A DNA stretch of 64,000 nt, taken from positions 124,001 through 188,000 of the forward strand of contig MNCI01002010.1 of assembly GCA_015680685.1 (NCBI GenBank), given 5' to 3'. This document shows positions 1 through 64,000 of the stretch, piece after piece. The translations under genes and the position numbers were made by a program. The stretch comes from Gnetum montanum (Eukaryota > Plantae > Gnetophyta). The number at the start of each line of letters is the position of its first letter. Positions within the stretch are counted from its first letter, which is position 1. Under the pieces are notes generated by a model that saw only the letters and a program-made list of their open reading frames with translations, did no database searches and had not been told where the DNA came from.

Positions 1-960
1 TTTATTTGTATGGATAATAATATTATACATGACCATAATTGTAACAATAAGAACATTGCATATATGATTTTTTGGATAGTATTTCATATCTTGAGAGATA
101 GTTCCACTTACCTTACTTATCCATTTAGATTATGTACACTTGTATCCAAGTCTAGATTTGTTAAGAGCTTGTTTTAATTTGTCCATGATCACATTTAAGA
201 TGGTTGTTCCTTGTGAATTTTTCAAGCTCAGTTTTGAGGTTTGAAATTTCTTGAGCGTAATTTTCAATAGTGACTTGATAGGCATTCAGTTACTTCAAGA
301 GATGTTTGATCTTTTCCTCATTTTCTTGGAGTTGTTTGTTTCCCTCATTCAGACATTTATGAAAGAAGTTACATCTACCTTGTAGATTACCTTGAGGAGT
401 TTGTTTTTCTTAAGGTTTAGTAGCTTGAGCTTCCAACCTTAGTGCTTATTCATGAAGCTTACTTTTATTTTTATGCAAATACTTTAAAGTTTATTGAAGA
501 AATTTCAAAGTATCTCATACAATTCTTCTTCATCCATACTATGCTCTTCTTTAATTAACTAATTTTTCCCCTCAAGGATTATCATGGGCATAAGGCTACA
601 TTTTTTATTTTTATCTTCATCAAATGAGGACTTTTCTAGTTCATCCCATGAACACAGAGTGCCATTTATTCATACTATTATTTTTCTTTTTTGTGATTCA
701 ACATTTTGAAGCAATGTGATCATAGCCTTGGTGTTTTCCAAATGAGCCATCATTTCATCATCTATCCAAATTTTCTTGTGTTAAGCTATGTGGGAATTTT
801 CACTTGTTATTATGTGAATATTTATTGGTTTAGAATGGCCATGCTTAACTAATGGCTATATATCAAAATCAATGAAATGTACAAAACACCATATTCTAGT
901 TTTTCAATAGTTATAATTTTATCCATTAAAGAATGAAGGCTTATTAGTAGATTGTGCATA
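1..960 (-). mobile_element. Highly degenerate Ty1/copia gag relic
   Basis: Minus-strand translation near 960-830 gives STNKPSFFNG*NYNY*KTRIWCFVHFIDFDI*PLVKHG. This resembles the copia gag N-terminal RPP.F.G.NY..WK.RM...L..ID..VW..V..G motif. Downstream is K/E-rich and riddled with stops. Confidence 0.55.
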
Positions 961-2340
961 TTTAATAGACATAATAAATATGTGATATATTTGTTTGTAG
1001 AGGAACATAATAAATAATGATTTTTTTCTGTTATTAATCTAACATGATTTAGTGTTTTTTCATCTAGGTTGGTATTCTATAATAATGAAAAGCATATAAT
1101 GAAAAGAAAAGTAGAAAATAATTGAAATTGTAGTTCATATGAGAATTGTTTTGGTCAATAAATGTTCTCAAAAAATATGAACCTAGAAGAATGTAGATGT
1201 AATTACAATTAGAATGATTTTGGTTAAATAATTTCTTGAACATATAAATCTAGAAGAATGTACATGGAAATATAACAAAAAAAAAAGCAAATATAATGAG
1301 TAAATTCAAATGTTATGGGCCTAGATGTTGATAGGAAAGGAAAATTTAGGAGCATCTACAAGTAAGCATAAAAAAGTTACTTGAAAATGATTATTCAATG
1401 GTAATAGTACCTAGAACCTTTTTTGTCTCTTTCAATGATGACAAGAACATGAAATATTTAGATAATTGTGAAATGTGATGCTTCTATAAATCTTGAATAA
1501 TGGAATGTAGAGGAATGATCTATAGACATTTAACACATTTATATGAAATCAAGTAGAACCAGAGAAATTTACATTTCCATGACAAAGAGAGACTAAAAGA
1601 ATATCGAAGATTTTTGGATGTGCTTTCTTATTCTATAGTCACTATCTTCAAGGAAACCTATGCACATTATTAGGATGTGAATTCCTACTCTATGATTACT
1701 ATCTTTTGAGAAATATAATATTTACTAGATTTGGGAAATTATGAACGATGTTCAAACACTTAATATTTTAGGTATCTCTTTTTTCCCTTTGGTGTGTTGG
1801 TAGTAAAAATATTTAACATTTATAAAAGTGACTAATTGTAGGTGTGTTAGGTATCCTCTAGGATAGTTTACTAAACTCAGGTGCTCTACATGTTATTAGT
1901 TAGAGCATGACAAAAAGAGAGCATGTGAAATAATTTGTTTCTCTATTATTATTTATGTATAAACGTTGTGTAGATATAATGATTTTAAATAATTTTGTTT
2001 TTAATAATTCATTAATCATATATAGATATAATTTAAATGTGAGTTTTAAAAATTTATTCAATTAAAATAAGTAATATATGATAAATGAAATGAGACTTAG
2101 GTGATGGGTAGGGTCTCTCTCCATCTTATAAGAGATCATGATTTGAAGATTTTTGATAAATAAAATGAGGCTTAGGTATCTCCATCTTACTAGAGATAAT
2201 TATTTGAGTAGAAAAAAAAAGAGAGCTTGGTTTGGTGTTGCTCCATTACTACATCTATAACGTTAGAGTAGATTTTGATGATGAATAAGTAACACTAATT
2301 ACTAGGCCTCAAGATTTAGTAATTATGATTACTTAGTCAC

Positions 2341-3208
2341 TGAAACACCGTGAAAATTGCGAGTCGGCCTCAGGCAAAGATTCGCAACTCAGGAAAGAGC
2401 ACATGTCAGAATTCCAGAAGGGAGAACAAGGCGGGGCAAATCAAAGAGACAAGAGAACTTTTTTTAGCACTTGAGCGCATATCACTTTGAGCATAGACAT
2501 AGAGAGTAGCACTTTGGCAATTGTTGACAGCATCACCTTCTAGCAAAACCAGAGCACATTTTGCCTCAGCATCGGCAGCAAGAGCAATCGTTCTTTTGGG
2601 GAAGACACAACTTTCTCCATCAGCGATCATTGGTAGTTCTGAGCAGAAATTACCTAAGGTGAGAAAAGCAGATCAAAGATAGTGAGATCATCTTGCGCGG
2701 TTTTCAGGCTATATTGGTCAGAAATAGTTGATCGATAGATGTCATAGCTTGACCTTCCTTGCATCCCGTCTATGGCCTATGAGGTAGATCGGACTTTTGC
2801 TTGTACAGTTTTCTTGTTGTTTTGTGCTTGCTTTACATCAAGTAATCAGGGTCTCCCCATTATAACATGATATACAAAATATACATTCTTCAAATCAAAG
2901 CGTAGATCTTGAAATCATGCGTTTCTCTCGTGTTAGTCTCTTCTTATCATGTTTAGCATTATCATCATTATAATTTATCTATGTTGTTTTCCTCTCATTT
3001 TTTCACCCATATAAATAAAATCGATCCACGAAATATTCACAGTCTCCATCATTTTACTGATTAGTAAGTCCCTGTCTAATCGACAATACCGTTCAGGGCA
3101 CCATGGATTAGTTTTTCCAGCATAGCCCTTGCGCGGATCCGTGGTCAAAACTATGTACATAGATTTTTATTTGGCATTTTTCAGCTACCGACATTTTCTG
3201 TCGTTACA
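2341..3208 (+). repeat. 5' LTR
   Basis: Starts TGAAACACCGTGAAAATTG, matching the LTR start of the second element at 61455 (minus), and ends TCGTTACA. 2508-3208 aligns with about 16551-17251; a hand-aligned 120-bp sample had 8 mismatches. Confidence 0.9.
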
Positions 3209-3214
3209 TTTTTC

Positions 3215-3231
3215 TGGCACTAGAAGGAGGG
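3215..3231 (+). promoter_or_regulatory. Primer-binding site, complementary to the 3' end of plant tRNA-Asn
   Basis: TGGCACTAGAAGGAGGG, 6 nt after the LTR. It differs by one G>A from TGGCGCTAGAAGGAGGG, the complement of ...CCCUCCUUCUAGCGCCA (tRNA-Asn 3' end as I recall it). Confidence 0.8.
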
Positions 3232-3483
3232 CCTGCTTGGCTCTGATCTGTATTTTTTGGGTAGCCCTGTTAGCAATCCGTACCCGAAACCATAGACATA
3301 ATACCTCTAGGGAAGTTTACGGTAAATCATGTGGTGTAGATCGGTCTCAAGAACGATTCCTTTGGAATCCTACAGGGTAGAAAGCCTATTTGCAATCTTA
3401 TTACTAGCCATCTTTTAGATCCCATTATCAATCATCGTTAATCGCTTTCATCAATGCATTCCTTTTACACAACCACAACCACC

Positions 3484-6400
3484 ATGGTCCCTGCCGATTT
3501 GGGTGCCACATTTGTGAACCCTATCGCTGTCACCAGACCAGCTCCTGGTGTAGCAGGACCATTGTGTCGATCACTAAGATTATAGGGGAAAGATCCCATA
3601 TTTACCATCATAACCCCTAAGGAATACCATTTCATCTGCGTTAAGATCCAGGCAAAGCTTGGCCTTAGCCGAGCCGAAATCGAGGTGAAGCGGAATTTCG
3701 AAATGATCCACCGAGGGGGTCACGATTTCAAACCAACAACCTACGACATCATTCCTTTGACCGAACATCAACATGAAATTATAACATAGTTGGTCATGTC
3801 CAAGAGCCAGGCTATGATGGAACCCCAGAATGGGGAGGAAGAACATGATGAGCTTGCGGCCCAGTCCGAGCACTCATTCCACACTCTGAGCCCCCATACT
3901 TACATAAATCCATCATTCCCGCTCAACAGAGAAGCTTCCCCTCTTAACCCACCCATGAAAACATAGATGCATATCCCTATTATTCCAAAAGCCACTGTGT
4001 ATCCATCTGGGTTACAAGTACAAATACCTCACAATAACATGGGGGTGGTTTCATCACCTTGTGTACTCAGCATTCCGGTAGTGGTTCCAGCGACCACTGC
4101 GTCCCATTTCATCCTGCAAGTCCAACCCCACACCATATCAAAAATGCGCCCAGCACAGACTTTATCACTCCCACCCCCTCCAACTCAATAGATCACCATA
4201 GCTGTTCAGCCACAAACATATGTCCAAGAACCTGCCTCAAGTCAGTGGGCCAACCCTGCAGCGCAACATAACCAGTTCGCGGTGTATGGTGTGTAGCCCT
4301 CGGTCGCACCTGCAACGTAGCTTTCACAGGTGGTCCCTCAGTATACCCATCCGTATCTCGTGCAGCAGGTGGCAACCAACCACTCTTTGCAAACTAGTGG
4401 ATGGTGGTCCTCACAAGCCCCCCTACCTATAGGGATCCCTGCCCAACTAGCAACCAGCCAACCTCTCCCTTCGTTTCCATTTCCTAGCGCCCCCCTCCCG
4501 ATCAAACCTCCAATTCCTTCTACACAGACACCTCCATCAAGAGGTCTAGACCAGGCCTTCTAGCTTATCTAGACTCTTACCAAGGAGGTTCAATGCCTCA
4601 AAGCTATTGGTTTGAATACCATTCAGATCATGGACTTTTACCAGGATGATCCTATTTGTCCATCGGTCCCAATGCTGTCGTTGTCGCCAGGGATGTCCCT
4701 CCCTCATTTTACTAAGTATAATGGGGAGGGAGACCCCCATGCTCACCTGGTCACCTTCAGATCTCAGTTCTTGTTGCTACAATAATGTCCACACATGATT
4801 ATCTGAGTCTTTGCTATGTCTTTGATAGGGAAAGCTTTGGATTGGTACAGATCCCTCCCATGCTCTTCCATCTCAACCTTCGAAGAGTTGCTAACCCAAT
4901 TTGTGACCCGCTTCAAATACAACTTAAAGCTGAAATTCACATTGGATCAGCTCATGGGGGTAAAACAAGACCCGCTTGAGCCAGTCCAAAGGTTCATACA
5001 ACGTTGGAATGCTACTTTGAATGAGATTCGCGAGCCAATCGTAGACTCACATCTACTGGCTATATTCAAAGGAGCATTCAATGAATTTATTAAGCCAAAG
5101 ATGTACTAACTTTCACCCAAATCTTTACACTAGGCCTTCGCTCAAGTCAGAAGCATCCAAGATGCTGCAAAGGCTAGCAAAGACCCAGCATATGTCACCT
5201 ACAGGAATGCTCACAACAAGGCCAAAGATAAAGGTAAGGCGATGACAACGACAGTAGCTGCACTGACTGGAGGTGCAAAGAACAAGATGAAAAAGGCACC
5301 TACAACATCGCCTGAGACCACCACTGGTGCCAGGACCAGCCAACATAGAGCTGCACCTGAAGGCTCCCCCCAACCAAAACCAAACTTTGAGTGTAAAGAT
5401 CGTTCAAAGTACGCATCCTTGCCTATAAAACATTCTGAACTGTTGAAACAATTGTTAGTGACACAATACATTCAACCTAAGAAGGTATGAGAGGAAGCTC
5501 TGAAGCATCACAGACGTCACTATGAACTACTAAAGAACCCTTCTTTACCCTTACCTAACGAACCACCAGTTCCTAGATCTTTCAGGCTGGATTGTTTCTG
5601 TGACTACCATCAGCTATGTGATCATGACGAAGATTACTGCTGGGCGTTGAAGGACGATATTCAACGCATGATCGACGAAGGTCATTTAAAACTAGATGGA
5701 AGTAATCCAACGTGCACAGAAAACCAAACATTCCACGTATATAAGGACCTATTAAATGCAAACAATGCTCCTTATACAATCAATGTGGTGAGTATGGACA
5801 GTGAGTGGAAGAGACCACCAAAACAACCTTTTGTTTTGCGTGTGCCCGCTAGCTCACCAAGGGGGCTAGCCATTTCATCGATAGCCAGGGGGGTCTCAAG
5901 GCCGCCCTTCATTATACGGTCACCTTCTCAGATACACCCTCAGTCATGTAGCAACAGTCAAGCCACGGCTTCATCCGCGCCCATACCTAGGGCGCCCTTC
6001 ATTATCAGGGTGCCAAAACCATAGGCTGCTCCTCTCATGCAGGGGCATACCTCTAGTCAAAACAGCCAACCATCACCTCCCAAGCGAAAGGGAGAGGACA
6101 TACCTATTAACACAATGAAAGACCATTTTATGCTCGGCTTCCCTAAGCCTAGGCCCTTGTCCTCTGCATCTTCTTCTCTACCTCAGAAACAGGACAAAGG
6201 TGCAGAAATACAGCCACCTTCTCTTGGCAAGAAAAAGAGCAACCCTTCGACTGACACTGTTCCACCTCAAGAGATCCATCTCTTGGGACGAATGGAAGAG
6301 GACAAGGGAGACAAAAAACCCAGCCAAGAGAAGGACCTCCTCGACACATTTACACAAGTTAAATAGGCTCTCAAGTAAAAAAACACAACGCTAAGCCTTT

Positions 6401-7262
6401 ATGACCTGCTTATGACATCTTGAGAACACCGCGAGGCTATGGTTCACATGCTGACATCCATATCAGTGGATGAAAGCTTTCCAGTAGAGGAGGAAGNCGA
6501 GAACACCACGAGGCTATGGTTCACATGCTGACATCCATATCAGTGGATGAAAGCTTTCCAGTAGAGGAGGAAGTGATACATACTTTCATGTTTCCTCCCG
6601 AAGTTGAGCAATCTAGGCCTATCTTGCTAACCTTTCATGATGAGTCTGTTAAAGATGATCCTGAGAAAGGTCAGGTCACAACTGAACCTATGTTTATCAC
6701 TATCTGGGTCGGTCAATACCAGATCCGGAGGGTGCACATGGACAATGGTGCAGCTACCAACGTCATTTCCTATTATATCATGGATAGGTTGGGACTGGTC
6801 GACCAGATCACTCCCATGACAATGGCATGTGTAAAATCGTTCAACGGGGCATGGGTTCAAGTCAAGGGGATGGTGCGTATCGATTTTGTGGCGGGAGATC
6901 AATTCCTAATAGACGCCACCTTCTTAGTCGTTGAGGAGATGCCAAGGTTCAACTTGATCTTAGGGAGGTTGTGGTTAGCCTAGCTGAGGGCGGTTTCATC
7001 ACCGATACACCAAGAGATATACTTGCCCTATGCCAAAGGGAAGGTCGTGATATGCGGTGGTGAAATCACCGCCAGGATAGTCAGTAACATTGAAGAAGAA
7101 CGGGCTTTAGAGATAGAAATGACTGATGATCAGACCCATCTCCAAACCCCTCAACAAACTGACATCAATGATGGCAATCTAGCCTTGGCCAACCTGCCAT
7201 TTCCGGATGGCAGCGTAGAGGAGTCAGATCATAAATCCTCTCACCTTTACGCAATGCTCAAC
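3484..7262 (+). pseudogene. gag: Gag and aspartic protease (degenerate)
   Basis: Pro/Gln-rich N-terminus. Retrotransposon gag motifs YNGEGDPHAHL and WYRSLP..SISTFEEL...F..RF (about 4720-5100). Zinc knuckle FCDYH....H....CWALKDDIQRMIDEG (about 5595-5680). Protease RVHMDNGAATNVI...FNLILGRLWL (about 6730-6980). Many stops and frameshifts. Confidence 0.88.
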
Positions 7263-7528
7263 GTAAAGGCTGTTAAAAGCCAATTGCGTCTTAATGGTTG
7301 AACAATGACTTTTGTGCGTGTCATCATTTCTTGGCAAGTTATCGCAGCTCATACTTAGCAATTTTATTTCATACAGTTTTATGTTACATTCGTTTTCGGT
7401 TTGTACGCTTGTCATTTTTCATGCTGTTATATTTCTTGTATGCATGATATTCACATTTTCTGATCACCTTAGTATAATTACGCAGAATTATATACCGCTA
7501 CCATTTATGCTTGTTGTATTATGCAAAT

Positions 7529-7680
7529 GGCCCGCAATGGCCTCAAACTATCTGAGGCCTGCAATGGCCTAAAACTAGTCCTCAAATTATGCAACCGCTT
7601 GTGACAGCCCGCAATGGCCTTAAACTATTCCCTGTTTTACATAGAATCATATGATGGCCTGCGATGGCCTTAAACTAGCC
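7529..7680. repeat. Four copies of a ~22-bp motif GGCCYGCAATGGCCTHAAACTA
   Basis: Copies at about 7529, 7556, 7606 and 7656. Confidence 0.8.
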
Positions 7681-9904
7681 ATTACATTCTATCATTATAA
7701 CTTAGGAAAAATCCTTAACAATTACACTCATGTTTTACAGATAAAAACATAAAAAAAAAACAAATTAATTGACATTAGAAACAACCACTAGGTCTTATAG
7801 CGTGTCTTTTCAATTATTCATAAAACAATACTTGACTCCACATCAATAAAATTATGCGTAAATCAGAATTATGCATCTCCTCTACTGCTACTATCACCAG
7901 TATCTTTTAAGTCCAGATCTAGTCCTAATGGATCGTCCTCTAGTGGACCGTTGTTTCTAGGAAGTACTCTTTCATGAAGAATTTCCTCTTCATGAGGTCT
8001 TTTTTCCAACACCGGCTCCATAGGAGGACGCTCTTCATCACTATGTTCTTCCTCTTGTACTGGTTCCTTAGCTTGCTCGTCTTCCCTATCCTCTTTTGGC
8101 ACCTACATACAAATAACATCAAAGTTAGCATGGATAACACAATTAGAAAAATTTTAGATTTAGTCATATAGAAACTTACTCGCGATGCCTCGGCTTCTGT
8201 AGCAAAAGGAAGCTTGTCCAGGCCAGCCCACAGGTGCTTCATAATCTCTTCCTCCATTAGGTCTGACCACACATCATCTCCCAAGGTAGCTCTAGCCTTC
8301 ACATTCCCTTTCTCCATGCTAGTCCAGCAAGGTGGGTCAGGGAAGAATTTAGGGACTGTAGTTTGGCCCCCAGGGAGAGTCATCTCCCTTTCCGGGGACG
8401 CACTTATAGTCACCTGCTCTTCGAATTTCTTGAAGGCTTCTGATGCTCCGATGACATTCAGGAAGACTTCCAGGGATTGGGCTTTGATGGCAGAATCATG
8501 ATAAAGTTTATGATAAGCGATTCTTTCTTGCATATACAGATGTTTGTGGTCTTTCTCCTTCTACCCCCACTCTTACACACATGCACAATAATCCCTCCAA
8601 TCCTAGATTTTCTAAGCTAGGAGCTCTATCTACATCTACTGCTCTACCAACGCTCGACTGGTTTGTACGCTGTGTTTAATGGCAGTCTAATACCAGGAGT
8701 AGTGGATAATAGCGGTACGCCAATCTTCATCCCTCATCTCCCACGCCTGTAGGAATTCGCACCACGATCTTAGGTCTCCGACCTCTTTGGTCAGAGACTC
8801 TGCCCTATGCTCTGCCCTCTGTAGCCATTTCCAGAGGCTCTCATTTATGCCCTTACTCTCCCATAAGGAGCGTGTCGAGCGTAACGCACATTTACGCATT
8901 TCCTCATAAATGTGACGTGGCACAGCTACCTCATCAGATGGTGGCTCCACTGTGTTCAAATCAATGGACTCCATGGAATCCCATCAAATGTGAGCTCCTA
9001 ACAGAAAAAATCATCAATGTTGGTGGCATATTACCACTGTACAATATCACGAACTTACTACAATCACAACCTACTAGCTCCAGGTTCAATGCACACTAGG
9101 CGCTCGATCATGTCACTGACAACACCTTCCATGAAGGCAAACTTGTCAGGAAAGTCTCTCCATGCTCTGCACATGGTGACAGATGTGAATACCTCCTCTT
9201 CTCCTGTAGCGTAATCGGGTTAGAAGCTTTAATTATTAACATAATTCTACAAAATTTCTAACACGTCCATTACCTCTACTGATGACAATGGCGACTTCGC
9301 CAACATCTTCCACCTCCATTTCCTCTTCATGCACTTGGGTCTGTGCGTCGCTGGTTTCAGCAGCTAGGGCCTCCTCATGCACCAGGGTCTGTGCACGGCT
9401 CACGCTAGCAGACGGGGCCTCTTCTTCCAAAACTGAGGCCCCTTCCCCACGACTTACTATCACTGCCCCTGTTTCAGGGATCAACTACTCTATAATTTTT
9501 ATTGGTCACATTACAACAATCTTAGTATATCATTCCAAACATTCTAAATAAACATTGCGTAATACAGTTTTCAATACATCTCCTTCACGCTTACCAGGCG
9601 GAGGCTTACTCTACTGAATTCTGACCGCCATAGTTCGGCCTACGCCGCTCCCAGGCTTTGCAGAGGCCTCAGTTATACGAAGCCTTTTGCTCTGAGCTAC
9701 AGGTTCCACTATTTTCTCCGCCACATGTTTCCCCTGTGAGGCATCACTAGTGTAAGTAGGCATTATCCCACCTACACTATCGAGGCCTCGCAGACGAGAC
9801 GCCACCAATCCTTTGGTCATTATAGATAGTGACTCCCTGATCCCTTTTGGCAGATCCTACCCACAGATAGTTCCAATGATATGGGTAATCCAAGGTTTGG
9901 ACAG

Positions 9905-10600
9905 CTAGTCTCGGTCTTGTTGCACCCATACCCCATTCCTTTGGATGACTAGAAACTCAGCAAAATGACGAAGGCAAGCTATGAAGAAGGTGTAATGCAC
10001 ATTGAAACGAGACTCAAGTTTCTTGCGAAGCTTGATTATCTCATTGCGCAGCCCCTTAGTGAAATAGCTTGCCCAATTGAATTGGGTCCCCTCTTCTAGA
10101 ACCTCCTGCATAGTACGGGTTTGTTCTATAGAAAAGAACTTCCCTTGCGAGAGTGTTTTGGGGAAGGTCTGGGCCAGGAAAAGGGGATAAATTGTCTTGG
10201 TGACGCCCATTTTGAGTCTTTCGCAAAGAAACCCTTTAGCCTCTTTCGAGACCCTTACCCACTTCTCCAGCCACCTCTGGAAGTCGAGGCTTCTCTTCAC
10301 CTTCTCATTTATGGGAAGGCTGTCCGAGGGGACGCCAAATAGATCTTCAAAGAGCTGAGCATCAATGTCAAAACTTACACATATGTGATGTATGCGCATG
10401 CAAAAATGCTCTACCTTTTCATTGAAGGAATTGACCAGGGTCAGCATTTCACTAGCAGGGACATCAGGATTTACAGCTAAAAATAGCTGCATTAGCCCCG
10501 CTACTTAGATCTTGGTGGTCACCGCAACTAGGGCCGCCGAGTGGCTGAGCTAGCGCTGTGCGTCCTTGATGTTGTCGTAGCGGAAGAGGACGGTATTCGC
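9905..10600 (-). pseudogene. Exon 4 core: PMD/Transposase_32-like plant mobile domain
   Basis: AGLMQLFL...LVNSFNEKVEHF...FDIDAQLFEDLFGVP...FNWASYFTKGLRNEI resembles the PMD/Transposase_32 pattern LV..F......F...IT..DV..LLGLP...Y/FxWG....L...L. Confidence 0.5.
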
Positions 10601-11095
10601 CTCATGGCTGGAAATCGTAAGGGTAATCTCCCACGATTCCCTGACTGAAAAGTGTAAAACATAAGTCAAACGAAAACACTATTACGTAATACTCACAATT
10701 CACAACTACACTACGCAATAATCGACTATACAATAGCCTTACCAGGTCCAAATGGCAAGGGAAATGGTGGAAGGTTCCTCTGCATGTTCTCAACAGTGAG
10801 GGGCGGATCCAGGGTCCAATCATCATGTAGCCAGCAATTCTCAAAAGCCTTAGCATAGCAGGTGGGGTACTCACGCATGTCGAAGCCGATCTACCCTATA
10901 ACACCAGTGCTCACGTTGCTAGTTGAGGTAAACACCATTATTGCTGTTTCGGCCCATGATAATGTATCTCCATCTCCAACTAACCTATTTTCATGAATGA
11001 AAACCCTATATCATACCACATAGGCTTATCTTATACTTTGTAAAAACATAGATAATTGACATATAATAATAATACAGTTAACAAAATTTGCTTAC

Positions 11096-11545
11096 CCGCC
11101 TGTGTAGTACACTGTGCCTTGTGGGTTCTGGAAGTAGGTCAAGACATGGTGAGGCATGAATAGCGTGTTATATGCATGATAACAGCTGAACTGGGCCATT
11201 TCCCAGATCCAATTTAAGCACCTTAAGCCTTGGGCACTGGGTTCTCGGTCCTCGGGATGACCAGTATCGATGGCTCTATCTATCAGGAAGGCCAGAATCC
11301 CTTTTGCAGAACCCACCAGTAGGTGCTCCAAAATGGTGCTGGCGATATCGCCGGACAAATAAGACCACACTATGATGCTATAGTTACACAATAAGAACTG
11401 CAGAAACTCCAGTGCACCCCATCAGAACCATATGGCCTTCCCTTACAACTGTGTTTGCGGGGGAGGGACATTGGGGACGATGGGGTTTATACAACACAAA
11501 ACCCCAACAATATCCAAGACAATCAGAATAGGCTTTAGCGTAACG
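11096..11545 (-). pseudogene. Exon 2: FCP1-homology/NIF (HAD-superfamily, CTD-phosphatase-like) domain
   Basis: KPILIVLDIVGVLC...GKAIWF*WGALEFLQFLLCNYSIIVWS...STILEHLL...DTG...LRCLNWIWE...YHAYNTLFMPHHVLTYFQNPQGT follows the NIF motif order LLVLDxxGxL / xRPxxxEFLxF...Y.I.VWS / LKxLxxxW / NTLLxDD....NP. Confidence 0.7.
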
Positions 11546-12083
11546 CTATACAGAAATCCCAATACATAGATCAACTTATAGATTTACATTGGCATAATAT
11601 GTGCAAAAAACATACAAACTACACCTAGTTATCCATGCCAAAATCACTCAAACCCTTGCAACAACGCAAGGTTCGTCCCTGACAACGGTGATAGATGCAA
11701 CCCCAACAAACCCTCGCATTAACCCGAGGTCCATAATTTGAAATATAAATTTATGCAAAAGATACTATGAAAAATAAATACTAAATCAACATAAGCATGC
11801 AAGGAATGGCCTACCAGTTCAAAGGTGTAGGGTCACGCACATCAACCACTGCTTGCTAAACGCGCTCTAGATTTCCTTGCACCTCATCAATTTTGGCCAA
11901 TTTTGCATTCTTCCTTTTGATTTTAGGTGCCATTGTAATAACTTCAGAATTTTCACGGTTTAGCACTTGCAAATCTTTGCAACTCACATGCTTTAATCCT
12001 CTGCTCCTTCTCCTCTTGCTCAGCAACAATTACGAATTCGAATTCACAATAGCCGGTAGCTTGTTCTCACCAAAAACCACTTA

Positions 12084-12090
12084 CTTATAT
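12084..12090 (-). promoter_or_regulatory. Candidate TATA box for the antisense gene
   Basis: Minus strand reads ATATAAG about 150 nt upstream of the ATG at 11933. Confidence 0.3.
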
Positions 12091-12346
12091 GCAAGGAATC
12101 ACCGACTTGATATTCGATTTCAGCGGGACTTCCCTAAAATGGAACCCAAAAACTAGGATATTAATGTGGTGGACATCACATGCACCACTATCCAGAATGA
12201 TGTTAAACTACCACATCTTATCGCCTCGTAATCGGGTAGCATTAATTACAACCTTTTTACAATATTCAAAATTCTATTAGCTTTCCACATTCGACAACAT
12301 CACATCATCTTCCTCCTAATCATTTATGTACTTGGCTATTTTGCAG

Positions 12347-15300
12347 GGCAGACGGGAAATGGATGCAACATTTTCAGCACCTCTAACTTTGACAGGCCCA
12401 TACGGGAGGGTAGTTAGGCAATTCGACCCTACACTAGTAGAAATTAACTCCCCTTTGGATGACGTAACCATAGCCACGTCGAAAACGTCCCCAGAATGGC
12501 CAGAATAGTTAACGCGCATGCTAGATCTGGAGGCTGGGGACATAACCGAAGACCCCCTCACTGACGTTTCTATCGTCATGCATATGGGTGAAGCTAAAAC
12601 GCTTAACGTCAGTTCTTTACTAGACCAAAAAATGCACGATTCTATAAAGCAGGTCCTACGAGACAATATCACAGCATTTGCATGGTCGTATCAGGATATG
12701 CCAAGACTAGATCCCAGGTTAATCTAGCATAACATAATCTTAGACCTGTAAATTAAGCTACGGAAAATCCAAGTAGTTAGACAAAAGGTACGGAAAATTA
12801 AGCTATAAATCACGCTAGCCATGCGTGATAAAATCACCAAAGTGTATCAAGCTGGTTTCATCCGTGCGGTCAATTACTTGGATTGGGTATCTAACATTTT
12901 AGTCATCCCAAAGAAGACTAAAAGCATATGCATCTGCATAGACTTCCGAGATTTGAACAAGGCCACAATCAAAGATAACTTCCCACTAACGAGTATCGAC
13001 CAGCTAGTTGATACAATAGCTGGGCATGCGCTTCTATCCTTTATGGATGGTTTCTCAGGCTATAATCAGATTCACATCAACCTAGAACATCAATTGACTA
13101 CAACATTCATGATGCCCTGGGGCACTTTTTGCTACACTATGATGCCTTTTGGTCTAAAGAACGTCAGAGCAAAGTATCAACAAGCCATGACATACATCTT
13201 TAGCGACTACCTCTTAGGAAGACTAAATAATTATGTAGACGATATAGCTGTCAAGTCCTTAAAGTCAGAAAATCATTCAGAAGACCTAGAGTTAGCCCTC
13301 AAAAGATTCTCCAAATACAAGCTCCAGCTTAACCCAAAGAAGTGCGTATTCGGAGTCAAAATCGGATGCATGCTGGGGTTTGTGGTGTCGGAAAGTGGCA
13401 TACAAGTTGACCCTGATAAGGTCAAAGCCATTGTCGAGTTAATGCCTCCTACAGACCTCAAGCAATTACGCAGGTTACAGGGATGATTACAATTTATACG
13501 CTGATTCATCTCAAGATTAACCGACAAGCTACACCCTATGCAGCATCTGCTCAAAAAATGGGTTAATATCGAATGGACGAAAGATTGCCAACATGCATTT
13601 GACAGCCTAAAACAGGAACTTCAACACTTACCCATGGTTTTCCCGCCACAAAGGGACCTACCATTTTACATTTACCTTGCAACTTTGGACGTAGCGTTAG
13701 CAGAATTACTTTGTCAAAGGAGGGATGATGGGTCAAAACTGCCCATCTACTACTTGAGTCATGCTCTATGTGCATACGAGACAAGGTACAATGAAGTTGA
13801 GCATAATTTCTTAGCATCAGTATTTACACTCAAAAGGTGTAGACATTACCTTTTCCATAGCCAGGTTAACATCATCTATAAAAATAACATCCGTAGGACC
13901 ATTACGCAAAACCTATACGAGAGTAGTAGGATAGCTCCCTGAAAGGCTATCACGATAGAATTCGATCTGCATTATATTGGCCAATCTTCTAAAGAAGGCC
14001 AAGCGATAGCTGACCAGTTAGTAACGTCACCAGTTAATAACTAGGTGACTATAGAACCTGAGTTCCCTAATGAACATGTACATAGTTTAAGCCCTGTCTT
14101 GATAGGCCCCGAGGTGACGTTGTATTTCGACGGAGCTTCAACCACCAAAGGTGGTAGTGCTGCCACTGTTATTATGCTATCGCCTGAGGATGTGCATCTA
14201 CACTCTTATCGATTGACCTTCCCTTACACGAACAATGTGGCAGAGTACAAGGGGCTCCTCAGGGGATTACTAACTGCTAGCGAACTCGATGTTCGACACC
14301 TTGCAATTAGGGGTGATTCGATGTTTGTCATAAATTAGATCACAAGAGTCTACGCCTGCAAGGTTATACATTTACAGCCCTGCTGCGATAAGGCTAAAGT
14401 TCTTCTAAGATGATTTGCGACCATCGATGCCTAGCATGTGCCACGCACGAACAACACACTAGCCAATGCACTAGCTACACTAGCTTTAAACGTGCCTTCA
14501 TATCTTTTTGACACCTGTCCTACATTTATAATAGACTGCACAGATCCTGTCATTCAGGAAATGCAAATATCTTCTCTTCTCAAGGAAAGCACGCCAGAAT
14601 GGTACGACGATATTAAGACTTGCCTCCTACAGGACGAGCTACTGCCTGAATTGACACGTGCATAGAAAGATGCAATTCGCAAGTGGGCTAAGCAATATGT
14701 CATCATAGGAGACAGTACTCTTTGTAGACACTCATTTGACAGTGTGCTTCTTACTTGCGTCGACAAAAACCAAGCACAACATATACTCGGCGAAGTTCAC
14801 GAGGGACTATGCAGAGGCAATGTAGCACCACGGGCTATGGCTCTAAAAATCCATCGCTTAGGATATTACTGGCCGAGCATGGAAAAAGATTTCCTGACAA
14901 AGGTTAAAACTTGTGACATGTATCAGCATCACGTGAATCTCATACACGTGTCACCTATGGAATTACATACAACGCAGATAACATGGCCATTTCAATGATG
15001 GGGACTGGACATCATAGGCCCCATCATGCCAAAATCTTCCACAGATCATAGCTTCATCATTATTGCCACTGAGTATTTCACAAAGTCAGTAGAAGCTGTT
15101 CCCCTACGGAAGATCACATCTCAACAGATTTTCCATTTTATCTTAGACAATATAGTAACCATATTTGGTCTCTCGATGACTATCGTGACCGACAATGGGC
15201 CACAGTTTAGTAGCACGGAAACCAGATCCTTCTGTAATAACCTTGGCATTAAACAATCTTTTTCCTCCCCCTACTACCTGCAAGTGAATGGTCAAGCTAA

Positions 15301-15840
15301 AGCAATGAACAAAGTGATCATCAACCTGCTCAAGAAAATGCTCGATGGCAACAAGAGACAGTGGCATAAAAAATCCTATATGTGCTATGGGCATATCGTA
15401 CTACATGTACGATGGCTACAGGTAGTACGCCCTATAGCCTGGTTTATGGGTCTGAAGCAGCGCTGCCTCTCGAGTTGCAAATTCCTTCTCTGAGAATGGT
15501 TCTCTCCACCATTATAAATGAGGCTCAGCACACCGAGTCTTGGATAATGGATTTGAATTCAGTAGAAGAGAAGTGAATACAGATGCTTGATACTATTGAA
15601 AAGTATCAAGATAAATAGAGACAGAAACATCATCACAACCTTCAGCAGCACCCAATCAAGAAAGGAGATCTAGTTCTCAAGGCCGTGCATGAACCAGTAG
15701 GCAAGTTCTCTATGAATTGGGAGGGCCCTTTCTTGGTGACTGACGCATACAGTAACAGAGCATTCAGACTAGTAGACGTCAATGGTAGTGAATTACCAAA
15801 CCCTGTAAATCATGTATATCTGAAGCAGTATTACATTTAG
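12347..15840 (+). pseudogene. pol: Pol: RT, RNase H, additional RNase H (aRH), integrase (degenerate)
   Basis: RT: CIDFRDLNKA, LSFMDGFSGYNQI, MPFGLKN, YVDD. RH: PIYYLS...ETRY. aRH at about 14110-14490: LYFDGAS...TNNVAEY...IRGDS. INT: HEGLC, GYYWPSM, WPFQ**GLDIIGP, IVTDNGPQF, QVNGQA, WEGPF. Stop at 15838-15840. Confidence 0.95.
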
Positions 15841-15854
15841 AGGCATCTTTAGTG

Positions 15855-16290
15855 TGGACATCAAGTATGCCAACAAACATCCGCTATGATGCTAAACTAG
15901 CATTGACCATCAACCACGATACTAAAATGGCACGTTGTGACCGTCTGCTACGACGTAAAATTGGCAGTGTTGTACAGGTCCATCAAGATGAAAAACTGGC
16001 ATCTTTTGCATGCGTCTGCCACAACGCTAAACTAGCACCAGCTGTCTGCTATGACATAAAACTAGCAAAGGTAATCAACCGTCTGCTAAGACGTAAAACT
16101 AGCATAGCTTTGTCCTTGGGTCATGACGCGAAACTGACATCCATAGCAGGGTCTACTGAGACCATAAATCAGACACACCATCATCCGCTACGATGTAAAA
16201 CTAATATTTTTTTGTCCACCCAGACTTTAAACTGGGACCATGGTCTGCTGAGACTTAAAACCAGCAATGATAGTCTACCAGGACTTAAAA
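15855..16290 (+). repeat. Degenerate ~39-bp tandem repeat in the element's 3' UTR
   Basis: Recurrent CCGTCTGCTACGACGTAAAACTRGCA-like units. A homologous array lies at 62630-63290 (minus). Confidence 0.8.
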
Positions 16291-16550
16291 ATGGTACTTA
16301 CAGGTTGCCGCCATGCAAATCAAGCAAGCATGATCATCTTTGTACAGTTGCATGACAAATATGGTGGGATACGGGGATAGTCCCAGTGTTGCCACCCCAC
16401 CGGCATCCTACTGATTCCTCGGATGAGCTGAGAGGCACGCTACTAACCCCTCGGAGATGCTGCCACTGCACCCACTGTAGTAGTGGTACTTATAAGAGTT
16501 TAGTCTCACCGCTCAGAGTCCCAACAAAATCCTCATCGACAATTATTGAC

Positions 16551-17251
16551 AGCATTTGGCAATTGTTGACAACATCACCTTCTAGCAGAAACAGAGCACA
16601 TTTCGCCTGAGCATCAGCAGCAAGAGCAATCGTTCTTTTGGGGAAGACGCAACTTTCTCCATTAGCGATCATTGGTAGTTCTGAGCAAAAATTACCTAAG
16701 GCGAAAAAACTAGATCAAAGATCGCGAGTTTTTTCTTGTACAATTTGCAGGCTCTATTGGTTAGAAACAGTTGATCGATAGATGTCAAAGCTTGACCTTC
16801 CTTGCATCCCATATTTGGCCTACGAGGTAGATAAGACTTTTGCTTGGACAATTTTGTTGTTGTTTTGTGCTTGCTTTACATCAAGTAATCGGGGTCTCCC
16901 CATTGTAACGTGAAATCCAAAATATACATTCCTCAAGTCAAAGCGTAGATCTTGAAATCACGTGTTTCTCTCGTGTTAGTATCTTCTTATTGTGTTTAGC
17001 ATTATCATCATTATAATTTATCTATGTTGTTTTTCTCTCATTTTGTGACCCATCTAAATAAAATCGATCCACGAAATATTCATAGTCTTCATCGTTTTAC
17101 TAATTAGTAAGTCCCTGTCTGACCGTCAAGACCGTTCAGGGTGCCGCGGATTCGTTTTTCCAGCATAGCCCTCGCACGGATCCATGGTCAAAACTGTGTA
17201 CACAGATTTTTCTTTGGCATTTTCCAGCTGTCAACATTTTCCATCGTTACA
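16551..17251 (+). repeat. 3' LTR, truncated at its 5' end (PPT and LTR start missing)
   Basis: Matches 2508-3208 and ends CATCGTTACA. No TGAAACAC start or polypurine tract upstream. Confidence 0.88.
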
Positions 17252-17399
17252 GTTACCACTAAAATATGTTGCAAATCATGATCCATAGTAAGATGGTTCT
17301 TAACTAAACATGTTTTCATTCAATTTATTAATGCAAAAAAGTCATTCATTTAGATTCTTTATGTTTTCATCACCTTTTAATGTGGGATTATGCATATGT

Positions 17400-18290
17400 T
17401 ATGGAATTATTTCTACCTTAGTGGCTTCTATTGACACATAGTCCTAGAGACATACTGGGTTTAGATTATGTTTGGATGTTCTTGTACTTTAAATATTCAT
17501 ATACTCTTATGCATACGAGCATAGTTTTGGAGAATACAAGATTTCATATTGGCTATTAAACATATCTTGGTGGTACCTATTCACAAGAAAGATTATATAG
17601 TGAAGAGGATACTTGAATGGGGGGCATGGTGTCTCAACTCACTAGCCTACAATAGTAGTTTTGGAGATTCTAGGATTTCATGTTAGTTGTTAAACATCCC
17701 TTAGATATACCTAGTCATAGATAAGATCATATTGGGAAGAGGTTACCTAATTTTTCAACCTACTAACACGCGTTACATATGTACTTCCTGTTATCTAGAT
17801 ACATGTGGATTGACCACATGATACCTTAGGTTGTTACAAGGATGGAATGATTTGACATGTTTTTAAAATGCTCACCCACTCTTATGCATCCAATAGTAAT
17901 TTTGGAGAATCTAGGGTTCCTTTTTGGCTATTAAAATAGCCTTGGTAGTATTTAGTTATAGGTATGATCATAATATGAAGAGGATAATTGGTATCCCAAC
18001 CTAGTAGTATGCATTACATATGTACTTCATGTTGTCTACACAAAATGGGGGTTGATCATATGATGCCTTGCATTCTCCCAAGGATGGGATGATTTGACAT
18101 GTATTTTAAATATTCACCTACTTTTATGCATGTAAGAGTGATTTTGGAGAATCTAGGATTTTATGTTGGCTATTAAACATGTCTTGGTGGTACCTAGTCA
18201 TAGACATGATCATACTCTATAGAGGATGCCTAGTATTCCAACGTGGTAGCATGCATTACATATGTACTTCATGTTGTCTAGATGCATTAG
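17400..18290. repeat. Degenerate ~240-bp tandem repeat that resumes at about 20690-20880
   Basis: TAGTTTTGGAGAATCTAGGATTT...TGGTACCTAGTCATAG-like units at about 17522, 17656, 17897 and 18138. The motif CCCAACCTAGTAGCATGCATTACATATGTAC recurs at about 20700-20790. Confidence 0.7.
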
Positions 18291-20690
18291 TGATCAGTAG
18301 AAAGGTACCCCCTACACCGAACCATATGAATCACAATCATTCATGCATGATTCAATCGAATTCTATGGATGGAACTAGTTGTGCATCTAGATCATTAAGC
18401 ATTAATCATAGTTTACTATGTTCCCATTTGGACTAGTGATAGCTTTGTCATGTATGGTTTATTCTAGAGTGAGGCATATGATTCATGATGTTGTTTTAGC
18501 CTTATGCTACTCCTAATGATAATATAGAAATTAATTACTTAATCTAAATAACAACATAAAGATAAACTCTGAACTAGCCTACAAGTGATGAGTGTCCATT
18601 CCTAGCTTACCATACATATTCTAAACCCATGTATCCACTACTATGATTACCAAGTTCTATGCTATTGGGTGAACCAACTAATAACCCTATTGAGATTACC
18701 AAGGGAATAAGTGTTTATGCTTGAAACTAGTTGTGCTCATTCTACCAATTCATTAACATGCATGGAAATGTAAATATTAACTAAGTACATGAAACGCAAA
18801 TTGCATGGAAATTAAATTTAATCTAAATCAAAGTCCTATAATGAATAAGAATCAATCTCAACCCTATTGTTATTCATAGAATGTGAAACACCACTAATTT
18901 TGGCCTAGCACTTTTAGACAAGAATGAACCTATATCATGTTGTTGCCCAACACGAGTACAGCATGACCAAACTTGGAGGCCTCCAAAATAGCCCCCAATG
19001 GCCCATGATTCAATAGGCAAGGTTCCCCTTGGGTCCATACGTGACTACACCAACTTCCAACATCTAGAATCAAAATTTTTAGGTTCAAAATGTTTGGTTT
19101 TGGCTAAGTACACTTTGGTTACATTTTCAGACGCTACACAGCGTAAGGATCAGCGTCACCAACTTTTAGAGCCCTAAAACTAAGCCAAAATGACTTGATT
19201 TCAAGTGTACAAGTCATCTTTAGGGTTCACTATTGATAACTATGGGTCCCAGCCTTGAGAAATTCTATATTTTTGCTTGAAATTGCAAGTTTTGGAGGTC
19301 ACACTGCAGGTCACACTAGGTAGTCAAATTTCTCTTGTTGTACATTTCATTATAAATCCCCATTTGTGGGCATGTCAAGCCCCTCATGGTCTAAAACAAC
19401 AAAAAAGAAATTTCAAGTGGGTCGGAGTCGGAGATAATCCTCCTAAACTTTCTTTAAATTTTTATGGCTTGAGGACTTGTTTTTCTAATTTTTTTGTATT
19501 TTCATGGGCTTGAATGTCCCACAAATTGTAAAATACATTGAACTTGGTCAAAGAGGGCAAATATCCAGCACACATCCAACTCGTGCCAGCTATCCATGGG
19601 ACACATGTCACTAGATCTATTTTCTTCTCATCTCCTAACTATTGATTCCATTCTTTTATTTCGTGCCCGAGCCTAGCCCAACCCTATAAATACCCTATCA
19701 ATTCATATAAACTAGAGGCAAAATCAAGGAGGCAAATTTGGAGAGATTGGCAATTCTGAGAGAGGACGGAACCTACAATCCTTAGGCACTTGGCACACCT
19801 GACTATTAACATCCAAGAATTTCTCACATTCATCACATCACATCATCGCATCATCGTGTTATATCATCTTGGGGCTAGGCATTTGACTTGCCATCCACAC
19901 GTGTGCAACTACACTTTAACCGGTGGACATTTAAAAAAAACAATATAATACAGTTTTATTATTGCCTTCCATTTACATTGTTTAGTTCTGTTTAAGTTTT
20001 TTTCACAAATATAGATTTTTTTATGCTTTATTTATAATTTAGTACGCTTTGTTTACATTTCGCATCGCTACTTACATTTTGTTTACACCGTTTACGATAA
20101 CCCCAACGCTAGCCATATCTTATGCATGGGGAAGTCCTTGGTTGATTTGTATGCAAACCATCCAAGGCACTCTACCTTCATTCCCTTTACTAGCTTGCCC
20201 TGAAGTGAAGGTAGGGTCAGCTGTGTCTACTGAATGATCTCTTGGTGTCTATTTCCCTTCCAGCCTTACACCAACAATTTAGGTCAGTATAGAATGTGTC
20301 CAAGTACATTGCCACTCAAATAAGATAGTATACAATTGACTTAGATCCACACTATGGGCACTCATTAACTATTCTCTAAGACTATAGAATAAAATTGCAA
20401 GAGTTCAGCTACTCTATTGACAAAATAATGTCAATACATGGTAGGAGCACATGTATTTATAGATAAAAATAGACACTATGTTGATGCGGACTCATCAACA
20501 CATCATTTACATTGATGGGGTCTTATTGATATGGTTTCTTTGAAGAAACTATGTCAAGGAGGCTATGTCAAAGTGGCTTCCTCAAAGTGGTTGCCTTGAA
20601 GTGATTATGTTGAAGAAGTTGTAATGAAGAGCTGCATCAATGTGGTTGTGTCAACGCAACCAACTGATGCATGTACCTAGTAGCTTCATT
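18291..20690. mobile_element. Unclassified interspersed repeat, probably LTR-derived, interrupting the tandem array
   Basis: Its first ~450 bp are similar to about 38002-38460 (TGAT..GTAG..AGGTAC.CCTACACC.AAC..., CTAAACCCAT.TATCCACTA...TTACCAAG). Boundaries are approximate. Confidence 0.5.
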
Positions 20691-23600
20691 GATATCCCAA
20701 CCTAGTAGCATGTATCTAGTCATATACAAGTTTATACTAGGAAGAGATTACTTGGAATCCTAACCTAGTAGCATGCATTACATATGTACATCATATTTTC
20801 TAGATACATGGGGGTAGACCACATGATGTCCTGGGTTATCCCAAGGATGGGATGAGTCAACTTTGTTTTGGATCCTCATGTCATTAATTCAACAATTTTA
20901 TGATTCTCAAGAGTATTTTTCACCCTAGCCCATGAACTACACTTAGATCTCATGATGTCATCACACTAAAGATGTGACCCCTAGGATGAGTCAACTATGA
21001 TCATATCATTGTCACCTTTATTTAAGTGGGAGTTCAAGATTCATAATGATCATGGCAAAGCCTTGTAATAAAAAAATATTTTTTATAGTATAGATCCTTT
21101 TTTCTTACAACGAAGTAATATTTTTGTCGTATAGATCATTTATGATCATAACAAAATAATATTTCATGTGGTATAAACCCTTTACACTCACAAGGAATTA
21201 ATTAGGCATTTTTATTTCCTTTTGCATTATTAATATTAAAAATTTTAGTATTTATTAATGAATCTCACATAAAATTATACTCCTATAATTAAAATTTTAA
21301 AATATAATGATCTTTATAGAAGTTGAAAATCTATCCCTAAGAATACAAAGGCTATAATGCATATTTTAAAGTGTAAGGTACATTTATACTGATCAACAAA
21401 TGTTTAAAAATAAAAATAAAAAAAGGTACTTCTAGCCAAGACTTTTGAGTATTTTCGAACACAATTTTTTTAAAAAAATAAGAAATTAATTATGCTATGA
21501 TAATTCTAATTCAAGGATTGATGATTGTCGAGTATCAAGTGCTAAGAGTTGGGTATCAAGTTTTATCAATTATTAAGAATTGCAAGTTCCATGAAGTTAT
21601 GATTTATGAGTTACACCAAGTTCCATGAAGTTCTAAGCTATAAGTTCCACCAAGTTCCATGGATTGCCATTGATTGTTGAGTACTATAAATTTTCTGGAC
21701 CATTGAGGGTATGTTGCTAAGGGTTATGGTAAGAATTAACACTGCCCAAGGGTCCTTTCAGCATTCACGTTGCTACTATAATTAGCCAAATTTGGGATTT
21801 TCTTTAGGTAGATAATTACATCTCATGTTGTAACAAAATCATTATGAATTCTTGTCCAAATTTGTACAAGGGTTTAAATTTTAGTTACCAATTCATAAAT
21901 TGTAATTAGTTTTTCTCTAAATTTTTTCAATATTTCTTAACTTGTTAAGAATTTAGGATTTTTTCATTTCATGAATTCATAGAAATTGAAATGTTTATTG
22001 AGGAAGAGGATGATAAATTTAAAAAAAATATCAAGGGTTTAAATGAAGAAATTTATGGCTTTCATAGGTTCCCTACATAGGCAAGGTTTTCTTTTTAGGA
22101 ATTGCATAGATAGTGAATAAAGATAATAAGATGAGATAATTCATTAGTTTATATTACTTAAGCTTACTTGATTAGTAATTCAAGGTTTAACCAATAGTGT
22201 GAGAAAAATTTTGTATGTGATGCAACTCCATAATGATTTAAAAATCTTATTATAGGTATCACTTTCCTTCTAAGTAATAAAAATAATGTTGTCATTTCTT
22301 ATTTTTTATAGGTTATTAACTATATCAAAATGGATTATTTGCCTAAAGTATGGGATTTATCTTTTCATAGTTATCCATTTTTTTGTGCTACCAGAGTACA
22401 AGTGTTAATTATTTTCAAAAACATGGGTCCCATGGTATGTAATCTATGCTATATTCTCCAATGTTCAAGGTGATTTCTTGTATTTGCATTATTTAAATAC
22501 AACTTCAATACCAGTAGATATCTATGAATTACAATCCATAGTTCATGTGCAATATTTAACCTTGTTGCCACTTAATATTTCAGTTGTTCGCAGAAAGTGG
22601 ACACTTTATTGTAAGCTTGAATTTTCCTTTCATGGTGATTCAAGATGGTTGGGCTTTAACATAGTGACTGACACATAATTCATTATCAAATTAATTTAGT
22701 TAATGTTGATATGAGAAGAGATTGAGTCAATGTGTTTTGTGTTTTAATACTCATATGGACGTTTTTTATCAATGTGTTTTGAGTCAAGGAATTTTTGGTT
22801 TTAAGACTCACATGGGATTTTTTGTAAATGTGTATTGAGTCAATGTGTTTTTTCTTTTAAGGAACTATTCAACCCATTTTTTCTAATTCATAGCAATTGA
22901 CATGAAAATTAGTAACTACATTTAATCCCTTTAGCATTATTACTGCTATGTCATAATCTTATGCTACATATTTCTGAGTTGCTACAAAGTGTATATAGGT
23001 TATATTTAATTTATCCTACTTATAATGAATTCAAATTGTAAAAAAGTCATAGTAATAATATAAAAATTTCACTATAGAACTCATAGAAAGTTCCAAGATA
23101 AATGTCCTTGAAGCCTTTATCTCTTCCAATCCTTGCATGCCACCTTCCTTAGCAATGATGCCTATTTCTTGAACCCATGAGTTGTCCAATATTTGGGACA
23201 CATATTGAAATTTATTAGAGAAATATAGTTTAATGTCAAGCTCTCTTTAAACTTTCATGTATCATATTCAAATCAAACTTATGCTAAAAGGATTGAATAC
23301 ATCTTTTGAAACTTGAATTTTATTTTAAAGATTCTCCAGTGTTAAATTGGGATCAAGATAGCTAAAGTAACTTGAATTATATAAATCAAATTATGATCTA
23401 AATTGTAATTAGGATTCAAGGAGGTTTTGAAATTACATAAATCAAATTTATATCATTATTCTTTGCAAATCGGTTTTGCTTGTAATCATCATGAAATTGT
23501 TTATTGACTGGTTAATTTGTATGATTTTCATAAGCTAAACTACATACTAATATATCTTTTTTGAGGTTATTATTTTACATTAACTTTTTGTAATTTTTAT

Positions 23601-24339
23601 ACACTAAACTACCAATATATATATATGTTGTGATGCTATTATTTCAGAGTAATATTTCCTTCTCTACTATTTACCTCTACTAGGATTTCATTGCTTGTCA
23701 TTCATTTTGACATCTAGAAACATGGTAAGTTCATTTCATGTTGCATTGTCTTTGTTCTACATTATTGACCATGATAATATACATAGTCATTACTGATTTT
23801 ATAGCATCTATCTATCACTATCTTCTATCATATTCTTTATCATGATATTTAACATAGTACATAAAATTTTATTGATTTTCAATTTACATTACCTATTCGT
23901 AGGATTTGTTTATCATTATTCTATGCCTTACATAATGTTACTTTAAATTGGATTAAAATTGATTAGGTCCCATCATGTTTTGATATTTAAAAATTAAAAT
24001 CAATTAAGGAAAAGATAGGAAACTTATATTTGCTATGCAATTGAATTGGTTGAAATATTTCTTACCAGAAAATTTAAAAATAGTCATTAATGAAAATATT
24101 TAAAATTTAATAGCATTTATCAAAATTAATTGATTAAATAAATTTCCATGAGCTAATTTAAGAATATTGAAGTTATAATCAAGTATGAAAATATTTGGAT
24201 AAATATAGGATCTATCCAATTTAATCCATAAAATCTATTTTGACAAAACAATTTTTAAACATAAAAATATATTCAGTTTTTCCTTTAGGATACTATAAAA
24301 TAAATTTTCAATCAGGTTATTTGCCTACATCTTCATGAA

Positions 24340-25420
24340 TATATAAAACACATAGAATAGGTATCAATCTGGGTTTCTTAGTCGAGTCACTATTTAAAGT
24401 TTTCTCCAAGGCTTAGGTTTTTAATTCTATAACTTGATTTTCAGTGTATATTAAGGGTATGATCATTTGAGAAATTATAGAATAGGTGTTAATGAAGGTT
24501 GATTAGTCAAGGCACCATTCAATTTTTATTTGAAGTTTTTTCATATGCTTAGGTTCTTAGTTCTAGAACATAATGTTCAGTCTATATTAAGGGTATGCTC
24601 AGCTAAGAAGCCATAAAGTAGGTGTTAATGAGGGTTTCTTGGTCAAGCTACCCTTCAATGTTTTTGTAATTTTTTTTCAAAGCTTAGTTTCTTAGTTCTA
24701 GAACATAATTTTAACTATGTATTAAGGATATGCTCAGAAGAAAAACCATAAGACAAGTGTCAATGAGGGTTGCTCAGCCAAGTGGCCCTTCAATGTTTTT
24801 TAAATTTTTCTCCAAACATCAATTTCTTAGTTTTAGAACATAATTTTCCGTCTATATTAAGGGTATGCTCATCCAAGAAATCATAAAAAAAATGTCAATG
24901 AGGATTACTTGATCGAGTCACCCTTCAATTCTTTCCTAAATGTTTTTCCAAGGCTTAGTTTCTTAGTTCTAGAACATAATTTTTAGTATGTATTAAGGAT
25001 ATACTCATAAGAAAAACCATAAGACAAGTGTCAATGAGGGTTTCTCAACCATGTGGCCCTTCAATTTTTTTTAAATTTTTCTCCAAAGATCAATTTCTTA
25101 GTTTTAGAACATAATTTTCCATCTATATTAAGGATATGCTCATCCAAGAAATCATAAAACAAGTGTCAATGAGGATTACTTGTTTGAGTCACCCTTAAAT
25201 TTTTTCCTATTTCTTTTTCCAAGGCTTAGTTTCTTAGTTCTAGAACATAATTTCTAGTTTATATTAAGGGTATGATTTTCTAATAAACCATACAAAAAGT
25301 GACAATGAGGGTTGCTCAACCGAGCCATTCTTCAAGTTTTTCTTGAATCTTCTTCAAGGCTTATTTCCTTAGCTTTAGAACACATTTTTTAGTCTATATT
25401 AAGGATTGATTATTGAGGAA
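24340..25420. repeat. ~135-bp tandem array, about 8 units, with a ~271-bp dimeric pattern
   Basis: TTCTAGAACATAAT-like anchor at about 24425, 24561, 24696, 24831, 24967, 25102, 25238 and 25373. Confidence 0.9.
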
Positions 25421-25549
25421 ACCTCAAAAATTGAATAGAAAGCCTAGTATTTATAGGATGAAAAGGTAGGAAACCTCAACCTATAGTAATAGATTTGATA
25501 ATCCTAATAAATTTAAAAAGTGATAGTCCAAATAAATATGATATTTGCA

Positions 25550-26500
25550 ATAGCATTCTAGATCATGAGAGTAGTATCACCCATTGCGACTAGGTAGGTT
25601 TCTCATTCATGCATGTCATTTTTTGAATGATGATTGAGTGACCATGAACTTCCATAGCCTTACAAGATTCCAGATCATGAGAGTAGCATCATGCATTGTG
25701 AGTAGGTAGGTTGCTCATCCATGAATGTCCTTGCTTGCATAATTCTCTAGGGATGAGATACTATGAAATCCCATAGCCTTGTAGGATTTTAAATCATGAG
25801 AGCAGTATCATCCACTATTATTAGATAGGTTGCTTATTTGTGCATGTTCCTATTTTCATGATTCTATAGGAGATGGCTTATATGAATTTTCATAGCATTA
25901 CATGATTCCAAATTGTGAGAGTAGTATCACCCATTATGACTAGGTTGGTTTCTCATTTGTGCATGTCCTTATTTGCATGATTCTATAGGGACTAGCCTAC
26001 ATGAACTTCTATAGCCTTATAGTGTTTTCGATCATGAGAGTAGTATCATCCACTATGATTAAATAGGTTTTTCATCTATGCATGTTCTTGATCGCATGAA
26101 TCTATAGGGACTAACTTACAAAAGCTTCCATAACCTTTCAAGCTACTAGATCGTAAGAGTAGTATTATCCACTATGATTGGGTAGGTTGCTCATTTGTTC
26201 ATGTCCATGTTTACATGATTCTATAGGAACTAGCTTACATGAACTTCCATAGTCTTATAAGATTATAGATCGTAAGAGTAGTATCACCCATTATGACTAG
26301 GTAGGTTACTCTTCCATGCATGTCATTGTTTGAATAGTAATTAAGGAACTAGAAACTTTCATAGTCTTATAGGATTTAAGATCACAAGAGTAGTATCACC
26401 CATTATGTTTAGGTAGGTTTCTCATGTGTGCATGTCATTATTTAAATTATGATTGAGTGATCAAATTACATGAATTGATCTATACTAGTCTATACGTATT
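25550..26500. repeat. ~119-bp tandem array, about 8 units
   Basis: GAGAGTAGTATCA-like anchor at about 25568, 25679, 25798, 25917, 26036, 26155, 26274 and 26386. Confidence 0.9.
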
Positions 26501-28134
26501 AGGTAGAATAGGGCTAAACTATAAACCAGCCATCATCTACATTATGAATAAAGTAATGTGTAAAAAATTTACAATGAAAAAAGTATGAAATAATTAATAT
26601 GCATTGTAGTTGAATAAAAGATGTTAACTTAACAAATAATTCTTGAGAATGATTGAGGTGAGTTAATTAAATTCATGAACTCCTTAGCTTTTTGTAGCAT
26701 GGAAAGGATATAAACTTGAATGTAATTTAGAAAAAAAATGATTGAATTTGGTGTTTTGAATTTTCCTACTAGGCATCAAAGTAATTTGCATAATACAAAA
26801 TATTAGTTATTGCTATATATCCCAAGGAAACAAAAAATAGAAATATGAGGAACCAAAACAATAGTTGAAGAGAATGACCAACCTCCCATTTCCATAACAA
26901 ACATCCCAAATAATAACTTTTTGCCTAATTAATTTGTGATAATTGAAGAAGTTGGTTTGTATTTGTGAACCCATTTAAAAAATTGATGAAAATGTACTAC
27001 TTATGATTAGGGAAAACTGAAAATAGTTTACTTCCATTTATATATTGTAGTTTGCAAGGTTTTACTATTATTTATGCCCAAGTTATTTTTAAAAAATTGT
27101 TATTAACACTCGTCAACAATAAAAAATTTTGCAGTTGGAAAAAAAATTAGCATAATGGATTAGCACAATGGTAACAAAACCACTAGAGATACTATTTTCG
27201 TGCTAGACATGGGTATTAATGCTTTCCTTTGGAAGTTAGAAAACTAGTCATCATTGGCACAAAGTACATGATGTACACAATTTTCTACTCTGATTTTAAC
27301 ATACATGTCATGATATCATACTATATATTGCATGTCATAGTATTTTTTTAAAGTGTGATGATGAGATCAAAATAAGATACAATAGAACAATGTTCAAAAT
27401 TTGTATTTTATATAGTAGTGCACAAATTTAATAAAAAATCATAAGCAAAATGATGCTAATAAGAATAGTCAGACATTTTACATTACTAATATATTCAACA
27501 TGATAGTATTATTAATAGTTTTATATTAGAAAAAATAGATAGTATTTCTTGGTAGGAAACATTGAGAGGAAAGCCAATTTGAAAATGAATTATTTAGTTT
27601 GATCCATAGTTGCTACAATTTAGTATAAGAATCAAAGAAGAATGGTTACTTTTTTGGGTTGATTCTAATCATTCAAAAGATAATCATAAAAAATCAATGT
27701 AAACATGAGAAGAAAATAGGCAAACACACTCCCTTAATTTAGATTTAATCTCTAAATGTGCACTATTTATGCCATGTTCGAGATGTGCAAGCACAATAAT
27801 ACATCTTTACAATGGATTGCAAGAATGATCTATCCTTTAAAATTGCATTGAACACTGAAGAACAATTTGTCATGTATAACCAACAATGAAATTACAAAAA
27901 TAATATGTTGTCTAAAACCAACAATAAACCTCCAAGAATTATTTACTCTTGTGAAAAGAGCAACTAATTTGCAAGAATTATCTATCTTTGCAAAACAACA
28001 ATCAATTCACAAGAATAATGTATCTTGTGAAAATACCAATGAATGGGGCTATTTAAACTCCCATATTTTTTTGATCTTTTTCAAAGGTAATATTGCCTAT
28101 TTTCTACTATCATGTGCTTTATTTTAGGCTGTCA

Positions 28135-28810
28135 TGCTCTCTATAATTATTTGCATGATTCTATATGGATTGACTTACATAAATTTCCATAACCTTTCAA
28201 GATGCTAGATTGTAAGAGTAGTATTACCCACTATGATTAGGTAGGTTGCTCATCTATTCATGTCCTTGTTTACATGATTCTATAGGAACTAGCTTACATG
28301 AACTTTCATAGCCTTATAAGATTACAAACTGTAAGAGTAGTATCACCCATTATGACTAGGTAGGTTGCTCTTTCATGCATGTCATTGTTTGAATAGTAAT
28401 TGAGGAACTAGACTCTTCCATAGTCTTATAGGATTTTAGATCATGAGAGTAGTATCACCCATTGTGTTTAGGTAGGTTGATCATGTATGCATGTCATTAT
28501 TTAAATTATGATTAAGTGATTAGATTACATAAATTGATTTATATTGATCTATACTTATTAGGTAGGTTTCTTAGCCATGCATGTGCTTAATTGAATGGTG
28601 ATTGAGGGACTAGCTTACATGAACTTCCATAGCCTTAAAGAATGTCATATTATGAGAGTAATATCTCCTAATATTTATGCAGGTTCCCTATTTGGATTAT
28701 TCTCTAGGGGTTGGCTAACATGAGCATCTCTATCCTTATAGGTTTCCCAATCAGGAAAGTAATATCACTGAAAGTGATTAGGTTTTTAGTATGTAGGTTG
28801 CTTATTTGTG
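28135..28810. repeat. Second block of the ~119-bp array
   Basis: About 28145-28565 is a close copy of about 26080-26500, followed by more degenerate units. Confidence 0.85.
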
Positions 28811-29797
28811 CATATTTTATGAGATCCTAGGTCTCATGAATTTCTCTATCCTTATAGGATCATGAAAGTATACATGAAGGATATTAATGTATTTCATCAA
28901 TAAATTTCTTGAAATTATTTAGTTTTAGTTACATAACTAAAACATAGATTTAGAAAGTTAGTACAGTATGATATATTTCTTACTTGAGCTATGGTATAAG
29001 ATCAAATTGGTAATATTTTTTAGAATTTAAAGATGAAAATGAATCCTACTAAGTCCTCGTACATGACTAATATGAATCCTAAAAGAAGACATGAGGATGT
29101 TCATATTTTCATAAGATTCATTGATAGCAATTCCTTCAATGATGAGGGAATTGTTATTGTAGCTTGCATTGAAAATAATGAAATTATTTATATTTAGTTG
29201 GAGAAGCTACTTTCTTTGATGAAGGTAGTACTTTATGGTGGTAGGTTTCTTCTTGGAATGTTGGACATGGATCAGATTAGGTTACCTACAACAATGAAAA
29301 GATATGACATAGAGAGAATTGATTTTGACTCTACTGAGTGTGAGGTTATCGCATTTATAAAGAGGTTCCTTTAATAGAGGAGAATGAAGAGAATGTCTTC
29401 TATTGTTCTACATATGAGGAATCATATGAATTATCCCTACAATTCATAGAATGATGTTCTACTTACACATCATCTAAGATCTATTTCTATGCATCTTATA
29501 GTATTTATTAAGGGATGATCCATAATCACTCTATTTAAGTTAGAAAAGAAATTATAATTTTGAAGTAAGAAAGTTGTTAATGTTGCTAATAAAGGAATAA
29601 AGGTAGAAAAAATTTAGAGGGGATATTTTCACCCTAATTTTTCAAAAATATACCATGTCCTTGACATTGCAATTGGGAATGTTAGCATGAGGGTTTATCT
29701 AGAGTCAAAAGCAAATGGTGTGTCAATTGCAGATATTTCTCTAGCTTATGGTAGGGTAGCCCTAGTTACTTTATTTATAATAAAGACACAAGTTTCT

Positions 29798-31657
29798 TAT
29801 TGGAAAGCCATGGACATTTGATACTTTTGAGAATTCTTTCAAAATGCATAATTTTCAAAGAAACACGGATCAGCTAGCTTTGTGAAAATTGTGAAGAGAA
29901 TGGGGAGTCCTAAATTGACGCAAACCCAAGACAATACCCAAAATACAACCGGACGTCATTTCTTAGGCAGCATTCGGAAGAGATACTAGACACTCCCAAC
30001 CATGAAATAGATGATATCAGAGGTTGTTTTTTTACTAGTAACATTCAATCATAAGCCTGAAACCCTTGCTGATGGACACCTACAGTGAGGATCATCTTGC
30101 TACGACCACCGTCACTGCGACTACCATGAGAACCAGAACTAGAGTCAATCTGGCCTTTTTCGAGGGTTTGCGCAGGTCTCTGTGCACCATCTCGAGCACT
30201 TGCCGCTATGTAGCCAGCACCAGTGCCTGTATCAACGCCAAAACCAGCAAAAAGGAGGACTGCGAGCAGCGGGTGGATGAACAGCGGCAGCATTGGTGAT
30301 AGGAAACTCATGCTCAATTTCCTCTACTCCTACTGTAAATTCCCAGTCATCCAATTCCCAGCTGCTGTGCACTAGGTCCACCGACGAGCACTCAACTCTT
30401 TTCGGCAAGATCATTGCCCTGAACACACTCTACGGCCAAATCTGGCTCACTGAATTCACTCTCCAAAATGTTGTAGCACCTATTTCAGCTTTTGCTCACA
30501 TGACTCATCAGTTCCTACGCTTGCATAGGTCCCTCTCAAAGAATCTACAAACAGAAGCATCTTCACCAATAAATTCATGTTTCCTCTCTCGGCCAAGGCC
30601 TGCATTGCACTCCAAGACTTGCACCAAGGCTAGACTATGTATTGTCATGCCAGAAAATCTTGGTTGAGACTCTGCCGTTGGAAATTCATGCCTTCTGTTG
30701 CGATTCACAGAGGATTAATATGCAGAGAGTTACGTCAATACCATCGGTGTTGTTTTATTACCACCAAGGACACTTGTCACCTACAACTTGTTTATCTCCA
30801 TGAAGACACCTGGCAACTACATGGGACACTTGTCAACTGTATCCTTTTTTATCTCTTTTGTGGTTGAAACCACCCAAAATTGTTGTAACTTACCTAACTT
30901 GTTGGGCAAGTAGCCTCCTAACTTGTTGGGCAAGTAATCTCCTAATTAGTTGGCCAGGTTAGTTGGGAGAAAATTTAGGTGAGATATTTTTGAGATATTT
31001 TGAATATGTAACTTCCCTACCTACCTTTGAACCCTCTAAAAAGGCTTCATGGGTCAAGGGAGAAGGGGGACAAGGGGATCATCACTTGAAACACATCACA
31101 CTTGGGGTCTCATACATCACATTTTGAAGACTACTAGTTAGCACTTGGGCTCTTACTTGGAGAAAATTTGAGTCTTGGGAGAAGAGCATTTTGTAAACAA
31201 GAAAGTGTGAACGATTGCTTACAAGATGGCTTGCTAGAATAAAGATTTTAGCCTGTATGTCATGGTCCTGTGAGTTATGCATTTCATTTTTTGTTTTTTT
31301 TAAATTGTTTAGCTAGTGGTTTAGATAGTATCATCCTTGGCAAGTAATTTTGGGATTTTTAGATTGCTCTTATTGTTCTTGTTGCCCAATAGAAATTTCT
31401 ATTAAAATTTTGCCATAGAAGCGCTTGTGTTTAAAAGCCTTNCTAAATCTCTTTAAAGTAAGTCATTTGTAGTTCACACACAACGCAATTGTTACATTTT
31501 ACACAACCACACGCTGCAACAGCACACACACATACTCACATTAACTATTGAGTTTATTTGGAGGTATCTGGGCCTTGGTGTTGCCAAATACCAGCAGGCA
31601 CCTAAATCCTGTTTGAGGACACTCGTTGGTGGTTTCGTCCCAAACGGTCACCAACAA
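29798..31657 (+). mobile_element. Probable LTR or solo-LTR-like insertion
   Basis: GC-richer, less decayed block bounded by TATTGG (from TGTTGG) and CCAACA, with short internal repeats (CCTAACTTGTTGGGCAAGTA twice). No matching TSD found. Confidence 0.45.
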
Positions 31658-32569
31658 TGACTTCTCCATGATAAAGATAATTACTAAAGTAATCCAACAC
31701 TAAATTTTTATTGGCTCATCAACCCACTTGTCTAACTTTTGTATTTCATACCTGACAAGAATTCTACATTATATTATGCCTTTTATAATAATACAAATCA
31801 ATACATACTTGCCTTAGCAATTCACTACATTCATTCATGCACCAAAAATTCATAACCCATCTCCTATTCATCTATTGAACTTTTGTTGCCAAAAATTTCT
31901 TTCCCATGAACTTTACATGTTAAATTCTTGAAAATTTTAAATCAATAATGGTCTAGGATCCTATAAACATGCTTCATATCTTTCAAACATTTCAATTCAC
32001 TCATTTTCTCTTTAAAATAGCCAAGAAAAAATTTAGAATTTTTATGGTACTATTGTAGCTATGATATCGGAGTTCATATGATGTTGTATCTCTGATAGTA
32101 TATATAGCATGGGGAGTTGGAAAAATTTTTTATTTTTCATTTTTCTACACAAAGAGAATTTTTGTCATTTTTTTCATTCAACTAGAGCTTTGATGTGCTA
32201 ACTTCTAATGCAAATAACTTGGCCCTCATAGCTCTGATTTCTTGAATTCTTGAACCTTGTTAATCACAAAGCTCTCAATTTAGTTAGGGGCAAGGGTGGG
32301 ATACTTAGCACAATATCACTGAAGTTTGAGCCAAAAAATTCTAATGCTTGGAAGATATTTTAAAGAGTAAGTATAATTGAAAAATGATAATTCTATAACT
32401 TGTTAATCAAATAAAGGCTAGAAATATTTAAAAAATCCTCTTAATATACCATACCAACTACTTTAGACCATAAATAAGAACAAAATTAATAACTATGAAG
32501 CGATCTAAAGGATATAATACCTAAAAGGGTTCCTTTTCAAAAATATTTTAACTTTGTAGTTATTATAAA

Positions 32570-35500
32570 TTAAAAATGTGATCTATCCAAAGGAATTAGA
32601 CAGATTATGAATTGCTAAAAAATAATAAAACACTTTGCTAATCCTTGATGCTTGATTGGTTAAAGATGACCTCGAAAAGAGGAGTAGAAGAAGAAATTTC
32701 ATAGTTGGGAGAAAAAGACTTAAGGGTCGTGGGAGAGGCTAAATGAGAAAACAAACCTCATAAGTAGAACATGAAAAGAAAGAGACTCAATCTTTTAGTA
32801 TCCATCAAGAAACTCCTATGATAGAGCACTTAGCCTAGGTAGAGGTAGAAGATCCACAAGCACCAGAATAAGGAGAATGCATCATGATATCAATAGATTT
32901 CCTCCAAGACATCCAGGAGAAAATGATCATGTCCACAATGATTGTAGAGATCAATTTTGGCCCATTTATGGAATTTTCCCTAGAAATGGTAAAGATGTAA
33001 CTCCAAGCATCACCATTATGGCCCATGGTCATAAGCAATGAGGAATGGTATCTAGGAGAGACATACCAATTTTGGCACAATAAGAAAGACAATGTAATGC
33101 TTAAAATTGAAGGAATCATAGTGTCCTATTCTATAACAACAATTGCTAAAGTCCTTAATGTGTCTATTGAAGTGACAAAGGTGGCAAAATTTTCCACCAA
33201 ATCTAACACTGATGAAAGGAAGTTCTGGCTATAGCAAGCATATGATAAAGAGGACAAAAATTATAGTGAGTTGATTGTAGAATAGAAAATATATTTTAAA
33301 ATTGGTAACTACCATGTATTCACCACAAAGAGATTGAATAGAATATCAGCTTATGTAGCTAGAGGAAGTGCCATTATAATGGGAACATTTAATGCAAACA
33401 TAATCCATCTCTACTTACTTGACATTCAAAGGTAGTTTGAGGAGAAAAAGGTAAGGAAGCTAACACTTCCATTCGCTTATCTTATTAGGAAGTTGTGTAA
33501 ATGAGCTAGAATCCTAGGGTACACTAATAATGTTCATAGGAAAGTTTAGAACACCTCATATGCAAAAATGCTTAAACCAGTGCCTCCAAAGAAATAACAA
33601 GTGGAATAATTAGTAGGCACCAAGGGAACTACAGACACCATACTTACTAATAGCACTCTAGCTAGTAGTCAGGAACAACAGCCTAGGCCTAGCAATCAAG
33701 AATAGATTAAGTAATAGCAAAAACAATAACAACAAGAACAATAGTAGAAAGTTTCACCACAACTGAAAGATTACAAGCCTTCAATGAATCATCTGTAATA
33801 GATTATAGAGAGTATTAGTTGGGGAACATGTGAAGAGGCTAATCTTTTCAAGGTCATAGATAATGCAATTAGGCCCATTGTTTCCAAAAACCTTGCTAAT
33901 GGACAACTTTCATTGTAGTTAGGAGAAGAAGATGCATGATCACAATAGATATTATGGAACACTGCATTGTTCCAAGTAATGCCAAAAACATTTGAAGGAG
34001 TACTAGTGGTTGTAATGCAACATCATGATGTAGCAGGAGCTGAAGAAGTGATTATAGATCACATTAAAGAATCTTTTCATCTTCTTATTCTATCACCAAT
34101 TAATCTTTCTAGAATTAGACATTTTCAAATGTTAGCCAGTACCTCAATGACTTTGCTAGATCATAAAGATGTACTTGATAGACTACTATAGATAGGCCAA
34201 ATCATGCAAAATTTCTTTGATATCCATAGCGATATCATTGCAATCAAGTCTGATTTGATAGCCATCAAGGGTAAGTTTGTTATCATATAAACTAGGGAAA
34301 ACCATGCTGAAAACAAAGTGTGTAGACTTCAAGAAGAGCTTGTGTCTCCCAAGTATATGCACATGCCAAAACACTTGCTACCTTACAAGAAGAATAAGAA
34401 GGTAGCTGCAAACAACACAATGTTGACCATTATCAAAAAATAAAAAAATGTTTTTAAATACAGTATTCATCAATTATGGGAACAATTGATGAGGGTCAAC
34501 TAAGACATGAGCTACTTAGCTAGAGAAAATAGGACCATGTTAATAGAGAAAGTCCATGCAATAAGATAGAAATATAACATAGAAGTAAGAATGTGAAAAA
34601 ATGAGGCAAAGAAGCATTAGAGGCTTAAAGAACATTTTCATAACTAGGTGGGCATGTATAAGTATTTTACTAAAAAAGAAACCCAAAGGGCTAAAGTGAA
34701 GATCAGCTAAATTTCGGCACAAAATCCATACTGGTAACCAATCTTGGATAGCTTAGTCCATGTCTACTAGGCTAAAATAAGGAAAAAAGACTTGTAGATA
34801 GAGGATCTGATAGAGTACATGGGGTTAGCTAAACTTCATTATGGTAACTTGGCCATGTTCATAGTAGGAAGGCCTAAAAATCAGCTAGAGCAATAAGTAG
34901 TAACTGTATATGCTTTATACGAGAAAGAGTTTGTAGATAGGAAGGATTTCTTACAGAAGTTGCAGGTGGGAAACTTATTAGGGCCAAAAGAATGTTGCAA
35001 CTAACCTAGCTAAATGAATGTTAGATTACCAAAAGTTGAGAAAAATAGCCAGAGCATTTGAAGATGAAAGGAGGTATTTTACAACGTGGTACATCAAGGC
35101 AAAAAAAATGTTCCTGCAATTGCCATGTCCATGGGATGTACCAGCCCCATCACACATTGCACAACATGGATGGATGGTAGATTATCCTAGAATGGAGCAG
35201 AAGCTTTAGGCATTGCTCAACCAATACCAATTTTAGGACCTTGATGATAAAGGGAATTGACTAATGGAAGAGCCACCACCACCTACAACTTAATCTACAT
35301 CAAGTCACTTCCATTTTTATTTTATTTTATTTTGTCATACACTTGTGTCACTGTTCTATAAACACCACTATGATACTTAGAGTCATTTATAGTTAAATCT
35401 ACCTTCCAATTTTGTACGGGACTCTATCCTCATTTTTTTAACTTGAGGACAAGTTTCTAGATAACTATAGGGGTATCATAAAGTTAATTTTTGCATAACA

Positions 35501-36359
35501 AACATATCACATGAATGATGTCATTAATACAATATCATAGTCCATGCTACATTATCATTGATATGATGCCTTAGGATGTGTGTGGTCCTATAAATATGAC
35601 TCTTGGGCTGATGATCTAATATCTTTTCATTTAAGTAGAGACTAGACTCTTGCAGTTTCATTTCTTGAATTTAGACTTAGCGATTAGAAGTCTGAGTGCT
35701 TGCAATGTCATTTGATAGAGTGAATGGAATCTTTGTTTGAGTAGTTTGTACCTAGACATGAATTATGCATGGAAATGAAGATCAAGCTATTTCCCACCAT
35801 TGTAGCATTCTCCTATGTTACTATTTCACTTAGCATAATGTTTATTACTTTCTTAATATAACACTTTAATTTCCAAAGTATTGTACTTTTACTTGTCAAG
35901 AGTAAGCAGAATGAGTAAGATGGATTTTGAGTACTTAACTGTAATCATTTGATAAGCCTAATAGTGTTATTGCTTAGTACACTTAGTATCATAATTCGTG
36001 GTAGCCTAGTAATGGTTATGTGAAGATCAAGTTGTGTATCAAAAATTGGGATTGGATACTCATCATCATAGGCTAGAGTAGATTTACATTTTTTTTGTTA
36101 CTTAGATGTAGCAATTACATTATTTTCATTATGGCTATGCTTAGGAATATTTTAGGCCTTACAAAATCAACTAACATATGCCTCACGATGATTTAAACCA
36201 TACAATTGTACTTCACTGGCTCCATGTGGGAAGACAACGATCTTGAACTTAACTCAGTTACTAGCATAGCAACATTATCTATCTATGGATTATGATTAGG
36301 CTACATGTGAACACTTGTAACTTGTATAGTTGAATTTTGGATTGCTCCATTGACTATCA
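32570..36359 (+). mobile_element. 3' part of an Athila/Tat-like element: degenerate sense accessory ORF, PPT and LTR
   Basis: Stop-riddled coding-like region at about 32570-35290 (YQFWHNKKDNVMLKIEGIIVSYSITTIAKVLNV, a Q-rich tract, a coiled-coil-like part). Then TTGAGGACAAG...ATAGGGG (35443-35473) and an LTR-like block from about 35474 to 36359 ending TATCA. Confidence 0.45.
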
Positions 36360-38001
36360 CTTACTACTATTATTGGAATTTCAAAATGTTAAAGCAAGAA
36401 AACCTAAGGAGGAGATACATGATTAGAGATCTAATAATGATTTTGATGATATTGAAAAAATTGAGATAGATGAGGACATGGTGATTTTGTATGTTTACTA
36501 ATGTGATGAATTTGAAAAGAAATTTCTTTATTAAGGTACTAAGTTAATGTTATGAATTCTAATTTTTGATTAGTAAACCTCTTTTGAAACCCTTTGGACG
36601 AGGCATAAGAAGTAGAGGTTTTGTAAGAAAGTGTAAGGTTAGTATAATAAAATATGTTTAATTTACTCTCAAAATTATTAAATCATTTTTATGATGAATT
36701 TTTTTCTTTATAATTTAGGAAAGAAGCCTAGCATCATCAATGGCTCAGAAAAAAGCTAGTGTAAAGAAATCGAAGAAAAAAAACCATTGAGAAAAAATTA
36801 CATAAATAATTTAATATCTTCTAATTTTATATAAAAGGATATAATTAAATATATATATAATTTTATGTATGTTGATATTGATTAGAGTGAGAGTTTTTTA
36901 ACATGTCCTAATAACAAAGTATGATTACATATTTTATTGTATCATATCATTTCGAATTAGAAAAGTGTTATGGTTATTATGTATTGCTAGGCATTGCTTA
37001 CAATAATGCTATTCTATTAAAACATTTTTTGATATATTTCCTCTTAGCAAAGCTCTAGTATGTTTAACATGTGTGTTTTATCTCCCATTGATTAGATAAA
37101 TTAAAAGAAATACTTCAAAGAGGAAATGAAGAAGAAATTTATAATGTAGTGTACTTGCCAAAATACTATTATGAGATGTTGGTTCTAGTGGATGGCAATG
37201 CTATAATAGAAAATGGTTTAAGTTTAAAACCAAAAAAAGAGATAAAAGATATAATATTCAAATACTATTTCAAAAATATGTAATCAATCATAGAATTTCA
37301 TTCAACATATTTTTTTTTGGATCCATCATTAATATTTCAAACTAAGTAGAACCTATAAGGTTGAAGATGGAAAGTTGCAATTAAGACAAAGTATTTTAAG
37401 GTTGATGCAACATGAAGGAATTACCTTTAATAGCTACTGAAAAATGTTTTTTCTGGTAAACATCAAGATTAGAAGGAGTATGTTTCATTAGGTACTTATT
37501 GTTGTCAATATCCTAGAAAGTGCAATATCAATCATAAATTTGCTTTATAGTAATATTGAAATTAGTTAGAAAATTGATATTATTTACAAGTATCTTAAGG
37601 TGAAGCATATTATTCACAACAGAAATGATTAATTTCATTAAGAACTATGGAGATAGTTGTTTCAAAGAAATATACCATGGTAGAGAAGTGGATATTATTA
37701 TGTTGTTTATGTCTTACTTTATGTAATACACATTATATATTGAAGGAAAATATCATTTAAGGCATCAAATGTACCACTGTATACAAGGAAAATCCTATGC
37801 AATAGATTAAATGCATCTGATTAGTATTCAACATAGTTAAAATGTTAAATAACTATTTTTAGTTCCATTTTGTTACCTCTTATTTAACAAGTTTATTTGT
37901 CATAATAATTTTTTAAAATATTTAATTATTTTCATTCTTATTATGATGATTATTGTAATTTTTAATATGCATTATCAATATGTTTACATTCAAAAATCAG
38001 T

Positions 38002-38961
38002 TGATGGGTAGTTAGGTACTCCTACACCCAACTATACAAATCACAAAGTGTTCACACATGATCCGGTCAAATTTTGTGGCCTCTATAGTTTCTAGTGCAT
38101 TAGTTCTATAGGAAGTAGGCTTTACATTGGGGATGTTCATTGTCTTCCCAACTACACTTGTGGACCTCAAGGATATATTTTAAGTGTAATTAATGCACAT
38201 GGTTGTTGTCATTTTATATTTTATGGTTTTGGTACTTAAAGTAAACAGATGAAGTGGTATAATAACTAATCTAATTTAACTATCTAACTAGCCTCTAACT
38301 AGTCCTAACATAAGCATTTGTTCCTAATTCTCATACATGTCCTAAACCCATATATCCACTATTGGGTTACCAAGTCCTATGCTACTAGGCACATCAAGCA
38401 ATAATTCTACTAGGATTACCAAGTGAATATGTGTTTACGCTCGAAGTGGGTGTACTCATGTGTTTAATCTATTTAGCTTAAACAATTAATTGATCACTTA
38501 AATTCCAATTTAGCATGATTAATTTCATATTTAATGAAGAAAAATGAATGTATAAAGAAACCATTAATCTATTCTAAGTGTTGCAAGGTTTGATCAAAAG
38601 GCTTGTCTTTATTTCCATACACACTCGTGTGTAAGGTACAACAGTACTCAAATAAAGATCCTTATACTTTCTAACTTTTGTTGTAAGCACTCAAAGAAAT
38701 ATTGTGACTTCTAAATGGAAAAACTACAAGAGCTCTACTACTACTATGACTTAATGTCCATAAACATATCTATGAGCTCATATTTATAGTTTTTTTCTGG
38801 AGGATTTCATCGATAGGGCCTCGTAGAGATAGCAAATGCTATATTCACGTCATCCTCTTGATGGGGCAACACCACGTAAATGGGGTCCCATCAATGAGGT
38901 CCTGTTGATGAGGCTACATCAACAAGGGTCCATTGACATGACACTTTGATGCTCATCATCA
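38002..38961. mobile_element. Shorter copy of the interspersed repeat at 18291
   Basis: Similar to 18291-18740, with TGATG...CATCA termini. Confidence 0.5.
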
Positions 38962-40189
38962 GTTATAAAATTTCTTTAATTAAAATTATGATATGATTAG
39001 CCAATGCACATATTATGAATACTTGCAAATATAAATGGGAAAATAGAAGGAAGAAAAAGACTTATATTGGATCTGAACAAAATACTTGTAAATGATGTAC
39101 ATTTTTCAAATGCAAATGAACTAAGCATGCATACATGAAAATATGACATCATGCTAAGAAAAAGTACTACTATGATTTTCTCATCAAGGATATTTTTTCA
39201 AAACTTAAATTCACTTGTTGATAGACATAATGCCAAAAAATTTATCCTAAAGGAACTGTGCATCCAATTTTCCAAAAGCCTTTACAATGCTTTTTTGATA
39301 TATATGGTAATCAATATAGATGAGATGATGTCATGATAGGTGATGACACAAGTGATTAAATTTTTGATTAAGATAAAAGAAACTTTGTTCAAGCTACAAA
39401 ATATGATCTAAATAATCCTATAGATGAATACCTACTATTAGTGGTCAATTTAACATTGAAGAACTATTAAGTTCCAATGATAACCTATAAATATTATTCA
39501 ATGTTTTTATTTAGAATTATGATTGCAAATAGATTACTTTCTATGGTGTTTATTAATGATAAAATTATTAATTTTGTTTATGATTATCATTGGAGAACTT
39601 TTAGAAGTTAATGAAAATCTTGATAATCATATCAAATATTTGTATAGAGATATTTAACATGATTTAATAATTACCATTGGAGAAGTTTTGGAAGTTAATA
39701 AAAATCTTCATAATTATAACATATCTTTATATAGATATGTAAAATTATCTTTTATGTAATTTATATGATTATTTAAATGAATAAATTTCTTAAGAAAAAA
39801 TATTGATTAGTATAACATAATCTTCAATTCAGTAAAACCATAATTGATTGTTTATGAGGCTAGGATACTCAGTGATTAAATGGTAATAGAAGATTCAATA
39901 ATTCACTAAATCATTTTGTAAACTTATTATTTGAGATAGAATGATAAATAAGGTTCATTACATTATAATAGAAAATTCCAATCATAAGAATCTAGAACAC
40001 TAATTTTTACAGTAATGTAGTAATGTTAGTTCTACACTAAATTTAATATGACGTTTTCTATATAGTTTTTGAGTTTGAAATGGAAATATTCCAAATATAC
40101 TAAAAACATCCATTATTTTTAATATATATATTTTTAGGCCTGACATCCAAGTATGTAACGTGCTTTGAATTTTCTTTGATCATTATTAA

Positions 40190-43100
40190 TATTTTTTTTT
40201 TGAATTTGACACCACCTCAACCCCATCCATTCCCCCAACCCCAATTAAGCCACATCTTAATGATTCTAAGGTAAAAACATAAAAATTGAAAGGAGAAGCA
40301 TTATACTTACATAGAAATTAGGTAGAACATGAGACTCCAATGCTATTCTCAATCCTTTATTGAAACTAAAACTAAAGATATAATTTAGTTTTAGCTAAGA
40401 GGCCAATTATAAGTTAACTAGGATTTAGATGAAAATTAGTATTATTCAGAGGCTTAGAACCCTAAAGGAAAAGAATCTTCCAAGGCTTATAACCAAATGA
40501 GCATTTAGCCACCCACTTGGCACATGAAACAATATCCTACTTATAGAAATTTAGAATTCCTAATTCATCATCCTCTTTATGAAAGATGCAAATGTTCCAA
40601 GAAACCTCACAAAATCCTTTCCTAGAATGGATAATATTCTAAAGAAAATTCCTAACAAGTTGATCAATGTAATAATAAACAAAAATACTAGGAGTATAAC
40701 ATGAATAATAATATGCATGGGTAGCCTAGATGATATGCTTGCAAAATATAAACTTGATAGCCATAAAAAGCTTCTTCTCCTTTCACATGACAAGTTTTTG
40801 TTCAATTTTCCTCACCATAACATTCCATAAAGCTTTGGAAGATCTGGTAAAGGAAAAAGAAATGTACATCAACTTGAAAAAATTATCCTTTTCTAAAAAA
40901 TGCTAAGATTTAAACAAAGCCCAATCTTGAACCCCCTTATTCCAAAAGATTGAAGATTTAAACTAATTAATTTGAGAGCCAAAGAGCCTATAATATTGAT
41001 CAACATGATAAGAAAGATGATAAACAATAACATTATCATTCTTAATCATAAAAAAGGAGTCATATACAAAATGCACATTTAGTAGGGAAGGAACATTATA
41101 ATCAATGAAAATGCCTTGAAGAAAATTTTGTTCCTTGTCCTTATGAATAGCGTGACTTAAGAAATTAGTAGCAAGGATGTAGAGATAAGGAGAAAGAGGG
41201 AAACCTTGCCTAACTAATTTCTCAAGCTTAAAATAATCAATGAAGCCAACATTAGTAGCCATAAGGGAATTAGCATCAACAAAGAGAGTCTCTACACCAT
41301 CCTAATATATTTTTCGTTAAAACCATATTTGTGAAGGCAAGCAATAATAAATTTCCATTCAATTTTATCATACATTTTAACATAATCAAGCTTAAGAGAA
41401 GCTATTTTTTGATTGGAATCCTGAATCCATTACATATCCTCCAGGGTTGCAACAACATTATCTGCAATATATCTACCTTTGACAAAACCAATTTTTACTA
41501 GGGTAATTAATTGAGGAATAATTAGCTTTAATCTTCTAGTAAGACATTTGGCTAAAAGCTTATAAATAGAATTTAGGAGAGTAATAGGATGTCAATTACC
41601 AATTTAAGAGAGATCACCTTCCTTAAGAATAAGACAAATGACTCCTCTATTAAGCTTACATATGAGAGAACATTGAGTAATGCCTTCAAAACAAATACAA
41701 TAAACATTCAAACTAATAAAATCCAAATGATTTTTAAAGAATTGTTGGAAATTCCATCAAAACTAGGAGCTTTATCATTAGCCAAGCTAAACATATTTGC
41801 TTCATTTTAGAAAGAGATATATCTTAAGCTATAAGATGGTTGCAACTACTATGGACGATATTAGGTAAATGATCAAAGTTAGTGAAAAATTCATTCTGAT
41901 CAAACCCATGTGAGATAAAGATAGATTGAAAATTTCTTTCAAGAAAACCATTAACAATATGAAGATCAAAACTAATATGACCATCCACCTCCATGAATTC
42001 AATAGTAGGTAAATTATCTCTACCTTTTAAGAATTTGAAAAACTCTTTGTAGGGCTCTCCCTCAACTTTCAACTAGTTGAAATGACTCTTAATTAGAGAG
42101 CTTTTAGCATTATACATATCCAATTTTTTTTTGATTGAGCAAACATAATCTAGTCATTATTAAAGAGTAACATTAAAGGGATCATTCTGTATCACAAAGT
42201 TAAGCTATTGAAGTTCATTACAAAAGTTTTCCTTAGTTATCCTACATCTTTTGGCATATATCTTACCCAAACAATGAGAAAGATTATGAACACGACAAGT
42301 GGCATGCAACCATTATTAAATCCAACTTGAATCGCTAGGTGGTTTCCTCTCAACATTCCAATGAGACATTAAAATACCTTAACTAGAAGGTCAAATAAAT
42401 AAAGAGACATTCATATGGAAATGCACATGATGTTGAACTAAATATTTTGTACCAATTTCCAAAGTAAGAGAAATTGGAAAATGGTTTGAAAGGATAACAT
42501 CTTGGTGGAAAATAACATGACTATCACATAACCATGAAGAATAATTCGAAAAATTAAATCAATCAAGTCTCTCACCAATCTGATTAGCAACTACCTAAAG
42601 GTTAGACTAGGTAAAGTAATCATCATAGCGAACATTAGAACCTATAGTATTAGAGAGAAAAAAGTGCTCCTTAATGTTCCACCAACTTTCTCATACGAAT
42701 GTTCAATCATATTAAAATCACCTCTAAAGAGACAAGGGATGTTAGGAAAACTCTAGAGAAGAAATTGCCAAACATCAATTCTTGTAGTTGAAGTAGTAGG
42801 GCCAAAATGTTGTAAATATGGAAAGGACCTGAAGCACCTACAAATTTTTTTTCTACCATGAGAGAGAATTTTTTAAGACCAAAACTTATCGATAGTGAAG
42901 GTAATGCCACCTTGACCAGTAATGTGATTAGTAAATAAGACTGTAGAGTCACGAATAATACTATTTCCTGATATAATAATATCCAAATTTGAAATTTTAA
43001 CCTTGTAAAGAATAATACAATTAGGATGAAAAAGTTAAGTGTGAAGAAAAGCACTGACCATCTATTGGTAATACCCTAGACATTCCAAGAAAAGATTAAC

Positions 43101-43900
43101 ATTTAGAGAAGGGGGAGGATGCTTCCACCCTATCCAAATAATCAACATTATCCAAGGAGATAATCTTCATATTTTGACAAATGGTAGTAAATAGATTATT
43201 CATAAGTAAAAAATCTTGAGTGGGTTGACCAAATTGAAGATTGGGAATAACTTTGCTAGTAGAAGGACTACCCCAATTTTTCCTACTATAAGGAACCATT
43301 TGAAAATTGTTAGAATCAACAATAGGATTTTTCGAAACCTTAGGAATATAAAATTTTTTTCCCTTAGTCATTGAAGAATTTTTAGAAATTTTCTTCCTTG
43401 TAACCTTGCTTGAAATAACATTCTTGGCATGATCCCAGACATTAATAGGAGAAATCTTAGAAGCATCAAGAGTAGCTTATTGCTGCTATGTTTACACTAC
43501 CTATTTTCACAACATTAGGGGACCTGATTAAACATATGACCCTCTTGATGATGGTAGTCACATGAATTAGGAAGATTGTAAAAGATAACCTTCTACATGT
43601 AGTCTATTTTGCCCTTGTGCAAAATAATTTCTTACTTAAGAAAGTCAAGATCTACTTCAATCATATAGTAAGTACTATAGAGACCACTAGGTTGTACCTA
43701 AGGTTTTGAAGTGCTTGATTGGACTATTATGGGTATGTTATGGCATAATTAATTGCTAATACAAAATTTAAGACTTAATAACTCTCATGGTAAGGATTAT
43801 GAAATTGAAAATTTTATTACATTTGTAGATTAAAAATGATCAACTGGAAAAATAGTACATTCATTTCAAGGAAAATAATAGATTTAATAAAGTGGGTAGG
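40190..43900 (-). mobile_element. Degenerate L1-type LINE (ORF1 remnant, endonuclease, RT)
   Basis: GPFHIYN and GDFN-like endonuclease motifs (about 42720-42830). KAPSFDGI, ILLLNSIYKLLAK, LKLDY.K.YD, VRQGFPLSPYLYIL and a decayed FVYD catalytic site (about 41060). Confidence 0.85.
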
Positions 43901-43949
43901 CACCATTGGATGTAACAAAAATAAGTCTTACAAACTTTTTGCTACATTA

Positions 43950-45325
43950 TTATATTTTTCATAGAGATGATTAGTTTAATGATAAATAAGAAAGACATAG
44001 TATTGATTCTTAAGGGTTATTGATCTACAAAGCCTACATGTATATTCCTCCCTAGGAAGATTAATCCATCTTTCACTTCCTATCCTAAGTCGATGTAAAA
44101 GCAAATGAAGCTTGCTAATTAAATTGTGAGCTTTTATTAAAATTTTTGCTATAAGAGAGGAAAATTTTGAATCAAGTTGATTACCTCTAATGTGCTCCAG
44201 GTAAAGCTTTTTCTTTCCTTCCACATTTAATCAAAATTTTCTCAACACCTCTTATTTAACTAACTTGCATATGTATTTAAAATTATGTTATACTATTTCC
44301 AATAAGATATTCCATGTTTTTAGCCATTGTATTCTTTGAAAATACCATCCTTATTCTTTTGTGTCTTCAAGAACTACTTTGGAAAATTTTTCTTGCTAAA
44401 TTTCTACAAACTATCAATATAGTTAGTGAATTGACAAAGAGCTTCATCTTCTAATACAAGTAAATCACATTCTAAAAGTAAAATATGATAAGGTTATTGT
44501 AGCTTCACCTTTAATTCATCTAATAGAAACATTTTTTTTACCCTTTAAATAGCTTGCCAATTTCTTGCACTAAGGCTTGGCCTCCATAAAATACATTCAT
44601 ATAATATTGTAGGATAAATAGTAGCTTGAAATATTTATTTCAGAACCTTCAAATCTCATAATCATAATGATTTGCATTTGTTTTTAATAGTATATAGAGC
44701 CTTCATTTCTCCTATTATTCTCTCCTTGACACATTTATCCCATTTGTAATTACTTGTGTAATGAAGATCCAAATATCTAAAAGAGTTCATTATTTCTATA
44801 ATTGTTAGCTTCAAAATTAAATTCAATTTTATATTTCTTGTACCCCATATAATCATTTTTTTACACATTGACTTGAAGACTAGCATAAAAAAAAATTTCT
44901 AGAATTTTCAATATATGTTGCATACCTTTCTCAAAAGTAGGTTCATTGCATGGGATCCAATCTTGATAGCATGCTTATGATTACCTCTATAGATTGAATC
45001 TGGGAACTCATCAATAAAGAGGGAAAAAAGTGTTGGGGATAAACGATAGCCTTGCTTCACTCCAATATTTCTTAGAAAATGAAAATTTTCCTATGAATCC
45101 TTATCTTTAAGCTCAATAATGACTTGTTCATATAACGTTTGTAATGCTACCATCAACTCTATAGAGAGGCATAAACTATTTAGGAACAACCAAAAAATTT
45201 TATAGATCATTGAATCATATGCCTATGCAAAGTCAATGAAGATAATAAATAGTTTTTTGTTAGGATTTTTCTGTATCTTCCATATGCTATCAAAGTGTAA
45301 CTAAGTAGTTAATTGTATTAATGAT
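43950..45325 (-). mobile_element. Degenerate RT fragment of a second LINE (non-L1; RTE/L2-like)
   Basis: FIDFA*AYDS, IGVKQGYRLSPTLFSLFIDE, FRYL, and C-terminal LRIGSERW..LPREE..C..C. Confidence 0.75.
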
Positions 45326-48300
45326 TTTGTTAGTGTCAACATTGCCCATGAATGGGGGGTCCTATACTTTCACCTTCAAAGCCTATGACATGTAATTGAG
45401 TGAAAATAATTAAATAAGAAGTAGTTCTTCAATCAAGTCTAGGTGAGTACCACTATCACACGAGTGCTCTCCTAGTACAATGGTGTTAATACTATTTTTG
45501 ACATGAAGATTGCTACTAGTGCTACTTAATGCTAATGCAACATAACTTTAAATTACTTGGAAATGAATGAAATGTTGCCTAGCTTTCTACGATAACTAAA
45601 ACAATTCTTGAATAATTAAAATTATAGGTAGCTATCTACCTTTTAGTTTTTAAAAAATTTTAGTTATATTAGTTTTGGTTGCCACCGTTTGATCTTTTAA
45701 TTCACCGAATCACCTTTCTCTCTCTCTATAGAAACCTTGCAGTGACTGCAACTCAAAAACCCTTATCCACAACTCTTGTGCATCTACTGTGTTGCTCTTG
45801 ATGTTCCTCTACTATTTCCCATGTGTCATTATCTCATCATCCTTTTCCATTTATTACTCTTAGCACATGCCCATGAAAAAAAACTACCTACCATTTCTAT
45901 AGTATTTTTCTTGCATTCTTCTACCTTTGTGTAGGCCTAAGCTAGGCACAATGTGCTAGTGCCCTATTGCTGCTTGCAACCCCACTAGAATGGAAATCCA
46001 CATATGGAAAAAATACCACCATTGTTGCCCCACTCTGCCTTGTGATACTTCATAGTGTGTCATCTTTCATCGACATTTTCCTTTCCTTGCACTTGGCCTC
46101 ACAGACCCTACAAAAGGTTATGTAGGCCAAAAAAATACACCATGACACTACCACCCGTAGCATAATCAAGGACCCCAAGGCATCAATATGGATCATCATA
46201 GCCATGGCCACTACCCTTCACCACTTCCACATGTAGTCCTTTACTTTTCCAACTACTATACATATTTCCCTTGCCACATGTCTTTCACTCTAATCACACC
46301 ACACTACACCATAATTGTCAATGCCCAAACCCTCACTTTTCTTAGGCCCAAAAATTGTTAAACTTTGATTGTTATGTCCTACATCACACGGGCCCCATAG
46401 AAGACCTTTTTGAAAGACCCTCATGGCCTCTTATAGCATCTATTTCTAACATCCACTATTCCATTCTACTTCCATTTCCACTGCTACAAATTTTGGATGG
46501 TCAAATGGTGCCACTATGGTGCTCATGGAAAGAGGATGTCATTATGATGTACCATCCATTAACTAATGAGTACATGCTAGTGATATGCTTAGAGGGTACT
46601 GCTTGTAGAGAGCTCTTTTTGCCTCACCCTACCATTCCCCATTGCACATTGCCCACATTGCTAGCTACCAACACCTCACCTACTAGAAATCAAGCAATAT
46701 ATATATGCTTTTTCATTTATTAAAATTTATGACTCTATAAATATTCTTAGTTTTTTTATTTTTGATTGACACATGTTAAGCATGGAAGAAACCAAGGAGA
46801 TTTGGAGGATCCAAACACCACCATGCTTGGAAAAAGAGGTCATGCATGGTAGCCAAGTGGGTGGGTACATGGCTAGTTCCTCTTCCTCTTGGAAAAGGAA
46901 GAGAAGAAGGAGAGGAAGAAGAAGTCCTTCAATCTCCTCCTATCTCCTCTCCAATACCATCTCCAATTTCTTCCTTATCTCACACCCCTTTGTCTCACCA
47001 TAGCCTTAGATCTACTTCGATTGCTCCCTCAAACTAGCTGGAGCAAGAAGCCATTAAGGTTAAACTATGTATAAGGCTATAAATGCTTTTCCTATAGTTT
47101 GACCATGAGAATGATTGGAAGAAAGGTTGGCGTAGCATCTCTGTTGGGAAGGAGGTAGTGATTGTTCACCTACGGGAGCTTGAAGGTCTATTCGAGCATC
47201 TAACTTGAGCCATCCAATTTTATTGTGACTACCTTCAGGAGGAGATCTAGAATCCACTTTCCAAGAATCATGAAAGTGGATGGATTAATGAATAGTCCAC
47301 TATATCCACTTACCCCCCTTTTGTCTATCTTGATGTTTTATTTACGATCATCCATGTTTGGATTTATGTGATGAAGTATTAGCTTTTATTGTTTTAATTT
47401 AATGAATACATCTCATCTTTAATATTTCTACTTTGCTTTTATATTAAGTTCTATTAAAATTATTGGTTACATTTTGTCTTCTACTCAAGGCTATTCCCAG
47501 GCTAACTGTGCCCATAAGCAAGGTTTCCTAGGCAATAGCCTTGCCAAATTGTGCACTTTAGGGGTGTTGTGTGTTAGGTTATCTCATGACCCAAATTTTT
47601 ACATCAACAACTTTAACCTGAAACCAACTTGGCACATTACTCTTATGTTATTATCTTCTACCAAATTGCTAAGTCCTTTTTCAAGAATAATGCCTACCAA
47701 CTTAGCAAAAATATTACTTACAACTATCATGTGGTAGTTGTTTAAATTATTTTTTATTAATTTTTTATATAAAAGTTTTGCCTTCGTGACTTTTTGTCAT
47801 TTATTAAATTCATTCTTCATAGCTAAGCTTTGTTGATGAATAATTTCTTTATGAATAAAAGTCCCTATTCATTTAAGTAATTCTAGATACAAACCATCAG
47901 AAACAACAAGTTTTCTAGTTACTAATTTATTAATGTGTTCTATTACTTCCTTTAGAGTAAATTGAATAGAATCATGATGAGAATTAAAATAGTAATTAAT
48001 AATTTTTCGTATATAGAGAGTATTATAGAATGCAAAAGGTTCATAAAAAGAGAAATTAAATGATGGAGAGATTTTGCATTAAAAATATTTTTTTAAAAAA
48101 TTAGTCTTATTTTTAATCATGTATGCAAATGTTCTTGTTGTCCTTTGACAAAAATTTTCTTTTTGCTGATTAAGCATTTGTACTACCTAATCAAAATTTA
48201 TCTTTGATTTCTATTAGCTATTTTAATGTCCCTTCTAGCCTCCACAAAATCATCATTAAATCAGTGTTTTTGAGCATGAGACTTGTAATCATTAGTAACC

Positions 48301-49880
48301 TATTTAGCTACCTCTATTAATATTTGTTCGAACTCCTTAACATTCCACTAATTTTGTACCACCCTTTTATGATTTTCTTTAGCTTCTAATGTGATTCTTA
48401 TTTTGTATATCTTCTTCAATATTATGAAACACATTGATTTTTTTAAAAAAGGTCTAAATGATGATGACATGATTCCACCAACTCATCTTCTACTTTAAAT
48501 TCTATAATATACTGAATATTTGTAATAGAGAATAAAATAAAATCAATACAAAAGTTACCTTAAGGTCTTGTACAAGTGAATGTTGTAGATTGTGGCAACC
48601 TTATAAGACCATGGCAGATGAGAAGGTCTAGAGCCTTCGTCCATTGTAAAAATTGTTGTCGCATTTTATGAATGCTACCATTCAAAACCAAAAATGATTT
48701 AGATCAATTCCTATGCCACTATTATCATAATACCACTAAATAAGTCTATTTTTCTATAAGTCCACTCTATTAAAATCTCCACAAATAAAAATAGCTCATT
48801 TTGGTCTAAAATCTACAATATCTATTTCTACATGCTAAAAAAGATAGCTTTTACATAAACTTGCATAATTTAACATTGGTTTTAATTTGTTTCAACATGA
48901 AAATCAATTCTCAGCAAATCAATTTTGGAATTTCATTAATTTAAAAAAGGAAAAATATTCTCGTGGTCAAATAGTAGATATATATCATAAATATATAGGT
49001 AAACTAGTTATGTTTATGGCATGCTTAAAATAGTGCTAAAAAATATCTAGAATTATGAGGTAGTAAGATTGATGTAAAGAGAAAATACTATGCAAAAATA
49101 AATCTAATTCCTAAAGTTCATGTCTTCTTTAAATTTACAAGAAAAGTTTTTTTAACTATTGATTATTTTTAATAGATATTATTTATATAAGAATGCTTGT
49201 GAAGATGGTGAAAATCTCTTTTGTAGTACATGACAATTTCTTATATTTGGAACCATTTAAAAGGCCACCAATCATCATGTTATTATGGCATAATCTTCAA
49301 TGTGAAGTTGCATTAGAATGGACTTGGATTGGTGGTACTTATACATTAACAGAACTTGGAGTGTTTTACTAGCATGCATGACTTTTTAAGAGAACTCTAA
49401 TAGTCTTTGAAGGGATAGAATTTGACACTTGTTGGTGTATTAAAAATTGGAAGGAGAATGTGCTATTTAAAATAAAAGTTGACTTGCACAAATCTTTGAA
49501 CCTTAGACAAATATAGTTTTTATTTTCAAAGATTGGATTAGATTAGTATATTGAAATGATCATTTACTTAAAAAGTTTCATTTTAAGAATGCCGAGATCC
49601 TAAGACTATTCTCATTATACTTCAAACCTTTTTTGTAAATATATTTTTTTATTTATTGGGAAAAATATTTAAGTAAAATGAACATGAAGAAAATAAAGTG
49701 TAGAAGTTTGTTTTTTCTTTTTTTGTTGAGGGTAGGTGAAGGGGTGCTATTGTTAAGGTAAGAAGGAAAATAAAATTTATTTTGTTTCTAAAACTTAAAA
49801 ACTTTAAAAATCCACACTCAAATAAATTTAAACGGCATTTTAGGTTACCATTTGGTATCCAGGTTGCTTAAGAAGCCAAC

Positions 49881-50141
49881 ATCTACTGATTTCATATCCG
49901 AATGTTTCCATTTTGTTATCCAATTTTTTCGGGGTTTGTATCCGTCCTTATTTTGCACTATGATTCTATCTACTGATTTCATATCCGAATGTTTCCATTT
50001 TGTTATCCAATTTTTTCGGGGTTTGTATCCGTCCTTATTTTGCACTATGATTCTATCTACTGATTTCATATCCGAATGTTTCCATTTTGTTATCCAATTT
50101 TTTCGGGGTTTGTATCCGTCCTTATTTTGCACTATGATTCT
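49881..50141. repeat. Perfect 3 x 87-bp tandem repeat
   Basis: Identical units begin at 49881, 49968 and 50055 (ATCTACTGATTTCATATCCG...CTATGATTCT). Confidence 0.97.
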
Positions 50142-50590
50142 ATGTTTGAAAGTTTTATTTTCCAAAACAGACGTGGTCAGAATGATTAGATAATAGAGCA
50201 TTCCTTGAATGAAACTCATTGTATTACGTCATAAACAGGACCTTCTGGAAATGCTGGACATGTACGAAGTATGCGAATATGATTAAAGAAATTGCCAGAT
50301 ATTCTTGGTAAGAGTCGTAGGAAATCCAACAAAATTTGCAGCGATTACACACGATTGCAGGCGGCAAAATTCCCATACGAGTCGAATGAAAACACCTTAT
50401 CGAAATCATTTGTTTGCGTTCACCGAAAGGCCCATTGCAAGCAACACAAGAATAATTCCTTAACGAAGAACTTGAAAAAGAAAAAAATGGATTCAAAAAG
50501 TATTCAAGACACTTTGGGATCCAAAATTATTTGAGACAAGATCAAGATCAAGGGAGGAGGAGTAACGAAGGCAAGGCGGGGCATTATTTC

Positions 50591-51109
50591 CTACTTGATG
50601 ATCCAGAGCTCGTTATCATTTTCCTTATTCCAGGGAGACAGAAATAGGAGACCATCTGCTCCGAGCATGACATTTTGGTGCACATTTTCACCGGTGCGGA
50701 GGGTGCTGTATAATCCGTCCATATTGCGGATACTCCAAGCAATGGAGGCATTGTAAGGACTGGAAGATGAGATCTGTCCCTCGGTCACATCCAGAAAATT
50801 CCCTGCATTCCTGAGGGCCTGCTTTGTGCCTGCGTTAAGCAGAGCAGAAATAGGAAAACGTTCAGAATCGCGACGCTCGCCCCAGAAAAAAGTTTCCCAT
50901 ACCATCCCGTGGCTGCTGCTGTCGCAGGCCACTCCCCTCACGAACCCATCAGATAAAGCTATGCATGTTTCTAAGTCTGTTTTTGATCGGGTTCTCAGCT
51001 CAACTCCCATGGCTATGGGTGCCATCAATGCTGCCACCATAGTCACCGCCACTGTCAGTTTGCTTCTTCTTTCCATCTTTCTTGCGTCCATGGTTTCTGC
51101 TCTGCTCAT
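50591..51109 (-). CDS. EUL/ricin-B-like (beta-trefoil) lectin with N-terminal signal peptide, 172 aa, intronless
   Basis: Basic then hydrophobic leader (RRSKLTVAVTMVAALMAPIAMG). ALLNAGTKQALRN resembles EUL ALVNKATGQAIKH. SIAWS...GLYSTLR...NVHQNV resembles SVLWT...GYRAIR..NIRLNV. LSPWNKENDNELWII resembles LWEW.KGDNQRWKI. Confidence 0.75.
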   Translation of the reverse strand: MSRAETMDARKMERRSKLTVAVTMVAALMAPIAMGVELRTRSKTDLETCIALSDGFVRGVACDSSSHGMVWETFFWGERRDSERFPISALLNAGTKQALRNAGNFLDVTEGQISSSSPYNASIAWSIRNMDGLYSTLRTGENVHQNVMLGADGLLFLSPWNKENDNELWIIK

Positions 51110-51177
51110 GGGGGGTTGTTAAGGTGATGTGCTAGCTGGAGAAGAAAAATTAAATCCAAAACCTTAACAGAGTCCAA

Positions 51178-51211
51178 TGTTGCAAGTTGACCCCCCAGTC
51201 AACCTGCAACA
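51178..51211 (-). other. Stem-loop in the LINE 3' UTR
   Basis: Minus strand TGTTGCAGGTTGAC-TGGGGG-GTCAACTTGCAACA: 14-bp stem with one G.U pair and a 6-nt loop. Confidence 0.75.
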
Positions 51212-51284
51212 AGACAAAAGCTTATCGCACCCCCCTGGGACGACAGCTGAAGAAGGAGATCAAGACACCTAATTCAAAGAGAAT

Positions 51285-52250
51285 TCAGTTGGAAAAGGTA
51301 ATATTATTGAGAAAGCCTAGTTCGCGACATTGAAGTTGGACATTTCCAGCAATAGAGCATTTCATACCGTAGTCAAATTCATTGTAGTTTGTGTTATGAT
51401 ACCAAGCATCTAGACGACATTTCCAAATAAAGAAGATAATCTCAAATAGGAGGATTTTCCAGGCTTTTTGAAGGTGACGCTTAACACAATCATCTTGAAG
51501 GATACATTGAGGAAAACTAAGAGAATGATTAGGAAGGAAGACTTGGAGAGATTTACACCATTGCCAAATGTATTGAGAGAATGAGCAATCCCAAAAGACG
51601 TGTTGAAAAGAATCATCCGCTTTACAAATGGGGCATTTAGGATGATCAATTCCTAAAAAAAGAAGCCTATGTCCGATGGGAAGACCTTGATGAACCAAGG
51701 ACCAAAACAAAAAACGATGCTTAGGTTGAGCCTTGGAAGTCCAAATCCGACGAAAAATAGTTTTCCACTGGTGATCCTCAAGATGTAAACTCCAACGTCT
51801 ATTTAGAGTGGAGAATTGAAAAGCTTGCGTATGAAACCAAGATCGGGCTTTAGAGATACGTAAAGAGCAAAGAGGGGAACCGTCAGGCCAAAACCAATCT
51901 TCGTACCAAGGAGTATTAGTATGCATCTTATGCACAACAAAGTTGAAAAGGACTTGCTCAAGGTGTTGGTAAATGACAATATCTTGTCTTTGAAACCCCC
52001 ATTTAACTTTCGCATGTGTCCAAGGGAGGGTAGGAGAATCATTTCTAATAGTATATAATTGATCAATATGGTGGAGATTGCGGTCAGCAAAACGATTGGC
52101 CCTATGAGAGAATTCATCGTAAAGACAACCTCTATTCTTTTTAAATATAGGGGACCACCAGATAGAGTGAGTCAACAGAGATTGCAAGCTTATCTGGGAA
52201 GGTTTCCATTGTAACAGATCTCGAAGTTGGCTCCAACAACGCCAAATTTG
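51285..52250 (-). pseudogene. L1 ORF2 C-terminus (zf-RVT region) downstream of the premature stop
   Basis: Same frame as the 1016-aa ORF. Contains W..IW.SK..PK...LFW...H..LP...CPIC...H.FWDC. Confidence 0.9.
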
Positions 52251-55200
52251 CTAGAACCAAAAAGAACCTTTGATCTTCTGAGAGTTTTTACTAATGATCC
52301 AATTGCTCCAATGAGTATTATGCCATCGTTGGTGTGTACCAAGACTAGAGATATTGTGCCTAAAAAGGATCTTCCAAGCTTCATCTCCTTCCATACATCG
52401 AGTCACCCATTTGGAGGCCAAGAGAGTACTCTGGTGCTCAATAGAGGCAAGTCCTAAGCCCCCTTGTTCTTTACTTAAAGTGCAAGTATCCCAAGCTACT
52501 TGATGAAAAGCTTTGTGATCATCCTTATCCCCCCAAAGGAAATTCCTGAGAATGTTGTTAATGCAATGAAAGGAAGATTTGGAAGGAGCCATAAAGAAAG
52601 AGTAATAGACATGAGTGGAGCTCAAAATATGATTAACTACGATAAATCTACCTGCAAGAGATAAGGGTTTAGAAGCCCATTTCAAAGCTTTATGTTTCAC
52701 CTTTTCCACCACATTGTTCCATATGGTAGTGGGAGTAGCAAATAAAGCAATAGGGGTGCCTAAGAGGGTGAAAGGATCAATAGGAGATAGCCACTTGATA
52801 TCAAAGTGATAAGTCCAAGGAGGCATAGGAGAGAAGCTAGATCGAATGGCTTGCGTTTTGTTCCAATTAATCTTAGCTCCTGAGGCTCTATAGTAGATAT
52901 CTATACATTGCAAGGCAGTGTTAAAATTATTATGATCCTTGATCAAAGTGATAAAAGTATCATCTGCAAACTGGCTGTAAACAAGATCATGTCCTTGTTG
53001 TGGAAGAGAGATACCTCCTAGCCGCATAGATTCATTAGAAGATCTAAGAACAGCTCCCAGAGCATCAGCAGCTAGGATGAAAAGATAAGGAGCTAAAGGG
53101 CACCCTTGTCGAACTGATTTTTGAAGCTCAATGACCTTAGAGAAGGATCCGTTAATGCAGATGACTGAAGAGGCCTCTGACAAAACAAGATCAATATGTC
53201 TCTCAAAAGCATTACCTAAGTTGTGGTGTTTGACTATACTTTTTAAAAAGGACCAATCAAGCATGTTGTAAGATTTAGCAAAATCAAGCTTAAGAAGAAT
53301 AGCATTTTGATTAGTGGAAGAAGCCCAGTGCAAGCCCTCAATAGCAGTAACAACATTGTCTAAAATATATCTACCTTGAACAAAACCGGTTTGCTCCTTG
53401 CTTATAAGATGAGTAAGAAAGGGTTTAAGTTTATTAGCTATAGCTTTGGCAATGATTTTATAGATGACATTTAAAAGAATGATAGGGCGCCAATTACTTA
53501 TATTTAGTCGATCTCCTAACTTGGGGAGAAGCTTAATAATACCAGCAGTAATCTGCTTACCAAAGGATCCTTCCCTAAGAGCTTCCTTATATACCCTATA
53601 AACAGTGTCTTGAAGAGTGGGCCAGAATTTCTTAAAAAATTCTGTGGGAAGGCCATCCATACCAGGGGCTTTACCATCGTGGAGTTGTTGAAGAGCATTA
53701 CCAAGATCCTGTTTGGAAAGAAGAGAAGCATCACCAAAGATGGAGCGATTAAAAGGTGTAATAGCTCCTAAACAAGTGTTAACTGCAGTGGGGTCAATCG
53801 CCTCTTTTCGAAAAGTTCGAGAGTAGAACTCAAAGAAGGCCTGAAGAATGTCATCCTTGGAGGTAAAGATATTATCTTCTACTTGAATAGCTGGAATTTT
53901 ATGGGACGGATTCCCCCCTTTGAGGAGACGAAAAAAGCCCTTTGTAGCCTGGTCACCCATGCGAAGCCACGAGAGACAAGCACGGAGGTGAACACCTCTC
54001 GCTTCATAGTGGTCCATTATACGTAGGTTCTCCTTGGCACGTTTCAAACGACTAAAGTGAGCCTCAGTAGCTTCATCTTGATTAATGGTGTTTTGAAGTA
54101 AGGAAATTTCCTCATGAAGGTTGGACTTGTGAGAACTTAGTTGTGAAGCAATCAATTTACCTGCATGTTTGGAAAACCGTTGGAGGCGGGTACAAGCATT
54201 TGTCCACCAATCAATCCAACCGTCATCACCGAGGGGTTTAGGATGCAAATTCCAGATTTGCATCAATAAAGAGCAAAGGGAGTTACTATGAAGAAAGGCA
54301 GTGTTAAAAATATAAAGATCGTTAGAAGAGTATGAGTTCCCAGAGTGGGAAAGAGACCAATGAATAGGATAATGATCTGACAAGACCTGGGAATAATCTG
54401 CTTGGACAGGGGCACCGTTGGTAGAAGTAAAATGAATAAGGGGATTAGTAGATAGATAAACCCTATCCAATCGAGAAGAGATGTAGGAAGCACCAAGTCT
54501 AGCGTTACTCCAAGTAAACCAGTTAGAGGTACTAGAAGAGGAATAGTTTTCATTAGCTTCTTGCAACGTTAATTGACATTTCAACGAGAGCCACTCAGAG
54601 AGCTCCCTGTTGTCTAAACCACCTCTATGTCCTCCTAATTTATCCTTTGGATGCTCAGTCATGTTGAAGTCCCCAGCAATAATCCATTTAGCTGGGGGTA
54701 AATTGTGTCTGAGCCAATTCCACAAGAGCTTCCGATCAGTTGAGTGACAAGGAGCATAAATGGAGACAATCCCTAAGATCTCATTCGCGTACCGTAATCG
54801 AACCCAACTACAATGCCCTAAATTATCACAACCGTGATCAAGAACAGACTCCTGCCACTTATTATGGAGAAAAATTATAGCCCCCCCTTTACCATGTTCA
54901 TGGTGAGTAGAAACATAAGAACTGTTGGGAAAAATGCTCTGGCAGCAAGTTTGAAGATTGAATCCTTGGATTTTAACTTCTTGAAGACAAACAACGTCAA
55001 AGGAATGTCTCTGAATATAATCTCGAACTATATATCTTCTACGAGGGTCTGAGAGACCCCTAACATTCCATGAACAACACTTCATTGGATTCTCATCAGA
55101 TAAAGCTATGCATGTTGCTATGTCTGATTTTGATTGGATTCTCACACCTCCATCTTTGCATGTTTCTATGTCTATTTTTGATTGGATTCTCACAACTCCC

Positions 55201-55301
55201 ATGGCTATGGGTGCCATCAATACTGCCACCATAGTCACCGCCACTGTCAGTTTGCTTCTTCTTTCCATCTTTCTTGACTCCATGGTTTCTGCTCTGCTCA
55301 T
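52251..55301 (-). CDS. Chimeric ORF: lectin signal peptide and N-terminus fused in frame to L1 endonuclease-RT (1016 aa)
   Basis: The first ~70 aa duplicate the lectin start at 51109. The frame continues via ...CIALSD-ENP-MKCCSWNVRGL into ORF2. Expression is unknown. Confidence 0.65.
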   Translation of the reverse strand: MSRAETMESRKMERRSKLTVAVTMVAVLMAPIAMGVVRIQSKIDIETCKDGGVRIQSKSDIATCIALSDENPMKCCSWNVRGLSDPRRRYIVRDYIQRHSFDVVCLQEVKIQGFNLQTCCQSIFPNSSYVSTHHEHGKGGAIIFLHNKWQESVLDHGCDNLGHCSWVRLRYANEILGIVSIYAPCHSTDRKLLWNWLRHNLPPAKWIIAGDFNMTEHPKDKLGGHRGGLDNRELSEWLSLKCQLTLQEANENYSSSSTSNWFTWSNARLGASYISSRLDRVYLSTNPLIHFTSTNGAPVQADYSQVLSDHYPIHWSLSHSGNSYSSNDLYIFNTAFLHSNSLCSLLMQIWNLHPKPLGDDGWIDWWTNACTRLQRFSKHAGKLIASQLSSHKSNLHEEISLLQNTINQDEATEAHFSRLKRAKENLRIMDHYEARGVHLRACLSWLRMGDQATKGFFRLLKGGNPSHKIPAIQVEDNIFTSKDDILQAFFEFYSRTFRKEAIDPTAVNTCLGAITPFNRSIFGDASLLSKQDLGNALQQLHDGKAPGMDGLPTEFFKKFWPTLQDTVYRVYKEALREGSFGKQITAGIIKLLPKLGDRLNISNWRPIILLNVIYKIIAKAIANKLKPFLTHLISKEQTGFVQGRYILDNVVTAIEGLHWASSTNQNAILLKLDFAKSYNMLDWSFLKSIVKHHNLGNAFERHIDLVLSEASSVICINGSFSKVIELQKSVRQGCPLAPYLFILAADALGAVLRSSNESMRLGGISLPQQGHDLVYSQFADDTFITLIKDHNNFNTALQCIDIYYRASGAKINWNKTQAIRSSFSPMPPWTYHFDIKWLSPIDPFTLLGTPIALFATPTTIWNNVVEKVKHKALKWASKPLSLAGRFIVVNHILSSTHVYYSFFMAPSKSSFHCINNILRNFLWGDKDDHKAFHQVAWDTCTLSKEQGGLGLASIEHQSTLLASKWVTRCMEGDEAWKILFRHNISSLGTHQRWHNTHWSNWIISKNSQKIKGSFWF

Positions 55302-55322
55302 GCTTTAATCCCACCTCTTCTG

Positions 55323-55332
55323 GCTATTTATA
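55323..55332 (-). promoter_or_regulatory. TATA box candidate for the lectin/chimeric ORF
   Basis: Minus strand CTATAAATAG, only about 22-30 nt upstream of ATG 55301. At that spacing the start site would fall close to the first ATG, so a downstream Met may be used. Confidence 0.55.
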
Positions 55333-55502
55333 GCCATCGTGGTGGGATTCTTGTGAACGGCACGGGGTCTCATTGTAACTTATAGCGCGGTTTTCGATCT
55401 TGCAATTTTGAAACTAAAAACCTTCTCAGGGTTTAATGCTATTTCTTCTAGGACGGAGCAAGGCGACAAAGTAGCTTAAACAGCGGATGTGAGGCCTATA
55501 TA

Positions 55503-56935
55503 TAGATTTTTGATAATAGCTGGGATTTAGTACAGTGGATATTCATAACCGATTACCTCTTTTCCCAAACAATCATAAAGTTAATCGGTATTTATAAATT
55601 TTTGATTAAGTGGACATCCCAAGCAAGTTTTTTTATTTTTTATTTTTGTTTTTTTCAATAATAAAGTGATCAAGGTAATCATATGGATACTTTGCTTAAT
55701 GGATAATCAGTAAAATTGTGAGTTTCTATGAAAGTGATATGGATGCAATTGTAGATAAGTAATACACGTTCAAGTAGTTAGTTTATTATTTTTTTAGGCA
55801 AAGGAGGTTGCCAAGTCAACCATCTTTAATAAATGAGGTGTTAGCCTAGCTGGAAGACTCTTAATGTGAAAGCTCTAAGTCATGCGTTTGATTCTGGTGA
55901 GCAATGCTAATTTACAAGGTTGTAATTGGGTTATATATTTTGTGGTATAACTATATTAGAATTATTTTTAATTCCAATACCCAAAAAGAAAAGAAGAGTA
56001 TTTTAAGCCAAGGCTCCAAAGTACAATAGATGAGCAAAATCCTAATCTCTTTTCAAAGTAAAATCCTAACCTCTTTTTAAATAGTTGCACTTAGGCTCGA
56101 ACACAAGCTTTACAACCTAAAATAAACACATTACCATCATTTAAAATAATGTTCACATATGAAACTAAAATAAAAATAGACTTTTGATAATAGCTGGGAT
56201 TTAGCACAGTGGATATTCACAACTGATTACCTCTTTGCCCAAACAATCATAAAGTTAATTGGTATTTATAGATTTTTGATTATGTGATTCGAGATCCGAA
56301 ACCAATTACCTCTTTACCTAAAAATGAATGGAAATGACGTACTTAATTGTTTTTTGTTTTTTCTAATAGTAAAGTGATCAAGGTAATCATATGCTTGATA
56401 TGGATACTTCGCTTAATGGATAATTAGTAAAATTGTGAGTTTCTATGCAAGTGATATGGATGCAATTGTAGATAAGTACTATAGGTTGAAGTAGTTAGTT
56501 CATTATTTTTTTTAGGCAAAATAGGTTGCCAAGATAAGTTAACCATCTTTAATCATTCTTAGAAAATTAAAAAGAAAGCTATAATCAATGGGGTGTTAGC
56601 CTAGCTGAAAGACTCTTGATGTGAAAGCTCCAAGTAATGGGTTTGCTTCGGGTGAGCAATGCTAATTTATAAAGTTCTAATTGGGTTATATATTTTGGGG
56701 TATAACTATATTATAATTATTTTTAATTCAAACACCTAAAAAGAAAAGAAGAGTATTTTAAGCCAACTCTCCAAAGTACCATAGATGAGCAAAATCATAA
56801 TTTCTTTTCAAAGTAAAATCCTAACCTCTTTTCAAATAGTTGCACTTAAGCTCAAACACAAGCTTTACAACCTAAAATAAACACATTACCATAATTTCAA
56901 ATAATATTCACATAGGAAACTAAAATAAAAATACA
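55503..56935. repeat. Tandem duplication of about 675-760 bp upstream of the lectin/LINE locus
   Basis: TAGA.TTTTGATAATAGCTGGGATTTAG at 55503 and 56177. Both units end GAAACTAAAATAAAAATA. Confidence 0.92.
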
Positions 56936-58399
56936 TCAAAAACTTTAGTATACCTCTAAGTCTTTGGAAACTAGTAATTCCATACTAAACTCTTTTTCCA
57001 TTGGTGTTGCACTTAAAACTATTTGGAGAGGGAGTGTTGGAATTCTAAAGAATGACTAGAGGTACACCTAAAGATGTATATCCCACATATAATGAACACA
57101 ATAGTTTGGTAAAGTTCTTTATAGGAAAAACTAAATGGGTGTGGGGGTAACATAAAATAATTTAACACTAAGAATTATAATGATGTGACAAGTGTGACTT
57201 GAATTGAAAACCTTTTTCCTAACAAGATAATGAATTAACCACTTTAGCCATCTATCACTAAAGGCTATTTATAAGAAAAATAATTAGATTCAATTCTAAC
57301 TAAACCATACCTTTGATAAAACTTGGTTTAAACATGAAGCTATCTCATGTGTAACTTAAACTTATAACCTCTTGTCTACATGATACTTATAAGATAACTA
57401 TTGTACCTACTTTTATTCATTTTGAATCAAAACTAAGCATAACTATATTTTATGGGTATTCAACACAAAGCCATCTCCAACCTAGAAGTGAGGTCTCATG
57501 TCATCTGCAACATCATTTTTTACTCTATCCATGGTTTTCAATTTTGACATCTAATGTCAAATCTTGTGTCAATCTTGACTTCAAATCTTTTGTACATCTA
57601 CTTTTTCAAATCTTTTGCACATCTACTTTTGCAATATGCAGTGTCATTTTATTTGTTGACATCTCATGTTAATCATACTTTTGATATTTCATTTCCTCGC
57701 GTGTTGGATCTTGAGCACCAGATTCATCACAGCACCGCAACGGCCAGGCTGTTGCAGCCATAGCCGCCCACATCTGCCCGTTTGGGCATTAAATCTTCGA
57801 TCGGCATAGCGTTTCTGGATGATGATCATCTTATTATCTTCCAAATGCATTGTTAAGGCACTTTACAGTAGATTCTCCATCCATGGTTTTTAGATGAAAT
57901 ATTATTCAAGGATTGGTGGAATGATTTCTGATTCCTCTTCGCGTGCATAGTAACAAAGATCCGTTTAAGCAGAAACGGCAGCCGGATTTTCGTGCCGATG
58001 CATTATCATGATGATGTGATTTGTACCAGTCCTAATTTTTAAAAGCAAAGTAAGCATTAGGGTCCAGAAAAATTTTGTCAAAAACTCGCAGCGGGATAAT
58101 AAACATGGATCTGGATTTTCTGAATTTCGCACCACATCTGCTTTACTCCACTAGATTTTTCTTGGAAAATCGGCATCCAAAAATACAATCCAGATCTGAA
58201 TCAGGTGTGGTGGTTGGGCATCTCTATGTTGCCCCTGTGAAGAGGTTGTGCCTGTTGCGTAGGCAGTGGAGTCGCAATGGCATTAGATTCTGCTCTTCTT
58301 CAGGGAAGTTCCTCTACCTCATCTCAAATTGATTTCCTTTAAATGATGATATTTTTGAAGCAGTTTCCAATGATTTTGCAACTCATTTTATTTTTTTTC

Positions 58400-60110
58400 A
58401 AATTGTGGGATTTTTACCGAGGTCCCCAAGTATCAAGACTCAACTTCAAAGCCTCCTTCTACCCCACGTCATTCAGGTTTCTTATGCATGATACTATGCT
58501 CGAAATTTTATTTTTGTGGAACTATGGGATGCCTCTCAGGTTGAGAAGGCTCTCTCTTTAAAAAATTTTCCAACACATAATGCAACCCTAATAGCCTGTT
58601 CCTGGAACTTTTAATATAATTCCCTATTACGTGGAATTGCCCAATCTTCCACTTATTTTCTCATATGTTGAGAGGGACATTGTGAGCATCCTAGGCCCTA
58701 TTATTTTGATCACTGTATGGCGATCAATGAACTCAAATTCATCGTTATTGTATTGAATTGGACATAGCTCTTCGAAAGACCTCATTAACCCTCATTTCTA
58801 ATGGAAAAATCTTCATTCAAAAAGTGGACTATTTTTACCTTTCAAACTCATGTAGCTATTGTCATAGGGTCAAGCATCATATTTCAGCGTGTCCCATACT
58901 AGCCAGGAAGAAACTATCTGTAGCATCTTAGAACACCTGTTCCCCAGTCACTCCATTACGCCCATCCTTAGTATCCTTTAAATTTCGATCTCCTGCCCCA
59001 ACAGCTCCACAAACCTCCTCTCAGTCTTGCCTCTCCAAGCTACATAAACAACAATCAAGTAATCACACCTTCACCCATGTCATCCCCTCAAAGGTTTCCA
59101 AGGACTCAGTTTCGGTGGATGAGTTCGTGGTGAGGAGTGGAAGGAAATGAGTTAGAGCTTCTTTTGGTTCTACTCCTCCCTCCAGCTCCTCTTCATTGAA
59201 CACTTCCATGGCCGCTATTTCCACGAACAACTCCTTTGCTCTCTTGTTAGGAACAATGGAAGTTGATAATTTGACTTCTAAATTTTTTGTTGACATCTCA
59301 TCCAAACTTCATCCTGTCTTTACATAACCCTCCTTTCATGAAACGTTGGAGGCCTTACTGGTAGGCTTCGTCATAAATGACTACGTAACTTTATTTCTAG
59401 TCTTAATACAGCCTTTGATTTTGTTCTCCTTCAAGAAATTAAGGTATCATATGATCTTTTATTCTTTTCTGCCCATTGTTTTCTTCCTCACTCCTCAATC
59501 TTAGCGATGTCCCATATGAGTGGGAAAGGAGGCGCAGCCATTCTCCTCTCACGTTACTAGAAAACTAAAATCCTTCAAAGTGGTTTTGATTCAGGGCATA
59601 GTGTTTCTCGGGCCACCTTCTCCTCCTTGCATGGCCATTTTGGCATTTGTTTGATATATGCCCCAAATGATTCCACAGAACGGGCTCTCCTCTGGCAAGA
59701 ACTTGTAGACGCTCTTCCCCCTGGGCCTTGGATAATCGGAGGAGATTTTAATATGGTCAAATTTCCTCAAGATAAGCTTGGGGGGGGGGGGGTTTTTTCA
59801 ATTTCCTAATCTCAAGTATCAGACCTAGTCAACTTTTAAGAAAAGTTTTTACCTTTTTGATGGGGTGGACACCTCTGTGAGTACTCCCCTTCACAGATTT
59901 ACTTGGAGCAATCTCCATCTTGGGCTGGCTCGCATCTACAGTAGGTTAGCTAGGTTCTATTTATCCACCCTTTCCTTCAGGCAAGCCTTCTCTACTACTA
60001 TGGTTCATCAAAATTCCACCTTATCAAACCATCTTCCTATCTCCATATCTATCAAGATTCATGGCAGCCCTCATCGACAAAAATTCCATCTTTTCTTACT
60101 ACACACCAAC
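58400..60110 (+). mobile_element. Degenerate L1 LINE (ORF1 zinc knuckle and endonuclease) cut by an LTR insertion
   Basis: CSYCHRVKHHISAC (CX2CX4HX4C, about 58850-58893). S*NVGGL, LQEIK, GKGGAAI, IYAP...WIIGGDFN, FTWSN...SRL.RFY, LSNH. Related to the L1 at 55085. Confidence 0.85.
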
Positions 60111-61455
60111 TGTAATGATAACGTTCACGTAATGAGAAAGATCAGATCCAAGGAATATGCGTAATTCCAAGATCTAATACTTAATTTAAAAGCTAATTAT
60201 ATTGAAAATAATATTCTAGTGGTGGATTTTGTTTATCTTCGTGTGAGATATGCACGGAACAACAGGAAAACTGTAGAAAAGGAAGAACAGAATGGAGGTT
60301 GATCTACGTCATAAACCAAGGGTGGAATGCAAGGAATGTCAAGCTGAGGAGTTTGTTGATCAACTATTTCTAATCAATAAACCCTGTTAATCACCTCTAG
60401 TGATGTTTCAACTACTGATGTACTCAATTTCTTCTCAAAGCTACTAACAATCGTTGGTGAAAAGGATGATCTTTCCGCCAAGAAGACTAGTTGCTCTTGC
60501 TGCCGATGCTCAGATAATGCCTTATGCTCTATGTTTAAGAAAAAGGAAAAGTCCTTCTATTTGAAAAAGTGAAAAGGCCCTCTGTTTCGTTTGTCAACTC
60601 GAGTATTTATAAGTTCAATAAGCATAGTCTCAAGGACACGTGTCTCGAACTTTCAAACACCATTGACTTGAGTTGTTAAACTGGAGATGTCATATTTCGC
60701 TTTGAGGGCGAGATGTGTTGTAAACCACTTTTGTTGAAACTACCTTATGGTTACGCTGTGGTGCCTTGACACGTATTGTCACATGTGAATGACAAGTGTG
60801 CGTTTGGCACTGCTTTGGCTAACCTTGTACAACATTACGCTCGTTTATGCTTCATCGTGTAGCAAAGTGAAATGAGCAAAGTCAGTATGCATTACGCTTA
60901 TTGACACTACGAAGCGTCATAGAGCATAAGAATGGTTAGCTTTTACCGTGTTATGCTTTCTTATGCTCTAGAGCGTAACAAAGCGTAAGGCGACCAGTGC
61001 TTCTTTTAAAGTTGAGTTGGGACCTTTTACAACTCATTACGCTGCTTTGCGTAATTGAGCGTAAATACAACTCTGATCAAAAGACTTGACAAAATGTGTG
61101 ACAAGTCATAGATCGCTGTTTAGGCTTTAGACTTGTCATGTCAGCTACCGCTTGAACTTCTGCTGATTTCATTCCTTCAGTAAGTTGCCTTTGTTGCTTC
61201 ATGTAAGCACTACGCTGAGCATCGTGATGTTGTACTGCATAATGTAGAGTGAGAAGTATGTTGAGCCTCATGATGCTACATTGCGTAATATAGCGTAAAC
61301 ATGAGCAACAAAGTTAGAAAATTTCTAAGAAATTTGGGAACTTGCTGTTGCATGGTTTTTTTATGTTATTCTATCTTCTGAATTTCTGCCATGCACCCTT
61401 TGCCTGAATCATGAGTCTTCGCCTGAAGCCGATCCACAATTTTCACAGTGTTTTA
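60111..61455 (-). repeat. 3' LTR of the second element (about 1345 bp)
   Basis: Minus strand starts TAAAACACTGTGAAAATTG (compare TGAAACACCGTGAAAATTG at 2341) and ends TATCATTACA. Shares GCATCGGCAGCAAGAGCAA with the first element's LTR. Confidence 0.85.
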
Positions 61456-61457
61456 AT

Positions 61458-61468
61458 GGCCCCTCTTT
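61458..61468 (-). promoter_or_regulatory. Polypurine tract
   Basis: AAAGAGGGGCC on the minus strand, just before the LTR. Confidence 0.8.
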
Positions 61469-62629
61469 GTTGACGTTTAGAGGGCTTGCCTGAAAGACGT
61501 TGACAAAGAATACGAAACACCGGATTGGTAGAAGTATCAACGATGTACGTCAAATTTTGCTCAGGTGTTACCTTGTCAATCTTAGAAGTGCAGGAGTAGG
61601 AAAAATAGGAGATGGAGTAGTAGAAGAGGTATTTGTGCAGACACAAAAGGAGAGAGGTTCGGGCAAGGTTCAAGGGAGTGCATGTAGATTTTCACGAGTG
61701 ACATGTGAGGCATTCTCCTGTGATTGTGTTTGCATGGAGTTATGCCATCATTGTGTAAACAAGAGGGGTTGCATGGGTGAGTTGTGTTACACTTGCACAG
61801 CCTGGATGGGTTTTTTTACATCCATTTTGCCGAAACCCCAAATTTTTTTTTTGCTTTGTTAGGTGAGGTGCGTTACGCTAGTTCATGGGCTTGACTATAA
61901 TACAGATGTGAAGTGCTTAGATTGCGTATGCACATTTTGCATGAGGAGAGTGGATGAAATGGCTAAACAAGGGAGAGATATGAACAAAATGTTGGATTAT
62001 AAGGGAAACTAGAATTGCACTTTTCGATAGATAGGGTGACCTGAGCAGCCATCTTAGAATGTCGTTGCTACCTTGCCATTTTGGTGAACGTACCTCGAAT
62101 GACACTCCCATAACAAGTAACCTGCAAATGTAAAAGCAAATAGAGGATACCATTGCTTAGCTTCGTTGTTGAGGAGGTTGTAGAAACAAGCATCCTCCAA
62201 GGTGAGAAGGAAAGAGTGAGCCATTGTTGAGTAACCGTAGCAAGATGCTAGAGTCCCAGCTTTGATGCTCGGCCCCATAAGCTACCATGAAGAATCAGAC
62301 CTATTGTGCCTAGTTGTTTATGCAAGGATCCTGCTAGGTGAATCTGTGAAGCTAGGGTCTGATAGTGATGATGCACAACAACTTGATAGATCGAGGTGCA
62401 TGGAGATCCTGTCGAGGCTCCGGACGACGAAGATCGATCTCTCAGAGGTACTACCACTGAAATGGCTACAGTGACAACAGCTCCGAGGAATCAGTGGAAT
62501 GTGTTCTGGCATATCCAAGGAATCAAAAGAATTCCTATGAGGTGGTGGTGCTAGGAATGTCTCAACACTACACCTTTTCTATTTTGCAACCGGACAATGA
62601 TACACATGTTGTGCTGGTGGTCTACAAGT

Positions 62630-63290
62630 TCTAGTTTTAAGTCCTGGTAGACTGTTCTTGTTAGTTTTAAGTCCTAGCAGACCATGGTCCCCATTTAAAG
62701 TCTGGGCGGACAGAAAGATGCTAGTTTTATGTCATAGCAGACGGTGGTAGAGCTAATTTATGGTCTCATCAGACCGTGTTGTGGATGTTAGTTTTACGTC
62801 ATGACCTAGGGACACGTCTATGCTAGTTTTATGTCTTAGCAAGTGGATGCTTACCTTTGCCAATTTTATGTCATGGCGGATAGTCTATGCTAGTTTAGCA
62901 TCATGGCGGACACGTGGAAGAGACGCCATTTTTATGTATTGGTGGACCTGTACAACAACGCTAATCGTACGTCGGAACAGACAATGGAGACTTGCCAATT
63001 TTAAGTCGTGGTAGATGATTAGTACTAGTTTAGCATCATGGCAGACGTGTGCAAGAAGTGTCAGTTTAGCATTGTAGCAGACGGTCGTTGCCAGTTTAGT
63101 GTCGTAGTGGACGCATGCAGAGAATGCCATTTTTACGTAGTAGCGGACCTGTGCAACATGGCCAATTTTACATCATGGTAGACTTTTGTACATTTTCCAG
63201 TTTAGCATCGTAGCGGATGATGAGCAAGCTTGCCAGTTTAGCGTCATAGCAGACATTGGTGAAACTTGCTAGTTTAGCATCGTAGAAGAT
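62630..63290 (-). repeat. ~39-bp tandem repeat in the second element's 3' UTR
   Basis: Recurrent CCAGTTTAGCATCGTAGCAGAC-like units on the plus strand, homologous to 15855-16290. Confidence 0.85.
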
Positions 63291-63324
63291 GATTGTATAC
63301 CTGGGATTAGTATGAAATGCATGA

Positions 63325-64000
63325 CTAGATGTAATACCTTTTTAGATATATGTGGTTCACAGGATTTGCCAATTCATTGCTATCGATGTCTGGCAGCTTG
63401 AACACATCGCTTCCATACACGTTGACTACAAAGAAAGGGCCCTTCCAGTTTGCAAAGAATTTGCCCACTGGTTCATGAATGGCCTTGAGAACTATGTCTC
63501 CTTTCTTGATCGGACACTGCTGAATATTATGGTGGTGTTTTTTCCTCTATTTATCTTGATACTTTTCAATGGTATCAAGTGTCTATATTCTCTTCTCTTC
63601 TACTGAATCCAAATCCATGATCCGAGACTCGATGTGATGAGCCTCATTTATAATTGTGGAGAGGACCATTCACAGAGAAGGGATTTGTAGTTCGAGAGGT
63701 AGTACTGCTTCAGATCCATAGACTAGGTTGTAGGGCGTATAATCCGTAGATGTTCTAGATGTGGTACGGTACACCCATAGCACATAGAGGATCTTCTCAT
63801 GCCACCGTATCTTGTTACTGCTGAGCATTTTTTAAGCAGATTGATAATGACTTTGTTCATTGCTTTAGCTTGACCATTTGCTTGCGAGTAGTAAGGTGAG
63901 GAAAAAGACTATTTAATACCAAGGCTATCGCAAAATGATTTGGTTTCGACACTACTAAATTGTGGCTCGTTTTTAGTGACAATAGTAATTGGGAGACCAA
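63325..64000 (-). pseudogene. pol: Integrase core and C-terminus of the second Tat element
   Basis: GLPITIVTKNEPQFSS...FSSPYYSQANGQAKAMNKVII...TPYNLVYGSEAVLPLEL...WKGPF. Stop at 63327-63325. Confidence 0.93.

Follow-up and report, generated by a model that had tools for sequence, protein, structure and literature searches.

Plant LTR retrotransposons have been described as nearly intron-free, and the catalogues of their extra ORFs contain only ORFs that precede gag or follow pol (PMC6317226, PMC7264820, PMC12786077). In angiosperms, an added RNase H (aRH) between RNase H (RH) and integrase (INT) is the Ogre/Retand arrangement. The gap between protease (PR) and reverse transcriptase (RT) in Ogre elements averages 274 bp and constitutes a partially spliced intron, and a forward extra ORF upstream of gag, often with a plant mobile domain, is a mark of the clade (57% of elements; PMC6317226). 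In PMC7264820, PMC11963269 and PMC6317226, antisense extra ORFs are placed exclusively on the 5' or 3' side of gag-pol, most often in the interval from pol to the 3' LTR, which bears out what the original prediction for the present locus had stated of Tat elements. A nuclear protein has been reported for the antisense ORF of Grande (PMC7264820, PMC11963269). The pol-3' LTR interval of Retand spans 2.9-6.6 kb, and 97% of its antisense ORFs carry TRP28. Outside plants, HBZ of HTLV-1 is a spliced antisense retroviral gene, the intron of which is not lost during replication, as its orientation is antisense to that of the genomic RNA.

We analysed a stretch of 64,000 nucleotides from Gnetum montanum (the window), in which an antisense gene lies between the PR and RT coding regions of an LTR retrotransposon. 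A multi-exon antisense gene in the PR-RT gap is not described in the plant transposon literature of PMC6317226, PMC7264820 and PMC11963269. In our best explanation, which we hold to be probable as a whole, the host element is an old, dead copy of a high-copy Ogre-like Tat Ty3/gypsy family, and the antisense gene, which comprises eight exons (about 1085 codons) and lies within a PR-RT spacer of Ogre type, is a family-borne accessory gene, the cassette being a family-wide feature rather than a private insertion. The features of the locus are the following.

2508-3208, plus strand: 5' LTR, 701 bp, ending in ...TTACA
3967-7262, plus strand: GAG-protease coding remnant, with stops and one frame change
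7263-12346, plus strand: PR-RT spacer of 5084 nt, putative sense intron of Ogre type containing the antisense gene
7530-7681, no strand: short repeats of ~25/50 nt (direct-repeat family D1), varying in number between copies
7869-8102, minus strand: exon 8, acidic tail, terminal stop at 7871-7869, no premature stop
8180-8997, minus strand: exon 7, 8 premature stops, 7 of them clustered at 8563-8689
9075-9203, minus strand: exon 6, 0 stops
9274-9489, minus strand: exon 5, acidic with internal repeats, 1 premature stop at the exon start (9487)
9595-10644, minus strand: exon 4, the largest, with a 199-aa ORF at 9908-10504 and 5 premature stops
10743-10984, minus strand: exon 3, 1 premature stop (10893)
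11096-11545, minus strand: exon 2, NIF/FCP1-type (HAD-IIID)-like domain, 2 premature stops (11445, 11424)
11815-11933, minus strand: exon 1, ATG and basic NLS-like MAPKIKRK, 1 premature stop (11858)
11934-12346, minus strand: candidate promoter and 5' leader of the antisense gene
12347-15840, plus strand: RT - RNase H - added RNase H (aRH) - integrase remnant, by profile matches
16551-17251, plus strand: 3' LTR, paired with the 5' LTR by blastn

The host element, at 2508-17251, is a Tat-lineage Ty3/gypsy copy. Its two LTRs share 88.7% identity over 702 columns (blastn), i.e. they differ by 11.3%. The GAG-protease remnant contains a Retrotrans_gag match (PF03732, 4807-5106, E=3e-9), nearly full-profile protease matches at 6576-6980 (Asp_protease_2, E=0.012; gag-asp_proteas, E=0.052) and a D-N-G motif, and its frame change sits at a 77-nt duplication (6422-6573). 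Downstream of the spacer, RVT_1 (12809-13483, E=2e-20), RT_RNaseH_2 for RH (13505-13939, E=9.5e-23), RVT_3 together with RNase_H for aRH (14045-14335), Integrase_H2C2 (14666-14995) and rve (14999-15490, E=1.5e-11) follow in this order, the last two spanning INT at 14666-15490. The order GAG-PROT-RT-RH-INT with an aRH is that of the Tat lineage (non-chromovirus, OTA), and no chromodomain was found in the element. The aRH is located between RH and INT, as in the Ogre clade and also in Retand. The antisense ORFs with TRP28 that mark the pol-3' LTR interval of Retand were not recovered, PF04195 being unmatched in every antisense piece; nor was there a Pfam match for an Ogre-type extra ORF upstream of gag among the plus-strand pieces tested (3408-4782, in frame with gag). 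When the RT piece was compared with the protein collection, 690 proteins were retrieved, none of them above 59% identity (55% at full coverage). The family is therefore absent from this collection, and blank homolog searches say little about family copies. An Rfam search of the whole window returned nothing.

The GAG-PR and RT-RH-aRH-INT regions are separated by ~5.1 kb. The spacer begins with a donor, AAC/GTAAAG, at 7263 and ends with an acceptor, TTTTGCAG/G, at 12346 (AG 12345-12346), where the slash denotes the splice boundary. When 7262 is joined to 12347, PR and RT share one frame; the RT frame itself opens just 27 nt before the acceptor. The spacer thus has the form of an Ogre-type sense intron, and the antisense gene accordingly sits within the element's own putative intron. 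The original prediction was right to place the gene between PR and RT, but overlooked the intron around it. The splice signals and the in-frame junction suggest that the spacer may be removed from the sense transcript; no RNA read across the 7262/12347 joint was seen. Joints of DNA contigs are frequent within 7550-7700, the repeat zone of the spacer.

The exon-intron structure of the antisense gene is real. All seven proposed GT-AG introns were recovered on the minus strand, as was the predicted start peptide MAPKIKRK at 11933. The introns are 70-269 nt long and contain 34-47% U, and their GC content is 31.5%, compared with 48.5% for the exons. A blind 60-nt GC scan placed low-GC troughs in seven of seven introns; low-GC windows made up 457 of the 807 intron-centred positions vs 29 of the 3199 exon-centred ones. 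The continuity of the frame across introns is partly due to how the model was assembled, and independent support is provided by this composition and by the RNA hints described below. An extra intron at 8561-8689, which would absorb the seven clustered stops of exon 7, was considered and rejected, because its GC content of 0.40-0.42 is not intron-like and its flanks share one frame. The exon 5 region is variable between copies, with a DNA joint at 9333-9414. Downstream of exon 8, an AATAAT is located at 7818. As for the gene's own promoter, which had also been proposed, a TATA-like TATAAG is present at 12089, 156 nt upstream of the antisense ATG, and nothing beyond that motif was obtained; no cluster of read starts was seen over the candidate promoter region.

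The joined frame had been predicted to be a single open frame of about 1085 codons. This does not hold: it comprises 1086 codons with 18 premature stops, distributed over exons 1 to 8 as 1, 2, 1, 5, 1, 0, 8 and 0, with TAG accounting for 13 of the 18. This copy is therefore a pseudogene and cannot make the protein. The model frame nonetheless contains 19 stops in total, vs 68 and 73 in the other two minus-strand frames, and 2000 shuffles gave 57±7 stops with a minimum of 34. In every one of the eight exons, it is the minus-strand frame with the lowest number of stops, and it requires no frameshift. Such a stop-poor frame is far beyond chance, implying a decayed gene rather than a chance string of ORFs. 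We estimate that neutral decay since the insertion would yield about 18 stops in 1085 codons. Since the stop count matches this estimate, the gene may have been intact when this copy inserted.

Domain and homolog searches were run on the exons and on stop-free pieces separately. For exon 2, the best three named Atlas clusters are all NIF (PF03031), with scores of 0.86-0.89 and 175 shared features for the best one. In NCBIfam, the same exon matches HAD_IIID1 (TIGR02245, E=0.027; residues 5-103 vs profile positions 52-149 of 195), and no other NCBIfam match was found. This match scores 14 bits against a cut-off of 192, the NIF assignment being below every curated threshold, and Pfam, PDB and homolog searches with exon 2 were blank. 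The catalytic motif I, DxDx(T/V), is represented by its hhhhD start, the window reading L-D-I-V-G-V without the second aspartate in this decayed copy; the reads of relatives give ...L-D-L at this position. No acidic pair is present at the expected motif IV site. These matches weakly support a NIF/FCP1-type (HAD-IIID) domain, which exon 2 may encode.

The remainder of the protein matched no family. A Pfam search of 19 antisense and sense pieces gave no family for any antisense piece at E<=1, and no family or homolog was found for exon 4. A PMD-like domain (PF10536) in exons 3-4 was not supported, Pfam being blank at E<=1 for 10729-10890, 10553-10678, 10467-10601, 9908-10504 and 9614-9856; in Atlas, the region returned plant clusters without a name and, faintly, a lead to DUF1985. 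When the 199-aa ORF was searched by HMMER against 1.84 billion representatives, all five hits were rejected as spurious, the two inspected being multi-repeat proteins, and a metagenome scan with the same ORF gave nothing. For the 109-aa ORF, one metagenome locus was rejected as a bacterial contig sharing the chance word FLIDRAID, and PDB phmmer gave nothing at E<=10. A word search with the 109-aa and 206-aa pieces found no relative. Single-sequence AlphaFold models had pLDDT values of 40 (199-aa) and 55.5 (109-aa), too poor for a fold search.

The cassette sequence itself is one copy, and the view of the family was obtained from DNA reads. The spacer differs from these reads at 254 of 5501 nt (4.6%), and at 143 of the 254 sites a C or G in the reads corresponds to T or A in the window. 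Together with the difference between the LTRs and the share of TAG among the premature stops, this decay is in line with the age of the element. The interval 7100-12600 is covered by 22,986 DNA contig pieces in 30 of 30 bins, and the read depth of the spacer is of the same order as that of the PR and RT flanks. In a hand comparison of seven 30-letter stretches of relatives with the window, the differences are synonymous in 19 codons and alter the residue in 25. The relatives read KPILIVLDL where the window reads KPILIVLDI, with 8 base differences, and W-E-S-x-x-I-N-E is retained across 14 differences. These stretches hint that the protein may have been under selection.

The same data bear on whether the gene serves the element at all. 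It could be a passive passenger, that is, a host gene with introns captured once at the DNA level by the ancestor of the family and hitchhiking since. Retroelement gene capture is known (PMC7264820), exon 2 resembles a cellular family (NIF/HAD-IIID), and a host gene would bring the short, U-rich GT-AG introns of plants. Captured genes are, however, usually present in one or a few copies (PMC7264820), whereas this interval matches PR and RT in abundance. The number of stops agrees with decay that began when this copy inserted rather than with a longer neutral history, relatives diverged by 25-45% in short stretches retain residues through synonymous changes, and the homolog searches brought up no host paralogue. 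We therefore regard the passenger explanation as unlikely.

Poly(A) RNA reads from relatives that are 88-95% alike fall on the exons of the antisense gene. Such reads are scarce, numbering 65, 18 and 296, and most of them align only in part. At 9101, the consensus of the RNA passes from the end of exon 6 into the first 4 letters of exon 7, whereas DNA contigs there continue into GT..., and at 9471 the RNA is without the AG and the AT-rich intron that precede exon 5; the hints at these two junctions rest on 4 and 12 letters of read consensus. Nine reads of run X11 extend from exon 2 into intron 2, which is thus retained, and none of the seven antisense introns had a reported RNA joint. The minus-strand splicing anticipated by the original prediction is thus hinted at for two junctions in diverged relatives, one other intron being unspliced. 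The reads on the interval are of both mate orientations, and the orientation in run X11 differs between the cassette and the RT flank; they assign the transcripts to neither strand.

Reads of both mate orientations would also be expected from a non-coding antisense unit, whose RNA acts through double-stranded RNA or silencing and for which the long frame has lost its importance or never had any. Regulatory antisense transcripts of retroelements are known (PMC7264820, PMC12786077). Such a unit leaves unexplained, however, the stop depletion in a single frame across eight exons, the contrast in composition between exons and introns, and the synonymous-biased differences, and we consider it quite improbable.

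No terminal inverted repeats (TIRs), LTR-like repeats or flanking direct repeats were found around the cassette, in agreement with the original prediction that LTRs and TIRs marking a nested insertion are missing. Family members joining PR directly to RT, which had been named as refuting evidence, are not listed among the joints of the DNA contigs. An unrelated mobile element or fragment landing in reverse in this or a few copies is therefore highly improbable: such insertions occur often in plants with large genomes, the interval itself is high-copy and, in one rare DNA contig, 12217 is linked back to 7743, but, besides the missing repeats, no transposase, RT or other TE domain was found in any piece of the cassette, and its divergence from the family reads is about half of that between the LTRs, as if it came with the element.

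If the antisense gene is borne by the family, as we prefer, the encoded protein would combine a basic N-terminus, a NIF/FCP1 phosphatase-like domain, a large middle without a recognisable family and an acidic tail. The gene would be read from its own promoter beside the RT side of the gap, and the transcript would be spliced and polyadenylated. Its introns, being antisense to the genomic RNA, would be invisible to the spliceosome there and would survive reverse transcription, so that each new copy would inherit an intron-bearing gene. The idea that the antisense orientation shields the introns from loss had already been put forward; its logic is sound, and we retain it as a proposal. For the sense transcript there would be just two alternatives: kept unspliced, it would act as genomic RNA and as the message for GAG-PR; spliced, it would shed the entire gap along with the gene and connect PR with RT in frame. 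Presumably, the protein may act as a nuclear, non-catalytic binding factor that serves the element. A more specific version, to which we assign a low probability, is that it is a nuclear pseudophosphatase of the CTD-phosphatase (NIF/FCP1) type, encoded by a spliced antisense gene inside the element's own sense intron, which binds phosphorylated host targets (the RNA polymerase II tail or silencing factors) and thereby favours transcription or blunts silencing; sense splicing and antisense transcription would then compete and set the balance between genomic RNA, Pol and the accessory protein.

Compared with the CTD-phosphatase-like proteins of the NIF/FCP1/SCP (HAD-IIID) type, exon 2 is alike in its weak colinear matches and unlike in that it lies below all curated cut-offs and reads D-I-V-G-V at motif I, where the second aspartate is missing. 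If the assignment is true, a phosphatase-like fold would be added to the few accessory domains listed for plant retroelements. HBZ is alike in being a minus-strand protein-coding gene of a retroelement whose intron is retained by antisense orientation, but it has one intron, a promoter in the 3' LTR and a bZIP protein, belongs to an animal virus and shows no sequence relation. Engineered antisense-intron reporters rest on the principle proposed here, in that only a sense intron is removed in the retrotransposition cycle (PMC12786077). The reporter intron, however, shares the orientation of the element and opposes that of the marker, and is lost, whereas the introns described here run with the gene and against the element, and would be kept. 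A seven-intron gene carried through reverse transcription would be the natural counterpart of these reporters, and would indicate that retroelements are able to accommodate complex, host-style genes.

Retand, Grande and RIRE2 (aORF-3R; Transposase_28) are alike in belonging to the Tat lineage and in having a family-wide antisense accessory ORF with its own promoter (PMC7264820, PMC11963269). Their ORFs, most of which encode TRP28 (PF04195), occupy the pol-3' LTR interval, whereas the gene here lies between PR and RT, has seven introns and gives no TRP28 match. Ogre elements share the two reading frames split at protease/RT, the GT..AG in-frame sense spacer and the aRH between RH and INT (PMC6317226). 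They differ in that no separate upstream ORF1 or PMD was found here, and in that the described spacer is non-coding with an average of 274 bp, while the present one is 5084 bp and contains a gene on the opposite strand. A gene parked in the element's own PR-RT intron would add a second layer to its passage through reverse transcription, and would offer a testable link between sense splicing, antisense transcription and the success of the element in a large genome. The value of this dead copy lies in the map that it provides of this layout.

The antisense unit within the element, a Tat-lineage LTR retrotransposon copy at 2508-17251 on the plus strand, is a real multi-exon gene (the cassette; minus strand, 7869-11933) that has decayed and is not open. 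We checked the eight exons singly, setting the phase of each by the summed lengths of the preceding exons. The seven GT-AG introns of the original prediction are borne out by their composition as well as their ends: all seven start with GT and end with AG, measure 70-269 nt and contain 24-36% GC and 34-47% U, against 44-56% GC in the exons. A model-blind GC scan in 60-nt windows places a trough in every one of them (low windows, 457 of 807 intron-centred vs 29 of 3199 exon-centred). The NLS-like start MAPKIKRK is likewise present, as a basic cluster opening exon 1; in the candidate 5' leader, about 60 nt before this main ATG, lies a minimal upstream ATG-stop (minus strand, 11990-11995).

The proposed frame of about 1085 codons stands as a stop-poor, multi-exon frame but not as an open one, since it holds 18 premature stops (1, 2, 1, 5, 1, 0, 8 and 0 in exons 1-8). 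Its total of 19 stops compares with 68 and 73 for the two alternative minus frames and with 57±7 (minimum 34) for shuffles, and no frameshift is required across the eight exons. Seven of the premature stops are bunched at 8563-8689; an eighth intron there was ruled out by exon-like GC and in-frame flanks, and we read the stretch as decay.

The element that carries the gene has the following features.

2508-3208 and 16551-17251: LTR pair, direct repeats of 701 bp each, 88.7% identical to each other
4807-5106, plus strand: Retrotrans_gag domain match
6576-6980, plus strand: aspartic protease (PR), a weak but nearly full-length match
12809-13483, plus strand: RVT_1 domain match (RT)
13505-13939, plus strand: RT_RNaseH_2 domain match
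14045-14335, plus strand: second RNase H (RVT_3/RNase_H) domain match
14666-15490, plus strand: integrase zinc and core domain matches

The LTRs terminate in ...TTACA, and stops interrupt every plus-strand frame of the element, which fits an old copy. Between gag and PR, a 77-nt unit is tandemly duplicated (6422-6573, 98% identity, N at 6497); as 77 is not divisible by 3, the gag-PR coding sequence changes frame there. The duplication may be genuine or an artefact of the assembly. From integrase to the 3' LTR, the region 15860-16350 is internally repetitive, and a single-frame ORF of 187 aa (15792-16352) shares 58% protein identity with 62585-63040; family searches with this region and ORF gave no match. 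The latter interval lies in the 3' integrase-to-LTR part (60301-64000, minus strand) of a related but diverged member of this element group, whose identity is 74-77% at the DNA level and 58-79% for protein pieces; it leaves the window before its PR-RT region, the place where a cassette would lie. A 242-nt tandem repeat (2.6 copies, 17650-18280) begins about 400 nt past the 3' LTR, and satellite-like arrays with units of 135 nt and 119 nt occupy 24393-26393.

A nested insertion had been doubted for want of flanking LTRs or TIRs, and our repeat search agrees, finding neither inverted repeats nor long direct repeats at the cassette borders; no cassette piece matched a transposase or other mobile-element domain. 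The expectation that the family carries the cassette at the same place was examined with Logan contigs of one DNA run of the same species over 7100-12600. The 22,986 contig pieces cover all bins, their summed depth is of the same order as over the PR and RT flanks, and none of those listed joins PR directly to RT, which supports a family-borne cassette. A rare DNA contig (run X1; depth 8.8 vs thousands elsewhere) joins 12217 back to 7743 with one A between, a head-to-tail arrangement of the two cassette-region ends that may represent a tandem or rearranged copy.

The window differs from the DNA reads at 254 positions (4.6%), 143 of them T or A in the window and C or G in the reads. This divergence is about half the 11.3% between the LTRs, as expected if the cassette came with the copy and then decayed alongside it. 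Of the 18 premature stops, 13 are TAG, in agreement with the same decay through transitions. By our own estimate, 18 stops per 1085 codons is about the yield of that much neutral change, and the gene could well have been intact when the copy inserted.

At a likeness cut-off of 88%, three RNA runs under the same species label gave 65, 18 and 296 reads. None was 99% alike, implying that the reads come from diverged relatives rather than from the window's copy. Loose-end consensuses of the reads, each 30 letters long, were compared manually with the window. At 9101, poly(A) RNA runs from the end of exon 6 into the opening four letters of exon 7, where same-subfamily DNA contigs have GT. At 9471, the poly(A) RNA preceding the exon 5 start is GC-rich and lacks AG; it resembles the exon 4 end rather than the AT-rich intron. 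Nine reads of X11, one of the RNA runs, are unspliced at 11090, where they run on into a diverged intron 2. The predicted minus-strand junctions thus receive hints of splicing at two sites from reads without a strand call, but one intron is retained and no joint over the cassette or spacer reached the reporting threshold in the three runs. Among X11 mates, first-mate-on-plus is strongly favoured over 10044-12435, and across the RT flank (12436-12600) the skew turns to first-mate-on-minus; provided that the library is stranded, this flip would mean opposite transcription on either side of about 12400.

Random change yields about three replacements per silent change. In seven 30-letter exonic stretches, relatives and window differ in 19 codons by synonymous changes only and in 25 by residue changes. 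The exon 2 motif-I stretch keeps K-P-I-L-I-V-L-D despite 8/30 base differences, and an exon 7 stretch keeps W-E-S-x-x-I-N-E despite fourteen. This synonymous bias and the kept residues, read by hand from short pieces, suggest past purifying selection between subfamilies. At least one window stop is absent from the transcribed relatives.

Exon 2 provides the sole domain lead in the antisense protein. Its best three named Atlas clusters are all PF03031 NIF (0.86-0.89; 175 shared features for the best), and there is a colinear match to NCBIfam TIGR02245 (HAD-IIID) with E=0.027; exon 2 had no match in Pfam, PDB or homolog searches. Motif I of the window's copy reads D-I-V-G-V, the second aspartate missing. 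A PMD-like reading of exons 3-4 found no support in profile, homolog or Atlas searches, and structure predictions from single sequences were too poor for use. In a control search with RT, the best match in the protein collections was 59% identical (55% at full coverage); since the collections hold no close family member, the blank searches are no argument against family-wide conservation.

On the sense strand, the PR frame continues to 7262, followed by GTAAAG, and the RT frame opens at 12320, the acceptor-side sequence TTTTGCAG/G ending at 12346. The frame is kept when 7262 is joined to 12347, and from this we infer sense splicing of the 5084-bp spacer, most of which the antisense gene fills; the read mapping contained no read spanning 7262/12347. 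In Ogre-type elements, an intron between PR and RT is removed from only a fraction of transcripts (PMC6317226, PMC12786077).

The second RNase H of this element, placed between RH and INT, is a mark of Ogre and Retand, two Tat-lineage clades found in angiosperms (PMC6317226). Retand membership fails on that clade's defining 3' region, and Ogre proper is a candidate placement. Tat-lineage elements are known to carry extra ORFs in antisense. The described ones are located between pol and the 3' LTR, as the original prediction noted, and mostly carry a Transposase_28 domain (PMC7264820, PMC11963269), whereas the antisense gene here lies between PR and RT. A large survey of plant elements classed extra ORFs as 5' or 3' of gag-pol only (PMC6317226). 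Our literature search returned no retrotransposon in which an antisense gene with introns occupies the PR-RT interval, and none with a NIF-like domain. The layout combines two arrangements already known, an Ogre-type split and an antisense accessory gene.

Follow-up and report, generated by a model that had tools for sequence, protein, structure and literature searches.

Does a plant retrotransposon carry a phosphatase-like gene of its own and, if so, what could a domain that has lost most of its catalytic acids do for the element? The question is raised by a 450-nt stretch of Gnetum montanum DNA (11545-11096, minus strand), flanked by an AG acceptor and a GTAAGC donor, in the window, by which we mean the whole 64,000-nucleotide stretch that was analysed. 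The answer that we favour, with somewhat better than even confidence, is that this exon encodes a diverged NIF/FCP1-type domain of the HAD fold, within a gene running backward through a Tat-type gypsy element, and that this domain, no longer catalytic, serves a predicted spliced, nuclear accessory protein as a binding module.

The exon is enclosed in an LTR retrotransposon, now decayed and about 14.7 kb long, where it lies between protease and reverse transcriptase (RT); the initial annotation, which had called it the cargo of a gypsy element, was right in this respect. The following parts of the element lie on the plus strand.

2508..3208, plus strand: 3' part of the 5' LTR, ending in TTACA (88.7% identity over 702 bp to 16551-17251)
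3214..3232, plus strand: primer-binding-site-like sequence just inside the 5' LTR (sequence inspection)
4420..7301, plus strand: gag and protease, decayed (Retrotrans_gag, E=4.4e-8; Asp_protease_2, E=0.046, under its cut-off)
12359..15830, plus strand: pol with RT, RNase H, archaeal-type RNase H and integrase, decayed (Pfam order)
16551..17251, plus strand: 3' LTR, the part matching the 5' LTR; its start is possibly further left

The left end of the 5' LTR is probably truncated, and the K2P distance between the two LTR remnants is 0.12. The sequence at 3214..3232 is one that we take to resemble the 3' end of plant tRNA-Asn. Pol matches run in the order RVT_1, RT_RNaseH_2, RVT_3, Integrase_H2C2 and rve, placing an extra archaeal-type RNase H (RVT_3) between RT_RNaseH and the integrase. 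A second RNase H is the marker of the Tat clade, and its placement between RNase H and integrase is that of Ogre and Retand, according to the accessible text of the Neumann 2019 survey (PMC6317226). An interval of about 5.1 kb separates protease from RT and accommodates the antisense gene. At its far end, an acceptor-like sequence ending at 12346 is followed by an ATG at 12359 in the pol frame (12333-12361, plus strand); judging from these signals, pol may be expressed after removal of the entire 5-kb gap as an intron, or it may have a separate transcript. Between the protease and the 3' end of the antisense gene, a 25-nt motif occurs four times (7530-7681; spacings 27, 50 and 50), and its copies are possible candidate binding sites. 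Within the gag-protease region, a 75-nt duplication, 99% alike and with N between the copies (6422-6573), is likely an artefact of an assembly join.

Other repeats share the window. A LINE on the minus strand (51285-55304) has a 1017-codon open endonuclease-RT frame, with a zf-RVT tail behind one stop, and a 110-nt direct repeat (51001-51110 and 55193-55302, 97% alike) is found at it. The integrase 3' end of another, related gypsy element, together with DNA downstream of it, occupies 62626-64000 on the minus strand (78-81% DNA identity). Tandem arrays lie at 24393-26474 and 28117-28674 (periods about 135 and 119 nt), and an 87-nt unit is present in three identical copies at 49881-50143.

The antisense gene, as predicted, comprises the following parts.

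11815..11933, minus strand: predicted exon 1, with ATG at 11933 and the basic start MAPKIKRK (GTAGGC donor; in frame with exon 2)
11096..11545, minus strand: predicted exon 2, NIF/FCP1-type HAD domain with degenerate catalytic motifs (AG acceptor, GTAAGC donor)
10743..10984, minus strand: predicted exon 3 (AG/GT borders; frame shared with exons 2 and 4)
9595..10644, minus strand: predicted exon 4, a long and mostly helical frame (4 in-frame stops versus 18 and 25 in the other frames)
7869..9500, minus strand: predicted 3' exons with acidic low-complexity stretches, a helical stretch and an acidic tail (translations, donor-like sites)

Three GT-AG introns (269, 111 and 98 nt) preserve the frame across exons 1-4, and the introns are poorer in GC than the exons (36% in intron 1, 48-49% in exons 2-4). 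From these borders we infer that at least four exons would splice into one accessory protein, whose start appears similar to a nuclear localization signal. Exon 3 adds nothing to the NIF profile alignment. No Pfam domain matches the tail exons at 7869..9500, and exon 4 plus tail, in this decayed copy, has zero Pfam matches at E<=1, PMD (PF10536) and Transposase_28 (PF04195) included. The Atlas matches of exon 4 are unnamed Streptophyta clusters, with one lead, DUF1985, present on 13% of a single cluster at a score of 0.87, and its single-sequence structure model has a pLDDT of 37, too low to be of use.

The region is represented in RNA. Four RNA runs of the species in which the stretch is best represented gave 197, 58, 1046 and 290 reads on 7300-12400, nearly all of them below 95% identity and hence derived from other copies. 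These reads extend through intron 2 and none of the four runs has a spliced joint, so that the spliced mRNA stays a prediction. In run X11 the first mate has a depth of 44-77 on the plus strand versus less than 1 on the minus strand (10891-11403), a bias that in most stranded libraries would correspond to minus-strand RNA.

When its two in-frame stops (residues 36 and 43 of the translation) are read through, exon 2 displays in order the motifs LIVLDIVGVL, GKAIWF-X-WGALEFLQFLL..YSIIVWS, DTG, LRCLNWIWE, NTLFMPHH and NP; motif order, coordinates and stops are exactly as first annotated. The accompanying claim of a NIF/FCP1 domain was to be checked against Pfam, and this check by itself fell short: NIF (PF03031) is the sole Pfam match of the decayed copy, with E=0.22 and 11.6 bits, below the gathering cut-off of 21.8, whereas comparisons built on its relatives are significant. 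A phmmer search of 1.84 billion representatives returned one match (E=4.9e-5), P0003, which is 28% identical to exon 2 over 150 columns and is itself a NIF protein (Pfam NIF, E=2.9e-15) with DLNG and DD motifs. A query-free profile of 25 PF03031 relatives gives exon 2 36.2 bits, versus at most 4.4 in 2000 shuffles, and ranks it as the top six-frame segment of the whole window (E=3.6e-10), and hhalign aligns it with these relatives over 143 columns (97.3%, E=2.2e-11), scores that may be raised by the gathering of the relatives with a two-sequence profile containing the query. The same profile also recovers UBLCP1, CTDNEP1 and SCP1 in the PDB. Exon 2 thus has significant full-length similarity to the NIF/FCP1-homology family, and on these alignments its homology to NIF is very probable. 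Other searches returned nothing: two word-indexed homologue searches with the exon gave 134 and 12 candidates with none passing, phmmer against PDB sequences had no match, viral and metagenome contigs held no locus related to the exon and viral contigs none related to the RT, and the Atlas gave no reading for exon 2.

The predicted structure is that of the family as well. An AlphaFold model of exon 2 on the NIF alignment (pLDDT 77.7) has CTDNEP1, SCP2 and SCP1 as its best Foldseek matches (E 5e-4 to 8e-4) and SCP1 (1t9z) as its best VIA-align match (Z=11.8, rmsd 2.5, 129 aligned residues). On the model, the HAD core fold is nearest to SCP/FCP structures; these matches are not independent of the sequence match, because the model was built on an alignment of NIF proteins.

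What has become of the active site can be read against SpFcp1, in which Asp170 acts as nucleophile and Asp172 as general base, with Thr243 and Lys280 as phosphate ligands and Asp297/Asp298 as Mg2+ ligands (PMC4436666, accessible part); for SCP1, the available text of PMC7281111 confirms the roles of both motif I aspartates. Carried over through the alignment, this catalytic map falls in exon 2 on Asp13, Val15, Ser63, Arg110 and Pro133-His134, whereas among the 25 relatives the same positions are D in 24, N in 24, S/T in all 25, K in 24, D in 24 and D in 25. Motif I thus reads DIVGV instead of DxDx(T/V), and its +2 residue is not the Asn of the DxN subgroup either, being Val here and Ile or Met in the copies seen. 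The motif II Ser/Thr is present as Ser63. Arg110 replaces the motif III Lys, and GLR is also read in loose ends of other copies. At motif IV the Asp-Asp pair is Pro-His here and Ala-Arg in 94-99.9% of the depth of other copies.

These other copies were surveyed at 11125-11535 in two DNA runs of two organisms and in two RNA runs. On these 411 bp, 2210 and 2418 contigs from the two organisms were placed, indicating a many-copy family, although depth gives no copy number. The first motif IV position is Ala in 4304.7/4319.7 (X1) and 20238/20257 (X7) of the depth and in 34/37 and 5/5 RNA reads; the second is Arg in 94% of the depth of both DNA runs and in 32/37 and 4/5 RNA reads, and loose ends from both RNA runs read LFVARHVST. 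The motif I state comes from loose ends only (6 and 17 contigs, 13 reads), in which KPILIVLDL precedes a codon for Ile or Met; of the 84 difference rows, the 40 compared include none above 11455. At the sites of the two stops, 99%/99% and 79%/86% of the depth departs from the window, so that most other copies lack these stops, which belong largely to this copy.

An intact catalytic set in other copies would have made the loss a matter of this copy alone, but motif IV Asp-Asp is missing throughout most of the family's depth. The acidic motif first reported as PHH has accordingly to be divided: that no Asp-Asp exists stands, while PHH itself belongs to this copy and most others have Ala-Arg. Methylation decay was considered as the cause of the loss and rejected, the motif IV state being common to the copies. 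The codons for Val/Ile at motif I +2 and for Ala/Arg at motif IV are a transversion or two changes away from Asp/Asn codons; they are not reached by one methylation-type transition, and the loss therefore predates this copy. It is quite probable that canonical catalysis has been lost across the family. With the metal ligands and the general base gone, the domain is most likely no phosphatase, and with most catalytic acids absent in the other copies too, a pseudophosphatase acting as a binding module is the likely function.

If the domain is dead, is it still of use to the element? Among the differences between copies, 12/15 at polymorphic sites are synonymous, versus an expectation of 0.35 for transitions (P=5e-4), with a polymorphic site defined as one having a share below 70% in at least one DNA run among the 40 of 84 rows, a threshold that was chosen after the table had been inspected, and with sites that are not independent. 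Sites separating this copy from most others number 25, of which 10 are synonymous and 15 are not (Fisher P=0.02). The opposite-strand frame that shares third positions scores 11/15, so that this selection test establishes the codon phase but does not discriminate between strands. The mostly synonymous differences indicate that the domain has probably been kept by selection, and we regard this as moderate evidence for purifying selection on it.

This bias argues against the best surviving alternative, namely that the exon belongs to a passenger, either a gene captured from the host or one belonging, as an accessory, to a nested DNA transposon, that was amplified with the element and is decaying without benefit to it. 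Introns, as found in accessory genes of DNA transposons, speak for such a passenger. So does its distribution: 0/79 other Tat-like loci have a NIF domain (best E=0.74) and 0/79 match any antisense exon, where the loci are defined by 40-59% RT identity and many of their contigs are too short to reach the region before the RT; among the other copies, no contig spans the stretch from the exon to pol. Yet the same Ala-Arg state is found in two organisms, Pfam found no transposase in the protease-RT gap, and a repeat search of the gap found no convincing terminal inverted repeats bracketing the gene, only short inverted repeats at chance level. We consider a passenger unlikely. As to where the domain came from, the direct host origin put forward in the initial annotation stays a proposal: in a tree of 25 rows, from which the fragment P0027 was left out, exon 2 is unplaced, with a branch length of 7.5 changes per column. 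Plant host members do exist in the DxN subgroup (P0016; Streptophyta clusters), and derivation from a host gene is likely in the long run.

Could the domain instead be an active enzyme of a non-canonical kind, acting without Mg2+ on some substrate? Metal-independent haloacid dehalogenases have the same fold and, at motif I +2, no acidic residue; they are among the fold matches of the model. Asp13 and Ser63 are kept here, the motif I Asp is also kept in the other copies seen, and motif III has a basic residue. On the other hand, the domain no longer has its general acid/base or either of its Mg-binding aspartates, residues that bind metal and activate water in SpFcp1 (PMC4436666, accessible part), and the second motif IV Asp is present in all 25 relatives. 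Without Asp-Asp, canonical holding of Mg2+ is impossible, and we think it rather improbable that the domain still catalyses a reaction.

At the other extreme, the fold might serve as a structural spacer or self-association module that has no phosphorylated partner. The very long branch, the change of the phosphate-binding Lys and the loss of the metal site would all fit a mere spacer, which would, however, have no need of the pocket Asp and Ser or of the basic motif III residue that are kept. This makes a spacer improbable, and the kept Asp, Ser and Arg suggest that the pocket is still in use. Finally, a chance resemblance of non-coding DNA, for which the weak Pfam score and the empty word-indexed and PDB searches could be cited, is refuted by the independent phmmer match, hhalign and the shuffle-controlled profile score, with the motifs in order over 143 columns, and is extremely improbable.

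The binding-module reading can be put as a sequence of steps. The antisense strand would express an accessory protein, whose spliced exons would supply a basic start, the dead domain, a further domain made of helices, and tails of acidic and helical character. Its introns would persist through retrotransposition because the gene faces against the genomic RNA, reverse transcription copying the RNA of the opposite strand. While the family diversified, purifying selection would have kept the domain. Asp, Ser and Arg, still lining its pocket, would let it dock onto a host partner, possibly a phosphorylated one, and docking might help transcription of the element or shield it from silencing. Both the nuclear role and the host partner are put forward by analogy, and so is the transcription or anti-silencing role, the sources for which concern the extra ORFs of Tat elements (accessible parts of PMC4408406, PMC11963269 and PMC7264820) and the PMD-PP7L module (PMC7156037). 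A tie to the Pol II CTD comes through the fold only, as the nearest kin are the uncharacterised DxN subgroup and not SCP/FCP1. We thus offer only tentatively the fuller version, in which the pseudophosphatase of a fixed, spliced antisense gene docks onto phosphorylated host factors of transcription or silencing, such as the Pol II CTD. If the domain does read phosphorylated host proteins, this would add a new type of counter-defence for transposons in very large plant genomes.

Within the NIF family (PF03031), the DxN subgroup is the closest kin, sharing the LIxLD, F-L-x-F-L, VWS, L-x-x-x-W, NTL and NP blocks, and the nearness to DxNG proteins noted at the outset is borne out by the Asn at motif I +2 in 24 of the 25 relatives. 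Unlike them, the element domain has lost not only this Asn but also the Lys of motif III and the two aspartates of motif IV, each kept in 24 or 25 of the 25. Fungal DXNXT NIF proteins have already been termed candidate pseudophosphatases (PMC13216928, accessible part); compared with these, the element domain has lost more. SCP1/CTDSP, FCP1, CTDNEP1, UBLCP1 and the pseudophosphatase Tim50 have the same predicted fold at 9-20% identity, but the element domain differs from them in having no DxDx(T/V), and no BRCT or ubiquitin-like domain was seen with it.

Among retrotransposons, the extra ORFs of Tat elements are the nearest counterpart, being likewise accessory genes kept by a Tat-type element and antisense to gag-pol. 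Those described in the available parts of PMC4408406, PMC6317226 and PMC11963269 encode PMD, PMD with a coiled coil, or Transposase_28; they sit 5' of gag or 3' of pol, whereas the present gene lies between protease and RT and, unlike them, has several predicted introns. Extra genes of plant LTR retrotransposons mostly lack a recognisable domain, and a HAD fold with an altered pocket offers a handle on binding. Supplement 4 of Neumann 2019 (PMC6317226) gives 12 extra-ORF domains, each seen in at least five elements, without NIF among them, in a survey that covered, by its accessible text, only the regions up- and downstream of the polyprotein. Literature searches, judged by their listings and the opening lines of abstracts, gave no paper on a NIF/FCP1 domain in a retrotransposon. 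Ogre likewise has gag-protease apart from RT-RH-aRH-INT, with the aRH between RH and INT, but its gap is an intron averaging 274 bp in the accessible text (PMC6317226), as against about 5.1 kb with a gene here, so that the short-intron organization of Ogre does not describe this locus. A probably selected gene with predicted introns in the protease-RT gap is a layout undescribed in the available text of the Tat surveys compared, and it raises the question of how pol is expressed.

Two further systems join transposons with enzyme folds. In Arabidopsis, MAIN/MAIL1 with PP7L and the PMD-PP7 fusion MAIL3 offer an analogy, a transposon-related domain acting in gene regulation with a phosphatase-fold partner (PMC7156037, accessible part); that fold is PPP and not HAD, the genes belong to the host, and exon 4 has no PMD match. 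Closer in kind is the AlkB-type m6A demethylase ORF of Phalaenopsis gypsy elements, as described in the accessible text of PMC9289625: here, too, an enzyme domain that can still be recognised has become fixed as additional cargo, in a gypsy family related to Ogre, but that domain retains its cofactor residues and shows activity in vitro, whereas the NIF domain has lost its catalytic ones. Set beside these systems, the antisense gene of the Gnetum element is a real family-level Tat accessory gene that is new in both cargo and position.
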